In this document: piece by piece, positions 1-64,000 of the stretch | How positions within the stretch are numbered: the stretch's first letter is position 1 | Layout: each line of letters opens with the position of its first letter | Origin: a virus | Taxonomy: Duplodnaviria > Caudoviricetes | IMG/VR virus record: IMGVR_UViG_3300013902_000016 | Location: 401-64,400 of that record | Direction: 5' to 3' (one strand) | DNA: 64,000 bases | Notes under the pieces: model-generated | Seen by the model: only the letters and a program-made list of their open reading frames with translations | Database searches by the model: none | What the model was told of the DNA's origin: nothing | Made by a program: the position numbers and the translations under genes

Positions 1-2
1 GA

Positions 3-317
3 ACAGGAACTAATAGACCATTTTATAATGGCGACATTATTTTAAAACAAGATTATAAAAATTTTGACAAAATCCTTTTTATTATGAGTAACGATGATGG
101 TAATTTAGTTTCATCTTATTTAATTGATGTATGGAATTTATTATACTTATTTGATAATTCATATAGGTTTAGCATACACGGCGATAATGATTTATACTGG
201 TGTTTTTATGGGACTAAAAGATGGGGAAACACTACAGCTCGTCGTAGTACGAATACGTTCTGGAGAACACAAAACCAAAATTGCGGAATAATTGAAATAT
301 ATGGATTAAAGTATTAA
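3..317 (+). CDS. 5'-truncated tail-fibre-like C-terminal domain
   Basis: Frame is open from the window edge (TGTNRPFYNGDIILKQDYKNFDKILFIMSNDDG...); resembles phage tail-fibre C-termini and is followed by tail-accessory-type small genes. Confidence 0.5.
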   Translation, partial: TGTNRPFYNGDIILKQDYKNFDKILFIMSNDDGNLVSSYLIDVWNLLYLFDNSYRFSIHGDNDLYWCFYGTKRWGNTTARRSTNTFWRTQNQNCGIIEIYGLKY

Positions 318-332
318 AAGGGAGGTATTTAA

Positions 333-716
333 ATGTTTTATTTATTTATAAACGGTAAATGTGATACAAAATGTGCAGATAGGAAACGTCTTGCAGAATT
401 GGTTCAAAATATGCCAGACGAAGAGGCTACTATTTATGAATTTAGCTTAGATGTAAATCCGACACTATTAGAAATAGTAAATGGCGAGGCATGTTTTAAA
501 CAACCAGACGAAAATACAAAGATCATATCTTCTGATGAAGAAGAAAAAGCGCAGGCGGCACGGCAGCAGCTTGACGCAGAGTATGAATCAACCAAGAGCC
601 AGCTCGCAGATGATTTGACGACAGCTATCTTGCGCGGTGATACAGAAGCGCAGGCAAGTATCCAATCGGATTACAAAGATTTAGAAGCGTCCTATGCTGA
701 CGCTATTGCAGAATAG
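333..716 (+). CDS. Tail-associated hypothetical protein (possible fibre chaperone)
   Basis: RBS ggagg; 127 aa with helical C-terminus; follows the fibre gene. Confidence 0.5.
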   Translation: MFYLFINGKCDTKCADRKRLAELVQNMPDEEATIYEFSLDVNPTLLEIVNGEACFKQPDENTKIISSDEEEKAQAARQQLDAEYESTKSQLADDLTTAILRGDTEAQASIQSDYKDLEASYADAIAE

Positions 717-733
717 GAAAGGAGGTGTAAATT

Positions 734-877
734 ATGGCATTATTTAAACCGGCGAAACGCTGCCCATTTTGCGCACATAAATTAGACGCAACAACGAAAT
801 TATGCACAAATCAAAACTGTATCGACTATAACGGAAAAATCACAAAGGACAAACAAACAGTAAACAACAATAAATAG
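734..877 (+). CDS. Small Zn-finger-like protein, 47 aa (not in ORF track)
   Basis: RBS aaggaggt; MALFKPAKRCPFCAHKLDATTKLCTNQNCIDY, with CxxC...Cx4C. Confidence 0.65.
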   Translation: MALFKPAKRCPFCAHKLDATTKLCTNQNCIDYNGKITKDKQTVNNNK

Positions 878-888
878 GAGATGATAAT

Positions 889-1137
889 ATGCAAGAAAAA
901 GCACGTAAAATTGTAATGAATTATTTTAACAACCATGTTTATGTAACTGACAAAAAGAAACTTACAATGGATAACGTATTTATTGTGTGGTTTAGCAAGA
1001 CGCTTCAGAATTGGAAAGCACTTGTTAGCACAACGGCTGCTGATGGCATGTATTATGAAGTTACGCACAACGGCGACAAAAACGAAACTTACGTTGATGT
1101 ATATAAGAAATGGGAAAATTACACGGTGAAAGATTAG
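889..1137 (+). CDS. Conserved phage protein (DUF6275-like)
   Basis: VWFSKTLQNWKALVST...GMYYEVTHNGDKNETYVDVYKKWEN motif; RBS aggag. Confidence 0.7.
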   Translation: MQEKARKIVMNYFNNHVYVTDKKKLTMDNVFIVWFSKTLQNWKALVSTTAADGMYYEVTHNGDKNETYVDVYKKWENYTVKD

Positions 1138-1147
1138 GAGAAAAATT

Positions 1148-1471
1148 ATGGAACCAATTATTAGTCATTGGTTAATATATTTGGCGGGGGTAGCAGACGT
1201 AATAAGAACAGCGTCCCTTGCTGGTATGGTATTGCTAGGTGGCATAACATGGGTACTTTTATTCGACAAAAGTAGTGGCGAACAATATCGCAGATATGGC
1301 AAATATACAGGAATAGCATTTATCATTTGTCTTATCTTAGCTACATTTATTCCGGCTGAAAAAACAGTATGGATGATGATAGGCGCATCGTGTGTAACGC
1401 CAGATAATATAACAGCAGTACAGGAAAATCTTATAGAGTTTGCTAAACAAATATCACAAGCAATTAAATAA
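1148..1471 (+). CDS. Membrane protein, paralog of 39800-40042
   Basis: 2-3 hydrophobic segments; C-terminal IP..K...TPDN motif. Confidence 0.6.
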
Positions 1472-1488
1472 AAAAAGGAGATAGAAAA

Positions 1489-1668
1489 ATGAAATATCGT
1501 AAGAAACCCGTTGTTATTGAAGCATATCAGACAAAAGAAGAAAAAATTATTCACACACTCGAAGGTGACATGAAAGCCAGTGTTGGCGATTATATCATTA
1601 CTGGTGTAAACGGAGAACAGTATCCGTGCAAGTCAGATATTTTCGAAAAAACTTACGAAAAAGTATGA
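1489..1668 (+). CDS. Small conserved phage protein, 59 aa (PGDYG-like; not in ORF track)
   Basis: RBS aaggag; [12 protein letters not shown]...[35 protein letters not shown]. Confidence 0.75.
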
Positions 1669-3017
1669 GAAGGACAAATAAACATCAAATAAATAGGGTA
1701 TCTTTTGTCGGCATGACGGGTGGTGTAAACATATCGCAAGCACCTGAACAGATAGCTGATACAGAGATGCAAAAAGCACAAAATTTCATATATGCAATAG
1801 ATAGTAAACGATTAAAAGGGCGTGGCGGACTGGGATTACTATATACAATGAACGAAACCATTCGTGATATGTGGTATGACGTAGACACCAACGTCCTTTT
1901 ACTATTCACAACGACATTCAAGGCATATCGGTATGTTATGGGGCAAGAACCTGTTCTTATTGGTGACTTAAACGGAAGCCAATCGCCAATGTGTGCAAAA
2001 TTCATGGATAAAATATGGATTGCAAGTGGCGGTAAATTACAGTATTACGATTATACGCAAAATGGAGAATTACAAACCGTTTCTAGCTCACCGACATGTT
2101 CTATGGTATTTCAACGTTTTTCACGTATAGCGGTATCACAAGATGGAACCAACGGATTTTATTTATCATCGGTTGGGGATGGTACCGAGTGGGAAGAAGA
2201 TACCAATAGGGCTGATAAAGAACAATGGTTAGATGTTGGATATGGTGATAGTGGCACAATCACGGCTATAGTACCACTTGCAACTGATATTATTTTTATC
2301 AAATCAAATGGCAAGATATATCAGCTAAGTGGTGATGCCGACCCGAATGATTGGCAGGTAACAGAAATAGCCAATGGCACCGACCCAGCAGGCACGAATT
2401 GTGCAGTAAACATTGGCAATTCCGTTGTATTTTTGTCTATACGTGGCTTAAAGTCATTGGCGGCAGTTATGGAGTACGGCAATATTGCTACGGCTGATAT
2501 AGGAGATAAATTCAATGGTTTAATCACTGATAGTATGTATGAGCCAAGGTTTTATCACTTGCAACGGCATAGTTTATTACTAATACGCCCAACTACTGAT
2601 TATAGTTATTTTGTAGCATACAACTATCAGTTGGGTAGCGCAACAACACTTAAATTCAATATGGATATAGACGCTATATGTGAAACGAGCGATGACATAT
2701 TAGTGTCAAGCAAAAACAAGATATATCAGTGGGATGATAGATATACCGATGATGACGGCAAAAAGATAGAGTACATATTACAGCCAAAAGCCACGATGAG
2801 TACGGAACAGATGCTCATGAAAGCGATAGATACTAAATTTTCGTCGGATTATTCCGGCAAGGCAACCGTTCAAGAGGGAACATTGAACGTATCTGTACCA
2901 ACTGACACAAGAAATAAAATTAAATGTAATCACTCTACGGCTTATATGGATATAAAAATTATATCCAATGACAGATTTATCGTAGATCATATTATGGTAG
3001 AGGTGGCAGATTTATGA
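1665..3017 (+). CDS. Head-completion/tail stabilisation protein (P22 gp10 / T7 gp12-like beta-propeller)
   Basis: Beta-rich 450 aa; precedes the GNAT-like and ejection genes as in podoviruses; start moved to ATG 1665 overlapping the upstream stop. Confidence 0.6.
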
Positions 3018-3472
3018 GAAAAGAATTATTGGGATGGATAAAGGAATACGAAGAAAAGACAAATGATAAATTCTATGTGCTTCCTGATTTTACATTATGG
3101 TATATTCCTGAAAGGGGATTTTGCCAGTGGCGGGCAATGGATAAAGAGAAAACCATTCTATGTTGGAATCTTTGCCACGACGCTAAATTTTGGCGTGACG
3201 CATTAGAGTGCGTGGCGTTGCAATGGGGATACGACAGAATCATGACAACATGCATATTGCCGATTAAGGCGTATATACGCTATTGGGGATGGGAAATTAT
3301 GCAGACATTTACTAAAGACGGAATGAGCCGATATATATGTAAAGATAAGCAAGATAGAGAAGTAGTTATCACACCGAAAAGCGTAAATGAAGACGGTACC
3401 GTAAATTATTTTGTTACAAACGAATTACGGCGAAAATATAAGCCGTGGAAAAATTACGATGAAAGGGCGTGA
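3014..3472 (+). CDS. Hypothetical protein, possibly GNAT-like virion assembly factor
   Basis: Position equivalent to podoviral GNAT-like genes; ATGA overlap with upstream gene. Confidence 0.45.
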   Translation: MRKELLGWIKEYEEKTNDKFYVLPDFTLWYIPERGFCQWRAMDKEKTILCWNLCHDAKFWRDALECVALQWGYDRIMTTCILPIKAYIRYWGWEIMQTFTKDGMSRYICKDKQDREVVITPKSVNEDGTVNYFVTNELRRKYKPWKNYDERA

Positions 3473-3476
3473 TTAG

Positions 3477-4598
3477 ATGGGCAAAAAAGGTGGTGGCAGT
3501 AGCACCACAACTTATACACCAAGTGCAGAAGAAAGAGCGTTACAAAACGAAGAATTAGAGTATATACGGCAGGTTAAGCCGAACGCATTTAAGCTGAATG
3601 ATGTAGCAGGAAACCTGCTATACAATTCTTTGGGTGATACAAAAGTAGACTACAATCAGCTAATGAATGATGCACTTAACCAAGTTAAATGGGGACAACA
3701 GGGAATACGTAACTTGGCTGATGGGAATATTCCATCAAACTATCAAACAGCAATGGAAAACAGCATTAAAAGTGGTGTGCAAAACAGCATGGGTAATTTA
3801 CTAAGCGATTTAGGCAATCGTGGCGTAGTCAGCTCAAGTGTCATGGATACAGGACTTAAAGGAATTAGTGATAGTGCGTCAAACGCAATGGCACAGAACT
3901 GGAGCAATACAGTAAGCCAGTTACAATCATTATACGGAAGTGGAATAGATGCAGCCGGGCAAGGGACAGCTAATGCGTCGGCAGCACAGGAAGCAGCACA
4001 GAACCCGGCACTTAATTTATGGAATGCGTCGTTAGGATTGAACGGAGCCACTACAGGAGCGTTAGCAGCTATTGGCGGCAAAGGTACAACTACAAATCAA
4101 CAAAGCAGCGGCGGGAGCGGTTTATTTGGCGGCTTATTATCCGCAGCAGGCAGCTTTTATTGCTTTGCCCCTGAAACTAAAGTACGTTTAGCTGATGGCA
4201 AAGAAGTGTTGATAGGAGATATACGTGTAGGTGACAAGGTACTTTCACCACACGCAGACGGAACAGAAACGGTGGAAACCATATTACATACACTCGAACC
4301 TCACTACGCAGATTGTTACAATGTTGTTTGTAAAGACGGCAGAGAAACAAAATATGTATCAGCAACGCTCACACAGCCTATCATGAGTTCTGACGGCTCT
4401 TTTATTGAAGTAGGTAATATTACACTAGGGACTAAGATAAAAGGGTGTGGAACGGTAATTAATATGGTTTACAGTGGCGAACGCAAGGTGCGTGATTTAC
4501 AGACAAGCGGCGTTAATACCTATTATGCAGATGGTTTTATTGCATTAGGCGGCAGTGCGGAAAACTGGGTAAAAGAAGGTGGAAAAGTTGGCGAATAA
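3477..4598 (+). CDS. Putative ejection/pilot protein with C-terminal Hint domain
   Basis: MGKKGGGSSTTT start, Gly/Ala/Asn-rich body; Hint block A CFAPETKVRLADG at 4161, I.DIRVGDKV, and terminal VRDLQTSGVNTYYADG. Confidence 0.7.
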   Translation: MGKKGGGSSTTTYTPSAEERALQNEELEYIRQVKPNAFKLNDVAGNLLYNSLGDTKVDYNQLMNDALNQVKWGQQGIRNLADGNIPSNYQTAMENSIKSGVQNSMGNLLSDLGNRGVVSSSVMDTGLKGISDSASNAMAQNWSNTVSQLQSLYGSGIDAAGQGTANASAAQEAAQNPALNLWNASLGLNGATTGALAAIGGKGTTTNQQSSGGSGLFGGLLSAAGSFYCFAPETKVRLADGKEVLIGDIRVGDKVLSPHADGTETVETILHTLEPHYADCYNVVCKDGRETKYVSATLTQPIMSSDGSFIEVGNITLGTKIKGCGTVINMVYSGERKVRDLQTSGVNTYYADGFIALGGSAENWVKEGGKVGE

Positions 4599-7080
4599 AT
4601 TATCCAATATAAATAAAAGTATACAGACAGGAAGCCAAGTAAAAAGCAACTGGACGTTACCAACAAACCAGTTTGTACAGATGGCGTATAATGACCCTAA
4701 ATTTGCATTAGGCAACTTACTGGGTACGTATTTATTAAACAGGTATGTTGGCAACGTAGATAACGGCGAAGCAAATGACATGCAGCCTAAACTTACAGCT
4801 AACAGCGGAACTCTTCCCGATTATCAAAGCACGCTTAACGCCGATACAGGTCATAGATTCCAAGTGGATGAAAACGGCAATGTAGCATATCATGCGCCGA
4901 CGCTTTCACCTGCTATTACAGTAGATAACCCGATACAGGCAAATCAAGATTTTAAAGATTACTATAATTCGTACAATAATAAAAACATTGATGGATCTGG
5001 TTTGCTTGATATGACGCAGCTTGCACAAATGGCAGGAGTAGCACCTGCAGCACCAACAGCCATACCAGTAACGCCGCAACAGGCGGGTGCAGTTAATCCC
5101 AATCCGTTAAATGGCGGTAACTTTGCTATTGACGGAGATTTAGGGAAGTACGCAACAACTAATCCGCAAAGCCTTACAGGCGGTACATGGAAATACCATG
5201 GACAGTTTTCCCCAAAAAACTATGGTGATATAGCATGGGCAGCCGTATCACCGACAAATGCTGATGCCCAAACAAAAAACGAGCCAATGTATACATTAAA
5301 CGGCGATTTTCCGGGAATGATTCAAACGGGTAATATAGACATTGCAAATAGACCGACGGTAAAATTGCCGGATGGAAGAATTGCAACAGTACGCAGTGCT
5401 TCATTTAATATAGATGGCAAAGAAGTATTACTGCCGACGGTATCCAAAGATGGCAAATTATGGACAGACCAAGAAGCAGTAGAAAATTATCGGAAAACAG
5501 GTGAAAATTTAGGCGTGTTTGATTCGCCCGAAGCTGCAAACCGATATGCACAGGCATTGCATGAACAACAGGATGAAATGTATGTAAGACCAAACGAACA
5601 GCCGATTAAAGACGAAACACCAATTAAGGATGAAGGACAACCGATTAAAGAAGAACCACAGCCAATTACAGCCAATGCGATACCAATTACGGAAGATAAG
5701 AAAGAACAGCTGAATGGGAATACATTGCGTATTCAATCCGCTAACGACGGTAATATATATGATTTTACTATTTCATCTGATGGCAAATGGATACAATTCC
5801 CGAACGGCGGTAAATTGCCAGCAACACAGAAAGATGCATTGATTGCAGCAATGCATAATCCCAAACAAAGCTATGATGATATAGAAGCGTTTGCAACGCC
5901 TTTGCACAATATAACGCCTAACTTGCCACAAGACGTAAAAGACGCAATAAAGAAAGACCCTGCCAAAGCAACAATGGCACGAATGATGGCGAATAATATT
6001 GATTCACGTGATATGACCGACAGCACCAACCCCGGCGTATTCACCGACAATTTACATATAGGTATCCCAAACACCATACAAAACACGGAACAAACAGCAG
6101 TAAATCCAAACGAACCACAACCTTTTAATGCCGAGCAATGGAAGCGTGATTTTATCATCAGACAGCGAAAGAAAGGCTTTTCATCTGATGTTATAAATGA
6201 TATGTTAGGCGACTTGATGCCACAAGCACAGGCACAGGAAGATAAGTATAACAGATACCAAGCAGGTATATTAATGCCACTGTATCAAACGGCGGTAGCT
6301 AATAAAGATTACTCAACAGCTGCACAGCTTGCCCAAGGAATGATGCAGTATAACCAAGAAGTCGGGAACTACATGCTTAGTAGTTTGCCAACGGCACAGA
6401 ATTTCTATGCTACTGACGTAGCAAAAGACCGTGCAGCAACAGCAGAAGAATATAAGAAAACGAATATGGATATAGCGCAGAAATACAAAGAGAAAAATGA
6501 CAAAACGGCATTTGAAAACAATAAAGCATTGAAAGAGCTTACTTATCAGCAACAAGTCCAGTTGAAACAGCTGGATGAATTTTTGAAAGAAAAAAGTATA
6601 GCGTTTAGCACACAGCAAAAGTTAGCATTTGCCGCAGCGTCGAAAGAGCAACAATACAAATGGCTTATAAGCCATGGAGCAACTAATGAACAAGCACTGG
6701 GAATTACCGGCGGCAAAGGTACATCGTCGAGAAGTAGCGGTGGCGGTTCATCTAGTGGTGGCGAAAAAATATCACAATCTCATCAAGAAGCAATGAATAA
6801 AGTTAGCGATTTATATGAAAGAGCTATGAAACCAAACGAAGATGGAACACTCGATGCTGATGCAGTAGATGCCTTGACCGAATGGGCAAATGATAACGCT
6901 GGAAAATATGATGATGATACACGAACATTAATAAGAAGTATGGCTTATGTTGCTCAAGGCGTTAGACTTGAAAAAAACGGAGCGTCTGGCGATACCGTAT
7001 ATGAAAAAGCTTTTAAATATGTACCTAAATATTATTTGGAACAGCTTTTACCTAATAGAAATTTTGATGGATACGATTAA
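4579..7080 (+). CDS. Putative internal virion/ejection protein, 833 aa
   Basis: Lies between pilot-like gene and giant gene; internal GNIDIANRPTV...ATVRSAS...EVLLPTV...TGENLGVF module. Confidence 0.55.
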   Translation: MEKLANKLSNINKSIQTGSQVKSNWTLPTNQFVQMAYNDPKFALGNLLGTYLLNRYVGNVDNGEANDMQPKLTANSGTLPDYQSTLNADTGHRFQVDENGNVAYHAPTLSPAITVDNPIQANQDFKDYYNSYNNKNIDGSGLLDMTQLAQMAGVAPAAPTAIPVTPQQAGAVNPNPLNGGNFAIDGDLGKYATTNPQSLTGGTWKYHGQFSPKNYGDIAWAAVSPTNADAQTKNEPMYTLNGDFPGMIQTGNIDIANRPTVKLPDGRIATVRSASFNIDGKEVLLPTVSKDGKLWTDQEAVENYRKTGENLGVFDSPEAANRYAQALHEQQDEMYVRPNEQPIKDETPIKDEGQPIKEEPQPITANAIPITEDKKEQLNGNTLRIQSANDGNIYDFTISSDGKWIQFPNGGKLPATQKDALIAAMHNPKQSYDDIEAFATPLHNITPNLPQDVKDAIKKDPAKATMARMMANNIDSRDMTDSTNPGVFTDNLHIGIPNTIQNTEQTAVNPNEPQPFNAEQWKRDFIIRQRKKGFSSDVINDMLGDLMPQAQAQEDKYNRYQAGILMPLYQTAVANKDYSTAAQLAQGMMQYNQEVGNYMLSSLPTAQNFYATDVAKDRAATAEEYKKTNMDIAQKYKEKNDKTAFENNKALKELTYQQQVQLKQLDEFLKEKSIAFSTQQKLAFAAASKEQQYKWLISHGATNEQALGITGGKGTSSRSSGGGSSSGGEKISQSHQEAMNKVSDLYERAMKPNEDGTLDADAVDALTEWANDNAGKYDDDTRTLIRSMAYVAQGVRLEKNGASGDTVYEKAFKYVPKYYLEQLLPNRNFDGYD

Positions 7081-7099
7081 TTATTGAAAGGACTGTACT

Positions 7100-10000
7100 A
7101 TGTCTAAATTAAGCGATTACTTACTGAATAATACGAATATACAAGATGTACCTGAAGGAGCGGCACCGGGATATGAAGATAATTCTGATTCCGATTCTTC
7201 TAGTAGTAGTGGTTCTTTTTTTGATTCGGCAAAAAAGTGGTGGCATGAATATACCGACGCAGTATCAGAAGGTCGCCCAATGTGGAAAGAAGAAGCAACG
7301 GTAAGCCCAGTTGATTGGGGTACAGCAGGTGGCAACGGCTCTATGCCGACCACCTTTTCTAATTCCACATATCAAAGCATGCAAAACCCTGATACTACGC
7401 TTAGTGATGTCGGCAATGCCATAGTAGACAGAGTGTCAGAAATCACACCACAGCCGATTGTTGATGCATTTACGCCACAGACAATAGCACCTAACTGGCA
7501 GCCAAGACCACTTGATGACAGTGTATATACTGATATACCTGGTACGCCAACTGCTAGCGGAGAGTTTGGCGCATTGGAAGATGAAAGTGTACGCAAAAAG
7601 CGCATGGATGAAGCAGCACAATATATGGCAGATAATTACCCCCGTGCCTATTCAGCTATGTTGGGAGCGGTATCGGGGGCAGCTAATGTTGCAGGCGGTA
7701 TCCGTAACGCAATAGGTGGAGAAAACAGTGACTGGATTCTACGTAATGCAGAAAAATCGGAAGAAGCTATGAAAAAATTCCGTCAGCAGTGGGAAAACCA
7801 GTACGGTGATAGCGGATACTTGTTAAACCCGAATGGGCTTGCCAATGATATTGGTAACGGTATCGGTTCCAGCCTTCCTATCATGGGATTGTCGTTATTA
7901 GCCCCTGAAGCGGCAGTAGGCATTGGTACAAGAGCTATTACAAGTGCGCTTACACGTGCAGGGCTTGGAAAATTAGCAGGAAGCAAAGTAGGGCAGGCAC
8001 TTATTAAAGAAGTTGCATCAAGCCCAATGTCTACAGCAGGCGACACTATGGCTGAATACGGCTCGATGGTTGATGAGCTTGTACAAAGCGGTATGAGTGA
8101 AGAAGAAGCGAGAGAAAAAGCAAAATCTATTATTCCTCGAAATATTGCTCTTGATACATTAACTCTTCCAGGCGAATTGTACGTTATGAAAGGTGCAAAA
8201 GGCTTGGGACGCAGATTCCAAGCAGCAAGCACGGATAGTATCGGCAAACGAATTGGAAAAGGAATGGCACGTGCTGGAGTAATGTCTGTTGGCAGTGCCA
8301 TTCCTGAAGGATACCAAGAAGGCGCACAGAACGCTTTGGAAGATAATGTAAAAGGTGAACGAAATACAAACTGGTTTAGCCCGTTCTCATGGAATGACGA
8401 TGACTTAGAAGCTGCACGTGCCGGGGCAGTTGGTGGTGCATTTATGGGTATTCCCGGCAACGTTGCCAAAGGCATGCAGACATATTCCAATACAGGCAAT
8501 GCAGGTATAGACGCAACGGTAGATGCCGCTAATGAATACGGCTTAGACCCTAAAGGATTGTTGTCAATTGGCGCAAGAGAAAGCGGTGGCGACGATGTAA
8601 CTGCCATTGGATCGGCTAGCCCAAATGCATTCCAAATTACAGATGAATCAGCAAGCGATTACGGCGTAGATGAGATGTATCCTGAATGGAAAACAGACTT
8701 AAAGCAGAATGCGGAAGCAGCCGCATTTATTCTTACCAAAAAAATCGAAGAAAACGGCGGCGACTTCTGGGCTGGAGTACGTGCATATAACGGTGCAGGA
8801 CAGGCGGCAGATGAGTATTTAGCAACAGTACAGAATACCTATAACAATATTCCTGATGGCTATGTTAGCAGCGGCGGTGGTAGTGGAATACAGCCATACA
8901 ACTTGCCGACGCAGGGTGCAGATATTGACGAACAGGTAAGCAATTTAACACCCGAATTTCAATCGGCATTGCCTACTATTGGCGGCATACTGAATGAAAT
9001 GGGATTAGCTGATGGAGCGGCTATTTCATCGGCTGCACGCACGCCCGAACATAACGCAGAAGTAGGCGGGGCAGAAAATTCCTATCATGTACATAATGAC
9101 GCAGTAGACATTGTATTGCCGGAAGGAACGACACAGGAACAGGCTGATGCCGTTGCAGAACGATTCCGTGAAACTGGGGCATTTAAGGAAGTATTATTCC
9201 ATGATGCAGGTAGCGGCTATCACTTACATTTAGGCGGGTATAACGGTGGCTTGAATAGTCGTGGCGGTGGTGTAGGCGGCACGGTAGAAGGTTCTTATAA
9301 TGGTGATGGCGGCGCAGCTTATATGGAAGCGCAGCGTGAAGCAGATAGAGAATATCAGCAGGAACAGCGTGATAGGGACAATGCATATCAGCAGGAAATA
9401 ACTAATATCATGAATGACAATTCTGCTGAAACCATTGCGGATGATGTGGACAAAGAAATGAAGGACGCCAAAACACAGCAGGAAGAAGGAATGAAAGCCT
9501 TAACGCCTGACCAGCAAAAAGAAGAAATTGGCAACTACCTTGATTCTGTATCCCAAGATGATATAAGCGATGCAGATTTTAATACATTATGGGATGCCAC
9601 ACAATCAAACGACCCTAAACAGATACAGACTGCATATCAGACGATGCAGGTTAATAAGCAGCAGACGGCACAACAAACAAAGCAGCCGATTCAGCCAGTA
9701 AATACGCCTGTACAGCAAACTGAAAAACAGCAGCCTAAACAACAGCCTGCACAACAAGTCAGCATGAATAATGAAACAACTAATCCGATAGCCCAAGCAA
9801 CACAGGGAACACAGGATAATAAGCAAACACAACCTTTAGAACAGACAGTACAACCGCCGCTAAATACAGCACCAAACAGTAAACCAATTCAACAAGGAGA
9901 AATAAAAAATGAAACAACGCAAAGCACCGAAGGCACCAACAATCAAAATGTCAACACCGAATCTAAAGAAAATCAGCGTGAAAATGCCGAAACCGTACAA

Positions 10001-13000
10001 GCCAAAGAAAGTGCCGAAAATAAAGGGACAACGGGCATAACAGAAAATGTAAGAACTGATAATGCAAAACAGAATATCCCTGCACAGTATAAATTAGTAT
10101 CAGCAGATGATTTAATATCTTCTGACATGCCTGCATATCCTCAACAGTATCAACCTAGAAATAGAAATCGTTTAGGTATGGTAGCACAGGTAGAAGATAT
10201 GTCTAACCAATTAAATCCATCCGCAGTTGTAGACCCAACAGGTAATGTAAATATGGGTTCGCCTGTCATTAATAGCAAAGGCGTTGTGTTAAATGGCAAT
10301 GGTCGTACCATGGCTATTAGAAAAGCATACAATAAAGGGAACCAATCAGCACAGGCATACAAACAATACTTAAAGGATAATGCGGAAAAGTTAGGCATAG
10401 ATCCAGCCGCAGTAGATAAAATAAAGAATCCTATGATTGTGCGCCAAGTATCTGACGATGCACCTATAGAAGACATTATTCATAGTACGGCTGGCGGCTC
10501 AAGAATGAGTGCAAGCGAACAGGCAAAGAGTGATGCAAAAAAAATACGTACATCAACGCTTGATAAATATAAGAAAGAAAATTCGCCTGATTTGTCTGCA
10601 CCATCTAATCGTGAGTTTGTTAAATCGGTACTTGATGACATTACAACAGATGCAGATAGAAACGTAATGTATACCGAAAATGGACAAATAACAAAGGAAG
10701 CTATACGACGTGTACAAGACGCCTTATTCGCAAGAGCTTATGGAGATGATTCATTACTTAACCGCATGACAGAAAGCACGGATGACAATATCCGTATAGT
10801 ATCAAAGGTTATGTTGCAGTGCGCCCCTAAAGTTGCTAAACTAAAAGAAGGACAAGAACACGGAGATTTTTATAGCGAATATGATGTATCAAACGTTATT
10901 ACACAGGCAGCAAAAGACCTGATAGAAGCACGTGAAGCAGGGAAACCAATTTCTTATAAATTACGTGAAAATGATATGTTTGAAGCGTCAAAACGCAAGG
11001 ATGATGAAGCTATAAAAATCACGCTAAAATTTTTTGACGATAACAAACGCAGACCAAGACGGATACAAGAATACGTTAATTCTCTTGCTGATTATGTCAT
11101 TGGCATGGGAAGTCCGAAACTCGAAACAGAATCCAATCCATTGTTTGACGGCGGCGAACGAATGACAATGGATGAATTAGCTAATTTTACGGAGGAAGAA
11201 ATCAATGGCGGACGAAACAGTAATTTACATGTCGAAAGTAAAAGAACTGACACCCAAACAGAAAGCGTACCTCAGACAGTGCAAGAAGAAAGCGGAACAG
11301 CAGGAAACGCAAGCATACAAAAAAGCAATGAAACAGAAGTAAAAGAAAATACCCATTTACAGCCTGTTAAAGACGCTATTGCTAATGGCAGCTATAAACT
11401 TATAGCAAAAGAAGCTGTTGAATACGCTAACAACGTTGTAAGCGGTTTAAAAGACGGCATACTTACTAAAGAACAAGCACAATTACGAGTTAATGATTTA
11501 GTAAGTGCTTTACAAACAAAAGAATCAAATGGGAATAGCGTGATGGGTAATATTCCTAAATTCATGCAGAGAACAATACTCGATGCATTGAAAATGACAA
11601 AAGATGCTATCAATGGCAATATCGAGTACGCAGGTATGAGTAAAAAAGAAACCCAAGCCGCAAAAATGCTTGATGAAACGATAAAAGGCATTAAAGATGG
11701 TTCTATCACGCCTGCAAAGGCAGATGATGAATTAAGAAATGCAAGAGTAGCAGCTAAAGAAAACGGTAAACAATCGTATGCATTTAGTAAAAAACTAAAA
11801 GAAGCAGAAGACTTCATTAAAGACAAAAACAATTACGGCACAAAACAGGAAGAACGGGAAGCTACTGAAAACAAAGAAAAGCCAGAAGAAAAACAAGAAG
11901 AAACAGTAAGACAGTCCGTTGTACAACCGTTCAAAGAAAAAGCCGACAGCATACTAAAAGCATATATGGCTAAAAAAATAAGCAGGACGAGTGCAGAACG
12001 TCGTTTAGTAAGAATTTCAGGTGATGCAAATGCCGCATATTACGGAACTTTTGATGGAATGGAAGAAGTTAAATCCCAAAACAAACTTAATTTTAGTGAA
12101 CGTTCCGCAGCACAAGACTATGCAAACGATGCAATGAAAAAAATAAAGGAAGAATATCACAAAAGGCAAGAAAAAAAGAAAGCCAAAGGAAAGCCCCAAA
12201 ATACTAAAGAAAGCCAAGCACAAGAAACAAAGGCAACGGAATCCAAAGAGGACCACAAAACAGAAAGCGAACCGGAACGCACAAGCCCTGATGAAATTGA
12301 TTTGCGTACAATCTCCATAGAAGATGCAGAACGGCAGGCTATGGAAGCGTTAGGCATTAAGCCGCATAAAAAGCCTGTACTTCCTAAACCGACAAAAGGG
12401 TCACCGAAATCAAGAAAAAGAACACCGATTAAAGATGATGAAACATTAACACTTCATATCGTCGACCAATCAGATGAAGCGTTAGCAGAAGCATTAAAAG
12501 TGTTTGATGAAGAAGCCAGCAAGTTAAATGCTAACCCCATGTTTAATCCTCGTTTAATGACAGCAGCAATGAAAATAGGTGCCATTCATTTACAGCGTGG
12601 TGCGAATAAATTTATTGACTGGCTTAAAGCTATGAACAGTACAGATAGTCGTTTAAAATCTTATGCACCAGCCGTTTGGAAAGCATTGCAAGTATTCCCT
12701 AAAAATGGTACGCTTAATGAAAAGCAAATGACCTCTCTAATTCAGTTTGTAGGCGTTATGTACCATCATGGTATAACGGATAAGACAGACCTTAGAAAAC
12801 GCTTTATAGCGGCATTGGGAGTGAAAAATGCTAGATATTTTGACACGGCATATACTGCTATTGTTGAATATCCGACGGCAGAGGAATTGAAAGGCATAGA
12901 TACCAAGGAAGAAAATACAGTTGAAGAAACATCAAATAATGAAGACAATAAAAACAGTAAAGAAGAAAGTAATAACGAACAAATTACCACAGACGAAGAA

Positions 13001-16000
13001 AATTATCATGGATTTCTTGATGGCAAAACAGAGCGTGAACAAAACGAAATACGTTCTGCTCTTAGCATGAAACACAACCCGTTTGGTTTTGCTGACGGTT
13101 TTGTTCCTATCAAAAAAACTATTGAATCAGATGCACGTGCTACACGTGATGGACGACGTAAACTTTTTTCGGAAGAAGAATTTAAAGACCGTATAGGAAG
13201 AGTTAAAAAACGTTTTAAGGATATAATGTATGACTATTACAAATATCTTTGCTCGTTGGATAGTCAGACATTATCAAAAGAAAGTAATAAAGAAACAAAA
13301 GAAAGTACAGAAAAAGGAGGAAACAACAATGAACAATTACCAAAGAGCGAAGGACTTAGCGGAGGACATACAGGAAATGAATCCGCAAAAATGGGAGGAA
13401 CTGAAAAAGCAGGGGAACCCGTTGGAAAAGCTGGAAAAGATACTGGACTTGAACGACAAGAAGAAAGAAAGAATTCGCCGTCAGATAGTAGAAGACAGGC
13501 GGGAGGAATGGAACGGGAATCCGATAAAACAAATGCAGATAGACCAAGAAGCGGAAATGATAGCACAGGAAATGGCACAAGAAGAGATAAACAATCTGTA
13601 TTAACACCAGCACAAAAGAAGAATGCGAAACTTAGTGAAGTAGCAGGACATAACTACCATATAAATGTAAAAGAAAGCGATGAAAGCGGCAGTGTAAGGG
13701 AAAAAATAACCCAAAACATTGCCGCTATTAAATTGCTCAAACAATTAGAGGCAGAAGGGCGACGTGCTACACCTGCCGAACAAGCTGTTTTGGCTAAGTA
13801 CAGCGGATGGGGAACCATTGCAGATGCTTTTACAGATAAATATGGTAAAGAAAACGCAGAACTCAAAGAAATACTTACCGAAGAAGAATACAAGAGTGCA
13901 AAAAAAGCAGCTACTACAGCATTCTATACTGATCCAAAAATAGTTAATAAAATATGGGAAGCCGTTGAAAAGCTTGGCTTTAAAGGCGGCAGAGTACTTG
14001 ACCCATCCATGGGTACAGGCGTATTCTTTGGATGTATGCCAGAAAATATTGCATCAAAATCGGCACTTACAGGCGTAGAAATTGACAACCTTACTGGACG
14101 CATAGCACAGCAGTTGTATCAAAAATCCAATATACAAATTACCGGATTTGAAAAAATGAAAGGGCTAAACAATTATTTTGATTTAGCTATTTCAAACATT
14201 CCATTTGAAAACATTCATGTGCATGATATTGAATTTGATAAATATAATTATCAGATACATAATTACTTTTTCGCTAAAGCAATGCAAAAAGTACGACCAG
14301 GTGGATTGGTTGTATTTATTACTGGTCAAGGCACTATGCAAAGTAAAAAAGATGCTGAAGTATTAAGAGTTGAATTATCGAAAAATGCCGACCTTATAGC
14401 AGCTGTAAAATTGCCAAACACGGCTTTTAAAGGGAATGCAAAAACAGATGTAACAACGGATATATTGATTCTCCAAAAACGCGAAACACCTGCCAAAAAG
14501 TCAAAATATGCACAGTTATGGGATAAGATACAGCACGTCAGTGTACAGACTGGAAAATGGATGGAGTCAACACCACTAAATGAATATTACGTAAAAAATA
14601 AGGATAACATGCTTGGCAATCCAATTGGGACAAGAACGCAATATGGAGAAATTAAATTCGTGCTTGATGGAAAAGACGTGGACTTGGAGGAACGGTTTGA
14701 CAAACTCATAGAAAAGCTTCCCAACGATGTATACCAGCCCAAAAAGAACAAACAAGGGGATACTGTAAAGGCAACTAAGACTGCGATCGCTGATTCTAAA
14801 ATGCGTGATGGTGCTTTTGTAATAAAAGACGGCGTTCCCATGCAAAACGATAACGGCGTTTTAAAAGAAGTTAAGGAAAGTAAAGCAAATAAAGGCCGCA
14901 CAGAATCTTATATCCGATTAAGAAACATCATGCAGGAATTAATAGCCGCAGAAATTGACCCGAAGTCTACTAAAGAAAAATTAAATGTATTGCGTAAAAA
15001 TCTAAATAGATTTTATGATGAATTTGTTAAGAAGTATGGGTATCTCAACGAAAGAAAGAATCACAATGCATTTGTTTCTGATCCTTCATATGGTACAGTA
15101 GAAGCATTAGAACGATGCGAATACACGAAAGAAAAAGGGAAAGCAGCTAAGATTTCAAAAGTTGAAAAAACAGCTATATTTAAAGAACGTACTATAGAAG
15201 CAATAAAAGATATTACCCGTGCAGATACAGCGGCTGATGCGTTGGCGGCGTCTTTAAATAACAAAGGCACGGTAGATATTGATTACATGGCACAGCTTAC
15301 AGGCCGTGACAAAGCTGATGTTATTCAAGAACTACATGGCAGTATTTACAAGAATCCAGTAAGCGGCAATTACGAAACAAGTGAGGAATATTTATCTGGT
15401 AACGTACTTGAGAAACTGGAATATGCAGAAGAAGCGGCTAAAACCAATCCTGCGTACAATGAAAATGTAAAAGCATTGCAAAAGGTACAGCCAATAAAAT
15501 TGCAGCCACAAGAAATATATGCTTCCCTTGGTGCTTCATGGATACCACAATCTGATGTAGAAGACTATGCAAATAGCCTCATTGATAATGATGAAGCAGT
15601 AAAAGTTTTGTATCATCCAGCATTGGGTACGTGGGAAGTCCAAACTACAGGATTTATTGACCCTGTATCTGAATATCAAACAAATCGGCGCAGTTTTGTG
15701 GAAATACTTGATGCCGCTTTAAATAATAAAGATATTAAAATAACCCATACTGAAGACAAAAAGCAGGTACAATCAAAAGAAGATATAGAAGAAACAACGC
15801 TGGCAAATCAAAAATTAGAGGATATTCGCAACAACTTTTCAAAGTGGCTATGGGAAGATGATGAACGTGCGGAAAGATTATCCGATTATTATAACCGTAC
15901 ATTTAATAATACGGCATTGCGTCAATATAGTGGCAGCCATTTAAACTTCAAAGGTATGAATGCGTCAATTAAATTACGTGATTACCAAAAAAATGCTATA

Positions 16001-19000
16001 TGGCGTATCATGCAAAATAAAAATACATTGTTAGCACATTGCGTAGGAGCTGGTAAAACATTTACTATGCAAGCAGCAGCAATGGAAATGAAACGATTGG
16101 GTATTTGTCAAAAACCATTGTTTGCTGTCCCTAAAAATGTCGTCAACCAGTTTGCAAAAGAATTCCGTATATTATACCCAAATGCAAATATTCTTATTGT
16201 AGATAGCGATACTTTACCTGCTGTACCTAATAGCACGCCTAAATCCGTAGTGAATAAAGAAACAGGCGAAGTAACGGAACAAGAGCTGACGCCTAAACAA
16301 AAAGAAAAGATAAACAATCAAAGAGTTAAACGAGTACGTGCCTTATCAAGAATTAAAACAGAAGATTGGGACGCCATTATTATTTCACATACCACACTTA
16401 ACAGGCTTGCAATGGCACCTGAAGCATATCAAGCATTCTACCAAGACCAAATAGAACAGCTTGAATTTGCTGAACGTGAAATAATGGCAATGGAAAACAA
16501 AGATGTAAATTCTAAACGGTTCTTAAAAGAATTGGAAAAGAAAAAACAGAATTTACAAGCTAAAATGGAAAAGGCTATGTCGGTAGAAAAGAAAGATATT
16601 GGCATAACATTTGAAGAACTAGGGATTGACCAAATTTTTGTTGACGAAGCGGATAAGTTTAAAAACTTGGCATTCACTACTAAACTAGGACGCATATCCG
16701 GCATTTCTTCTAATGGGTCACAGTCTGCCATGGATATGTTCATCAAAACACAGTACTTAACCAAACTGAATAATGGTCGTGGGGTAGTGTTTGCTACTGG
16801 CACACCAATTAGTAACACCATGAACGAAATGTATACCATGATGAGATACCTGAATATGGATGCCTTGAAAAATACAGGGAATGCATATTTTGATTCGTGG
16901 GTAAGTACGTTTGGACAAATCGTAACTAAGCAAGAACGTGACCCTAGCGGTGTAGGCTGGCGAAATACAAAAGCAGTTAAATTTGCCAACACCCCTGAAA
17001 TGGTACGGCAATTCCGTGAAGTTGCCGATGTAAAAAGACCGGAAGATATTAAAATAAAACGACCAAAAATAAAAGGCGGCAAACCGACAGTAATTGCAGT
17101 AGAGCCAACTGAAGCTTTAAAATCCTATATTAGAAACGACATTGCCGACCGTGTAAAAGCCATAAGAAGCGGAAACGGATTCGGGCAAAAAGGTGCAGAT
17201 AATATGCTTGCGGTAACCAATTCTTTGCGGCAAGCTTCTCTTGATATGCGTTTAATTAACCCAGCTTTAGGAGAAGAAGAAGGCGGCAAAGTACGTGCGT
17301 TGGCTGACCAAGTAACACAGGTATATGAAGATACAGAGAAAGAAAAAGGCGCACAAATCATCTTTTGCGACTTATCAACACCAAAGGGAACATCTGATAA
17401 AATTGACGAAAAAACAACGGATGACGACAACTCAAAAGAATCTCAAGACATGTATGCTCGTATCATGAAAGCCTTATTACAAAAAGGGATACCAAAGAAC
17501 CAAATTGCATTTGTTCATGATGCAAAAAACGACGAAGAAAAGCAACAGCTCTTTGAAAAAGTTGATAGTGGCGAACTAAGAGTGCTTATTGGCTCTACTG
17601 AAAAAATGGGCGCAGGGACAAACTTTCAGCACCATTTAGCAGCATTACACCATTTTACATGCCCATGGCGTCCTCGTGACCTTGAGCAGCGTGAAGGACG
17701 TATTTTACGTTACGGGAACATGTTTGATGAAGTACAGATTTTTGAATATGTAACCAAAGATAGCTACGATGCTAACATGTGGGAAAAGGTAAAAAATAAG
17801 GCAATGACTATAGCTCAAGCAATGAGCGGCGACTTAACTACCCGTATTGTTGACGATGCCGATAACGGAGCTATTACTTATGCAGAAGCCGAAGCACTTG
17901 CTACTGGGAACCCCTTGATGCGTGAAAAAACAGAAGTAGATACAGAAGTAATGCGATATAAAGGAATGTTGTCAGGACATTTACGTGAAGTATCGAATGC
18001 ACAAAGAGAAATAAAAATACATGCACCAGAAATCCCTAATAACAAAGCCAAAATGGAACGAATAAAAAAAGACATTGCACAGCGGCAGGATTTAAGCGGA
18101 GATAAATTTAAGGCAACAATCGACGGTAAAACATACACTGAAAGAAAGAATGCAGATAAGGCTCTTTTAACCGCCATAAAAGACTTGAAGAACAACACTG
18201 TTGAAGAAATCGGCAGCATTGGCGGTTTTGCTATTAAGGCAAGAAAAGAAGTCGATTATAGTAGTGATAAAGGCGTCCACTATATAACCAAAATCACCCT
18301 TGTAAAAAATTTCTCATATGAAGCTGGCCCATCTATAAAAAGCATTGAAAGCACGATAAACAGCAAACCTGAAACAACATTAAAAGACACGGAAAAAGAA
18401 ACGGAAAAATTAAACAATTCTATTAAAGCATGGGAAAAAACGGCAGGGGCTAAGTTTAAATATCAAGATAAGCTTGATGCGCTTTTGAAACGCCAAAAAG
18501 AAATCAACGACGAATTTGACAAAATAGAAAATAGCACAAACGAAAGCACAGAGAATAACGAAGAAACGACGCCAGCAGAGTATTCTGTACGTGATAACAG
18601 CAAAGAAATACAACGTTCCATACAGGAAGTCAAAGACGAAATAAAGAACGCTTTACCGACGGCAAAAGACGTTACAGAAGATGGCAATACAATTACATTT
18701 ATAATGCCGAATGATTCTAAAATTGTCGTAGATGTTCAAAATCAAATCGCACTGACAGCTGAACAATTAGCACAAGCAAAAAAAGACCACAACATAGACG
18801 GTAATGTTGTAGTCGAAGGGTATGCCAAGAAGTATGGCAAAGATGCCTATATTGCTTTGTCACAGGGTGCCCGAAAAGGTACAGGGTATCATGAAGTATA
18901 TCATGTGGCAGAAGATACCGTGCTGAATGACAAAGAAAAAGCAGCTCTTAGAAAGAAATATCCAAATGAAGAAATGCGTGCAGATAAATACGCCGAATGG

Positions 19001-22000
19001 GTGGAAGCAAGAAAACACGGCAAAGGTACGTTGTTTGGCAAATTATTCCGTAAGATACAAGATTTTGCAAAGAAAATGCAGGCTATTCTCACACGCACCG
19101 AAAACGTACATAACGTATTCCGCAAGATTGAAAGCGGTGAAGTATGGAACCGTAAAGCGGAAGAGTCTGAAGCGGCTAACGCAAAACTTGCTAAAGCTGC
19201 ACGGCAAAAGCTACAAGAAGATATGCAGGCGTTTAGCAAAAGTGTAGATGACTTTATGAATGGCAAGTTGCCACCCAAAGATGTAAAAGTTATGACTACA
19301 CCCTTAGTTATGAATCTTATTGGTGAAAAACTTTTGCCAATATATATACATACTAACGTTATGGAAAAAATACTAAAAGGCAAACATAGTGGAGAAATGA
19401 GTACTGGAATTGTCAAAAAGATTCCAAAAGAATTAACCGACCCATTAATGATATTAAAAGCCATTAATAACCAAGGCGTAGAATCTAAGAATCAAAAGAT
19501 TGTAGTTATTGATTTAAAAAACAATTATGGGGCAACAATTATGGTTCCGTTTATTATGGATGTAAAAGCAAATCGGTATGAATTATCCAATGTTATTGAA
19601 AGTGCATATGGAAGAGGAAATAAAAGACCGAATGACAAGTGGTATATCAAACGGTTAAAACGTGGCGATGCTGTTTATGCCAATAAAAAAAGAATCGACC
19701 ACTGGCTAAAAACACTTTCATTAGCCGAAGCTCATAATGGCTTACTAGTGGTCGATTCCTTTAATTTGTCTACGATTATACCAGATGAAACAGATTTAGG
19801 CAAGTTAAAAAGAGAAAATCCGACAAAATATTCTATACGAAAAACGCAAGATACCCCGCTTAACCCGAAAGAAAGAGAACAGGAACAACGCAAGGAAGAC
19901 ATACTGAAAGCAATAAACGATATAGTCCCTGTATATACGAAATCAGATGTAAAGAAAAACAGTACAACTGAAACATACTACGACAGACGGCAAAAAGCAG
20001 GCTTTGTAAAAACACCGACAATCCGTGAATATGGTAGAATCTTAGCACTCAATCTCGACCAGCAACTGAAGCTAAAGAACAATATGGAACTCACAACGAA
20101 CGTTAAGCAGGAACTGGAAAAGAACAAGGCTTATGCAGCAGTAATGGGCGATAAAATCAAAGATATGACGCCTATACAGGCACGTGCAGAGGGCGTATCT
20201 ATCTTTGGCTCGCTGTATTTCAATGGTAACGAAGAAGCCGCCGCCGCACGCTTCCCGAAATACTATGAAGCATTTAAAAATGCCTTGAAAGAAAATGAAG
20301 AATTGAATGATAAGGTAAACCATATTACTGAAATGATTGGTGATTACAAAGCACAGAATCCAGTGCTTAGAGCTAACAGCGGCATGCAGATGCATGACAA
20401 AAGAAAGAAGACTACTAAAGATAAAGTAAGTGACATTCTTAATTCTTTATATACTGACTTTGTTGATGAGCAACACCCACTTACTACGATAACTAAAATG
20501 GCAAAACGCCAAACCGGAAAAGCCATTATGTATAAATATGATGTACATAAACAAGCACTTATGGCAAAAGGTAATGCACAGGCAAAAACTAACCTGTTAT
20601 TGAACAGCGGCAAAAACAAGGAGTTTGCTATAAAAGCATTAAATGAAATGTTCCATGGGGCAATACAATATAAAGTCAATATGAATGATATTATGGATGC
20701 CATTAAAAATGTACCGCAGGAAGAACTTGAAAAAATCGGCGCAGACGATGCACGGCAGGGGCTGGCTAAATACTTAATTGCCATGCGTACAAATGAATTA
20801 AGCAAAGCCCTTGACAATGATTATGTCCGTCCTGACGGATTCGATGAAGAAGCATGTTACAATATTATTAAAAACGCACCTGAAAGCATAAAAACAGCCG
20901 CTAAAATGGTGTGGGACTTCAATAAGAACATGATAAACATCATGCAGCAGCAGGGACTTATCAATAAAAAATCTGCCGACACCATGAGAAAATATGCCCA
21001 TTACGTGCCGATGTATCACGATATGAGCGACATGCAGGATATTGATGATTTTATCGGAGCAGTAGGAAAAGGCGGCAGAGGATTCGTAGACATAAAGCCC
21101 AACATCTATGAAATAAAGGGCGGTAATGAACGAGCTATTATTGACCCAATAGAAAGCATGGTACGCATGACAGTAACGTTGTTAGATAAGTGTCAACGGA
21201 ACAATGTAGGCAAAACACTAGCACGTATTAACCAAGACTTTGAAGGAATGGGAAGTATTATTGCTAAAGACCCCACCTTGAAGCACGAAGACCCAAAAAA
21301 ATGTGCATTTTCCGTATATATAGGCGGCAAAAAGGTAATATACCGCACAACACCGGAAGTATATTCTATTCTTACACAAGTTGACGAAAACACAACAAAT
21401 ATGATTGCATCTATATGTCGATCAATGGCTAAGATGAAGCGTATTGGTGCCACCATTACTCCATCTTTTATTTGCCGAAATCTTATAAGAGATAGCATTT
21501 TTGCTGGAATAACATCGAAGACTGGTTTTATACCATTTGTTGATACATTCCGTGGTATGGAAAAATTAATTACTGATAAAGAATTTAAGGCACAGTATCT
21601 TGCAAGTGGAGCATCAATGGGCACGTTTATTCGTTCTGATATAGAAGGCTCAAAAGATTTATTAAAAGAAATTACAGGAGATAAATACAGCTCGTGGCCT
21701 AAAGGATTAAAACAAATAGCACAACTTACTAATGCAGTATGGGATTTTTACAAGCAAATAGGTGACGTTATTGAAGATAGTAACCGTGCTGGTGAATTTA
21801 TGCGTGCAAGAAAAAAAGGTATCGGGCTTGAAGAGGCTGGCTATCTTGCAAAAGAAGTAACGTTGAACTTTGGCAGGCATGGGAGAATTGGTAAAAAATG
21901 GAATAGATATATTCCGTTTTTTAATGCCACAATTCAGGGAACAGATAAACTTGTACGTGCATTTATAGATAACCCCGCAAGAACATCTTTTATGATTGCC

Positions 22001-22894
22001 GTTACAATTATCCTTCCATCGATTGTAGTATGGGCATTGGGAAATAGTAGTGACGATGACTGGTATCAAGACCTTGATGCAAACACGAAATATACTAATT
22101 GGTGTATCGGTATTGGTGATACGCACATCCTTATACCTAAACCGCAAGAAACCGGTATTTTGTTTGGTAGTGGCGTAGAAGCCGTACTCAATCAAATGAT
22201 AGGCAATGACCCACAGGCAATGAAACAATGGTCAAAACAATATTTATCCACAATACTCCCTGGCATTTTACCGGCAACACTTGATTCGTGGATTGAATGG
22301 ATTGCTGATTATAGTTTTTGGAAAGGGCGTAAACTAGTACCTAAAAGTTTAAGCGGTGAACCTTCTGAATACCAATATAATTCATATACAAGTGAAATTG
22401 CAAAAGCTCTTGGCAATACGGAAATTGCAAAATCGGTAAAAATGTCGCCTATTGCTATTGATAATTTTATTAGTGGCTATTTTGCTAGCTCTGGGCGTTT
22501 CATAGCAAATGCACTTAATTCGCCTGTTGCTTATTTAAGAGGTTCAGGAAGACCTGCTGAACCAGCTAAATATTGGTATGAAATGCCGTTTGTTGGATCA
22601 TTTGTTAGAAAAAATCATGAAATATCTGAATATCAAAACAGATTCTATGATTTAGCAAGTGACATGACGGATGATTATAATCGCATGAAACACGATAACC
22701 CAAAGGCAAAACCGCCTAAAGGGTATAAAGAAATGGAAACCGCAAAGAAAACAGTTAGCAAGTTAAATAAAGAAATACAGGGGATTAAATCAGATACAAA
22801 GATGGGGCCGGAACAAAAACTACAGCAGATAGAGTTGCGGCAAAATAAAATCCATCACTTTACAAAGAAATTCGTTACTCAATACGGCAGATAG
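7100..22894 (+). CDS. 5264-aa polyvalent DarB-like internal virion protein (SLT-like, M15-like peptidase, ParB-like, N6-MTase, SNF2 helicase, zincin, MuF-C/LPD38-like)
   Basis: ARESGG...AYNGAG (~8570-8800); SAARTPEHNAEVGGAENSYH..DAVD...HLH (~9030-9230); LDPSMGTG and NIPF (~14000-14205); AHCVGAGKT (~16035), DEADKFKN (~16643), GSTEKMGAGTN (~17590); HEVYH (~18890). Confidence 0.8.
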   Translation: MSKLSDYLLNNTNIQDVPEGAAPGYEDNSDSDSSSSSGSFFDSAKKWWHEYTDAVSEGRPMWKEEATVSPVDWGTAGGNGSMPTTFSNSTYQSMQNPDTTLSDVGNAIVDRVSEITPQPIVDAFTPQTIAPNWQPRPLDDSVYTDIPGTPTASGEFGALEDESVRKKRMDEAAQYMADNYPRAYSAMLGAVSGAANVAGGIRNAIGGENSDWILRNAEKSEEAMKKFRQQWENQYGDSGYLLNPNGLANDIGNGIGSSLPIMGLSLLAPEAAVGIGTRAITSALTRAGLGKLAGSKVGQALIKEVASSPMSTAGDTMAEYGSMVDELVQSGMSEEEAREKAKSIIPRNIALDTLTLPGELYVMKGAKGLGRRFQAASTDSIGKRIGKGMARAGVMSVGSAIPEGYQEGAQNALEDNVKGERNTNWFSPFSWNDDDLEAARAGAVGGAFMGIPGNVAKGMQTYSNTGNAGIDATVDAANEYGLDPKGLLSIGARESGGDDVTAIGSASPNAFQITDESASDYGVDEMYPEWKTDLKQNAEAAAFILTKKIEENGGDFWAGVRAYNGAGQAADEYLATVQNTYNNIPDGYVSSGGGSGIQPYNLPTQGADIDEQVSNLTPEFQSALPTIGGILNEMGLADGAAISSAARTPEHNAEVGGAENSYHVHNDAVDIVLPEGTTQEQADAVAERFRETGAFKEVLFHDAGSGYHLHLGGYNGGLNSRGGGVGGTVEGSYNGDGGAAYMEAQREADREYQQEQRDRDNAYQQEITNIMNDNSAETIADDVDKEMKDAKTQQEEGMKALTPDQQKEEIGNYLDSVSQDDISDADFNTLWDATQSNDPKQIQTAYQTMQVNKQQTAQQTKQPIQPVNTPVQQTEKQQPKQQPAQQVSMNNETTNPIAQATQGTQDNKQTQPLEQTVQPPLNTAPNSKPIQQGEIKNETTQSTEGTNNQNVNTESKENQRENAETVQAKESAENKGTTGITENVRTDNAKQNIPAQYKLVSADDLISSDMPAYPQQYQPRNRNRLGMVAQVEDMSNQLNPSAVVDPTGNVNMGSPVINSKGVVLNGNGRTMAIRKAYNKGNQSAQAYKQYLKDNAEKLGIDPAAVDKIKNPMIVRQVSDDAPIEDIIHSTAGGSRMSASEQAKSDAKKIRTSTLDKYKKENSPDLSAPSNREFVKSVLDDITTDADRNVMYTENGQITKEAIRRVQDALFARAYGDDSLLNRMTESTDDNIRIVSKVMLQCAPKVAKLKEGQEHGDFYSEYDVSNVITQAAKDLIEAREAGKPISYKLRENDMFEASKRKDDEAIKITLKFFDDNKRRPRRIQEYVNSLADYVIGMGSPKLETESNPLFDGGERMTMDELANFTEEEINGGRNSNLHVESKRTDTQTESVPQTVQEESGTAGNASIQKSNETEVKENTHLQPVKDAIANGSYKLIAKEAVEYANNVVSGLKDGILTKEQAQLRVNDLVSALQTKESNGNSVMGNIPKFMQRTILDALKMTKDAINGNIEYAGMSKKETQAAKMLDETIKGIKDGSITPAKADDELRNARVAAKENGKQSYAFSKKLKEAEDFIKDKNNYGTKQEEREATENKEKPEEKQEETVRQSVVQPFKEKADSILKAYMAKKISRTSAERRLVRISGDANAAYYGTFDGMEEVKSQNKLNFSERSAAQDYANDAMKKIKEEYHKRQEKKKAKGKPQNTKESQAQETKATESKEDHKTESEPERTSPDEIDLRTISIEDAERQAMEALGIKPHKKPVLPKPTKGSPKSRKRTPIKDDETLTLHIVDQSDEALAEALKVFDEEASKLNANPMFNPRLMTAAMKIGAIHLQRGANKFIDWLKAMNSTDSRLKSYAPAVWKALQVFPKNGTLNEKQMTSLIQFVGVMYHHGITDKTDLRKRFIAALGVKNARYFDTAYTAIVEYPTAEELKGIDTKEENTVEETSNNEDNKNSKEESNNEQITTDEENYHGFLDGKTEREQNEIRSALSMKHNPFGFADGFVPIKKTIESDARATRDGRRKLFSEEEFKDRIGRVKKRFKDIMYDYYKYLCSLDSQTLSKESNKETKESTEKGGNNNEQLPKSEGLSGGHTGNESAKMGGTEKAGEPVGKAGKDTGLERQEERKNSPSDSRRQAGGMERESDKTNADRPRSGNDSTGNGTRRDKQSVLTPAQKKNAKLSEVAGHNYHINVKESDESGSVREKITQNIAAIKLLKQLEAEGRRATPAEQAVLAKYSGWGTIADAFTDKYGKENAELKEILTEEEYKSAKKAATTAFYTDPKIVNKIWEAVEKLGFKGGRVLDPSMGTGVFFGCMPENIASKSALTGVEIDNLTGRIAQQLYQKSNIQITGFEKMKGLNNYFDLAISNIPFENIHVHDIEFDKYNYQIHNYFFAKAMQKVRPGGLVVFITGQGTMQSKKDAEVLRVELSKNADLIAAVKLPNTAFKGNAKTDVTTDILILQKRETPAKKSKYAQLWDKIQHVSVQTGKWMESTPLNEYYVKNKDNMLGNPIGTRTQYGEIKFVLDGKDVDLEERFDKLIEKLPNDVYQPKKNKQGDTVKATKTAIADSKMRDGAFVIKDGVPMQNDNGVLKEVKESKANKGRTESYIRLRNIMQELIAAEIDPKSTKEKLNVLRKNLNRFYDEFVKKYGYLNERKNHNAFVSDPSYGTVEALERCEYTKEKGKAAKISKVEKTAIFKERTIEAIKDITRADTAADALAASLNNKGTVDIDYMAQLTGRDKADVIQELHGSIYKNPVSGNYETSEEYLSGNVLEKLEYAEEAAKTNPAYNENVKALQKVQPIKLQPQEIYASLGASWIPQSDVEDYANSLIDNDEAVKVLYHPALGTWEVQTTGFIDPVSEYQTNRRSFVEILDAALNNKDIKITHTEDKKQVQSKEDIEETTLANQKLEDIRNNFSKWLWEDDERAERLSDYYNRTFNNTALRQYSGSHLNFKGMNASIKLRDYQKNAIWRIMQNKNTLLAHCVGAGKTFTMQAAAMEMKRLGICQKPLFAVPKNVVNQFAKEFRILYPNANILIVDSDTLPAVPNSTPKSVVNKETGEVTEQELTPKQKEKINNQRVKRVRALSRIKTEDWDAIIISHTTLNRLAMAPEAYQAFYQDQIEQLEFAEREIMAMENKDVNSKRFLKELEKKKQNLQAKMEKAMSVEKKDIGITFEELGIDQIFVDEADKFKNLAFTTKLGRISGISSNGSQSAMDMFIKTQYLTKLNNGRGVVFATGTPISNTMNEMYTMMRYLNMDALKNTGNAYFDSWVSTFGQIVTKQERDPSGVGWRNTKAVKFANTPEMVRQFREVADVKRPEDIKIKRPKIKGGKPTVIAVEPTEALKSYIRNDIADRVKAIRSGNGFGQKGADNMLAVTNSLRQASLDMRLINPALGEEEGGKVRALADQVTQVYEDTEKEKGAQIIFCDLSTPKGTSDKIDEKTTDDDNSKESQDMYARIMKALLQKGIPKNQIAFVHDAKNDEEKQQLFEKVDSGELRVLIGSTEKMGAGTNFQHHLAALHHFTCPWRPRDLEQREGRILRYGNMFDEVQIFEYVTKDSYDANMWEKVKNKAMTIAQAMSGDLTTRIVDDADNGAITYAEAEALATGNPLMREKTEVDTEVMRYKGMLSGHLREVSNAQREIKIHAPEIPNNKAKMERIKKDIAQRQDLSGDKFKATIDGKTYTERKNADKALLTAIKDLKNNTVEEIGSIGGFAIKARKEVDYSSDKGVHYITKITLVKNFSYEAGPSIKSIESTINSKPETTLKDTEKETEKLNNSIKAWEKTAGAKFKYQDKLDALLKRQKEINDEFDKIENSTNESTENNEETTPAEYSVRDNSKEIQRSIQEVKDEIKNALPTAKDVTEDGNTITFIMPNDSKIVVDVQNQIALTAEQLAQAKKDHNIDGNVVVEGYAKKYGKDAYIALSQGARKGTGYHEVYHVAEDTVLNDKEKAALRKKYPNEEMRADKYAEWVEARKHGKGTLFGKLFRKIQDFAKKMQAILTRTENVHNVFRKIESGEVWNRKAEESEAANAKLAKAARQKLQEDMQAFSKSVDDFMNGKLPPKDVKVMTTPLVMNLIGEKLLPIYIHTNVMEKILKGKHSGEMSTGIVKKIPKELTDPLMILKAINNQGVESKNQKIVVIDLKNNYGATIMVPFIMDVKANRYELSNVIESAYGRGNKRPNDKWYIKRLKRGDAVYANKKRIDHWLKTLSLAEAHNGLLVVDSFNLSTIIPDETDLGKLKRENPTKYSIRKTQDTPLNPKEREQEQRKEDILKAINDIVPVYTKSDVKKNSTTETYYDRRQKAGFVKTPTIREYGRILALNLDQQLKLKNNMELTTNVKQELEKNKAYAAVMGDKIKDMTPIQARAEGVSIFGSLYFNGNEEAAAARFPKYYEAFKNALKENEELNDKVNHITEMIGDYKAQNPVLRANSGMQMHDKRKKTTKDKVSDILNSLYTDFVDEQHPLTTITKMAKRQTGKAIMYKYDVHKQALMAKGNAQAKTNLLLNSGKNKEFAIKALNEMFHGAIQYKVNMNDIMDAIKNVPQEELEKIGADDARQGLAKYLIAMRTNELSKALDNDYVRPDGFDEEACYNIIKNAPESIKTAAKMVWDFNKNMINIMQQQGLINKKSADTMRKYAHYVPMYHDMSDMQDIDDFIGAVGKGGRGFVDIKPNIYEIKGGNERAIIDPIESMVRMTVTLLDKCQRNNVGKTLARINQDFEGMGSIIAKDPTLKHEDPKKCAFSVYIGGKKVIYRTTPEVYSILTQVDENTTNMIASICRSMAKMKRIGATITPSFICRNLIRDSIFAGITSKTGFIPFVDTFRGMEKLITDKEFKAQYLASGASMGTFIRSDIEGSKDLLKEITGDKYSSWPKGLKQIAQLTNAVWDFYKQIGDVIEDSNRAGEFMRARKKGIGLEEAGYLAKEVTLNFGRHGRIGKKWNRYIPFFNATIQGTDKLVRAFIDNPARTSFMIAVTIILPSIVVWALGNSSDDDWYQDLDANTKYTNWCIGIGDTHILIPKPQETGILFGSGVEAVLNQMIGNDPQAMKQWSKQYLSTILPGILPATLDSWIEWIADYSFWKGRKLVPKSLSGEPSEYQYNSYTSEIAKALGNTEIAKSVKMSPIAIDNFISGYFASSGRFIANALNSPVAYLRGSGRPAEPAKYWYEMPFVGSFVRKNHEISEYQNRFYDLASDMTDDYNRMKHDNPKAKPPKGYKEMETAKKTVSKLNKEIQGIKSDTKMGPEQKLQQIELRQNKIHHFTKKFVTQYGR
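9909..10040 (+). CDS. Candidate nested 43-aa basic ORF in +1 frame of giant gene
   Basis: aaggaga upstream of ATG; MKQRKAPKAPTIKMSTPNLKKISVKMPKPYKPKKVPKIKGQRA. Confidence 0.35.
   Translation: MKQRKAPKAPTIKMSTPNLKKISVKMPKPYKPKKVPKIKGQRA
11205..11342 (+). CDS. Candidate nested 45-aa ORF in +1 frame of giant gene
   Basis: ggagg 9 nt before ATG; MADETVIYMSKVKELTPKQKAYLRQCKKKAEQQETQAYKKAMKQK. Confidence 0.35.
   Translation: MADETVIYMSKVKELTPKQKAYLRQCKKKAEQQETQAYKKAMKQK
13329..13604 (+). CDS. Candidate nested 91-aa TnpV-like ORF in +1 frame of giant gene
   Basis: aaaggagg 8 nt before ATG; helical ...NPIKQMQIDQEAEMIAQEMAQEEINNLY C-terminus reminiscent of TnpV. Confidence 0.45.
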   Translation: MNNYQRAKDLAEDIQEMNPQKWEELKKQGNPLEKLEKILDLNDKKKERIRRQIVEDRREEWNGNPIKQMQIDQEAEMIAQEMAQEEINNLY

Positions 22895-22922
22895 GAGATA
22901 GCATGAAAACATACCTGGCTAG

Positions 22923-22944
22923 AGCACCTTGCAACGGTGCTTTT
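22923..22944 (+). terminator. Rho-independent terminator after giant gene
   Basis: agcacc-ttgcaac-ggtgct followed by T tract. Confidence 0.55.
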
Positions 22945-22973
22945 ATACATAAATACATATAAGGCGGTGAACC

Positions 22974-23318
22974 ATGGATATAGAAACAGAATTTATAAAA
23001 ATGATTATAGGCACGTTAATTCCGGCAGTAGTCGGATATATTGTTGCATGGTTTAGATTAAAAAGAAGCGCAACGCTGAGAGCTGAAAGAGAATATAAGG
23101 CGATAAAAGACGGCATGCAAGCCATATTGCGTGACCGTCTTATTTATTACCATGGGCATTATATGGAAAAAGGATGTGCGCCAATTTATGCACGTGAAAA
23201 TTTCCTGCACATGTACCAAAGCTATAAGGAATTGGGCGGGAATGGTATTATTGAAAACATTTATTCGCAGTTTATGGCACTACCGACGGAGGAACAGTAT
23301 GAAGGACATACTCACTAA
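22974..23318 (+). CDS. Lysis-module membrane protein (holin/antiholin candidate)
   Basis: N-terminal TM; LRDRL...Y..Y..LGGNG motif typical of genes preceding endolysins. Confidence 0.55.
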   Translation: MDIETEFIKMIIGTLIPAVVGYIVAWFRLKRSATLRAEREYKAIKDGMQAILRDRLIYYHGHYMEKGCAPIYARENFLHMYQSYKELGGNGIIENIYSQFMALPTEEQYEGHTH

Positions 23319-23604
23319 GATAAAAAGCAATATCGGTATAATTTGTATCGGTTTTGGATTATTTGCCGCTTTAACCGTGTTGCTTTCATGGCTGATGGGC
23401 TATTGGCTCAACGGCTTATACGGGATGAAGTTTGATATTAACAGTTGCTGGCAAGGGATTAGTGCATGCGGAATGGGGCTTGTGGGACTAATGAAGTGGT
23501 TAGTTGACAGTACAAAAAACAGCCCCGCAGGTATGCCACCTAATTTTAAATCACAGCATTTATGTAATTGCATAAAAGGAGATGATAAACGTGAAAGTAA
23601 TTGA
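23299..23604 (+). CDS. Holin candidate
   Basis: Two hydrophobic segments; immediately before the endolysin; RBS ggagga. Confidence 0.55.
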   Translation: MKDILTKIKSNIGIICIGFGLFAALTVLLSWLMGYWLNGLYGMKFDINSCWQGISACGMGLVGLMKWLVDSTKNSPAGMPPNFKSQHLCNCIKGDDKRESN

Positions 23605-24166
23605 CATTTCATATTGGCAGTTAGGCATTGACTGGGACGAAGTAGTTGCAAGCGGCGTAGAAGGGGTAATTATTAAAATCACGGAAGGACAGAGCATAGA
23701 AGAATCCTTCTATGAACATGTGAATAATGCTAAAGAACACGGCTTGAAATGGGGCGTATACGCATTTTCCCATGCAAGCACGTCCGAAGAAGCACGCATG
23801 GAAGGAAACGAAGTTGTTTATCTATTAAATAAATTCGGTGAAAAACCGCCGCTTGGTGTATGGTTTGATTTTGAATCAAAAGAAAATTTAAATTGTTCAG
23901 ACCCGACAGCGGTATGCAGTGCGTTCATATCTTTCTGTAATGCGAATGGATATGATACCGTGGGCGTATACGCTTCATTATCTACACTGGTCGACGTTGT
24001 AAGCGTTTATTCTCTTGCAAGCTATGTTCCATACTGGGTAGCACAATACAGCGATACATGCGATTTTAAAGAATATTATCCTAACGCTAGACTTGCAGCT
24101 TGGCAGTATAGTGATAAACAGTATATAGGAAACACAAACGTTGATATGAATGAGTGGTATTTATGA
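23582..24166 (+). CDS. GH25 muramidase endolysin
   Basis: VIDISYWQ, IIKITEG, WFDFE, YWVAQY, AWQYS, VDMN motifs; no cell-wall-binding domain. Confidence 0.85.
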   Translation: MINVKVIDISYWQLGIDWDEVVASGVEGVIIKITEGQSIEESFYEHVNNAKEHGLKWGVYAFSHASTSEEARMEGNEVVYLLNKFGEKPPLGVWFDFESKENLNCSDPTAVCSAFISFCNANGYDTVGVYASLSTLVDVVSVYSLASYVPYWVAQYSDTCDFKEYYPNARLAAWQYSDKQYIGNTNVDMNEWYL

Positions 24167-24573
24167 TGGAGATAAAATATGATAAAAAGAAAATTATCGG
24201 CTGCATTGCTGGTGTTCTGCTTATTATTGCCGTTGTTTACGGTATCAGCCGATACTACGACGGTAGATCAGCCGCAGACCATAACGATGCAATTCAGTCA
24301 GTACAGCAGATTAAAAGAGATAATGAATCAGCAAGAGATGACATTAACGACGCTCGAAGCGAAATTGAAAGTGCTGGAACAATCATCGACAGCGGACAAG
24401 CAGACATTGATACAGCTAAACGACACACTGAAACATTGCAACAATCAGTTGATAGACGCCAAGAAACAATTAACGAATGCCAACAGCTCGTTGACGAAAG
24501 CAGAAGAAACATTGAAGAAGCAAGACGAATCTTTACAGATATTGACAACGCAAATAAAGAAACTGGAAAATAA
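24163..24573 (+). CDS. i-spanin-like protein
   Basis: N-terminal TM (IIGCIAGVLLIIAVVYGI) plus long coiled coil; ATGA overlap with endolysin. Confidence 0.55.
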   Translation: MMEIKYDKKKIIGCIAGVLLIIAVVYGISRYYDGRSAADHNDAIQSVQQIKRDNESARDDINDARSEIESAGTIIDSGQADIDTAKRHTETLQQSVDRRQETINECQQLVDESRRNIEEARRIFTDIDNANKETGK

Positions 24574-24652
24574 AGAAAAGACACTACGCAGGCAACGTGA
24601 TATATATGGCGTTTTAGCCGGTACATTATTAATATACGCAGCAATAAAATAG
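24179..24652 (+). CDS. Overlapping second spanin-like protein
   Basis: Signal peptide ending VSA-D, coiled coil, C-terminal hydrophobic segment; overlaps the previous ORF in another frame. Confidence 0.55.
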   Translation: MIKRKLSAALLVFCLLLPLFTVSADTTTVDQPQTITMQFSQYSRLKEIMNQQEMTLTTLEAKLKVLEQSSTADKQTLIQLNDTLKHCNNQLIDAKKQLTNANSSLTKAEETLKKQDESLQILTTQIKKLENKEKTLRRQRDIYGVLAGTLLIYAAIK

Positions 24653-24653
24653 G

Positions 24654-24693
24654 AAATATGGCACGGAGTGATACAATTCTCCGTGCCATATTT
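24654..24693. terminator. Hairpin after lysis genes
   Basis: 15-bp perfect arms aaatatggcacggag/ctccgtgccatattt. Confidence 0.6.
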
Positions 24694-24711
24694 ATTCAGA
24701 AAGGAATTGGC

Positions 24712-24951
24712 ATGAGAAAGGAAAATAAAATAGCAAGATACTGGTTAGATAATTTAACACGGACGAAATTCAAAGAGGTGCTTGAAGAATTAAAGTTAAA
24801 ACCATGGCAGAAAGAATTAGTGATTTTGCGTCATGTAAACGGATTCGACAATTATAGAATATCCATAGAGCTAAATATATGTAGAAAAAAGATTAGTACA
24901 GAATTAAATAAAATATACGATAGAGCATACAAAAGATACGCAAAGAGGTAA
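24712..24951 (+). CDS. Small HTH (sigma region-4-like) regulator
   Basis: LKPWQKELVILRHVNGFDNYRISIELNICRKKIS; RBS aagga. Confidence 0.6.
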   Translation: MRKENKIARYWLDNLTRTKFKEVLEELKLKPWQKELVILRHVNGFDNYRISIELNICRKKISTELNKIYDRAYKRYAKR

Positions 24952-25084
24952 TTTTTTACGCTTTTATGTGTCTTTTTACACAATACATTTGACCTACAAT
25001 ATAAGTAGGCTAAGGGCTGATTGATGGCTTGTAATAGCCGTTTATCAGCCTATTTTTTTATACATAAAAGAGGGGTGAAATGAT

Positions 25085-25480
25085 ATGTATAGTGGATACA
25101 GCAGCCCATATCAATACATGGCACAACCCAATAGAACACCACCTGTACAGATGGTATCAAGCATGGCAGAAGTACAGGCGGCACGCATTGAATACGACGG
25201 CAACGTGAATGTATTCCTTTGCCCGGCTCAACAATGTATATACACGAAACAAATAGATTTTAATACAGGCGGTGCAAGGATTCTTGTTTATAAATTACAA
25301 GATATACAAACACCTCAATATGCAGACATGTCTGCAGTTAATTCACTATCACAGCGGGTATCTATGATTGAAAGCTATTTGAAAGGCGGGAATACAAATG
25401 TTCAATCCAATGATGCTTTTACAGCAGGTACAGCACAGCCCCAACCCAATGATGCTACTACAGCAGGTAATGGGCAATAA
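25085..25480 (+). CDS. Accessory cassette protein 1
   Basis: RBS agagggg; Y/P/Q-rich N-terminus. Confidence 0.6.
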   Translation: MYSGYSSPYQYMAQPNRTPPVQMVSSMAEVQAARIEYDGNVNVFLCPAQQCIYTKQIDFNTGGARILVYKLQDIQTPQYADMSAVNSLSQRVSMIESYLKGGNTNVQSNDAFTAGTAQPQPNDATTAGNGQ

Positions 25481-25610
25481 CCAGCAGTTTGGATTTTTTG
25501 AAAAAATGGTAGGGGGGAAAAATCCGCAACAGCTGGAACAGATAGCCAGAAACATGGCTAGAGAAAGAGGATTTGATTTAGAGGGATTTATGAAGCAAAT
25601 GAAGCCTTAA
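25398..25610 (+). CDS. Accessory cassette protein 2 (NPMMLLQQ repeats)
   Basis: RBS gaaagg; duplicated NPMMLLQQV. Confidence 0.6.
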   Translation: MFNPMMLLQQVQHSPNPMMLLQQVMGNNQQFGFFEKMVGGKNPQQLEQIARNMARERGFDLEGFMKQMKP

Positions 25611-25655
25611 TTTGGGCTTTATGTATATTTTTTCCATTGATAAGGGGGAATTATC

Positions 25656-26408
25656 ATGATGGAAAACACAGGATTACAGGCTGTTTATGATGTCAACAAT
25701 AACCGCAACTACGACAGCTGGGGTGGCAACGGCTCATGGTTTATGTGGCTTATCGCTATCTTTGCTATGATGTGGGGCGGCGGCGGTTTTGGCGGCTGGG
25801 GCAATAATAGCGGCTTAAATCAGGTCACGAATGACTTCTTGTATACGAACCTTAACGGACGTATTAACGATGGCTTTGCAAGCGTCACACAGCAGAATTT
25901 TGACGCACAGAAAGGGACATGGCAGCAGACACAGGCATTACAGCAGCAGTTATGCAGCAATGCGATGCAGCAACAGCAAAACACACAGGATTTATTGATG
26001 CAGGGTACAGCTAACGGCTATATCGCACAAAACAACACTAAAGACCTGTTAATGGCAATGAATGACAACCGCTTTGCAAGCCAACAGTGTTGTTGTGAAA
26101 CGCAAAAGGCAATAGCTGCTGTACAGGCTGAAAATTACCGTAATACGTGTAATATTACAACAGCCCTGCATGCAGAGGGGGAAGCAACACGTGCTTTAAT
26201 TACGCAGAACACTATGCAGGAATTGCGTGATAGACTGGCAGATCGTGACCGTGATTTACAGACAGCTAATTTCCATCTGTCACAGCAGGCACAGAATGCA
26301 ACGCTTATTAGCCAGTTAAGACCATTCCCACAGCCTGCATATATTACCACCAGTCCATACCAGTCCGTAAATAGCGGATGTTGTGGATATACGAATGGTT
26401 GTGCATAA
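25656..26408 (+). CDS. Accessory cassette protein 3 (Gly/Trp-rich head, Q/N-rich body, CCC)
   Basis: RBS aagggg; WFMWLIAIFAMMWGGGGFGGWG, QQCCCETQ, C-terminal GCCG. Confidence 0.7.
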   Translation: MMENTGLQAVYDVNNNRNYDSWGGNGSWFMWLIAIFAMMWGGGGFGGWGNNSGLNQVTNDFLYTNLNGRINDGFASVTQQNFDAQKGTWQQTQALQQQLCSNAMQQQQNTQDLLMQGTANGYIAQNNTKDLLMAMNDNRFASQQCCCETQKAIAAVQAENYRNTCNITTALHAEGEATRALITQNTMQELRDRLADRDRDLQTANFHLSQQAQNATLISQLRPFPQPAYITTSPYQSVNSGCCGYTNGCA

Positions 26409-26506
26409 ACCATTTTCCTAACGTTAGGAAAATGGTACGGTACAGTGTATGTCTACACGTTTAGGGGCGGCGTAGACCGTCCCTATTTCTTTAAGGGGGA
26501 ATATAT

Positions 26507-26929
26507 ATGAGATGCTATAAAAAATCGTCTGTAATGGCAATCAACACAACTGAACAGGAAGTTGCCGCTAATGGTATTGTCGGATTAGCCACAGGAAAAA
26601 CGACAGGATGCAGTATTGGATATGTAAACGGCAGTAATGCGGTATCGCTGAAAAGCTCTGGACTGTATTATGTATCAGTTCATGCCAACGTAGAAGGGAC
26701 TGCAGCAGGAGCGGCGACTTTACAGTTATTAAATAATAACGTAGCAGTAGCAGGAGCGGCGGCAACTACTACACTCGCAAACGGTGGTACAGCTAACATG
26801 TCATTCGATGCAATTATTAATGTATTACCGTCTTGCAACTGTATAAACAATGCAGGATTATTACAAGTGCAATTATCAGCGGCAGCGACGGTAAGCAACA
26901 TTGAAATAGTTGTTGTTAAACTGGCATAG
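26507..26929 (+). CDS. Accessory cassette protein 4 (BclA-C/C1q-like beta-sandwich candidate)
   Basis: SGLYYVSVHANV...LQLLNNNVAVAGA beta pattern. Confidence 0.5.
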   Translation: MRCYKKSSVMAINTTEQEVAANGIVGLATGKTTGCSIGYVNGSNAVSLKSSGLYYVSVHANVEGTAAGAATLQLLNNNVAVAGAAATTTLANGGTANMSFDAIINVLPSCNCINNAGLLQVQLSAAATVSNIEIVVVKLA

Positions 26930-26942
26930 AGGGGGTATAGTC

Positions 26943-27398
26943 ATGGATAAATTTATTGAATTGTATCGACAGATAATAAACGACCCTGCCAAACATGAAG
27001 AAATGGAACATGCACTTGATTTTGTCGTTAAAAAGGTAAAATCAGTATGCAAAGATGATTACGAACGGGCACTGCATAAAATGTATTACATTGCTCACGA
27101 TGGGCATTTTTGTGAAAAGCTGGCAAAAGAAGCCGTGGCAAATATGCGGAATGTAAACGGTACGACTGGTGAAAAATGGAGTATAGAGCAGACAAACCAA
27201 GTCATGCAGCAGTACGGCGTACAAGCGAATCAGTATGACTTCTACTATGTAATGAACATGCTTTACAGCGATTTTAGCACCGTCATGGGAGAAGATGTCG
27301 GTAATTATTGCAGAATGGCAAGTGCATATATTAATGATGTAGATGCCAAGCCGGATAAAACATTAAAGATATATCTATCAACACATTGCATGGATTAG
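26943..27398 (+). CDS. Accessory cassette protein 5
   Basis: RBS gaggggg; helical; KWS...DFYYVMNMLYSD motif. Confidence 0.6.
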   Translation: MDKFIELYRQIINDPAKHEEMEHALDFVVKKVKSVCKDDYERALHKMYYIAHDGHFCEKLAKEAVANMRNVNGTTGEKWSIEQTNQVMQQYGVQANQYDFYYVMNMLYSDFSTVMGEDVGNYCRMASAYINDVDAKPDKTLKIYLSTHCMD

Positions 27399-27428
27399 AT
27401 GGTATGAAGTTTTAAATTTGTCAAGGTG

Positions 27429-27457
27429 TTGAATAAAAATATATACTTTAGTATAAT
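27429..27457 (+). promoter_or_regulatory. Sigma70/A-type promoter with no downstream ORF
   Basis: TTGAAT-17 nt-TATAAT. Confidence 0.55.
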
Positions 27458-27559
27458 ATATATAAGTACTTGCACCAGTACTTAGGGCTAAATGACTAAC
27501 CGCATTTAGCCCGATTCCTTTCTGTAAAAGATTGTATAAATAAGAATACGTTTATATAA

Positions 27560-27794
27560 GTAATACACGTACAATACACAAAATCAAAGAAAATGGCTTA
27601 TTTACGCCACCATCAGTTCTCAAAACGTTAATATCTCGTATATTTTCGTCAAAATCTATGCATACGAAAACCCGCATAAATGCAATGTTTGTGCGGGTTT
27701 TACTATTTATGCTATGCAAAAAGTTTGTATAAAACAGATAAAAAACAAGAAGATTTTTATTCGTAATACACGTACAATACACGCACAATACACA
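27560..27794. other. attP-like region (integrase arm-type repeats)
   Basis: 20-bp direct repeat gtaatacacgtacaatacac at 27560 and 27763; aatacac at 11-bp period; abuts integrase 3' end. Confidence 0.6.
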
Positions 27795-27799
27795 AAAAA

Positions 27800-28819
27800 C
27801 TATATTTTATTTATCGCATCAATAAGCTGTTCTATGGTTTTATGCGTATAAACACGATCGGTAATATCTTTACTTGCATGCCCTAAAATTAATTGAATTA
27901 TCTTTTTATTTATGTCCGCATCAGATAAGAGCGTGGCACATGTATGCCGCCCGTCGTGCGGTAGGTGAGCCATTTTTGATAAAATCGGGGAACGTTCCCA
28001 AAAGTGTGAACGAAGTCTATCGTAAGTAAATAATGGATTATTATCTTTTTTACTCATTGCAAGATATTCGCCACCATCATTATACATATCTGTAATGAAT
28101 GGCATTATCTTATTTGCAATCGGTATAATACGGTTTTTCCCAGCTGCGGTTTTCATGCCACCAAGCATATATTTTTTATCAAGAAAAACATTCTCTCTTT
28201 TTATGTGTAACAGCTCTGATGGTCGTAGCCCAGTATATATATAAACAAGAGCATACCGAACGCCTGCATCTTCTATATGTTTCCACAGTGTTTTTATTTC
28301 AGACTGAGTAAACGGTTTATGCACACGGCTTAAAGTAGCTGTTGGAAGAATTATAAATTGTGAATAGTTAGTGCTAGTTATTTCTATACGCATTGCGTAT
28401 TTATATAATTGGTTACATAGTATTTTTATATTCTTTTTTGTACTGTACCCCTTTTTACAATTATCAACGGCATTCTGTAAATCATCGGGGCGAATATCTA
28501 AGAAAAACATATCGTGCAGTGTGGCAGCCCATTTATACGCCGATATATAAGAATTAGGAACCGGCTTATCTTTATATTTCCAGTTTACCCATTTACTATA
28601 CAATTCAGAAAAAGTAATATGCCGTGAATCAACATCATATGGATGTTCGTTGTATTCTTTTAGAAAAGCTAAGGCTTCTGTTCTAGTGCGAAATGTACCT
28701 AAACACTTTACGAGCTGTTTCCCGTCATCTGCCCATCCAGTCGTAACTCGCACCGCAAAAGGCTTGCGTCGCTTTCCTCCTATTTTATAAATACATCCAT
28801 ACCCGTTCGGTAATCTCAT
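27800..28819 (-). CDS. int: Tyrosine integrase
   Basis: N-terminal arm-binding RLPNGYG; YTGLRPSE, HDGRHT, LGH, VYTH catalytic motifs. Confidence 0.92.
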   Translation of the reverse strand: MRLPNGYGCIYKIGGKRRKPFAVRVTTGWADDGKQLVKCLGTFRTRTEALAFLKEYNEHPYDVDSRHITFSELYSKWVNWKYKDKPVPNSYISAYKWAATLHDMFFLDIRPDDLQNAVDNCKKGYSTKKNIKILCNQLYKYAMRIEITSTNYSQFIILPTATLSRVHKPFTQSEIKTLWKHIEDAGVRYALVYIYTGLRPSELLHIKRENVFLDKKYMLGGMKTAAGKNRIIPIANKIMPFITDMYNDGGEYLAMSKKDNNPLFTYDRLRSHFWERSPILSKMAHLPHDGRHTCATLLSDADINKKIIQLILGHASKDITDRVYTHKTIEQLIDAINKI

Positions 28820-28964
28820 GATTGAATGCGCCCCTTTCTATGCTATACTATACATAGCTGGTTAGCACCAGCATAAAATACGCATCTTTTTACCTATAGA
28901 AAATATCACTAACGTACATTGCATCGTCTCTCTGAATTGAATTTACGTTTAGTGATATTTTTTA

Positions 28965-28993
28965 TTGAATAGGCGAGTAGAGCATGATATTAT
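28965..28993 (+). promoter_or_regulatory. Promoter antisense to the immunity/integrase genes
   Basis: TTGAAT-17 nt-TATTAT with TG extension. Confidence 0.45.
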
Positions 28994-29039
28994 ATACATG
29001 AGCCTATTCAATGAATTCCACATCGTTTATCAGTAGAGG

Positions 29040-29108
29040 GAGCCACTTAAAACGTGGCTCTTTTCTCATATATAAGTAAAGCCCAACCGCTTTGGTTGAG
29101 CTTTTTTT
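29040..29108. terminator. Two hairpin terminators
   Basis: gagccac/gtggctc+tttt and aagcccaacc/ggttgagctt+T tract. Confidence 0.55.
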
Positions 29109-29112
29109 TATT

Positions 29113-29451
29113 TTAATCATGTATTAACGGAGCTTGTGCATTTATCATTTCTTTTGCCCATTTATATTTACTAGCTGGAACAGGGATGAATGAAGTAATT
29201 AAATAATCAACAACTAAAATAATAAGTGCATAATACCATTTATATTGATAAACTATATAGAAAATGATGAGCCAACTAAGTATTGAAAACACTCTGCGGA
29301 ATCTATAACACTTAGATAACGGGCATACTGTTTGTCTAAAATCCATTGGCAGATTGTATTTCCGCTGTAAATCAAGCACGGCACGTTGCGTTAAGAAATT
29401 GTTTATGCAAAAAATGTCAACTATTATATATAGAATTACCATTAATATCAT
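29113..29451 (-). CDS. Membrane protein in immunity operon (superinfection-exclusion candidate)
   Basis: Three hydrophobic segments; co-oriented downstream of repressor and ImmA. Confidence 0.5.
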   Translation of the reverse strand: MILMVILYIIVDIFCINNFLTQRAVLDLQRKYNLPMDFRQTVCPLSKCYRFRRVFSILSWLIIFYIVYQYKWYYALIILVVDYLITSFIPVPASKYKWAKEMINAQAPLIHD

Positions 29452-29455
29452 GTTA

Positions 29456-29932
29456 TCACCACTCCACTAAGCCTTCTACGAACAGATTATACAAATCCCT
29501 GCACGTTACAATCTTTTCAAAAGGTGGTATCTTATTGTACATCCTTTTGACCTGTATAAATCTATGCGATAGCAGGTAAAAGGCAAATAGATCTGCTTCA
29601 TACTCACGTCTAGCACATCTATATTCACCACAATTATAATGAAACAGATAGAATTGTCTATCGTGCAGGAAGTAGTGCCCCATTTCATGAGCAACTACCA
29701 TGGGTGCTTCCCAGTCGTTGATGCTATCCGATACTACAATACAACACCTTTTATCTATATGAAGCATATATCCTCGTATCTGCTTCGGGAGCGTCGTATA
29801 TACGACAGGTATATGCATTTTTTTAGCTATTTTCAACGGGCAAGCCGTACCCAGTGTATCTATAACAGCATGAACACGATGTTCAATGGCTTTCCTCGTC
29901 GCCATTGTTTCCGCCTTCTCTCTGCTTTTCAA
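29456..29932 (-). CDS. ImmA/IrrE-family metallopeptidase (anti-repressor)
   Basis: VAHEMGHYFLH (HExxH) and EYEADLFA. Confidence 0.85.
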   Translation of the reverse strand: MKSREKAETMATRKAIEHRVHAVIDTLGTACPLKIAKKMHIPVVYTTLPKQIRGYMLHIDKRCCIVVSDSINDWEAPMVVAHEMGHYFLHDRQFYLFHYNCGEYRCARREYEADLFAFYLLSHRFIQVKRMYNKIPPFEKIVTCRDLYNLFVEGLVEW

Positions 29933-30287
29933 TAGCCATAAAAGCTATCTTTAAAGACTGCTCTAATATATCTCTATCTTTATCGGATAGATTAACGGCA
30001 TTTCCATCAAATACAATTCTTGCTTGCAAAAGGAACTTGTTTATGTCGTTATCATCAACTCCATTTTTTAAATACGGAGAATCGGTTCTACCCAGAAGAT
30101 AATCTGTAGAAACATGAAAAAAATTAGCGAATGCGATAATCATATCAGCCTTAGGGATTCTCCTATTTTTTTCATAATTAGCCAATGTACTCTGTTCAAT
30201 TCCTAAAGATGCACAAACCTCTCCCTGTGTACTACCGCTTTTTTCTCTTAATAAACGGATCCTATCTCCTATTCTCATAAACAACAC
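29883..30287 (-). CDS. cI/ImmR-like XRE repressor
   Basis: IRLLREKSGSTQ...LANYEKNRRIP...VSTDYLLG HTH; no LexA-type peptidase domain. Confidence 0.88.
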   Translation of the reverse strand: MLFMRIGDRIRLLREKSGSTQGEVCASLGIEQSTLANYEKNRRIPKADMIIAFANFFHVSTDYLLGRTDSPYLKNGVDDNDINKFLLQARIVFDGNAVNLSDKDRDILEQSLKIAFMAIEKQREGGNNGDEESH

Positions 30288-30295
30288 CTTCTTTT

Positions 30296-30403
30296 TATTT
30301 CACATAGAAATATTTCTTTATGAAATAATATTAACATTAATATTACTAAAAATCAATTTTCTTTTTGAAATATTTAACTTGACTTTTATTTCCAAATGAA
30401 ATA
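30296..30403. promoter_or_regulatory. Switch operators TATTTC-N5-GAAATA and lytic promoter
   Basis: Operators at 30296, 30311, 30387 and degenerate at 30356 (another at 30777); TTGACT-17-TATAAT at 30379-30407. Confidence 0.7.
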
Positions 30404-30586
30404 TAATATAAACATCAAATAAATACAGAAACCGCTGTGATGGGGCAGCGGAGCTAGTGCGACTAGAATGTCGGGAGAAATGCCACCGCTTGCAGAAATG
30501 GAATGTAGCTCATCAAATACGACCGCTTGTAAACAGCAACGTGGAGAGATGCACGGCTAGCATTTAAGAAAAATAAGGAGATAAAA

Positions 30587-30772
30587 ATGAAAAATAAAAT
30601 AAAAAAATACCGGTTAAAGAAAAAGCTAACGCAAGCAGAGTTAGCTAAAAAAATAGGGAAATCACAGATTTGTATTTCCTTATACGAAACAGGTCGGAGA
30701 AAACCAGATATTTATGTAGCCGCTAAGATAGCGAAAGCATTGGAAACTACACTTGATAATATTTTTTTGTAG
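30587..30772 (+). CDS. Cro-like HTH
   Basis: 61-aa XRE HTH divergent from repressor. Confidence 0.85.
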   Translation: MKNKIKKYRLKKKLTQAELAKKIGKSQICISLYETGRRKPDIYVAAKIAKALETTLDNIFL

Positions 30773-30839
30773 TTTATATTTCGTTTCGAAATACATAATG
30801 TGACTTTTGAAATAATGCAAAAAGGAAAGAGAGGTTTAC

Positions 30840-31652
30840 ATGAACGAACTAAAGATTTTCCAAAGCTCAGAATTTGGCACCATCCGAACACTCACGATAG
30901 ACAATGAACCATGGTTTGTAGGTAAGGATGTGGCGAGTATTCTAGGATATTCGAGAACAAATAAAATGCAAGAAATTATTTATGCAGAGGATAAACAAGA
31001 AATAGACCCACAGAACAGCCTGTATACTGGATTGCACCAAAATGGAGCAACCCTAGAACCGAATAAAAATGTAAGAAGAATGTTAATAATAAACGAGAGC
31101 GGTTTGTATCAAGCGATATTTGGTAGCACATTGCCTAAAGCAAAAGAATTTAAACGATGGGTAACGTCGGAAGTACTGCCATCAATCAGAAAACACGGGG
31201 CGTACATGACAGATGATGTCCTTGAAAGAACAATTACTGACCCCGATTTTATGATAAAACTGCTCACCAAGATGAAAGAAGAAAAGAAAGCAAGAGAAAT
31301 AGCAGAACAGCAGGTGAAGGAACTCACGCCCAAGGGGATTTTTGCCGATGCCGTTAATTCGTCAGACACATCAATTCTTGTCGGTGAACTTGCAAAGCTC
31401 TTAAAACAAAATGGCGTAAATATGGGGCGTAATCGTTTGTTCGAGTGGATGAAGAACAACGGTTATCTCATTAAGAGTGGCAGTGAACGCAACATGCCGA
31501 CGCAAAAGAGTATGGAAATGAAACTACTCGAAATAAAAGAACGGAATATTGCCAATCCTGACGGCTCAGTAAAGATAGTAAAAACGCCAAAGGTTACAGG
31601 GAAAGGACAGATTTATTTCATTAACAAGCTATTAAGTAAAAAGGAGGCGTAA
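30840..31652 (+). CDS. Antirepressor (BRO-N + KilA-C)
   Basis: EFGTIRT...PWFVGKDVA, FKRWVTSEVLPSIRKHG, KTPKVTGKGQIYF. Confidence 0.88.
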   Translation: MNELKIFQSSEFGTIRTLTIDNEPWFVGKDVASILGYSRTNKMQEIIYAEDKQEIDPQNSLYTGLHQNGATLEPNKNVRRMLIINESGLYQAIFGSTLPKAKEFKRWVTSEVLPSIRKHGAYMTDDVLERTITDPDFMIKLLTKMKEEKKAREIAEQQVKELTPKGIFADAVNSSDTSILVGELAKLLKQNGVNMGRNRLFEWMKNNGYLIKSGSERNMPTQKSMEMKLLEIKERNIANPDGSVKIVKTPKVTGKGQIYFINKLLSKKEA

Positions 31653-31691
31653 ATAAAGAAATGCGATGAAAGCTTAGAAAAGGAGTAGCAA

Positions 31692-31898
31692 ATGAAAATA
31701 ACCGTCGAGCAAGCTAGTAAGCTATTGGGCATTAGTAAACAGTGCTTGAGAGTGGCTATGCGAAGAAAAAACCTTCCTATCGGATTTGAGCAGTTATCCG
31801 ACGGGAAGGCAAAACGGCGGTACTACTACATATCGCCGAAAATGTTAGCCGAATATATCGGCGTTAGTGTTGAAGAATTGGAAAGGAGATTAGTATGA
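31692..31898 (+). CDS. Excisionase-like DNA-binding protein
   Basis: KITVEQASKLLG...YYYISP; position after antirepressor. Confidence 0.55.
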   Translation: MKITVEQASKLLGISKQCLRVAMRRKNLPIGFEQLSDGKAKRRYYYISPKMLAEYIGVSVEELERRLV

Positions 31899-32095
31899 TT
31901 GAAAGCTGGGTCAACAAGAACTACGAATTAGCTCAATTAGAGCATATTCGTGAAGCAAGAGAAAACCTGCGGATTGCTTTAGAAGCAGAGAAAAACTGCA
32001 AAAAGGCAGGAAAAAAAGAAGCCGTAAAAGACTTCTTAGCAGGGATGTTTATTTTGATTTTATTTGTTGATTTTCTCTTATTGGCTTGCTTATAA
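31895..32095 (+). CDS. Small protein with C-terminal TM
   Basis: ATGA overlap; hydrophobic C-terminus. Confidence 0.45.
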   Translation: MIESWVNKNYELAQLEHIREARENLRIALEAEKNCKKAGKKEAVKDFLAGMFILILFVDFLLLACL

Positions 32096-32177
32096 GAGAA
32101 AAGCCGCTCGGTGAATACCAACACCGAACGGCAACAATACGACAGTGCAATTATAGCACAGAACAGGAGAAAAGACA

Positions 32178-32573
32178 ATGGAAAACAAAAAACTGCACGA
32201 TGAATTAATGCGGCAGATAGAACATATCATTAAAAAAAACGGGTATGAAGTCGAATCAGATCCGCTTACTGATGAAATGAAAGAAGCCAGCAAGCAGCTT
32301 GCAACATGCTGCGCAGTGGCGTCAAAAGTAGCGGCATTTAGCGACGACCCAGATATTAAGTTGTGCGCTAAACGGCTAGAGAAGTTTTCGTCAGATTTGT
32401 TAGACAATTTAAGATTCCCAAACATAATTGAACGCTACGTAGAACTTGTTGATTACGTAACGTTCGAAACAGACGATTTAGAAGGTTTTAAAGCAGGCGT
32501 CATCGTCGATTACTTACGAGACGCTATAGAAGAAGCAGAGCATGCGTATGAAGAATGGAAAATGGGGGCGTAA
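32178..32573 (+). CDS. Hypothetical protein
   Basis: RBS aggag; acidic 131 aa. Confidence 0.55.
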   Translation: MENKKLHDELMRQIEHIIKKNGYEVESDPLTDEMKEASKQLATCCAVASKVAAFSDDPDIKLCAKRLEKFSSDLLDNLRFPNIIERYVELVDYVTFETDDLEGFKAGVIVDYLRDAIEEAEHAYEEWKMGA

Positions 32574-33058
32574 ACATGAATCTATATGAAATCAATCAGA
32601 CACTGTTGAACTTAAAAGAAACGGAAGATGGCATTGTCTGCACATTCACCGGTGAACTGTTGACAGCTGCGGACTTGAAAAAGTTGGCTGTTGAAAAAGA
32701 CAATGTAATTGAAAGTCTTGCGTGTTGGTATAAAGACCTAGAAAGCGACGCTGACGGCCTAGACGCTGAAATCAAGCGGCTGACTGAACGTAAAAAAGCT
32801 AAGAAGAATAAGGCTGAGCAGCTGAAAAAAGTACTGGCTGATGAATTAGACGGAAAAAAATTTGAAACGTCAAAATGCGCCATGTCATTCCGAAAGTCAA
32901 CAAGCGTCGCCGTTGATAACGAAGACATTATTCCTAGCGGCTATCTTGTTGAGCAAAAGCCGAAAGTCGATAAAACGGCAATAAAAAAAGCATTGAATGC
33001 AGGCGTTGAAGTAGCAGGTTGCCACTTGGAAACAAAAAACAACTTACAAATAAAGTAG
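32555..33058 (+). CDS. Siphovirus Gp157/Mu Gam-like protein
   Basis: NLYEI...K.EI.RL...K...FRKS.SV...PKVDKTAIKKAL..G.EV.G pattern; precedes SSAP. Confidence 0.75.
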   Translation: MENGGVNMNLYEINQTLLNLKETEDGIVCTFTGELLTAADLKKLAVEKDNVIESLACWYKDLESDADGLDAEIKRLTERKKAKKNKAEQLKKVLADELDGKKFETSKCAMSFRKSTSVAVDNEDIIPSGYLVEQKPKVDKTAIKKALNAGVEVAGCHLETKNNLQIK

Positions 33059-33069
33059 AGGTGTGAATT

Positions 33070-33726
33070 ATGGGAATAACTCAAAAGTTATTAAATATAC
33101 AAGAAAAGCTAAATGCACCGAAGAATCAAAAAAATACGTTCGGCAATTACAACTATCGTAGTTGTGAAGACATCCTAGAGGCCGTCAAGCCGTTGTGCGT
33201 AGCTGAAAAAGCGACTGTATTGCTGAATGACGAAATCATGTTTGTGCAGGGGCGTTTCTACGTCAAAGCTACGGCAACGCTGGTCGATTGTGAAAGTGAA
33301 GAAAAAGTACAGACAACAGCTTTTGCACGAGAAGCGGATGCTAAAAAAGGCATGGACGATTCACAGCTGACGGGGTGTGCGTCAAGTTACGCAAGAAAAT
33401 ATGCGTTAAACGGGCTATTCTGTATCGACGATGCAAAAGACAGCGATACGAACGAAATGCGCCCACAGACGCAATACAGCTCAAAACAACAATCACAAGG
33501 AAAATCATACAGCCAACAGCCAAAACAGCGTCAAAACGGCGCACAGGCACAAAATACGGCAAGCCACAGTATGAACCGCAACCAGCTTTTATTAAATGTT
33601 GTTGGCAAAATGCGGAATGACAGCGGGCTGGCAGATAAAGCACAAATCATGATTGAAGAAATGGGGAAGAAATCAATCAACGATTTGAGTGTCGAAGAAC
33701 TTCAGAAGTTGGATAGCTCATTATGA
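33070..33726 (+). CDS. ERF-family single-strand annealing protein
   Basis: YNYRSCEDILEAVKP and GCASSYARKYALNGLF. Confidence 0.85.
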   Translation: MGITQKLLNIQEKLNAPKNQKNTFGNYNYRSCEDILEAVKPLCVAEKATVLLNDEIMFVQGRFYVKATATLVDCESEEKVQTTAFAREADAKKGMDDSQLTGCASSYARKYALNGLFCIDDAKDSDTNEMRPQTQYSSKQQSQGKSYSQQPKQRQNGAQAQNTASHSMNRNQLLLNVVGKMRNDSGLADKAQIMIEEMGKKSINDLSVEELQKLDSSL

Positions 33727-34268
33727 TAGAATTCACGACCGCCGTACATGCAATGACGGCATTTATAAATGGCGTGCCAAGGGAAGGGATATTCATTCCC
33801 ATCCCTAGTGGCACAGAGCTGAAAGAAAACATAAAGTACAAGATAGAGATTAAGCGTCCTAGCAAAACGAGGTCACTTGACGCCAACAGTTATTGCTGGT
33901 TGCTATGTCAGAAGATAGCTGAAAACGTTAGCCGTGACGGTACGTATATCAGTAAAGAAGACGTATATCGACGTGCTATTAAAAATAGTGGCGAATTTGT
34001 CGATATGGCGGTCACAAACGCCGCCGTCGATAAAACTATCAATGCATGGGAATCAAATGGTTTGGGATGGCTCACAGAGAATCTAGGAGCCGCTAGAAAT
34101 TTAAAGAACTGTACAAAATTGCGGTGCTACTACGGCTCGCATGTATACGACATGAAAGCAATGTCAAGGCTGCTTGAATGTCTTACTGATGAATGCCAAC
34201 AGCTTGGCATACCGATTAGACCGCAGGAAGATATGGAAAGTTTAATCAAGGAATGGGGAGATGAATAA
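33723..34268 (+). CDS. NinB/Orf-like recombination protein
   Basis: RSLDANSYCWLLCQKIA and GSHVYDMKAMSRLLE. Confidence 0.55.
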   Translation: MIEFTTAVHAMTAFINGVPREGIFIPIPSGTELKENIKYKIEIKRPSKTRSLDANSYCWLLCQKIAENVSRDGTYISKEDVYRRAIKNSGEFVDMAVTNAAVDKTINAWESNGLGWLTENLGAARNLKNCTKLRCYYGSHVYDMKAMSRLLECLTDECQQLGIPIRPQEDMESLIKEWGDE

Positions 34269-34520
34269 ATGAAAAGAAAACAAAGCCAATGGCTGAAAGT
34301 ACGAAAAGAAGCTGCTGAGCGTGACGGGTGTGCATGTATTGTGTGCGGAAGACCTGCAACAGATGTACATCACATTGTATTTCGTAGTCAGTGTGGCAAA
34401 GATGAATTAAACAACGTCGTGTGTTTGTGTCGGCATCATCATAAACAGGCACACAGCGAAAAGGCTAAACAGTGGCGGTTATATTTTAAGAATTATTTAA
34501 TTACACATTTTGGAGAATAA
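34269..34520 (+). CDS. HNH endonuclease
   Basis: CIVCG...HHIVFRSQCG...NVVCLCRHHH. Confidence 0.8.
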   Translation: MKRKQSQWLKVRKEAAERDGCACIVCGRPATDVHHIVFRSQCGKDELNNVVCLCRHHHKQAHSEKAKQWRLYFKNYLITHFGE

Positions 34521-34521
34521 T

Positions 34522-35343
34522 ATGGCAACAATAAGAGTCGTTAAAGATAAAAATTTCACGATAATGTCGAATTATCACCTGAGAGATAAGCGATTGAGTT
34601 TTAAAGCAATGGGCTTGATGAGTTTTATGCTGAGCGTATCAGACGATTGGGAGTACTCAGTAAACGGGTTGGCTCAATGCGCTAAAGATAAAAAAGATTC
34701 TGTTTTATCAGCACTCAAAGAGCTGAAAAAATACGGATACTTGAAAATTGAAAACAAACGAAACGAAAAGGGCGTTTTTCAAGGTTCTGTTTACACGATA
34801 TACGAAAAACCACCGTGTGCGGAAAACCCGTCACCGCATTCGGAAAAACCGCATTCGGAAAAACCGCATTCGGAAAAACCGCATTCGGAAAAACCGCATT
34901 CGGAAAATCCGCTACAAAGAAATACTAACTTAAAGAAAGTACTAAATGAAAGAAGTACTGATAGAAAGAAGGGGGAAGTCGGAAAATCCGACATTCCCAG
35001 CCACCGATTTAAACCACCTTGTTTAGCCGATGTGGAAGAATATGTTAAAGAAAAAGGCTATACAGGTTTTGACTGCGAACGCTTTATAGACTTCTACGAA
35101 AGCAAAGGATGGATGGTCGGGAAGAATAAAATGAAGGACTGGAAAGCGGCTGTCAGAAATTGGGCTAGAAGCAATAAAGAAAGAGCAAGTGGCAGCAAGT
35201 CAACGTGGAACCGTCCCGATACAGAACGTAGCCAAGTTGTTTATAACCTGCTTGCCAAGTATGAAGCAGAAGAAAGGATGAACAATGGAACAGAAGAAGA
35301 ACACACTGAAAGCAATAGCACCGTTGCAGATAGCTTTTACTGA
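34522..35343 (+). CDS. Replication initiator
   Basis: NFTIMSNYHLRDKRLSFKAMGL wHTH; internal repeats; FIDFYESKGWMVGKNKMKDWKAAVRNW. Confidence 0.85.
   Translation: MATIRVVKDKNFTIMSNYHLRDKRLSFKAMGLMSFMLSVSDDWEYSVNGLAQCAKDKKDSVLSALKELKKYGYLKIENKRNEKGVFQGSVYTIYEKPPCAENPSPHSEKPHSEKPHSEKPHSEKPHSENPLQRNTNLKKVLNERSTDRKKGEVGKSDIPSHRFKPPCLADVEEYVKEKGYTGFDCERFIDFYESKGWMVGKNKMKDWKAAVRNWARSNKERASGSKSTWNRPDTERSQVVYNLLAKYEAEERMNNGTEEEHTESNSTVADSFY
34834..34908 (+). repeat. Five 15-bp tandem repeats, probable origin iterons
   Basis: (ccgcattcggaaaaa)x5 inside the initiator gene, encoding PHSEK repeats. Confidence 0.7.
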
Positions 35344-35827
35344 AAGCATGACAGAGCAGCGCATGGAACTATACGTTGAGATGCTGAGTGATATTAACGC
35401 AAGTTTGCTGTCAAACGTTGTCTTAAAGCTACTCATGACAGCGAGAAAACTACCGACAATAGCTGAAATACGAGAAAAAGCGGAACAGGCAATGGAATTA
35501 ATTAACGGTTCTGAAAAGTTGGGAGCAGATGAAGCATGGGGTGTTGTGCAAAAGAAAATCATGAGTGTCGGGCAATACTCAAAACCACATTTCGATGATG
35601 CTGTACTATCTGAAACAGTGGATAATCTCGGATGGATTGAAATATGTCAGACGCCGATAGAACAGTCAGCGACATTACGAGCACAATTTAGAAAAGCTTA
35701 CGAACAGTGCCTAGAACGATCTAAAACGCGCAAACAATGGGAAAAGGTGGGAATTATACCTACGGATAAGAAAAAAGCGTTAGATGGGACAATAAGACTA
35801 TTGGTTGGTAATAAAGGAGTTGTGTAG
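35285..35827 (+). CDS. Helicase loader/inhibitor-like protein (G39P-like)
   Basis: Follows initiator; PTIAEIRE and ADEAWG motifs. Confidence 0.55.
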   Translation: MEQKKNTLKAIAPLQIAFTESMTEQRMELYVEMLSDINASLLSNVVLKLLMTARKLPTIAEIREKAEQAMELINGSEKLGADEAWGVVQKKIMSVGQYSKPHFDDAVLSETVDNLGWIEICQTPIEQSATLRAQFRKAYEQCLERSKTRKQWEKVGIIPTDKKKALDGTIRLLVGNKGVV

Positions 35828-35829
35828 GA

Positions 35830-36042
35830 GTGGCGGTATCTGATGAAATAGTGAGTTTTGCCAAAAGAAAATTTTCTGAAATAACGAAAGAGCAAATAGA
35901 AACTTATAGTGACGAATTCCAATATAACATGGATTGCAGAGGACAAATTGATGGGCATCCGCTTGTGATGCGAATAGACAAGTACACAGGAAATATATGC
36001 AATGTGGTGTTATTTACAAAAGCAGAACTAGAAAGAAAATAA
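35830..36042 (+). CDS. Hypothetical protein
   Basis: GTG start after aggag. Confidence 0.4.
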   Translation: MAVSDEIVSFAKRKFSEITKEQIETYSDEFQYNMDCRGQIDGHPLVMRIDKYTGNICNVVLFTKAELERK

Positions 36043-36044
36043 AT

Positions 36045-36296
36045 ATGGACATAGTTAGTGTACGTGGAATTGGCAGTCACAAAAGGGAAACTAAGTACTA
36101 TATCGACCGCGATTTAGTTATATGCGGATGTTTTAAAGGCACACTAGAAGAATTTAAAGCAAAATTAGAAATGGTGTATGGCGGTAGCTGGTTTCCGAGC
36201 CATAAACGCTACTATGCAGAATACATGGCAGCTATTGAATTTTTTGAAAAATGCAGAAAGGCGGCAACTGATTTTGAACAGCGTAACAGAATTTAA
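36045..36296 (+). CDS. Conserved phage hypothetical protein
   Basis: ICGCFKGTLEEF...Y...EYMAAIEF motif. Confidence 0.55.
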   Translation: MDIVSVRGIGSHKRETKYYIDRDLVICGCFKGTLEEFKAKLEMVYGGSWFPSHKRYYAEYMAAIEFFEKCRKAATDFEQRNRI

Positions 36297-36846
36297 ACAA
36301 GCTAAAGATGGTGGGATTGTTAATACGATGGTGTTAACTTATCAAGCGTTGCACGATTATTACAGATTTGGAAACAAACGGTTAAATAAATTGCGTGAAT
36401 GCGTAAAAAAGAGAGCAGAAGCGTTTGAAAAGCTAACAAATGAAGAAAAAGAGAAAAGCTTCAATGCTATGCGAGATAAACTACTTGATAATGTGCTAAA
36501 AATGCAGCTTACAGACGATTTTATTATTCACTTGATAAAGACGTTGGGCGTAAAAGGAAAATGCCGTACAACGGCAGAAATGGCAATTTCATATATGTAT
36601 GTCATGACAATGATGAGCCTTTGGGAGGATTTTAAATTTAAAAAAGATGACATACAATTTTTGCAGAAAAAAATAAAAGAGTATGTTTTTGTGATCAAAG
36701 AAAACGACGATATTAATATATGTAGCTTTATGAAATGCTTAAAGCTGGAGTGCGGATGGCGTTTCAAAAGTCTCGATAGGTACGAAAAAGAATACGGAAA
36801 AATAGATATTGGTCCGAAACATGCGATTTATGAATTGACTATATAA
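36178..36846 (+). CDS. Hypothetical protein (start uncertain)
   Basis: Internally duplicated LHDYYRFG/LWEDFKFK-type motif. Confidence 0.5.
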   Translation: MAVAGFRAINATMQNTWQLLNFLKNAERRQLILNSVTEFKQAKDGGIVNTMVLTYQALHDYYRFGNKRLNKLRECVKKRAEAFEKLTNEEKEKSFNAMRDKLLDNVLKMQLTDDFIIHLIKTLGVKGKCRTTAEMAISYMYVMTMMSLWEDFKFKKDDIQFLQKKIKEYVFVIKENDDINICSFMKCLKLECGWRFKSLDRYEKEYGKIDIGPKHAIYELTI

Positions 36847-36941
36847 AGAGATAAAATAAAATGAAACGACAAAAAATGTTTAATCGAGCATACAACTTAA
36901 TTGTGCGTTTGTAAGTAAAAGATAAAAAGGAGTAGATAATA

Positions 36942-37316
36942 ATGAATAGAGTACAACTGATTGGGCGATTAACAAAAGACCCGGAAATACGGTTTACGAA
37001 AACAGGAAAAGCAGTAGCGGCATTTGATATAGCTTGTAATCGTGGCAAAGACAAGAACGGTGAAAGCCTGGGGGCTGATTTTGTACCGTGCGTCGCCTGG
37101 GAAACACTGGCAGAACGCATTGGCGAACAGTGCTGCAAGGGAAAATTGGTATATGCAGAAGGTCGCTATACAACACGGTCGTATGAAGATAAAAACGGTC
37201 AAAAGCGATACAGAACAGAAATTATTTTAAGATTGTGCATGCCGATTCAGTCAGCCGATGCACGCAATAGCTTTGACAGCATGGGACAGCAGACAGATGA
37301 AGAAATCCCGTTTTAA
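36942..37316 (+). CDS. ssb: Single-stranded DNA-binding protein
   Basis: MNRVQLIGRLTKDPE...ADFVPCVAW; acidic EEIPF tail. Confidence 0.92.
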   Translation: MNRVQLIGRLTKDPEIRFTKTGKAVAAFDIACNRGKDKNGESLGADFVPCVAWETLAERIGEQCCKGKLVYAEGRYTTRSYEDKNGQKRYRTEIILRLCMPIQSADARNSFDSMGQQTDEEIPF

Positions 37317-37407
37317 CATCTATCTATAGCAAATAAGCCGATTTTGTCATAGATAGAAATTTAAAAATAGCAAAAACATTGTTTTGGCAAAGAAAGGACA
37401 ATGAAAG

Positions 37408-37656
37408 ATGAGAATAACCATAGATGTTGGTACTGATGAATATATCGTTAGTGCGGAATATAAAAATAAAAAGATTTCACAACGTTGGAAAAGAACAGAT
37501 AGCGGCGCAATTTGCAAAGATGAATATTGGAAAAATAAAGATTGGGAGGAGGTATTAGTCGACGAATTTAATTTTGATTACGACAACGCATACACGTTAT
37601 CAGAAATTCTCGAAGGATTTCCGTGTTTTATAGACGATGAATTTGGCGGAGATTAG
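37408..37656 (+). CDS. Hypothetical protein
   Basis: RBS aaagga; 82 aa. Confidence 0.45.
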   Translation: MRITIDVGTDEYIVSAEYKNKKISQRWKRTDSGAICKDEYWKNKDWEEVLVDEFNFDYDNAYTLSEILEGFPCFIDDEFGGD

Positions 37657-37769
37657 ACTATACGTCTGTATAGTCAAGCATCTAGAAGGAGACTAGGCTA
37701 TGAAATTCGGAAAATACGAAGCGGAACTGGTTTATATGTAAAATGAAACGACGGTTGACTAGATAAAAC

Positions 37770-37898
37770 TATATTTTGATTATCTTTTGAATATCTTTCG
37801 AAATTCGAAAATTATACGCAAGAAACTGCGAAAAAAGCTGATAACCAAGCGGATTAAAAGCATTGCACTATCTTTTGATTATCTTTTAATTATCTTTT
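37770..37898 (+). repeat. Two triads of TATCTTTT-like motifs at 11-bp period
   Basis: Copies at 37770/37781/37792 and 37869/37880/37891. Confidence 0.6.
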
Positions 37899-37914
37899 GG
37901 GGAAGGAGTGAATT

Positions 37915-38253
37915 ATGGCGATGTCTTTATTAGATGAAATTAGAGAAACTGACAGATTATTAAAAGAGGGCACTAAAAAATTAAAAAGTCTATATGGGAT
38001 GAATAAAAAATCGGATACAGAAAGGGAGATTTTTATGGTTACAAAAGAAGAAGCCCGACAGGCATTGAAGACCATCGCTCAATACTGCGATGAGGTCGAT
38101 TGCTGTAAGTGTGAAATCCAAGACGCATGCGAAGCAATAGAAGCGCAGCTACTGCCGTTTTGCCGACTTAGCGAAATTATAAATAAAGAAGAAAAAGAAA
38201 ACAGTAAATTAGCACGTGCCATGGCATCTCAGATTATGAACAGGAAGGATTAG
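37915..38253 (+). CDS. Hypothetical protein with Cys cluster
   Basis: RBS aaggag; YCDEVDCCKCEIQDAC. Confidence 0.5.
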   Translation: MAMSLLDEIRETDRLLKEGTKKLKSLYGMNKKSDTEREIFMVTKEEARQALKTIAQYCDEVDCCKCEIQDACEAIEAQLLPFCRLSEIINKEEKENSKLARAMASQIMNRKD

Positions 38254-38300
38254 TACAGAATCACTTGATGAGTTGATTTACGAACTAAGGAGTGAATTAA

Positions 38301-39185
38301 ATGGATAAATTTAAAGTCGGAGATAATATCGTTTATAAAAAATCTAATGGGGATAGACTTCACGGGATTGTTATTTGGATAGAAAAAGATTATGGTTATC
38401 CTTATTTATGTGCGTTCGATACTGCTGACCGTGGAATGGAACTGCTAAGTATGATGTGTGACCCGTTCATGGAAGATTCTGTTCGCGAAAAACTAGTTAA
38501 AACGTATGGTGTGAAATTTGTATGTTGGATGTCAGAAGACGAGATTGAGCTACAAAAAATACGAGAAAATAATATTCGAAAAGGAAAAAATGATAATGAA
38601 ATTTTCCGCGAACTTGTAAATACGTATTTAAAAAACGTAGATGGAGTAAACGATTTATACACTTGGTTAGAAGAACGAGATTTCTTTTCTGCTCCTGCTT
38701 CGACGAAATATCATGGGAATTTTAAAGGTGGATTATGTAGACACAGTATTAATGTGTGTAACAGTATTCTCTATTTGATAAAAAATAATCATTTCGATTT
38801 TATCAAAAATATAGATATTAAATCAGCTGTTTTAGTAGCACTTTTTCACGACATCTGTAAAGTTGATTATTATGTAGAAACAACCAGGAATGTAAAAAAT
38901 GAGATAACGGGAAAATGGGAAAAAATACCATATTACACTGTTAAAGACAAGTTCCCGGCAGGGCATGGCGAAAAGTCGGTTATGCTGGTTCAACGATATA
39001 TTAAATTAAATCCTGATGAAATTATGGCAATCAACTGGCACATGGGATTCTCTGATAATCGTGCTAAAGATTCGTCGGGTATGAGTCAGATTGGCCAAAC
39101 TTTTAAACAATATCCGTTAGCGTTTTTACTACATACCGCCGATATGATAGCTACTTATTATTTAGATGGAGGGAATAATAAATGA
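38301..39185 (+). CDS. HD-domain phosphohydrolase with extra N-terminal domain
   Basis: APASTKYH, HSINV, HDICK, GHGEKS, HMG, HTAD. Confidence 0.8.
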   Translation: MDKFKVGDNIVYKKSNGDRLHGIVIWIEKDYGYPYLCAFDTADRGMELLSMMCDPFMEDSVREKLVKTYGVKFVCWMSEDEIELQKIRENNIRKGKNDNEIFRELVNTYLKNVDGVNDLYTWLEERDFFSAPASTKYHGNFKGGLCRHSINVCNSILYLIKNNHFDFIKNIDIKSAVLVALFHDICKVDYYVETTRNVKNEITGKWEKIPYYTVKDKFPAGHGEKSVMLVQRYIKLNPDEIMAINWHMGFSDNRAKDSSGMSQIGQTFKQYPLAFLLHTADMIATYYLDGGNNK

Positions 39186-39323
39186 ACGGAATTGAAGTTA
39201 AAAACACTGGTCTTAGAGATACATATAGAGAAATGACATACCGAGTAGTCACTAATGATTGGGTAAATGAGATGAGCAATTGGAAGGAAAAATAGTACAG
39301 CGAGTATCCACAGAGCTTGGGTT

Positions 39324-39674
39324 TTGCGCAAAGGCACATATCTCTATGTTCCTAAAAGTGTGGCATGTACTCATTGTGGGGAGTATGTAAGATGTGTGCC
39401 AGAATGTATGTTAGAAAAGGAAAACAAAAATGCCAAGAGAGGTGCTAATAGTATGGTAGAAGCCAGACAAATAGAACAACAAAGAGAACTTGTTGAATTG
39501 GAAGCCAAAAATCTTTCAAATAATATTGCGAATGGATTAGTTTATAACTTTTCGGAATGTCCGAGAAATTGCACGAGAACAGCTTTACAGAACCAAATTG
39601 TGGTTTTGCGATATCATCTTGGGGAGTTAAAGAAGCTTATTGAAGATTGGAATCCTTACTCAGAAGATGACTAA
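39324..39674 (+). CDS. Hypothetical protein (start uncertain)
   Basis: ORF track only. Confidence 0.35.
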   Translation: MRKGTYLYVPKSVACTHCGEYVRCVPECMLEKENKNAKRGANSMVEARQIEQQRELVELEAKNLSNNIANGLVYNFSECPRNCTRTALQNQIVVLRYHLGELKKLIEDWNPYSEDD

Positions 39675-39799
39675 TGAATTCGGGAGGAATATGTACATGG
39701 AAGATTCAAAACTCAAAAAGAAAGAGTATAATCCTGCTCTTGGGGACGTAGTAAAAATTAAGCGAGATATATATTCCGATAGGGTCGATTACTGTATTA

Positions 39800-40042
39800 G
39801 TGGGATGCATTTTTTTACCGTTGCTATGCTACAGAGAAAAAGAAGCTCGGCAGATGGCTAATAAAATAATGAAAAAAGTGTTAATTGTCGCTATTATTTC
39901 TCTTGTGATAGCAATGGTTATTCCGTCTAAAAAAGACTTATTGACAATGCTTGCGCTGTCTTATATAACACCTGACAATGTGCAGTTAATTCAAGGGAAT
40001 ATAGCGGATTTTGTAAAACAGATAGCTCAAGCAGTTAAGTAA
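39800..40042 (+). CDS. Membrane protein, paralog of 1148-1471 (5' end uncertain)
   Basis: IPSKKDLLTM...ITPDNVQLIQGN. Confidence 0.5.
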   Translation: MGCIFLPLLCYREKEARQMANKIMKKVLIVAIISLVIAMVIPSKKDLLTMLALSYITPDNVQLIQGNIADFVKQIAQAVK

Positions 40043-40055
40043 AGGAGAGAATAAA

Positions 40056-41021
40056 ATGAAAGAAGAAATCGTAGATAAATACAGTATAGTTGATACACTG
40101 GACATGTGCATGGAAGAAGCCGGGGAACTGGTACATGCTTTAAATAAGTATAAAAGAGCGAGCGGCCTTGGATACAAAACTAAAACCAGTGAGAATGACG
40201 CTCTTCTGAGATTAACACAAGCAATTGCCGACGCACAGAATGCAATTAACAGCGTGATGTATGCAATTGGTATCAATGATGAAGAGATAAAAACGGAAAT
40301 CACTCGTGCTGATGAACGGCTGATGGAATTGTTAAAAATCAACGATGAAATCGAAAAAACAGCTGAAAAACAGGCAAAAAATGAATTTCATAGTGAAAAA
40401 TGCAGCATTAAAAATAATGACGCATATCCGGAAACGTACTGGATAGAAGAAGAAATAGGAGGGAAAACAATTATTAGAAAGCCCTTCATTCCAAAAAGTA
40501 CTAGAAGGCCCTTCATTCCATACAATGGTCAATTGTACTACTACGTGAATGCGGACAGAATAGTTAGCGCCACTTGTTTCCTTGGGTCAATCGAAGACAA
40601 ATTGAAGATAGCTATTGGAAATTGTTTTAAAACCAGTGAACAGGCGCAAGCGAATGCAGACATAATCATGAAACGGCTGAAAGACGATTGGAATGTGTGG
40701 GCTAGATTAGATGAATCACAGCCACGGTCCCCCCAACGAGAAAATTGCAGTAGTGAAAAACTCACTATAAAATCAAAACACGATGCCGTCAATCATCCAT
40801 CGCATTATTGCGTCGGCGGTATAGAATGCATTGATGTAATTAAGGCTACAATTAAAGGAATGAGTGGATTTGAAGCCTTTTGTCACGGCAATGCTATGAA
40901 ATATTTATTCCGATGGCAGTATAAAAACGGCGTGGAAGATTTAAAAAAAGCACGGTGGTACATTGATAAATTGATTGAGATATGGGATAGCCCTGTTAAT
41001 AAAAAAGAGGTGAGTAAATGA
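40056..41021 (+). CDS. MazG-like + DUF3310-like fusion protein
   Basis: N-terminal MCMEEAGELVHALNKYKR; C-terminal DAVNHPSHY...IECIDVI...GNAMKYLFR...EDLKKARWY. Confidence 0.65.
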   Translation: MKEEIVDKYSIVDTLDMCMEEAGELVHALNKYKRASGLGYKTKTSENDALLRLTQAIADAQNAINSVMYAIGINDEEIKTEITRADERLMELLKINDEIEKTAEKQAKNEFHSEKCSIKNNDAYPETYWIEEEIGGKTIIRKPFIPKSTRRPFIPYNGQLYYYVNADRIVSATCFLGSIEDKLKIAIGNCFKTSEQAQANADIIMKRLKDDWNVWARLDESQPRSPQRENCSSEKLTIKSKHDAVNHPSHYCVGGIECIDVIKATIKGMSGFEAFCHGNAMKYLFRWQYKNGVEDLKKARWYIDKLIEIWDSPVNKKEVSK

Positions 41022-41503
41022 ATTATAAATTTATCATACAAGGACGACCGATTACGAAAAAAAATAGTCAGATTCGCACAAAAACAGGCGTTATACAGTC
41101 TAAGCAATACAGAAAGTACGAATCTATAGCAATACCGGAATTAGTGGCACAGAAGAGCAAACAGGGGCTAAAAAAGCCTCTTGCTTGCCCGGTAATTATG
41201 TCATGCAGGTATCACATGCCAAATAAGCAAGGGTATCCCGATTTGATGGGGCTGATACAGGCGACGGCAGATATACTTGAAAAAGCTGGAGTACTTGAAA
41301 ATGACAGACTGGTCTCTATCATTGAAAACAGCTTTATAGATCAGATTAGCAAGGAAAATCCAAGGGCTGAAATAAAAATATCAGAAATAACGGATACAAG
41401 CTGGATACAGTACTACCAAGACCCGTACTGCATTAAGAAAATGCGAAATGGTGAGTACGAATATTTAAAAGAAAAGAGGGAAAAGCTAGATGTGTTTATT
41501 TGA
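41018..41503 (+). CDS. rusA: RusA Holliday junction resolvase
   Basis: GRPITKKN, PDLMGLIQATADIL, END, NPRAEIKI. Confidence 0.8.
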   Translation: MNYKFIIQGRPITKKNSQIRTKTGVIQSKQYRKYESIAIPELVAQKSKQGLKKPLACPVIMSCRYHMPNKQGYPDLMGLIQATADILEKAGVLENDRLVSIIENSFIDQISKENPRAEIKISEITDTSWIQYYQDPYCIKKMRNGEYEYLKEKREKLDVFI

Positions 41504-41675
41504 TAAATGTTTTTGCGGTAAAACGGATTGCTCACAAAGCGGAACGTGTGAAAAGTCTTTAAAATGGGCTAACAATTACGTGAAAAAACGGAATTTACAA
41601 GATATTCCTATTGCGAGCCGACCTAGTTATCCGTGCAGTAAATATGATGGTGTGAAATATAAAAATGCAGAATAG
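41490..41675 (+). CDS. Small Cys-rich protein
   Basis: DKCFC...C....C...C. Confidence 0.45.
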   Translation: MCLFDKCFCGKTDCSQSGTCEKSLKWANNYVKKRNLQDIPIASRPSYPCSKYDGVKYKNAE

Positions 41676-41685
41676 GTGATTAACC

Positions 41686-42066
41686 ATGAAAAATGTGTGC
41701 CGCATTTGTGGCGTAAAGTTTGAAACCAAATCTCACAATAGGAAAGTATGTAAAATTTGCGTAGATAAAATATATCCGAAAATTAAGACAATGAAAAAAT
41801 CTGAAACGTGTTTAATATGTGGGAAACCAATAGAAAATACGGGGAAAAGAGAAAGAAAATATTGCTCACGAAAATGCAGTGATGTTGGATTAACGATTAT
41901 CAGTATTCGTAAAAATGAAGAAAATAAGCGACGAAAATCAAGAAAAATAAGTGCCAAGCAATTAAAAAAAATCCGTGAAAAAAGAATGGATATGTTGGAA
42001 ATGGCAGCAAGAAAAAGCGGTATGGACTATGGCACATACACTGCTATGCTTAGAATGAATAGATAG
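41686..42066 (+). CDS. Zinc-finger protein
   Basis: CRICG..CKIC, CLICG..YCSRKC; C-terminal ARKSGMDYG. Confidence 0.6.
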   Translation: MKNVCRICGVKFETKSHNRKVCKICVDKIYPKIKTMKKSETCLICGKPIENTGKRERKYCSRKCSDVGLTIISIRKNEENKRRKSRKISAKQLKKIREKRMDMLEMAARKSGMDYGTYTAMLRMNR

Positions 42067-42076
42067 GAGAGATAGT

Positions 42077-42574
42077 ATGTTATTAAAATCTAATGTTGAA
42101 TTTATTAAAGCCCCGCGTTTTAATGTAACGTTGAAAGTTAAAAAAATGCTAACAGATTGCGTTGAAATGAAAGAAATTAAATTGCCATGGAACGAAAAAG
42201 GAAATGTTGGCATGGATTTTTACGCACCTCAAAAATATATTATCCAGCCGCATACTTTTGGGAATAAAATCCCAACGGGTATTGCTGTTGAATTGCCGGA
42301 AAACATCGGTATGCTGCTATTACCACGCAGCAGCTACGGAGTTAAAACGACACTGCGATTGTCCAATTCTGTCGGATTGATTGATACAAACTATCGAGGA
42401 GAAATTTGTGCACTCTTTGATAATTTAGGAGACGAACCTCAAATCATTGAGAAAGGCGAGCGATTCTGCCAAGGTGTTCTCATTCCGGCATATAAAATCA
42501 CGATGAAAGAAGTAAGTAATTTACAAGAAACACAGAGGGGAGATGGCGGTTTTGGAAGCACAGGAAGAAAATAA
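42077..42574 (+). CDS. dut: Trimeric dUTPase
   Basis: GMDF, PRSS, GLIDTNYRGE, QG, RGDGGFGSTG motifs I-V. Confidence 0.93.
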   Translation: MLLKSNVEFIKAPRFNVTLKVKKMLTDCVEMKEIKLPWNEKGNVGMDFYAPQKYIIQPHTFGNKIPTGIAVELPENIGMLLLPRSSYGVKTTLRLSNSVGLIDTNYRGEICALFDNLGDEPQIIEKGERFCQGVLIPAYKITMKEVSNLQETQRGDGGFGSTGRK

Positions 42575-42576
42575 AA

Positions 42577-42818
42577 TGAGTGTAGCAGATATTGTTGCTT
42601 TTGTTTCTATGATTTTCATGACGATAACAGCGACTTTCTTGTTATTCAACTATATCAATGGAGTATGCGTAATTATTGTTTTGATGTGGGTGCTGATGGC
42701 TTTCTCCATTTTGATGAGAAATTTCTTTTGGAAAGCGTCTTGGTTTGTCGTGTCAATGGGGAAAAAGCTTATTATTCACGGAGAAGCTGAAATAGAAAGG
42801 CTGAATAATGAGAGATGA
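42577..42818 (+). CDS. Membrane protein
   Basis: Two hydrophobic segments. Confidence 0.45.
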
Positions 42819-43023
42819 TAGCATAAATTGGTATGCGCCTGGGGAAGTTACAGTAAGCAAGCTGCCGCCAGAAGAAATTGAAGCATATCAAGAGAAAAAA
42901 AGGCAACAGCAAAAAGAAAAACAAAAAGAAGAGCTTGCTAAGAAAAAAATTATGAAACTCGATTTGTATGACTACGAAAATAAAAGGTCTAAACGCACTA
43001 TGAAAAGAATTAGAAGGTGGTAA
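42808..43023 (+). CDS. Hypothetical protein
   Basis: Basic; overlaps upstream stop. Confidence 0.45.
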   Translation: MRDDSINWYAPGEVTVSKLPPEEIEAYQEKKRQQQKEKQKEELAKKKIMKLDLYDYENKRSKRTMKRIRRW

Positions 43024-43026
43024 AAA

Positions 43027-43488
43027 ATGGAAATAAAAGGACATAGAACCAGTGTATCTGATAAGACAAAGCGATATTTCGAAAGAATGTTTTACAGAGA
43101 AAAACAAATTGAAAGAGCCGTGAATGAGATACGCAATGACAATGGCGGCGGTCATACAGGCGGCAGCAATGCACATGCTTTAGTATCCGATCCAACGGCA
43201 GTGCAAGGAATTAGAGCAGCGTCAGAAGTTAAGACAGTAGTATTAGACGATGGGATTGTAGTGCGCAAGCCGGAACGATGGCTGCGAATTATCAAGAATA
43301 CATACATTAAGACAGATGGCATTACTCGCATGATTCTCGAAAAACGATTCCGTGAATCCAAAAAAATGGATATAATCGCTGATGAAATCGGTATCAGCCA
43401 GCGGCGGGCTTATGAAATAAAGGACGATGTATTCGGCGGTTTTGTGCTAGCTGCGGCAGTGCAAGAAGGAATTGTAAAAGTGTATTAA
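43027..43488 (+). CDS. Late transcriptional activator (ArpU/RinA-like)
   Basis: SDPT motif and C-terminal HTH; last gene before the packaging module. Confidence 0.6.
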   Translation: MEIKGHRTSVSDKTKRYFERMFYREKQIERAVNEIRNDNGGGHTGGSNAHALVSDPTAVQGIRAASEVKTVVLDDGIVVRKPERWLRIIKNTYIKTDGITRMILEKRFRESKKMDIIADEIGISQRRAYEIKDDVFGGFVLAAAVQEGIVKVY

Positions 43489-43539
43489 AGTGTGTTAAAG
43501 TGCGTTAGCGTGTGTTAAAGTGTATTAAAGTGTGTTAAA
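43480..43539 (+). repeat. Six 10-bp tandem repeats GTGT(A/G)TTAAA
   Basis: gtgtattaaa gtgtgttaaa gtgcgttagc gtgtgttaaa gtgtattaaa gtgtgttaaa. Confidence 0.85.
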
Positions 43540-43544
43540 ACTAT

Positions 43545-43584
43545 AAAAAAGACGTACAGGAATTAACCTGTACGTCTTTTTTTT
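43545..43584. terminator. Bidirectional terminator
   Basis: aaaaaagacgtacagg/cctgtacgtctttttt. Confidence 0.75.
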
Positions 43585-43768
43585 ATCCTTTCTGCCGTGT
43601 GGCAAGTCTATTTAATTCGGCTACAATAAGCCGTTCTGCCCATTCGGGGCATTTTCTTTTTCCGCTTTCCCAATTTTCTATGGTACGGACTGGGATTCCC
43701 AGTGCTTCATGCAGTTGCGGGCGATTAAATCCTGCATGAATCCGTGCTTCTTTTATTTTACTGTTCAT
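43583..43768 (-). CDS. Small XRE HTH protein
   Basis: IKEARIHAG...GIPVRTIENWESGKRKCPEW. Confidence 0.75.
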   Translation of the reverse strand: MNSKIKEARIHAGFNRPQLHEALGIPVRTIENWESGKRKCPEWAERLIVAELNRLATRQKG

Positions 43769-43856
43769 TTTTTCTCTCTTCCCTTGAATATACCAATGAC
43801 GTAATACAAAAAATATATGACATAGATGAGATAAATAAGGAGAAATAGGATATAAA

Positions 43857-44000
43857 ATGAATTTAACGGAAAAAATGCTTGCAGCAGCACAAGAAAAAGC
43901 CCGTTACATGGGCATAAATGACAAAAAATACAAAGAAGCCAGTGAAAGATACTATGCTTTACTGGCTAAATGGCAGAAATATAAGGGGTGGAGAAAATAG
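43857..44000 (+). CDS. Small 47-aa protein (not in ORF track)
   Basis: MNLTEKMLAAAQEKARYMG...; AGGA upstream. Confidence 0.4.
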   Translation: MNLTEKMLAAAQEKARYMGINDKKYKEASERYYALLAKWQKYKGWRK

Positions 44001-44032
44001 CTGTTATTGCCGCAACAACGGCGGGTGTGATG

Positions 44033-44041
44033 TGATATAAT
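44033..44041 (+). promoter_or_regulatory. Extended -10 element, candidate late promoter
   Basis: TGaTATAAT without a consensus -35, upstream of the terS operon. Confidence 0.45.
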
Positions 44042-44136
44042 AATAGTGTAAGAAAATAAGAGTACCCAAACAAAATAACGTCCTGTGAAAAAAGTCACCT
44101 ATGCCTTGGGTGGCTTTTTTCGTGCGTAGAAAGTGA

Positions 44137-44478
44137 GTGAAAGCGTTGGTAAGCGTGACAGTACTTATAGATGACACATTAACAGCTGGCAGGAAAGACG
44201 ACACATGCGGAATTATTATAGATAATACGGCGTCTGACAGTCTGACAGAATCAGCAGTTGACGGCATTATTGATATGCTGAGATACGGATTAGCTATGTA
44301 TGCAGGCTTAGAGTACTATCACTCACGAGCTGGAAAGACTACGATAGTACTATCACGGGTCACTGATATATCCAATGCATTGATTGAGTCCGCTGTTAAA
44401 AGCATAAAGCTGGCTTGTAAAACGCACAGGAGCAAGCATAGGTTTAAGTTTACGGATAAAACAAATGTTCTTTTTTGA
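44137..44478 (+). CDS. Hypothetical protein
   Basis: GTG start; ORF track. Confidence 0.4.
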   Translation: MKALVSVTVLIDDTLTAGRKDDTCGIIIDNTASDSLTESAVDGIIDMLRYGLAMYAGLEYYHSRAGKTTIVLSRVTDISNALIESAVKSIKLACKTHRSKHRFKFTDKTNVLF

Positions 44479-44578
44479 TTAGAAATAAACAGCAGGCATA
44501 TTACATGCAAGGCTCAAATAAAATGGCTTAAAACGGCAAATATAATACAAAAAATATTTTAAAGGTGGGTGATTACTC

Positions 44579-45016
44579 ATGGGAAGACTGTCAATGGCTG
44601 AAAAATGGATAAAAGGTGATGGATTAATTAAAGTCCGTGGATGGGCTAGGGATGGGCTGACTAATGAGCAAATCGCACATAATATCGGAATAAACGTCAA
44701 AACACTGTATGATTGGCAAAATAAATATAGTGATTTCCGTAACGCCTTAAAAGATACTAAAGATGTAGTCGACAGACAGGTAGAAAACGCATTGTATAAG
44801 AGCGCATGCGGATTTGTTGGTGATGACGGTAAGTATTACCCGCCTAATACGACAGCGCAGATATTTTGGCTGAAGAATCGCAAGCGGCTTGAATGGCGTG
44901 ACAAGATAGAGCAGGAAATCACAGGGGCTGACGGTGGCGCAATTAAAGTACAAAGCATGACTGATGAGCAGATAGATAAACGTATCGCAGAGTTGAAAAG
45001 CAAGTTGAAAGAATAA
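44579..45016 (+). CDS. terS: Terminase small subunit
   Basis: WARDGLTNEQIA HTH, VENALYKSA.G, AQIFWLKNR; precedes terL. Confidence 0.85.
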   Translation: MGRLSMAEKWIKGDGLIKVRGWARDGLTNEQIAHNIGINVKTLYDWQNKYSDFRNALKDTKDVVDRQVENALYKSACGFVGDDGKYYPPNTTAQIFWLKNRKRLEWRDKIEQEITGADGGAIKVQSMTDEQIDKRIAELKSKLKE

Positions 45017-45054
45017 ATATGCAATAATGTATCGAAAAATGCGGGGCTGATAGC

Positions 45055-46575
45055 ATGAAGTCAACAAAAACAATGAATAAAACCGAAAAAGAGGAATTAA
45101 TTGCGTTGATGGAGTGGAAATTATGGCGTGAAAATCCGACGGCCTGGATACAAGATTGCTGCTATACAGTCAACGAAGCGAAGCACGGGGCGGTGGAAAA
45201 ATTTCCTGAGCTTGACTATCTTGCACGTGTAGATGAGATTATACAGCACGCCCAGGTAGCCGCATTCCCGAAAAGCCGTCGCATGATGATGACGTGGCGG
45301 TGCCTCGCTAACCTGCTATACTATGCAATGTTCGGCAAGAATCTATCGATATTCGTGCAGTCAAAGAAATATGATGATAGCGCATACCTGTTAGGCGATA
45401 GCCGCCTACTGTTTTTGTATGAGCATTTGCCGAAAAATCATGCATGGCCGCAAATTGAGCGCAAAACACGGTCTAAAATGGGCTATGATTACGTAAAATT
45501 CGACAATGGCGTCGAGTTCCGGGCAGTCGCAGAAGGTGCCGACCAGCTACGACAATATACAGCGTCTATCGTATACTGTACAGAAATGGCGTTCTGGGAT
45601 TTCGCCCAGGCGACATGGAATTCGCTACGCCCGACGATTGAAGGCGGCGGGAAAATCTTTATTGATTCGTCGGCGAATCCAGGATTCTTCTGTCAGCTAG
45701 TTACTGGACAGCTCAATGAGGATGAGCCGGAAGAAGAACAGGACGTGCACGACCCACTGATAGGCGTGCATGAATACAAGCGGAATGGCGTGCATGTAGC
45801 ACGCATACACTATACCGCTGACCCGTCGAAGCGGTCGGAAGAATGGAAAGAGCGTGAAAAGAAGGGCACGACAACGGAAGGTTGGGAGCGAGAATATGAA
45901 ATCAACTGGACAGTATCGGCGGAGCCAAAATACTATCCGGAATTTAATTACAATCTCAATGTAGCCCATGACCAGCTTAAACCGCTGGAAGGGCGGCCGC
46001 TGATACTTGGATTCGACTATGGATTAACACCGGCTACTGTCATAGCACAAACTACGGCTAAAGGGCAGCTGCTGATACTACGGGAGATACAATCATGGGA
46101 TTGCGGCATGCTAGCCCATGGGCGTGTCATATCAAGCGAGCTATCGACGTTTTACAGCGGATATGACTACACATGTATTGGCGACCCCGCCGGGAATCAG
46201 CGGGCCCAATCCGACGAAAGTACGGCTAATCAGATACTCTATAAAGAGTATGGGCTGTCGGTTGAGCCAGGTGAATTATCACAAACTGGCAGAAGCGAGG
46301 CTATCCGCTATTTCCTCACGACATTGACACCGGACGGGCAGCCGCTTTTGCTTTTAGACCCAAGGTGCCAGATGCTCATAGAAGCGTTTACAGGCGGGTA
46401 TCACAGAAAAGTTGTAGGTAATCGCACGCTTGACGAACCTGATAAAAACGAGTACTCACACTTAATGGACTGCCTAGCATATATATGCGCTAAGCTGTAC
46501 CGAGAAAAAGATATGAGTGCCAAGATTTGGAAAAAGCGTACCGCTGGCAAGATGCGAAAGTACGCTCATATGTAG
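45055..46575 (+). CDS. terL: Terminase large subunit
   Basis: KSRRMMMTW ATPase motif; nuclease GFDYG, GDPAG, SHLMDCLAY. Confidence 0.85.
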   Translation: MKSTKTMNKTEKEELIALMEWKLWRENPTAWIQDCCYTVNEAKHGAVEKFPELDYLARVDEIIQHAQVAAFPKSRRMMMTWRCLANLLYYAMFGKNLSIFVQSKKYDDSAYLLGDSRLLFLYEHLPKNHAWPQIERKTRSKMGYDYVKFDNGVEFRAVAEGADQLRQYTASIVYCTEMAFWDFAQATWNSLRPTIEGGGKIFIDSSANPGFFCQLVTGQLNEDEPEEEQDVHDPLIGVHEYKRNGVHVARIHYTADPSKRSEEWKEREKKGTTTEGWEREYEINWTVSAEPKYYPEFNYNLNVAHDQLKPLEGRPLILGFDYGLTPATVIAQTTAKGQLLILREIQSWDCGMLAHGRVISSELSTFYSGYDYTCIGDPAGNQRAQSDESTANQILYKEYGLSVEPGELSQTGRSEAIRYFLTTLTPDGQPLLLLDPRCQMLIEAFTGGYHRKVVGNRTLDEPDKNEYSHLMDCLAYICAKLYREKDMSAKIWKKRTAGKMRKYAHM

Positions 46576-46773
46576 ATAATAGGCACATTGGCTGGATTCT
46601 ATGATTTTTCCTCATATTGTATATATTCCGACGAGTACACAACATCCAGCCGTGCTTACTATACCAATGCTCGGTATTAGCATGAGTGCCGGGCAGACAC
46701 CTCCTTTCTTATATATATCAAAAACATGGGCAACGGTTCCGTATATCGGATGCGGTTTAACGTACCTGATCAT

Positions 46774-46847
46774 GGCGAGTTAATTTAATGGCAAAATGCA
46801 CAACTTATAATTGTGTCTTGCTGGTTCAAATCCAGCACTTGCCACCA
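46774..46847 (+). tRNA. tRNA-Ile (anticodon TAT)
   Basis: Acceptor GGCGAGT/ACTTGCC, D-arm ATTT/AAAT, anticodon arm CACAA-CTTATAA-TTGTG, T-arm GCTGG-TTCAAAT-CCAGC, encoded CCA. Confidence 0.9.
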
Positions 46848-46850
46848 TAT

Positions 46851-46883
46851 AGACGTACCAATAAAACGGTACGTCTTTTTTTT
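46851..46883 (+). terminator. Terminator after tRNA
   Basis: agacgtacc/ggtacgtct followed by T tract. Confidence 0.7.
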
Positions 46884-46907
46884 ATTTTACGAAAAAGAGA
46901 GGATGCT

Positions 46908-49061
46908 ATGGACGATAACATGACGAGCAGTCTTGCACAGCAGGACGGGTTATTCGGCAGGGCGGCACCGGATATTAATATATCAGACTGGCTAATGCAG
47001 CAGGCAGAGCCGGAAGAAGAGCCTATATCGCTTGATAATCTCAAAGATGATGAGATAGATAAGATTATGGCAGCCGTGAAAAACGGTCGTGAAATAGCTA
47101 AAACGTACTACGAAGGTACGGTAGAGCCGGAGTTGATACGACGCCAACGGCTGAGAAGAGCTGATAGGCAGCTGTATAAGAGCAAATTCCCGAATCTCAC
47201 GGAATACAGCAAATTCGTATCAATGGATTTCAACAACACGGTCGAATGGATAAAGCCGTCATTGGTTGAGGTATTTATTGGCACAGAATCACCGGTAACT
47301 ATAGCCGGGGCTAATATCCAAAACGATGACAAAGCGACTAAAATGCAGCAGCTTATTGAGTATCAGCTGACGCGGAAAAACAGCTATACATCCATGGTGC
47401 ATGACGTGATAGACGACGCATTAAGCGAAAATATCGGTGTTTGCAAGGCGTGGTGGAAGCGAGAAGAAAAGCGTGATAGATACAAAATGATGTTTGATGT
47501 CAACGATATGCAAACAGCTATGATGCTCACACAGGCGTCAATGAGCGGCGAAATAGAGATACAGTCTATTAAGCCGCTGAAGGATGCGGCAGATTTGTAC
47601 GAAGTACAATTTGACCGGGTACAAGTCACGGCCAATTATCCGGTAGTCGAGTATGTCCCACCATCCGAATTGAGATATACGCCGGAGGGAAGCAATTTAC
47701 AAGAATGCAAGTTCGTTGCCCATCGAAAGATTGTTAAAGGTGATTATCTCAAGCGTAAAGAGCAGGAAGGGATATATCAGAATGTCGATGAAGCGTTGGA
47801 GCATACCGGTGATGCTAATTACACCGATGACGATGTATATCACAATGAGACACTCAATAAAGGGAAAATGAAGACGGACGACGGCGACGACGCAAGTAAA
47901 GACGTAGAGCTGTATGAATGCTATGTAGATGTTGATTACAACAACGACGGCATATACGAGCATTTGATTGTGCATTGCGTGGGTGATACGGCATTGTCGA
48001 TACAGACGAACGAATTTAATATCGCCCCGTTCTTCTCTATCCCAGGTATTCGTGATAGCCGCAAGATATTCTCTGACAGGTCGCTGGCTGAGGAAATAGA
48101 GGGGCTGCAAGATATAAAGACAGCTCTTGTAAAACAGCTGATTATCAACGTTGCTAAAACCAATGACCAACAGAAGTTTATAGATTATGAAAAAATTGCG
48201 GATGCTGACGCCATGCTATCTGGTGACGAATACGTGGCATGCAAGGGCGACCCCAACGCAGCTATATTCATACCGCCGCAGGCTCCCGTATCGCCGCTGA
48301 CTATGGATTTAATCAATTACGCTGAGACGGAAATACAGAACCGCAGCGGGAGCACGAAATATAATCAAGGGCTTGACGCAGATTCGTTAAACAAGACGGC
48401 GACGGGGATAACGGCAATAATGGGGGCTGCCGACAAGCGAATTAAGCTGATGGCACGGCTCATAGCGGAAAACTGGACAATTCCAATGGTGCGGTTTCTT
48501 ATTTTGCTCAATAAAAAGTACGGCGAACCAATACAGACGTTTAGATATAAAGACACAGAGGTATCTATCAGCAGCGACGAGCTAGATATAGACTATGACT
48601 TTGTTATCAACGTCGGCAATGGCGCAGGCACGAAAGAAGCACGCATACAGTCATATATGCTTTTGCTTACGAATGTATATCCGCTTCTTGCACAGGTTGG
48701 AGTAGCTACACCTAAATCCTACTATGCAGCTGGTACAGCATTGCTGGAAGAAATGGGATTGAAGAATACGCAAGAAATATTGCTTGACCCGGATAGCGAA
48801 GAAGCCAAGGCACAGCAGGCACAGCAGGCACAGCAGGCACAACAGCAGGCCATGGCTGTACAGCAAGCACAACAGCAGGCGCAAATGGCACTCAAACAGG
48901 CTGATATACAAGGCAAGATAGCGGTTAAAGCAACGCCGTCTATCAGTGCTGATATTAAAGAGCTGCCGATTGATGCACAGACGCAAATCATTAATAAGGC
49001 GACAGCAGGGACAACGACACCGCAGGACGTAGCGATGAAAGAGGTATTAAACCATGCATGA
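46908..49061 (+). CDS. Portal protein (P22-like)
   Basis: About 717 aa after terL; long Q/A-rich C-terminal helix; start moved to 46908 behind gagagga. Confidence 0.8.
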   Translation: MDDNMTSSLAQQDGLFGRAAPDINISDWLMQQAEPEEEPISLDNLKDDEIDKIMAAVKNGREIAKTYYEGTVEPELIRRQRLRRADRQLYKSKFPNLTEYSKFVSMDFNNTVEWIKPSLVEVFIGTESPVTIAGANIQNDDKATKMQQLIEYQLTRKNSYTSMVHDVIDDALSENIGVCKAWWKREEKRDRYKMMFDVNDMQTAMMLTQASMSGEIEIQSIKPLKDAADLYEVQFDRVQVTANYPVVEYVPPSELRYTPEGSNLQECKFVAHRKIVKGDYLKRKEQEGIYQNVDEALEHTGDANYTDDDVYHNETLNKGKMKTDDGDDASKDVELYECYVDVDYNNDGIYEHLIVHCVGDTALSIQTNEFNIAPFFSIPGIRDSRKIFSDRSLAEEIEGLQDIKTALVKQLIINVAKTNDQQKFIDYEKIADADAMLSGDEYVACKGDPNAAIFIPPQAPVSPLTMDLINYAETEIQNRSGSTKYNQGLDADSLNKTATGITAIMGAADKRIKLMARLIAENWTIPMVRFLILLNKKYGEPIQTFRYKDTEVSISSDELDIDYDFVINVGNGAGTKEARIQSYMLLLTNVYPLLAQVGVATPKSYYAAGTALLEEMGLKNTQEILLDPDSEEAKAQQAQQAQQAQQQAMAVQQAQQQAQMALKQADIQGKIAVKATPSISADIKELPIDAQTQIINKATAGTTTPQDVAMKEVLNHA

Positions 49062-49359
49062 GATAGAGCGATTAAGAGAAGAATACGAAAAAGACAGCAA
49101 GAATCAGAAAAAGCGGCAGCAGTATTTAGCAGCTATCATCAGCCGTGGTGATAGAGCTAAAGACCTGCTGTTTTTTATGTCTGAATTATTGCGCAGCGAA
49201 GAAAGAAACACATTAAGCAAGTTGCTTGATAATGACGACGCATACAAAGCACAGCTCGATTATCAAGCAACTGTTAAGTTATACAATTACATCAACACGA
49301 TTGTAAATATAGCAAATATGAAAAAGAAGAAAGCCGAGGGGAGTAAGACGAATGAGTGA
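49054..49359 (+). CDS. Small head protein
   Basis: Between portal and scaffold; overlapping junctions. Confidence 0.55.
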   Translation: MHEIERLREEYEKDSKNQKKRQQYLAAIISRGDRAKDLLFFMSELLRSEERNTLSKLLDNDDAYKAQLDYQATVKLYNYINTIVNIANMKKKKAEGSKTNE

Positions 49360-50497
49360 TTTCAAACTCGATTTACAGCTATTTGCTGACGAAGAACCTG
49401 GCACGACCACCGCCGAATCGATACCAGCACCGGATACAACGCAGACTACTACGCAAGAACCGACAACAACAGAGCCTGCAACTAATACAGAACCAGCGAA
49501 TACCAAACCGACAGCACCTAAAGATGGCGATATTATGCTGGTTACTGACCCAAGAACAGGGCGTAAAACGATTGTGACTAAAGAGCCTGAACAACCTGAA
49601 CAACCACCTGCACAGGAACCAGCAGAACAACAGTCTAAAGAGCCTGAGCAACCAGCGCAAGAACAACCACCTGCACAGGAACCGTTGATTCAGACTAGTG
49701 CATATACGCTTGATGAATTGAATGATGCTATTCGGCAGAACACGGTAAACGAAAGCCGTATTCCAGACGAATATAAATTCCAGTATCAGCAGTATAGACA
49801 ACAGCAGGCACAGCGGCAGGCACAGTATCAGGCGCAGCAAAAACAGATGCAGGAACAGGCGCAGAAAGCAGCAATGGAACAGCAACGGAAGCTGTATGCA
49901 GATATTGACGAAGCGGCAAAGAAAAAGGCTATGCAGGATTTAGGCATTACAGCTGATGACATTAGCCTGTCTGAATATTCCGACGATGAAGAAACAAAGA
50001 AAAAAATACAGGAATATACAACCGCCGTTGCATGGAACCGACAGACGCTTATTAATGCCATGCAGCAGCAGCAAATGCAGAAACAGACACAGCAAAGCCA
50101 GCAGCAGGCTATTTATAAAAGCATTACAGATTTTGCAGAAGATAAACAAAAAAATGAGCCGCATTTTGCTGAAATTAACCAGCTATTGAGTACGCACTAT
50201 CAAGAATTGCCGTATAAAGAAGCGGCAACTATTGCAAGTGCTATCAATGCATTAAACCAAGGTAACATCACAGAGCAGCAATGCAAAGTGTTGGAACAAT
50301 ATTATAACGATACCCGCACTTATTTTTACGGGAAACAAAACGACTTGACTAAACAGCCTAAAAAAATTCCAATCCCAAATGTAGAAAAGCCAGGTATGGG
50401 AGCGCAGACTAAACCGAAAGCCGTTGACTTTACCAAAATGCGGAGTATGGGCGACCGTGAACGCAGAGCGTTTATGAGCCGCTTTTTTAATAATTAG
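49352..50497 (+). CDS. Scaffolding protein
   Basis: DLQLFA start, P/E/Q-rich and coiled; precedes capsid. Confidence 0.7.
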   Translation: MSDFKLDLQLFADEEPGTTTAESIPAPDTTQTTTQEPTTTEPATNTEPANTKPTAPKDGDIMLVTDPRTGRKTIVTKEPEQPEQPPAQEPAEQQSKEPEQPAQEQPPAQEPLIQTSAYTLDELNDAIRQNTVNESRIPDEYKFQYQQYRQQQAQRQAQYQAQQKQMQEQAQKAAMEQQRKLYADIDEAAKKKAMQDLGITADDISLSEYSDDEETKKKIQEYTTAVAWNRQTLINAMQQQQMQKQTQQSQQQAIYKSITDFAEDKQKNEPHFAEINQLLSTHYQELPYKEAATIASAINALNQGNITEQQCKVLEQYYNDTRTYFYGKQNDLTKQPKKIPIPNVEKPGMGAQTKPKAVDFTKMRSMGDRERRAFMSRFFNN

Positions 50498-50518
50498 AAT
50501 AACAAGGAGATTTAATAT

Positions 50519-51736
50519 ATGGCAGACGTAACACGTAATCTTGGCCCGTCCAAGAACCAATCTTATACCTATGATGCTATCGGGCATGCAGAAGATGTTA
50601 GCCCGATTCTTACTAACATTGACCCCGAAGAAACACTCTTTTACAGCAAGTTTGGCACCACTAAACCTGCTACAGAATTACAGTTCACATGGATGACCAA
50701 AGGCTTGTCTCCGGCACAGGATAATGCTTATAAAGAAATGGAAAAATACTCTTTCCAGCCATCTGGATCTATTCAAGGCATGTCGAACAATATCCAGTTC
50801 TTTAAAAAGAGTGGAATGATTACAGATGCACAACAGAAAGTAGCTAAAATCTACAAAAACGAACACGGCAGTGAAATTGCCGATATGAAATACGACGCTT
50901 ATGTAGGTTTGGCTAAAGATATTGAATACATGCTTGTCAACAGCGAAACGAAAGTTGATGGTAGTTCAACCGTAGCACCTCGTAGCGGTGGTGTGCCGTT
51001 CTTTATGAAACGGGATTTAATTGACGTAACAGTGGATGCTTCGACTGGCGGTGGCGGCACTGGAGCAATTACAACTTCCACAGAATCCAACTTGAAAACA
51101 GGCGATATTGCTTACTTCATTGCCGATACAGTACCTACAGGACTTAAAGCAGGTTTGTACTACTATGTACGTGTAGATAGCAGCAACACAAAGAAACTCA
51201 CACTGTTTGATACTCAAAAAGGTGCCGTTGAAAATATCACTGCTTTGCAGGTTAAACCGACAACAGCAGGAACAAACGTAAAACTGGTTACTAACAACGT
51301 CGTATCTTTGAGTGGGAAAGCTACTTTTACACTTGATGATATTAATACGGCAATGGAAATGGCGTTCAAACGTGGTGGCAAACCGACCGAAGCCTATATG
51401 TCTAGCGGCAAATTCAATGAATTTAGTAAAATGGTACTGGCTACTATGACAGCTACCCGTAAAGGTACGGATAAAAACGCCAAAGTATACGAAGTAGCTA
51501 CATCGTATCAAGGGGCGTTTGGATTGGTTAATGCTAATATCCATCGTTTGTATCCTGATACACGTGTAGATATTCTTGATTTACAGTATTGGGACATGCG
51601 GTATTTCACAAAACCACATGAAGTAGCTGGCTTGGATAAAGACGGTTCGTATCAGAAATTCATGCTGGAAGCAGAACTCGGCTTACAGGGTACACAGCCT
51701 AAAGCTTCCTGCTCCATTGTAGATATTAAACGGTAG
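50519..51736 (+). CDS. Major capsid protein (DUF5309/SU10-like)
   Basis: IDPEETLFYS, NNIQFF, KDIEYML, ELGLQ motifs; strong RBS; followed by a terminator. Confidence 0.8.
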   Translation: MADVTRNLGPSKNQSYTYDAIGHAEDVSPILTNIDPEETLFYSKFGTTKPATELQFTWMTKGLSPAQDNAYKEMEKYSFQPSGSIQGMSNNIQFFKKSGMITDAQQKVAKIYKNEHGSEIADMKYDAYVGLAKDIEYMLVNSETKVDGSSTVAPRSGGVPFFMKRDLIDVTVDASTGGGGTGAITTSTESNLKTGDIAYFIADTVPTGLKAGLYYYVRVDSSNTKKLTLFDTQKGAVENITALQVKPTTAGTNVKLVTNNVVSLSGKATFTLDDINTAMEMAFKRGGKPTEAYMSSGKFNEFSKMVLATMTATRKGTDKNAKVYEVATSYQGAFGLVNANIHRLYPDTRVDILDLQYWDMRYFTKPHEVAGLDKDGSYQKFMLEAELGLQGTQPKASCSIVDIKR

Positions 51737-51747
51737 TATATTTTATG

Positions 51748-51776
51748 AGCGGGATGCAGAAAGTGTCCCGCTTTTT
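51748..51776 (+). terminator. Terminator after capsid gene
   Basis: agcggga/tcccgct followed by T tract. Confidence 0.7.
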
Positions 51777-51795
51777 CTGTTAAGGAAGTGAAACG

Positions 51796-52131
51796 ATGAT
51801 TACTCAACAGAAACTATATCAAGACGGCGATAAGATATGCCTTAGAAACACTATCGACGTAAAACCATATATTGATGCGGCACGACAGGTCAATGAAATG
51901 GATAATGGCGGATGGTTTGGCGATAAGAATGAACGCATGCAGCTAATGGGATATATCCCGCCTGAGCTATGGACGGTTGACCCTTGGTTAATCAGCGCAC
52001 GGAATGCACAGCGAGAGGGCGACATGCTGCATTATCAGCATTACATCAAGAAATTCTTTGATGTATGGACGCAGTTTAAAGTCAATCATAAACGTACTAC
52101 ATGGAATGGATATTCGGCGGTGCTGCTATGA
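51796..52131 (+). CDS. Hypothetical head-associated protein
   Basis: Position after MCP. Confidence 0.55.
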   Translation: MITQQKLYQDGDKICLRNTIDVKPYIDAARQVNEMDNGGWFGDKNERMQLMGYIPPELWTVDPWLISARNAQREGDMLHYQHYIKKFFDVWTQFKVNHKRTTWNGYSAVLL

Positions 52132-52751
52132 TACAGGTTAAAGAATTAATTAATCTTATACGCTACAAGCTGAAAGACAATAACGCTATCACATACAGTG
52201 ACTACGATATTATGCAGGGCATTAATGAATGTATACGATACATTAACCAGTACTATTTGAACACTGATTTTCTTGAGAAGATTAAGCACTATAGACAGGA
52301 TGAGATAAACAATGCCATTGATGAAGCTAATAAGACGAACGATACCGCCGTAGAGCACGTTTATTTTAGAGATACAGGCGTTGACCTGCCAGACGATTTT
52401 ATTTCATTAGTGCGGATAGTACGGCAGTGGGATGGTAAGGATTTAGCACCATGCCCTGCTATTAAACCGCCTAGATTTGATGAATACAAGGTACTAGGAA
52501 ATAAGATCTATGTCGGCGTTAAGGATTTTGACATGCTGTATGTAGCGGCTATAGCAAGTGTTACTGACGTAAGTGGAAGTATAGAACTGCCGGTAACATT
52601 TAAAGACGCACTTGTTAAAATCACAAACATGATATTAGCCAATAATCCAGATACAGACACAATGAATAGTGCGGTACAGGATATATTGGCGTCTATTGTT
52701 CCATTACGCAGGTACAGCAATGCTAAAAAACGCATGCCGTTTATTTGTTAG
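52128..52751 (+). CDS. Head-tail adaptor candidate (P22 gp4-like)
   Basis: LINLIRYKLKD...YSDYDIMQGINE pattern. Confidence 0.55.
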   Translation: MIQVKELINLIRYKLKDNNAITYSDYDIMQGINECIRYINQYYLNTDFLEKIKHYRQDEINNAIDEANKTNDTAVEHVYFRDTGVDLPDDFISLVRIVRQWDGKDLAPCPAIKPPRFDEYKVLGNKIYVGVKDFDMLYVAAIASVTDVSGSIELPVTFKDALVKITNMILANNPDTDTMNSAVQDILASIVPLRRYSNAKKRMPFIC

Positions 52752-52762
52752 GTGGTGATACC

Positions 52763-53230
52763 GTGAAAGTAGAAAAAGCAGTCGCACGAATCAAACAGGA
52801 AACGCATGACATTAGCGATGAATACTCAACAGAGCGATGCATACAATTTTTAAATACAGCTATTCAACAGGTATCTTCCTTATTGATAGCGGCTAAATAC
52901 CCCGTTCTGACAAAGGAAACGACAATACGTAACGGTGATAGCATCCCGAAGAATTATATGAATCTATGCGGAACTTACCCTATCAAAATGACGGATGGGC
53001 AAGCTATTATTACAGATGATACCTATCAATCAATTACTATTCGATATTTTGCCACCCCTGATTTGATAGAGGACGAAACTGAGGATATGCCATATACGCA
53101 TGATGCTATTAACGATATTATTGTAAAAACTGCCGTGTTATTGGCACTCAATGAAAACGAATACGATATTACACAGGATAATAGCATTGTAGAAGCCTTG
53201 AAACAGGCGGTATCTTCTGGAATGAGTTGA
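52763..53230 (+). CDS. Second adaptor-like protein
   Basis: GTG start; N-terminus similar to the previous gene (YS.E..IQ.LN). Confidence 0.5.
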   Translation: MKVEKAVARIKQETHDISDEYSTERCIQFLNTAIQQVSSLLIAAKYPVLTKETTIRNGDSIPKNYMNLCGTYPIKMTDGQAIITDDTYQSITIRYFATPDLIEDETEDMPYTHDAINDIIVKTAVLLALNENEYDITQDNSIVEALKQAVSSGMS

Positions 53231-53234
53231 TAAT

Positions 53235-55016
53235 ATGGCAGAAGATAATAACACCACCAACAAAAACAAGCAGATACTTTATATGCCGGAAATACCGACA
53301 ACTGTAAAAGGTGATGGACGATATGTATTATCACTTTTGCGTAAATATCTTAAATCAGTCAATGAGCAGGTCAATATTGCCAATGGCTTTACGCAAGATG
53401 ATATAGAAGAAAACCAAAAAGGCGACTTTCCAAGACCGAAAAACTTTACGCTTACATTTGACAGAATGGGTGGCGTTTTAAATTGGGATGCGGTTGACAG
53501 TGATAAGTTGGCATATTACGAGTTGCGCACAAATGACTCGGTGGGAACTGTTACAGGTTTGTTGGAAAAAACAACTGCCACGTCATCTATCAAACTTCCG
53601 CCAACAGCGAGCGGGAAAGTATATTTATATGCAGTAAGCACAGAAGGAAAAGTGTCTAATCCAAATACGCTTACATATAATAAACGGCGCCCTGATGCAC
53701 CAAGGGACATATCCCTCACAAAGAATAACGAAGGAACACTGATAACATTTCTCGAAATCCCGACCAATTGTATTGGTGCCAACATTTATATAGACGGTAC
53801 AAAATACGAATCGCTAGACAATCTGTATTTGTACCCTGATAAAAGTATTACAGAAGTAGCCGTAGCCTATTTTGACCAATTTGGTGAAGGAGAGATGGCG
53901 AAATTCTCGTGTGTTGTGCCCAATGTTACTGGCTTTTATGTGGAAAAAAACGATGCCAATTTATATTTTTATTGGGACTCCGTATCAGTATATAACGTCA
54001 CTTATATAGTAAAAATGGGCGTGACAAACCAATGGGAAGAGGGCGTTGAAATATTCAGATCCAAGACAAATAAACATCGTTATATCAGACCAAACCAAGG
54101 TGCAACGTATTTTATGATAAAGGCAGTAGATGACCACAATAATTATTCAGCAGATATAGCGTGGTTTTATTTAAATACAACACTCGAAATTAATAAAAAT
54201 ATCGTTCTTAATTTTGACCAAGAAACGGTTGGGTATAATGGTACCAAAATTAACTTTTATTATGATAGCAAAAGGCATGGGATTAAAACTGAAGATAATA
54301 CTTTTTATGGTGAATATCTTATGCACTTGCAGTTACCACAAAAAATAAAAGCACGTAACTGGATAGATGACAAAATTAACGGCTTAACGGATAACAATTT
54401 GCGCGTTATGGATTTGACATTCCCGCTTAATGGTATTGAGGCAGAACGCTTTTATCTAAATGGTATTATTGGGGATTTAACTAATGTGACACTGAAAAAA
54501 CAAATAGCACGTTATACTGGTGAAAACAGCGATATTTTTAACGCTATTGTTGATGGGACAACTGCTACAAAAAACGGCAAAGTGTTAACCGAACATAAAG
54601 TGTCTTTAGATTACACAAGATTTGACAAAGGGGCGTTAATTACAGATACCACTAGGCTAGAATATTCGTGTGATATTCCAAAAACATATTCCTTGTTTTT
54701 TTGGATGAAGAAAACGCAACTATTAAATGATTGCATTATTATGTCCCTTGCTTCAACAAAAACTAATAACAGAGTACAGATTGGCTATGATAATCAAAAT
54801 AACAGATTTTATGTTAATGACACTGCTCAAAGAAAAGAATTGTACATACAAATCACAACAAGTGATAGGGATTGGCTGTTTATTGGGTTATCACAATCAT
54901 CTGATACACGGACGTTTTTTATAAACGAATTAAATTATAACAATACACAATGTGTACAAGACTCTATTCCGCCATGTGGAACGTTTGATAATTTATATTT
55001 AAACCCAAAGGAGTGA
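53235..55016 (+). CDS. Tail protein with FN3-like repeats and C-terminal lectin-like region
   Basis: P.P.N...W..V...YELR repeats; beta-rich. Confidence 0.55.
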   Translation: MAEDNNTTNKNKQILYMPEIPTTVKGDGRYVLSLLRKYLKSVNEQVNIANGFTQDDIEENQKGDFPRPKNFTLTFDRMGGVLNWDAVDSDKLAYYELRTNDSVGTVTGLLEKTTATSSIKLPPTASGKVYLYAVSTEGKVSNPNTLTYNKRRPDAPRDISLTKNNEGTLITFLEIPTNCIGANIYIDGTKYESLDNLYLYPDKSITEVAVAYFDQFGEGEMAKFSCVVPNVTGFYVEKNDANLYFYWDSVSVYNVTYIVKMGVTNQWEEGVEIFRSKTNKHRYIRPNQGATYFMIKAVDDHNNYSADIAWFYLNTTLEINKNIVLNFDQETVGYNGTKINFYYDSKRHGIKTEDNTFYGEYLMHLQLPQKIKARNWIDDKINGLTDNNLRVMDLTFPLNGIEAERFYLNGIIGDLTNVTLKKQIARYTGENSDIFNAIVDGTTATKNGKVLTEHKVSLDYTRFDKGALITDTTRLEYSCDIPKTYSLFFWMKKTQLLNDCIIMSLASTKTNNRVQIGYDNQNNRFYVNDTAQRKELYIQITTSDRDWLFIGLSQSSDTRTFFINELNYNNTQCVQDSIPPCGTFDNLYLNPKE

Positions 55017-55020
55017 TAAG

Positions 55021-55467
55021 ATGGACACTAAGGATACTGTAAAATTAAAGGGTGCTATCATCCTGACAGTAAAACATAAAAATGGAAGTGTGGAAACACG
55101 ACGTAAAGATAACTTGATTTTATCCAGTGGTTTTGATTTTGTTTGTGATGCTATTGCCAATCCAACACGCCCAGCGGCAATGAGATTTACTGCTGTTGGC
55201 ACAGGAACCACGGCGGTAGGGGCGTCACAAACGGCGTTAGTTACGGAGTTGGCGAGAAAAGCAGCAACGTATTCCCACAGGGCAAATAGCAAAGTATTTA
55301 CATTAACAACAACATTTAATGCGGGAGAAGCTACTGGAGCAATCACAGAAGCAGGCATTTGCAATGCATCTAGTGCCGGTAATTTTTTAGATCGAGTCAC
55401 GTTTGACGTAATTAATAAAGCGGCAGACGATACAATGACCACAACATTCCAATTCACGCTTTCTTAA
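55021..55467 (+). CDS. Tail/baseplate-like protein
   Basis: AVGTGTTA..ASQTAL..ELARK...GEATGAITEAG motif. Confidence 0.6.
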   Translation: MDTKDTVKLKGAIILTVKHKNGSVETRRKDNLILSSGFDFVCDAIANPTRPAAMRFTAVGTGTTAVGASQTALVTELARKAATYSHRANSKVFTLTTTFNAGEATGAITEAGICNASSAGNFLDRVTFDVINKAADDTMTTTFQFTLS

Positions 55468-55468
55468 A

Positions 55469-56836
55469 ATGGAATTACAAAAGTCGGTAAAACCATACAA
55501 GCTAAACGAAGTAAATTTTCCGTTATCTGATGATAGAAACAAAAAGTTGTTACAAGAATATGGAATACGCACGTATAATGCATTAATAACAGAAACCATA
55601 TCTTTTAAAGAATTATATCGTTTGGCATATAATGTGGTTAAATTTGAGAAAATTCTTTTGAGTGATAAAGCAACATTATCAATAGGTAAAAATATATTTG
55701 ATTTTTTTGTTATAAAAGAAGCGTATTCTCGAAGACTACAAAGTATATTAAAATTTCTTGAAAATATAAAAATTGCAGAAAAGCCGATAAAAAAATATTC
55801 TCGTCTTACAAAAGAAAATGTTGCGATGCGTGATTTCGTACAAAGGCGCATCGGCCTTAATAAAGAGGAATTGATTCACATAATTAGTGTGTATTGGGAT
55901 AACATACTTTTCTTTTTGCATGTAATCGAAAACATAGAAATAGGGGAATTGATAAAGAAAGAACCTCATATAAAGATGTTTGGATCTTCAATAAAACTTA
56001 GTGATTCTGTAAGGAAAAATATACAGTCATTAAAAAAAGAAAACCTATCTTTAATAGAAAAATACAATAAAAAATGGAATGTATTGCCGACGTTTCGAGA
56101 AACAGTAACTATAAACGATAAGGCAATAAATAACACAAGCAAAAAAATAAGCGAATACCTAACAATGGTAGATAAGAAGTCAATCCACGCAACAGCCACA
56201 TTTTATGAACAACTTATTGCCAAAGATGCGTTTGACAGAAGAGTATTGTTTATACGTAAACTGAATAATGCGTTACATCTTCAAGATTTATCTAAAAAAA
56301 ACACATCAAAATACATCAATGAAGACGACATAATAAATATATACGATAAATATGTGCGGGCTAGTAACGCATATATAGAAGCAGTTCGAGTTATGTCTGA
56401 AGCTGGAGACCAAAAATGGTTTGAGTCCATGAAAGACTCTATGTGTAATTATGAGAGTTTTTCTGATTTCTATGTTGGTGATTATGAGTATAAAAAAGCA
56501 TGTATACGACTCGTGATGACATCCGATTTAACTGATTCAGCACCTACTATATATGACGTAGCAGCAAATGTTGACATTGATGATACCGACGATAGGGGAA
56601 CAGCGAAAATAACCGACACAACAAACCCCACAAAGATTTATTATAACAAGCATTATTATAATGCCCCCGAAGTACAGGTATCTGTAAACAGTGGCACAGG
56701 GAGTCAAACCGTAACGCCGTATATATTACGTACTGATGGGATGGATAACGATAAACGCTATTTTGAAGTGGAATTGCGAAACGATTCTAACGAAAGAGTA
56801 GCTGGATATATTTCATGGGTATCTAAAGGATGGTGA
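55469..56836 (+). CDS. Tail protein
   Basis: 455 aa in tail operon; C-terminal YYNAPEVQV...WVSKGW. Confidence 0.5.
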   Translation: MELQKSVKPYKLNEVNFPLSDDRNKKLLQEYGIRTYNALITETISFKELYRLAYNVVKFEKILLSDKATLSIGKNIFDFFVIKEAYSRRLQSILKFLENIKIAEKPIKKYSRLTKENVAMRDFVQRRIGLNKEELIHIISVYWDNILFFLHVIENIEIGELIKKEPHIKMFGSSIKLSDSVRKNIQSLKKENLSLIEKYNKKWNVLPTFRETVTINDKAINNTSKKISEYLTMVDKKSIHATATFYEQLIAKDAFDRRVLFIRKLNNALHLQDLSKKNTSKYINEDDIINIYDKYVRASNAYIEAVRVMSEAGDQKWFESMKDSMCNYESFSDFYVGDYEYKKACIRLVMTSDLTDSAPTIYDVAANVDIDDTDDRGTAKITDTTNPTKIYYNKHYYNAPEVQVSVNSGTGSQTVTPYILRTDGMDNDKRYFEVELRNDSNERVAGYISWVSKGW

Positions 56837-56840
56837 TATA

Positions 56841-57704
56841 ATGCAGGAGTTTTCAGCACTTAATATGACAGAAAATGCTGTTACAGCCATACAAAAAATG
56901 CAAAAAAGCATAGAAAGTACGGCGTCTAATTTTAGCGGAGCAGCGTTTCCGACAGAAAACTTACAAATCGGTATGCTGTGTATGCGTACTGATTTAAATA
57001 ATAATATATATAAACTAACAGCAATCAATCCTGCAAAATGGGAGCAAGTGGGCGTAGCGGCTACAACTGCAACTAAATTATATACGGCTCGCACGCTTAA
57101 ACTTACAGGAAAAGCGGTTGGATCTGTTTCCACAGATTTTTCCGGCGATGCGTCTATAAACGTAACAAGCGTAACGGCTGATACTGCAAAAAAAGCGGAT
57201 AGTGCGACAACAGCAACAACAGCTACCAACGCAACAAATGCCGATAATGCAAAAAAAGCAGTAAGTGCTACAAGTGCTACAAGTGCTACTAAACTAGACC
57301 ATAATGTTAACATTAGTTTGACTGGGGCTGTAACCGGGAATGTCACAACCAATTTAGCAGATGGGACACTTAATCTGCAAATGGCAGGAGATGCCAACCA
57401 ATTTAAAAACATTACGGTAACCGGCTCACAACAGCCCAAAAAATATATAGATTTACAAACAAAGAGGACAAGTTCTATTGACTCAAGTTGGACGGAAGGA
57501 AGCGGCAACATATCAACAGCATACAGAAGGTATGAATGTGAAGATAATGAAATCCCAGCAGGAACGTACAGCCTGCAGGATATATTGCAGCGGCTTGTTA
57601 ATGCGTGCCACAAACACTATATAAGAGGTATTACAGTAAAAAGTAATTGTGATTGTAAGTGTGATTGTAAGTGTGATTGTACTGGCGGCAACGATGAAGA
57701 ATAA
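56841..57704 (+). CDS. Tail-fibre-like protein with Cys-rich C-terminus (putative rSAM substrate)
   Basis: A/T-rich fibre repeats ATKLYTART; ends NCDCKCDCKCDCTGGNDEE (57645-57680). Confidence 0.65.
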   Translation: MQEFSALNMTENAVTAIQKMQKSIESTASNFSGAAFPTENLQIGMLCMRTDLNNNIYKLTAINPAKWEQVGVAATTATKLYTARTLKLTGKAVGSVSTDFSGDASINVTSVTADTAKKADSATTATTATNATNADNAKKAVSATSATSATKLDHNVNISLTGAVTGNVTTNLADGTLNLQMAGDANQFKNITVTGSQQPKKYIDLQTKRTSSIDSSWTEGSGNISTAYRRYECEDNEIPAGTYSLQDILQRLVNACHKHYIRGITVKSNCDCKCDCKCDCTGGNDEE

Positions 57705-58584
57705 CATCAAGTTAGGAAGAATATGTATACCACTCGGCATTAAGTGTAATTTATCGTGTGAATATTGTTATCGAGATATATGCCGAAAAGAAATACCGCG
57801 TAAAGCGACAAACAAGTTTTTGTCATATTTAAAATCGTTAGACACAAGCACTTATGCGGTCATATTTAGTGGCGGGGAACCGTTGCTTTATATAGATACA
57901 ATAAGGAAAATAACCGGTATCCTTCCTAAACATATACACAAAAAAGTAATGACAAACGGGTTACTTCTTACTGAAGAATTGGTTGATTATTTTAATAATA
58001 ACGATTTTGAGGTACATATATCACACGACGGCAAACATACCAAAGAATTGCGGGGACAAGACGTATTTAAAAACAAGTTACAACTTATAAAAAAAATACG
58101 ATATTTACGAATTGTATCGGTTATCAGCAATCAAAATACAAATGTTATGAAGGTATACCAATATATACAAAACAAGTTGAATAGACCGTTTTATTTCGAA
58201 GCAAGCCCGATTATCCCAACTGGGGAAAATGATAATTTAATAACAGGGTTTAATTATGATAGGTTTGAAAAAACATTGGCGGAAGTTTTGAGGATACGAA
58301 ATAAATCGCCATTCGAATGGTATCACAACAAACCGAGTGGTATGGGATTAAATGTGCTATTGGATGGCAGTATTGTAGGAATGGGCACGCTTAATAAATA
58401 CGGTACGGTATGGGATACAGAAGAAACCATTCGCAACAACTTTTTAGCCAAAGAACAAAAAGGCATTGCATATTGTCAGCAATCAATATGTTCTATAAAA
58501 CCATGTTCTATGAATAAAAGCCTTGCTTGTCAACACATGTGCAGAATAAATCGTATACGACACGATATAAATGATGAGGTGTAA
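57694..58584 (+). CDS. Radical SAM protein 1
   Basis: CNLSCEYC, SGGEP, TNG, SHDG; short Cys-rich C-terminus. Confidence 0.9.
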   Translation: MKNNIKLGRICIPLGIKCNLSCEYCYRDICRKEIPRKATNKFLSYLKSLDTSTYAVIFSGGEPLLYIDTIRKITGILPKHIHKKVMTNGLLLTEELVDYFNNNDFEVHISHDGKHTKELRGQDVFKNKLQLIKKIRYLRIVSVISNQNTNVMKVYQYIQNKLNRPFYFEASPIIPTGENDNLITGFNYDRFEKTLAEVLRIRNKSPFEWYHNKPSGMGLNVLLDGSIVGMGTLNKYGTVWDTEETIRNNFLAKEQKGIAYCQQSICSIKPCSMNKSLACQHMCRINRIRHDINDEV

Positions 58585-58586
58585 AT

Positions 58587-59648
58587 ATGATAAATAGAGT
58601 TAACTTGATGATGGGGAATAAATGTAATTTCCATTGTCGGCATTGTATACAAAACGATTCAGTAAAAGACCAACCATTAGAATTACCTAGTGATAGGGTA
58701 ATAAAATATATCAAACGATTGGCAAATATTCGCCCTCAAGATAAAGGCAAGCTAGATATATGTTTTTGGGGTGGCGAACCACTAATGTACGTGGATGTAA
58801 TACGATATGTCGTGGAAAAGGTAAAGAATGCAGAATATACAATTGTAACCAATGGATGGTTGCTAAACGAAACCATAGTTAACTATTGCAATGAACACAA
58901 TATAACCGTAGTGCTTAGCAATGATGGTATACACACATCCAAAGTTCGTGGTAAAAACATGCTTGAAAACAACCGGTTTATACACTTGTTTAAACGCCTA
59001 GAAAATAAAGGTGTTGATTCTTGTATCACGGCATATAATCAAGATTATTATGCGTTATGGGATTATATAGAATCAAAGCTAGGCAAAGATATACCAATTT
59101 TTCATGAAATGCTAGAATGCACATGGGACATGCCAAAAGATTTGTATGCGTTTAACCTAGAAAACTATCAAAAAACAATGGATACGATTGTGGAGAATGC
59201 ATATAACAAGCTAATACACGGAGAAATAGGCAGAGAATATATGCTTATTTCAGATACAGTAAGTCGCATGTGTAAAATTGTTGATGGCAAACCGGTACAA
59301 GAATATAAGTGTTCCCAAATGCGTAATATGATAAGCATTGATTTAAAAGGCAATGTATATGCATGTCATAATGCGTGCAAGGTATTGGGGACGGTGACAG
59401 AGGATCGAGAAGTACTGAAAGAACGATACAACAAATATCTTCAAAATAAAAAGTTGGATGATTGTAAGCTGTGCGAATGGCGTAGCGTGTGTGGTAATGG
59501 GTGCCCTAATTCATACGATGTTTTCCCTGGCAAAGCCTCGTCTTGTGAGGTAAAAAAAATATTTATGTCAGCTTGCATGAGCTTTCTAAAGAAATTACAA
59601 AACTCGCTAGAGGATGTAGACTTGGAGGATAGTTATGATTGTGATTAG
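58587..59648 (+). CDS. Radical SAM/SPASM protein 2
   Basis: CNFHCRHC, WGGEP, TNG, SNDG; C...IDLKGNVYAC...CKLCEWRSVCGNGC SPASM. Confidence 0.92.
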   Translation: MINRVNLMMGNKCNFHCRHCIQNDSVKDQPLELPSDRVIKYIKRLANIRPQDKGKLDICFWGGEPLMYVDVIRYVVEKVKNAEYTIVTNGWLLNETIVNYCNEHNITVVLSNDGIHTSKVRGKNMLENNRFIHLFKRLENKGVDSCITAYNQDYYALWDYIESKLGKDIPIFHEMLECTWDMPKDLYAFNLENYQKTMDTIVENAYNKLIHGEIGREYMLISDTVSRMCKIVDGKPVQEYKCSQMRNMISIDLKGNVYACHNACKVLGTVTEDREVLKERYNKYLQNKKLDDCKLCEWRSVCGNGCPNSYDVFPGKASSCEVKKIFMSACMSFLKKLQNSLEDVDLEDSYDCD

Positions 59649-60327
59649 ACGCCCGTTACAAAATGGCGAAAAGAATAAAGTGGATTATGATATTGATTTG
59701 AATAACGACAGTATCACATTTTCTTTTAGTACAACGTATATGGGGCAAGATGTAAAAGATAGCGTATCAATCCCGTTCAGCACATATAAGGACGTCATAT
59801 TGCATTTGTCTTTACAATTAACACATAAAATAGAAACAAGGTTATATCCGCTATATGAATTGCAATCGCGGTATAACGTAATTAGCGAAACAAACAATGA
59901 TGCGTTTGTTCTTGCACGCATATCTATTAATGAAACTTGTGATGACATAGTAATCTTTTTAAACAGCCCGACGGATTACACCTGTAAGGTAGCCAAGACG
60001 ATAGACTGCGAACCAAACACATCAAAATCGAAAATGATGATGATGTATTCGCCGTATTATACCAAAAGAGCTGAAAATATTCGTAAAAAGTGGGATATGA
60101 TGGCAAACCTTGATATATACGATACCGTTACATATCTTGAATCACAAGTAGATGCATTAACAAAAATCGCCTTGGGTAATAACGGTGAAGATGTTAAAGA
60201 TGTATTAAAAGCGGCTGATGAACATAGCGTGTTTAATATAAAAAGCAAGGAAAAAATGATTAACGAAATGCACAAAGATAAGGCAAAAATTCGTTCGTTG
60301 CAAAAGGAGTATTATGACAAAGCGTAA
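59635..60327 (+). CDS. Hypothetical protein inside rSAM cluster
   Basis: Overlaps both neighbours; no recognised motif. Confidence 0.6.
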   Translation: MIVIRRPLQNGEKNKVDYDIDLNNDSITFSFSTTYMGQDVKDSVSIPFSTYKDVILHLSLQLTHKIETRLYPLYELQSRYNVISETNNDAFVLARISINETCDDIVIFLNSPTDYTCKVAKTIDCEPNTSKSKMMMMYSPYYTKRAENIRKKWDMMANLDIYDTVTYLESQVDALTKIALGNNGEDVKDVLKAADEHSVFNIKSKEKMINEMHKDKAKIRSLQKEYYDKA

Positions 60328-61300
60328 AAAAATAGTACTAAAACTTGGTGGTATGTGCAACTTACATTGCAAAAATTGCCATTGCATGCCACTTAAATTT
60401 GAGTATAATCCGGATATTATAGACCGGATCAATCGCAATCAAATAGAGGTTATTCATCTTGGCGGTGGAGAACCTTTTATGTACTTTGATTTAATCCGCA
60501 AAATAGTCCCAAAGATACATGTAAAGCAAATCGGATTAACCACAAACGGCACGTTATTAACCGATGAAATAATTGAATTTTGCAATAAGTATAATATACG
60601 AGTTGCTTTTTCTTATGATGGTCAGAACAGCAAACGTGACCCCGTTCTACCTGATTATGAAAGAATAAAAAAACTAAAACACATTGGTACATCCTCTGTT
60701 TTCTATCATGGCAATACCGATATACGACAGATGGAAAACGACTTACACAGGCTTGGCGAAATTTACGATATAGATTCGTGTAAAAGAAACATCACATTTT
60801 TGCCAGCATTTGTACATCAAACAAAAAATGCACCAAACAGCGACACTACAAGAGAAGATGCTAAAAAATATATTTTGCAAGTAGGTCGTTTATTCGAACT
60901 TGGATTTATACAGTACAACAAAAATCAAAAATATTCATTGGGTGCTGTATTTAACTTTATTCGTCATTATTTGAATCACAAACCATATACGATTGGATGC
61001 AGGTGTTGCAATCCTAACAATGTGTCGTTGGCTATTGATGGACGCTTTATACTTTGCCCATATGGAAATGATTTTGTTGGCGATATATATAAAGGCGTAG
61101 ACTGGGGAGCAGTAGAAAAACATATACCGGATAAATGCAAGGCATGTGCATTGCGTAAATATTGCGGTACGTCCTGCGTAGCTCAAATTACGGATAACGA
61201 ATGTTATATTTTTAGATGTTTGTACAGACATTATAAAAAGTTGTTAAAAAAGTACAACATAAACGAAAAAGAAATTCTTAGTTTAGATTTTGATTCATAA
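60314..61300 (+). CDS. Radical SAM/SPASM protein 3
   Basis: CNLHCKNC, GGGEP, TNG, SYDG; GRFILC...CKACALRKYCGTSC. Confidence 0.9.
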   Translation: MTKRKKIVLKLGGMCNLHCKNCHCMPLKFEYNPDIIDRINRNQIEVIHLGGGEPFMYFDLIRKIVPKIHVKQIGLTTNGTLLTDEIIEFCNKYNIRVAFSYDGQNSKRDPVLPDYERIKKLKHIGTSSVFYHGNTDIRQMENDLHRLGEIYDIDSCKRNITFLPAFVHQTKNAPNSDTTREDAKKYILQVGRLFELGFIQYNKNQKYSLGAVFNFIRHYLNHKPYTIGCRCCNPNNVSLAIDGRFILCPYGNDFVGDIYKGVDWGAVEKHIPDKCKACALRKYCGTSCVAQITDNECYIFRCLYRHYKKLLKKYNINEKEILSLDFDS

Positions 61301-61313
61301 AGGAGATAATACT

Positions 61314-61484
61314 ATGGAAAAAGAACATGTAAACGTATTTAGTGAAAATGGCGAAATAACAGCTGCTCCTGCATTTGACAGCCCTGAAGAAGAAGCAAAA
61401 TACTACGAAGAAGAACAAAAACGCAAAGAACAAGAAGAAAGCCACAAAGCACCAGTATTTAGTGAAAATGGAGATGCGGAATAG
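61314..61484 (+). CDS. Small acidic 56-aa protein
   Basis: RBS aaggag; VFSENG at both ends. Confidence 0.5.
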   Translation: MEKEHVNVFSENGEITAAPAFDSPEEEAKYYEEEQKRKEQEESHKAPVFSENGDAE

Positions 61485-61492
61485 GTGATTCT

Positions 61493-62314
61493 ATGGACTT
61501 AACTAAAAACGTCAACGAAATAATTACAGATATGGCAGCTGTAATAGATAACTTAAAAACCGCACTGGATGGTAAACTCGGAAAAAGTGATAATGCGGTA
61601 TCAGCTACTAAGCTACAGACAGCTCGTAAAATTAACGGCGTCGCATTTGACGGTACAAGCAATATATCTGCACCGTGGTCAATTGTTAATAACTCAGTAA
61701 AAATAGATTTAACAGATTCCAAGTATGACCAAGATACCTGGTATCCAGTAAAATACAATGGTTTCACTCTGCAAGACGTAAATATAACGCACACATGCTA
61801 TGCTATCCTTGGTGATGGCGATAATCCGACGTGGGGTTCCCACAATAATGGGTTCACGTCTATTAAGTCGGTGACGCTAACAAACTCAGTTTGGGGAAAC
61901 TATAGTAAAGTAGCATATTTTACTTTAAATCAAGAGTTGTGGGTAAAGAATAATCAATCCCATCCATCAATTATTCCGTACTTATTTACAGAAGATGCGA
62001 ACGGCTTTTTCTGGTATCTGCGTGGCGGCGGTATTTATTATCTGTATCTTGAGAATAAAAGTTTACAAGCTACTATATATACAAGTAGAACAACTTTTGC
62101 CAATAATCATTATACAGAGCCAACTAAAAATCCGCCAGCAACTAATATATCGAACAGATTAGTTACATCTGATATGCTACAGACCGTAGCTACGTCCGGG
62201 TCATATACCGACTTGAAGAACAAGCCGACAATCCCAAGCAAGGTATCTCAACTGACTAATGACAGCGGGTACTTGACTGGTTCAACTGGTGTAACTTTTA
62301 CAATCACAGATTAA
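61493..62314 (+). CDS. Tail fibre/receptor-binding protein
   Basis: SATKLQTARKINGVAFDGT and SGSYTDLKNKPTIPSKVSQLTND fibre motifs. Confidence 0.65.
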   Translation: MDLTKNVNEIITDMAAVIDNLKTALDGKLGKSDNAVSATKLQTARKINGVAFDGTSNISAPWSIVNNSVKIDLTDSKYDQDTWYPVKYNGFTLQDVNITHTCYAILGDGDNPTWGSHNNGFTSIKSVTLTNSVWGNYSKVAYFTLNQELWVKNNQSHPSIIPYLFTEDANGFFWYLRGGGIYYLYLENKSLQATIYTSRTTFANNHYTEPTKNPPATNISNRLVTSDMLQTVATSGSYTDLKNKPTIPSKVSQLTNDSGYLTGSTGVTFTITD

Positions 62315-62326
62315 GGAGCTGATAGA

Positions 62327-62989
62327 ATGGCAAATCCAATAAAAAAATGCGTGCTTCATGGTGCAGTCAATAACGAGACCGTCGACCTGTACCCACGCAC
62401 GAATTTAGCGTCGGTCAGTGACATGACAGCGTTTGCAAGAACGCTCAACGGAGCGGCAGACGCAGCGGCGGCACGAAATACGCTTGGAACCACGACCCAA
62501 GCGGCACTCATTAATATTATCTATCCGGTCGGCTCGGTAATCACGCTGACAAATGACACCGACCCGAACAAAATTTACAGCGGTACAACGTGGGTCAAAA
62601 TGGATGCAGGGCGTGTACTCGTATCAGCGGGCACGTACACCGAGGGAAGCGATACGTATACTTATACACTCGGCGACAAGGGCGGCGAAGCCAAGCATCA
62701 ACTCACTGTCGATGAGTTAGCACAACATAATCATTCAGCTAGTATAAGCAGTGTTGGTAGCCATGCTCATGGTATCCGTCGCAGACTTGGTTACACTAAC
62801 GATGCAAATGAAGTATCATCTTGGGGTACTGGTCCAGCCTATTATAGACTGAGCGAAGTAGCGCAAGCCTCAACGGAATATGCCGGAGGCTTTAATCAAA
62901 CAATTTCAGTAAATAATACCGGCGGCAACAAATCGCATGAGAATAGACAGCCATATACTGTTGTCAACATATGGCACAGAACAGTTTAA
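62327..62989 (+). CDS. Variable tail fibre (gp10-C/collar-like), expressed shufflon cassette A
   Basis: IYPVGS...GTTW...GRVLV...GGEAKHQLTVDEL, HxH repeats, HENRQPY..V..WHRT. Confidence 0.8.
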   Translation: MANPIKKCVLHGAVNNETVDLYPRTNLASVSDMTAFARTLNGAADAAAARNTLGTTTQAALINIIYPVGSVITLTNDTDPNKIYSGTTWVKMDAGRVLVSAGTYTEGSDTYTYTLGDKGGEAKHQLTVDELAQHNHSASISSVGSHAHGIRRRLGYTNDANEVSSWGTGPAYYRLSEVAQASTEYAGGFNQTISVNNTGGNKSHENRQPYTVVNIWHRTV

Positions 62990-63284
62990 GCGGTGCGTTT
63001 CCACATTTGTACGACAGTGTACGGCGAACGGTTTTCATGTGGTAAATTTCCGCCAGTGTTCGAGATACTCCCTGTGTGACTGTGGCTTGCATTTATAAAT
63101 GTATTCCCGTTGCCCTGTTTACCGCCTTCAGCAGATACATGACTGCTTCCGTATTTTTTTACACTGATAATCCCGTCAGCTGTTCTATTATTGTATTCGG
63201 GTGCAAAATTATCATATATATTACCGCTAAGAGACGAGCTGCTTGTAACTATGCTATGTGTATGTTGTGCTAACTCATCGACAG
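62986..63284 (-). other. Silent shufflon cassette B
   Basis: SVDELAQHTH...HENRSPYTVVQMWKRTA; stop overlaps cassette A stop. Confidence 0.8.
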
Positions 63285-63299
63285 ACAATTATTTATACT

Positions 63300-63571
63300 C
63301 TGTCGATGAAATGCCAACTCATAGTCATAGTGCGAGTGTCTCGACTGTCGGAAACCACACACATACAGTTGGATGGGCAGATGAAAATTCACCAAAACAA
63401 AATGGAATTGATTCAGAATCAAATACTCAGCAAAATCCAAAAATGTATACAACTACATCAGAAAACGGCATGCATACACACACGGTTACAATTAACAACA
63501 ACGGAAACGGAATAAAAGCAAACAACATGCAGCCGTATACAGTCGTTAACTACTGGAAGCGTACAGTCTAA
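63300..63571 (+). other. Silent shufflon cassette C
   Basis: SVDEMPTHSH...NNMQPYTVVNYWKRTV. Confidence 0.8.
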
Positions 63572-63837
63572 GCCGTTCTCTTCCATCTCGACACTACTTC
63601 ATACGGCATGCGGTTTTCATGCTTAAAATTACTGCCAGTCAGTGCAATGCTTGCGCTAAGACTATGCGCCCCTGCGTTTGTCGTACTTCTGTACCATCTT
63701 GGTGGATTGTCTGTACCATCGAAGGCGTTTTGCCCATTACCACTTGCAGTATCCGAATCGCCGACGCCGTGCGAATGATTCCCAACACTGCTGATAGAAA
63801 TACCGTGACCATGTGACGCTAACTCATCGACAGTGAG
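63568..63837 (-). other. Silent shufflon cassette D
   Basis: LTVDELASHGH...HENRMPYEVVSRWKRTA; stop overlaps cassette C stop. Confidence 0.8.
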
Positions 63838-63918
63838 CTTTGAAAATAGTAAAAAAGTCAAGCGCAATCACGACAAACTGTTATAAATGCATGGCAAATC
63901 TAGGTTAAAGGCGGGAAC

Positions 63919-64000
63919 ATGTATGGAGTAATTGCAAAAATAAGCGAATTTCAAAAGCTGCATTTGGCGAAAGAAATGGCACAACAGAGCGGACTGCACG
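63919..64000 (+). CDS. 3'-truncated ORF, candidate shufflon invertase
   Basis: MYGVIAKISEFQKLHLAKEMAQQSGLH runs off the window; identity inferred from position only. Confidence 0.3.
   Translation, partial: MYGVIAKISEFQKLHLAKEMAQQSGLH

Follow-up and report, generated by a model that had tools for sequence, protein, structure and literature searches.

A candidate radical SAM maturation cassette beside a tail-fibre-like phage protein that ends in a cysteine ladder

Why would a temperate phage carry three radical SAM (rSAM) genes directly behind a tail-fibre gene, and on what might the enzymes act? An earlier note on this locus proposed a RiPP-like modification, by rSAM/SPASM enzymes, of the Cys-rich C-terminal end of a virion fibre. 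The analysis reported here, which covered the window (the whole stretch of 64,000 nucleotides, from Caudoviricetes) and related phage loci, supports that proposal, in which the reaction itself is putative. The ORF list contains the genes that the note described, position for position: a 287-aa fibre-like ORF, three rSAM genes, and one gene not assigned to a family, here called the helper. The features discussed below are these:

56841..57704, + strand: tail-fibre-like protein, 287 aa, the putative substrate (ORF list, weak PHROG tail-fibre matches, orthologues)
57552..57617, + strand: leader-like segment IPAGTYSLQDILQRLVNACHKH, residues 238-259, an amphipathic helix with HxH at its end
57645..57680, + strand: Cys ladder N-C-D-C-K-C-D-C-K-C-D-C, residues 269-280, encoded by a 12-bp tandem repeat
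57681..57701, + strand: short acidic C-terminal tail TGGNDEE (NDEE invariant in 4 orthologues)
57694..58584, + strand: rSAM1, 296 aa (PF04055, 42.3 bits), with CX3CX2C and four conserved C-terminal Cys
58587..59648, + strand: rSAM2, 353 aa, a radical SAM/SPASM enzyme (PF04055, 44.4 bits; TIGR04085 SPASM, 38 bits)
59635..60327, + strand: helper or partner protein, 230 aa, with an N-terminal beta-sandwich, C-terminal helices and the invariant motif TYLESQVDALT
60314..61300, + strand: rSAM3, 328 aa, radical SAM with a complete 7-Cys SPASM motif (PF04055, 36.3 bits)
61314..61484, + strand: small acidic ORF, 56 aa from an ATG after AAGGAG, with two VFSENG repeats (ORF list, junction)
61493..62989, + strand: end of the fibre module, with two more tail-fibre genes, one of 273 aa and one of 220 aa carrying a Gp10_C domain (PHROG tail-fibre matches, Pfam PF21939)

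The chain of overlapping and near-abutting genes that the note had read is confirmed, and its order is fibre-like ORF, rSAM1, rSAM2, helper, rSAM3. The ATG of rSAM1 lies within the last fibre codons (an 11-nt overlap), a 2-nt gap separates rSAM1 from rSAM2, and the helper overlaps rSAM2 and rSAM3 by 14 nt each. Ahead of the last three starts stand Shine-Dalgarno-like sequences: GAGGTG, GGAGGA and AAGGAG. The small acidic ORF behind rSAM3 has no family match in Pfam or PHROG, and its membership of the cassette is uncertain.

The fibre-like ORF is laid out as an N-terminal attachment domain, an Ala/Thr-rich shaft with fibre repeats, and a C-terminal module of helix, HxH and Cys ladder. Its N-terminal 67 aa show homology (E 7e-7) to the fibre protein of Achromobacter phage 2-1, which also encodes a homologue of the helper. 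The protein ends in NCDCKCDCKCDC-TGGNDEE, and positions 57645-57704 spell aat (tgtgattgtaag)x2 tgtgattgtact ggc ggc aac gat gaa gaa taa, so the 12-bp repeat and the (Cys-X)6 end NCDCKCDCKCDCTGGNDEE, both noticed earlier, are real. Since the ladder is the only run of at least three (C-X) units in the real same-strand genes of the window, and since the ORF matches the module profile with E 2.8e-18, it is not a product of chance. The segment IPAGTYSLQDILQRLVNACH, once suggested as a possible leader, turns out to be the most conserved part of the module: G241, T242, Y243, L249, L252, V253, H257 and H259 are invariant among four divergent orthologues, and the consensus recurs in 132 of 150 profile hits. 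AF2 predicts residues 30-41 of the module as a helix (pLDDT ~87), which the ladder, predicted to be disordered in the monomer (pLDDT <50), adjoins.

The same arrangement makes up a portable fibre end, in which a GTYxLxxLLxxLV helix leads through HxH and a short linker to an (Asn/Asp-Cys)n ladder, closed by a short acidic tail, and a search with its profile retrieves 203 protein families. The carriers have fibre N-termini and lie within tail modules, and some are short (147 aa at one locus, L005; 69-137 aa among profile hits). Across 127 module families, Asn fills 50% and Asp 33% of the positions between ladder Cys, against a 13% background, and Asn precedes the first ladder Cys in 78%. The ladder ranges from 2 to 8 Cys, and phages whose fibres are 81-82% identical differ (six against five) through the 12-bp repeat; such variation, even in close relatives, is more easily reconciled with an iterative enzyme than with a fixed-geometry metal site. 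In 103 of the 127 families analysed the tail is 1-21 residues long and rich in D/S/G. A self-cleaving Hint domain stands behind the ladder in 19% of the module-bearing families analysed, and its cleavage keeps the ladder on the fibre fragment, so that the mature end is always the ladder plus a few residues.

All three enzymes exceed the gathering score of Pfam Radical_SAM (PF04055; 29.5) and keep CX3CX2C, and rSAM2 also passes the TIGR04085 SPASM cut-off of 27. SPASM-type Cys clusters had been assigned to two of the three, and these are rSAM2 and rSAM3; the 7-Cys motif is absent from rSAM1, which is without the first auxiliary-cluster Cys and may hold one auxiliary cluster, twitch-like. Within every one of the three orthologue groups (12-16 sequences) the Fe-S ligands are conserved without exception: C18/C22/C25 and C261/C266/C271/C283 of rSAM1 in 13/13, the seven SPASM Cys of rSAM2 in 16/16, and C15/C19/C22 with seven C-terminal Cys of rSAM3 in 12/12. 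All three enzymes are therefore under selection, and they represent distinct, anciently separated types that are retained together. None of them has an N-terminal RRE domain.

Among curated families, rSAM1 and rSAM2 score highest with PapB (NF047865), at 57 and 106 bits against a cut-off of 340; rSAM2 aligns to it over its full length, though far under the cut-off. The best NCBIfam for rSAM3 is TIGR04084 (56.7 bits, cut-off 225), while QhpD (TIGR03906) scores 65.6 against 453 and SCIFF (TIGR03974) 53 against 425, so that none of the three enzymes reaches a curated maturase-family cut-off among the NCBIfam profiles. The solved structures nearest rSAM2 are 8vpo and then CteB 5wgg. Placement among cofactor or nucleotide-modification clades had been named as a point that would tell against modification of the fibre; the nearest profiles and structures are instead peptide and protein maturases (PapB family, quinohemoprotein amine dehydrogenase maturase, SCIFF/CteB).

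The helper has no Pfam, NCBIfam or PHROG match. Its homologues form 15 clusters, and every sampled cluster lies within the same cassette type. Its predicted structure (AF2, pLDDT 79.6) shows a weak likeness to SPP1 gp22 and to the shoulder domain of the phage p2 RBP, and in fold comparison no resemblance to an RRE.

Do fibres with this end and these enzymes travel together in phage genomes, as the note had suggested looking for? Starting from the module, five new IMG/VR loci were found with the helix/HxH DNA pattern alone and four informative contigs came from the profile hits; rSAM homologues lie at most 3.5 kb away in 9/9 of these loci, and a helper homologue was detected in 7. Starting from the enzymes, through rSAM2 alone, 59 of 80 phage loci were found to have, on the same strand, an ORF that finishes with a Cys ladder. 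Kin share features and locus counts overstate independent events; by lineage at 50% identity the figure is 20 of 29. No ladder ORF stands within 6 kb at the other 21 loci, about a quarter (9/29 lineages). The ladder ORFs number 104 on the same strand against 14 spurious ones on the opposite strand, and rSAM clusters lacking Cys-rich neighbours, which the note would have counted against itself, are the minority, so that this check does not refute the idea. Every fetched cassette of this type has a module-bearing ORF alongside, and the two are kept together down to 49-51% enzyme identity, despite fibre bodies that differ (147 to 413 aa in the clade) and a permuted gene order. Because the pairing of ladder fibre with rSAM and helper genes recurs in many unrelated phages of different types, the enzymes probably modify the fibre tip chemically, most likely by cross-linking it.

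Taken whole, the locus is moderately likely to be a late-operon maturation cassette that modifies a virion fibre. The fibre would be synthesised with its C-terminal module, in which the amphipathic helix and HxH may serve as a leader-like recognition element, followed by the flexible (Asn/Asp/Lys-Cys)6 ladder and the short acidic tail. The fibre's own gene chain would also yield three radical SAM enzymes, none of them redundant: rSAM2 and rSAM3 with full SPASM domains and thus presumably two auxiliary Fe-S clusters, rSAM1 with a single one. These RRE-less enzymes, with the dedicated helper, would work on the ladder while the fibre assembles or earlier. Ranthipeptide enzymes offer the most likely chemistry: an auxiliary cluster would hold the Cys thiol while a 5'-deoxyadenosyl radical takes a side-chain hydrogen from a neighbouring Asn/Asp, giving a Cys-S-C thioether, and this would be repeated along the ladder. 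Strict alternation permits only odd spacings between Cys and acceptor, so the ladder amounts to a run of overlapping N/D-x-x-C motifs. The CX3D spacing of PapB had been reported as unmatched, and it is impossible here, an even offset from one ladder Cys being another Cys.

No paper was found in the literature that describes such a fibre-tip modification step, but its parts have parallels. CrpC of Methanococcus voltae, which introduces thioethers into CrpA at its C-terminal Cys repeats, is a precedent for a whole-protein substrate (Dieter et al. 2026, PMC13692751). It too is a radical SAM/SPASM enzyme that makes ranthionine-type cross-links in the C-terminal Cys-repeat region of an adjacently encoded protein, whose N-terminal region serves recognition (PMC13692751). 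However, CrpC is a TIGR04463 member with an RRE, whereas TIGR04463 has no match in the phage genome and the phage enzymes have no RRE; CrpA has 17-residue repeats with C-x-x-Q/D rather than a strict CxC ladder; and the system is cellular, with one enzyme and no helper of this type. NxxcB, from a streptococcal RaS-RiPP system, joins Cys of NxxcA through a beta-thioether to Asn three residues upstream and tolerates Asp, Ala and Gln (PMC9389541), and the phage ladder has the same residue preferences. NxxcA differs in that it is small and secreted, has just one motif and stands in no virion context, and the NxxcB family is absent among the hits seen for the phage enzymes.

Repeated Cys-to-Asp thioethers in the repetitive core of PapA (freyrasin) are the work of PapB, a short SPASM enzyme that lacks an RRE. 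In QhpC, a structural subunit and not a natural product, Cys is joined to Asp/Glu through thioethers by QhpD, also a radical SAM/SPASM enzyme; both enzymes use Asp/Glu acceptors. Besides the low scores, QhpD differs in acting as one enzyme on another substrate fold, a periplasmic enzyme subunit (quinohemoprotein amine dehydrogenase gamma). CteB (PDB 5wgg/5why), the second-closest solved structure to rSAM2, is a SPASM thioether maturase for SCIFF, a Cys-rich C-terminal peptide, but has an N-terminal RRE-like domain that the phage enzymes do not.

The note itself had allowed that the CxC array might simply bind metal, and the main rival is a metal needle, in which HxH and the CxC ladder of three fibre chains would coordinate a metal-ion or Fe-S column at the tip, and the rSAM genes would do no Cys cross-linking but serve cluster or metal insertion or another step. 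Cys at every second residue falls on one beta-strand face, and CxC arrays are a classical metal-binding arrangement. The T4 gp37 needle and the P2 gpV apex have HxH metal sites at their trimeric tips, which the invariant HxH immediately upstream of the ladder resembles in its place near the distal end, its own metal binding being putative. Those tips, however, have neither a Cys ladder nor dedicated enzymes. The needle seems unlikely, since simple metal loading is not known to involve SPASM-type maturases, to which the ladder is linked in both directions, Asn/Asp at 83% of intervening positions goes beyond what metal binding needs, and Cys number varies from 2 to 8 even in close relatives, some ladders having only two. 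Also unlikely is a different chemistry on the ladder or its neighbours, perhaps a different reaction for each enzyme: formylglycine-like or thioaldehyde Cys oxidation, epimerisation, C-C or C-O cross-links, or links between chains instead of within one. Three distinct enzyme types kept together, the Cys missing in rSAM1, and an anaerobic sulfatase maturase profile that spans the full length of rSAM2 (E 2.6e-14) would suit it, and with the family cut-offs unreached, known-family function is not transferable; yet thioether-forming families score best, and the Asn/Asp enrichment fits known thioether acceptors (PMC9389541).

It is quite improbable that the rSAM genes are merely an accessory (moron-type) insertion with an unrelated substrate. 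Accessory genes do often gather downstream of tail fibres, and the 21 loci without a nearby ladder ORF are in keeping with this, but overlaps couple the genes to the fibre gene, the pairing recurs in most enzyme lineages, across phage types and permuted orders, and the module-first loci agree without exception. Least probable, and very much so, is a true RiPP precursor, cut from a fibre-like carrier and released as a diffusible, non-virion toxin or signal. The leader-plus-core layout and the short carriers would fit, but no cassette examined has a protease or exporter gene, Hint-fused forms retain the ladder on the fibre fragment, and the carriers have fibre N-termini inside tail modules. Thioether cross-linking of ladder Cys to neighbouring Asn/Asp is what we infer as the best reading of these sequences. 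If it is true, the fibre would end in a stapled structure able to withstand reduction and proteases.

The source IMG/VR virus record is 64.4 kb long and rated complete by CheckV, and the phage encodes an integrase, a terminase, a portal and a major head protein. The cassette of interest was read from the ORFs as an operon structure:

56841-61300, plus strand: five head-to-tail genes, from the fibre-like protein to rSAM3
First gene of the cassette, plus strand: fibre-like protein, 287 aa
ATG at 57694, plus strand: rSAM1, a radical SAM enzyme of 296 aa
Third gene of the cassette, plus strand: rSAM2, a radical SAM enzyme of 353 aa
Between rSAM2 and rSAM3, plus strand: the helper, 230 aa, of no known family
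Last gene of the five, plus strand: rSAM3, a radical SAM enzyme of 328 aa

The start codon of rSAM1 sits within the final codons of the fibre gene, the junctions after it are a 2-nt gap and then two 14-nt overlaps, and a Shine-Dalgarno-like sequence precedes each of the last three starts (rSAM2, helper and rSAM3). The earlier note had proposed that radical SAM/SPASM enzymes modify the Cys-rich end of a tail fibre in RiPP fashion, and every element it reported as observed, namely the gene layout, the Cys ladder and the radical SAM genes, was confirmed in the ORFs and the DNA. Counted over the whole window, there are exactly one substrate-like module, one helper and three radical SAM genes. The stretch is present in four DNA sequencing runs, all from one study, and in no RNA sequencing run among the runs listed.

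Three other features of the window were recorded. A small, very acidic ORF follows rSAM3 (61314-61484), with two VFSENG repeats, a strong Shine-Dalgarno sequence and no family match. One 5264-aa ORF (7100-22894), a giant polyvalent protein, accounts for a quarter of the genome of the phage. At 62327-63867, three alternative C-terminal cassettes, alternating in orientation, come after a Gp10_C-type tail-fibre gene. They have in common inverted repeats around CTGTCGATGAGTTAGCACAACATAATCAT, which encodes ..VDELAQH.. (at 62706, 63256, 63300 and 63806), and the region resembles a multi-cassette invertible (shufflon-like) fibre tip.

The fibre protein ends in N-C-D-C-K-C-D-C-K-C-D-C-T-G-G-N-D-E-E, and the DNA behind this ladder is tgtgattgtaag twice, then tgtgattgtact. 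Counting C256 along with the six ladder Cys, the C-terminal module has seven Cys. Its matches in PHROG tail-fibre families are weak (1.7e-5 to 2.9e-4), tail genes lie on both sides of it, and related fibre genes come after gpJ-like Phage-tail_3 genes. It is classed as a tail-fibre gene, with a virion location predicted from homology and gene position only. Orthologous cassettes were found at 86%, 51% and 49% enzyme identity, and their fibre bodies differ in length (287, 355 and just 147 aa). Across these fibres the C-terminal end is identical in type: G-T-Y-S-L, a hydrophobic helix (L..LV), H-x-H, a linker, N-C-x-C-x-C... and N-D-E-E. The window cassette belongs to a three-enzyme, gut-type clade with the NDEE tail.

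This conserved end, from helix and HxH through ladder to tail, behaves as a portable module. A profile built from eight sequences over 66 positions was searched against 1.84 billion representatives and matched 203 proteins at E <= 0.001, 52 of them at E <= 1e-10. The helix-HxH anchor was present in 132 of the 150 matches listed, and 127 of those 132 carried a CxC ladder. In these 127 proteins Asn occupies 50% and Asp 33% of the positions between Cys, against a background of 13% for the two together. Asn stands ahead of the first Cys in 78%, ladders contain 2-8 Cys (mode 4), and linkers 4-19 residues. The protein ends 1-21 residues past the ladder, in a tail rich in D/S/G, in 103 of the 127; the other 24 (19%) run on into a 139-194-aa domain starting C-[FI]-[VI]-x-G. 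In the AF2 prediction for the module alone, the helix is confident (pLDDT about 87) and the ladder disordered (pLDDT below 50); the model as a whole is of low confidence (mean pLDDT 56.6) and was used for this helix/disorder contrast only. Among GenBank phages, neither the cassette by blastn nor the 72-aa module by tblastn gave a match. Variant tips were also seen. The fibre of L014, a related locus, has a minimal ladder, ...GRCRCDRDHG. In L024 (IMGVR_UViG_3300010283_000006, 3557-4722), two module ORFs, on opposite strands and arranged tail to tail, come just ahead of the radical SAM cassette, a 273-aa fibre ending ...NCDCCGSDS and a 115-aa fragment ending ...NCNCCAGDSDS, and the pair may be invertible alternative ladder tips.

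The module and the enzymes are linked in both directions. For the module-first search, a hand-made degenerate DNA pattern covering the helix and HxH only, with no ladder and no enzyme, was run in IMG/VR and matched eight contigs, five of them new. All five new contigs had radical SAM homologues directly downstream, and four of the five had the helper too. Profile matches gave four more informative contigs, all four with radical SAM genes within 3.5 kb; the contig of P0136, another matched protein, was too short and was left out of this count. One of the four, L029, had been a candidate for a module fibre lacking a radical SAM gene and was ruled out as such: the contig starts with a C-terminal rSAM3-like fragment 3.3 kb upstream, cut off by the contig edge.

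The enzyme-first search used the rSAM2 alignment in IMG/VR and gave at least 162 relatives, of which 80 loci were kept. The module was found by HMM in 25 of the 80, and a same-strand ORF ending in a Cys ladder, or in a ladder plus a Hint domain, in 59 of the 80, locus counts that include close relatives. With the opposite strand as control, ladder-ending ORFs numbered 104 of 2,332 on the same strand vs 14 of 2,737 on the other; this terminal-ladder test replaced a Cys-dense-window count that was too noisy in high-GC alternative frames. When the enzymes were collapsed at 50% identity, 20 of 29 lineages had a ladder locus, and nine had no ladder within 6 kb. The leader type is specific to each enzyme lineage (e.g. 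...TITANRKTFNCNCACRC or ...GHCTYCTHCGHCTHCS), which fits co-evolution, though kin share features anyway. Two Logan contigs show other arrangements. In L030 (ERR11478429, 1365-7425), two module proteins of 214 and 474 aa flank one cassette of three radical SAM genes plus helper, so one enzyme set may serve two fibre proteins. In L012 (DRR806333, 9684-13166), a relative at 44% identity, the cassette is directly followed by a diversity-generating retroelement, made up of an Mtd-like protein (with mtd_2nd) and a reverse transcriptase, which places two different systems of fibre diversification or modification side by side.

All three enzymes pass the PF04055 gathering cut-off of 29.5 bits (rSAM1 42.3, rSAM2 44.4, rSAM3 36.3), and phrog_1802 takes in all of them. 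Their cofactor ligands are intact: in alignments of 12-16 orthologues per enzyme from related loci, the CX3CX2C Cys are invariant (13/13, 16/16 and 12/12 for rSAM1, rSAM2 and rSAM3). In L014 the gene call for the rSAM1 orthologue (5903-6889) begins past this motif and the upstream open frame holds it; a wrongly called start is the probable cause, not a degenerate enzyme. The three share only 28-33% identity over the N-terminal half, which makes them old paralogues, not recent duplicates. SPASM, the auxiliary-cluster domain (TIGR04085/PF13186), binds two auxiliary clusters and was defined by C-x9-15-G-x4-C ... C-x2-C-x5-C-x3-C ... C. In rSAM2 it scores 38 bits with TIGR04085 (cut-off 27), and its Cys are invariant in 16/16 (C242, C260, C293, C296, C302, C306, C320). 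By inspection, rSAM3 has the seven-Cys motif as well (C231, C248, C275, C278, C284, C288, C297), invariant in 12/12. The full motif is absent from rSAM1, which keeps four conserved C-terminal Cys (C261, C266, C271, C283) and lacks the G-x4-C Cys in all 13 sequences, a pattern suggestive of a single auxiliary cluster of twitch-like type. Because CX3CX2C begins at residues 13-18 in all three enzymes, there is no room for an N-terminal RiPP recognition element (RRE).

The top curated profiles are all peptide or protein maturases (the PapB family, the quinohemoprotein amine dehydrogenase maturase, TIGR04084, SCIFF, CcpM and anSME), with scores far under their cut-offs, and the nearest solved structures are 8vpo and CteB. 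Against the PapB family (NF047865, cut-off 340 bits), rSAM2 scores 106.2 in a full-length alignment, rSAM1 57.2 and rSAM3 43.6. The best scores are 53.3 bits for the SCIFF maturase TIGR03974 (cut-off 425) and 65.6 bits for QhpD TIGR03906 (cut-off 453), and the CrpC family (TIGR04463, rSAM_vs_C_rich, cut-off 525 bits) has no match at E <= 0.01 in the 64.4-kb genome. No enzyme reaches the membership cut-off of the CrpC/CrpA, PapB, QhpD or CteB families, and no NxxcB model is among the 25 profile rows listed per protein; by analogy, the system probably works like the ranthipeptide and protein thioether maturation of CrpC/CrpA, NxxcB, PapB, QhpD and CteB. The CX3D substrate repeats of PapB, whose spacing the earlier note had already judged unmatched, are indeed absent: position +4 from any ladder Cys is another Cys. 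Strict alternation of Cys, with odd spacings only, makes CX3D impossible, and N/D-x-x-C, of which N-x-x-C is the NxxcB substrate motif (PMC9389541), occurs n-1 times. The likeness to NxxcB/NxxcA is one of substrate motif, seen in the window ladder at N269-x-x-C272, D271-x-x-C274 and D275-x-x-C278, and across module families N or D fills 83% of between-Cys positions.

The helper has no match in Pfam, NCBIfam or PHROG. It has 15 homologous clusters among 5.8 billion proteins, and all those with fetched context sit in the same cassette type, one of them in a prophage labelled uncultured Phascolarctobacterium by NCBI; a scan of genome contigs with the helper alignment gave no confirmed relative. 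The predicted model (pLDDT 79.6) has two parts, an N-terminal beta-sandwich weakly like SPP1 gp22 and lactococcal phage receptor-binding-protein shoulder domains (Z 5.1, 4.7, 4.0), and a helical C-terminal part with an invariant D-I-Y-x-T-V-T-Y-L-E-S-Q-V-D-A-L-T. Foldseek gave no match to the model at E <= 0.001. These comparisons gave no support to the idea of the helper as a discrete RRE: VIA-align matches were weak (Z about 5) and no RRE match was listed. In Achromobacter phage 2-1 a helper homologue (E 2.6e-10 vs the helper profile) lies between the fibre and radical SAM genes, and this gene order, together with the cassette-only contexts, argues that the helper is core to a trio of fibre tip, helper and enzyme.

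A Hint-like domain comes after the ladder of the Phascolarctobacterium prophage, ...S-N-C-N-C-N-C-S-D-S-D-G-S, with structure-based evidence from residues 276-413 of P0016, a protein matched in the searches (TM 0.70-0.82 to Hint clusters). The Achromobacter phage 2-1 fibre has its N-terminal 67 residues in common with the window fibre (E 7e-7) and carries NCNCDCNCS, then directly, from residue 306, Pfam Hom_end_hint (46.6 bits vs cut-off 32.1). Extensions of this kind are those of the 24 module families among 127 noted above; the window fibre itself has no Hint domain. Two cultured phages carry distant versions of the system, with genes annotated solely as hypothetical or radical SAM proteins. 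Achromobacter phage 2-1 (OQ974181.1, 29634-33140, genes 00027-00029) has the ladder-plus-Hint fibre, the helper homologue and a 452-aa radical SAM protein. In Ralstonia phage RSP15 (ORF045-048), the gene of a side tail fibre with the C-terminal sequence ...NTNCQCGN lies two genes ahead of a radical SAM gene.

Our preferred reading, the most likely of those considered, is radical thioether formation on the fibre tip. Late in infection, the helper and/or the enzymes would recognise the C-terminal helix of the fibre, with the helper holding or presenting the fibre end to the RRE-less enzymes, and the flexible ladder would enter the active sites. Each Cys thiol would bind an auxiliary cluster, a 5'-deoxyadenosyl radical would take a hydrogen from the neighbouring Asn/Asp side chain, a thioether would form, and the step would repeat along the ladder. 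The three enzymes might make different linkages, work in different registers or link chains. A bolder form of this reading, less likely than not, is an enzymatically stapled fibre tip. Here the three enzymes would install a defined set of thioethers on the Asn/Asp-Cys ladder, possibly some that join the three chains, and the virion would carry at its host-binding end a covalently locked needle, proof against redox change and proteases. In Hint-fused relatives the cleavage thioester might also ligate or cyclise the new C-terminus.

The ladder could instead be a needle that binds metal or Fe-S clusters, and HxH may bind metal in the assembled trimer. We consider such a needle unlikely: the window ladder has six Cys and that of a close relative, L007, has five, though the fibres are 81-82% identical, and a ladder length that differs between close relatives suits a fixed metal site less well than an iterative enzyme. 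To some other radical chemistry on the same substrate we give the same low standing as to the metal needle. That the ladder is cut off as a free RiPP is very improbable. Judging from the sequences, a fibre cut by its own Hint domain would keep the ladder and gain a new C-terminus a few residues past the last Cys. Hint-less proteins such as the window fibre are made with this predicted end from the outset, which is an argument for a ladder that stays on the fibre, necessarily at a free C-terminus, and against its release. A merely incidental neighbourhood is only slightly less improbable, given the nine lineages with no ladder within 6 kb on one side and the two-way linkage on the other.

Returning to the stapled tip, the known substrates of radical SAM/SPASM thioether chemistry are small secreted peptides and very few cellular proteins (QhpC, CrpA), and no paper was found on this chemistry in virus particles. 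Literature searches on phages and their tail fibres, on radical SAM/SPASM enzymes, and on thioethers and RiPPs brought up no account of the system; in the literature found, a virion fibre as substrate, a helix-HxH leader, a dedicated helper, a multi-enzyme set and Hint-fused forms are undescribed. The two cultured carriers make the question directly testable. If true, the stapled tip would mean that radical enzymes cross-link a structural protein of a virus, which would be a first, and it would add a new class to the known kinds of virion maturation. If confirmed, the helix and (N-C)n ladder with their own enzymes would also be a compact, genetically encoded protein-stapling tag. The module counts 203 families at 50% identity, and IMG/VR contains at least 162 radical SAM loci of this kinship; confirmation would thus reveal a widespread phage fibre-maturation step, bearing on fibre folding, survival in the gut or environment, and host binding.
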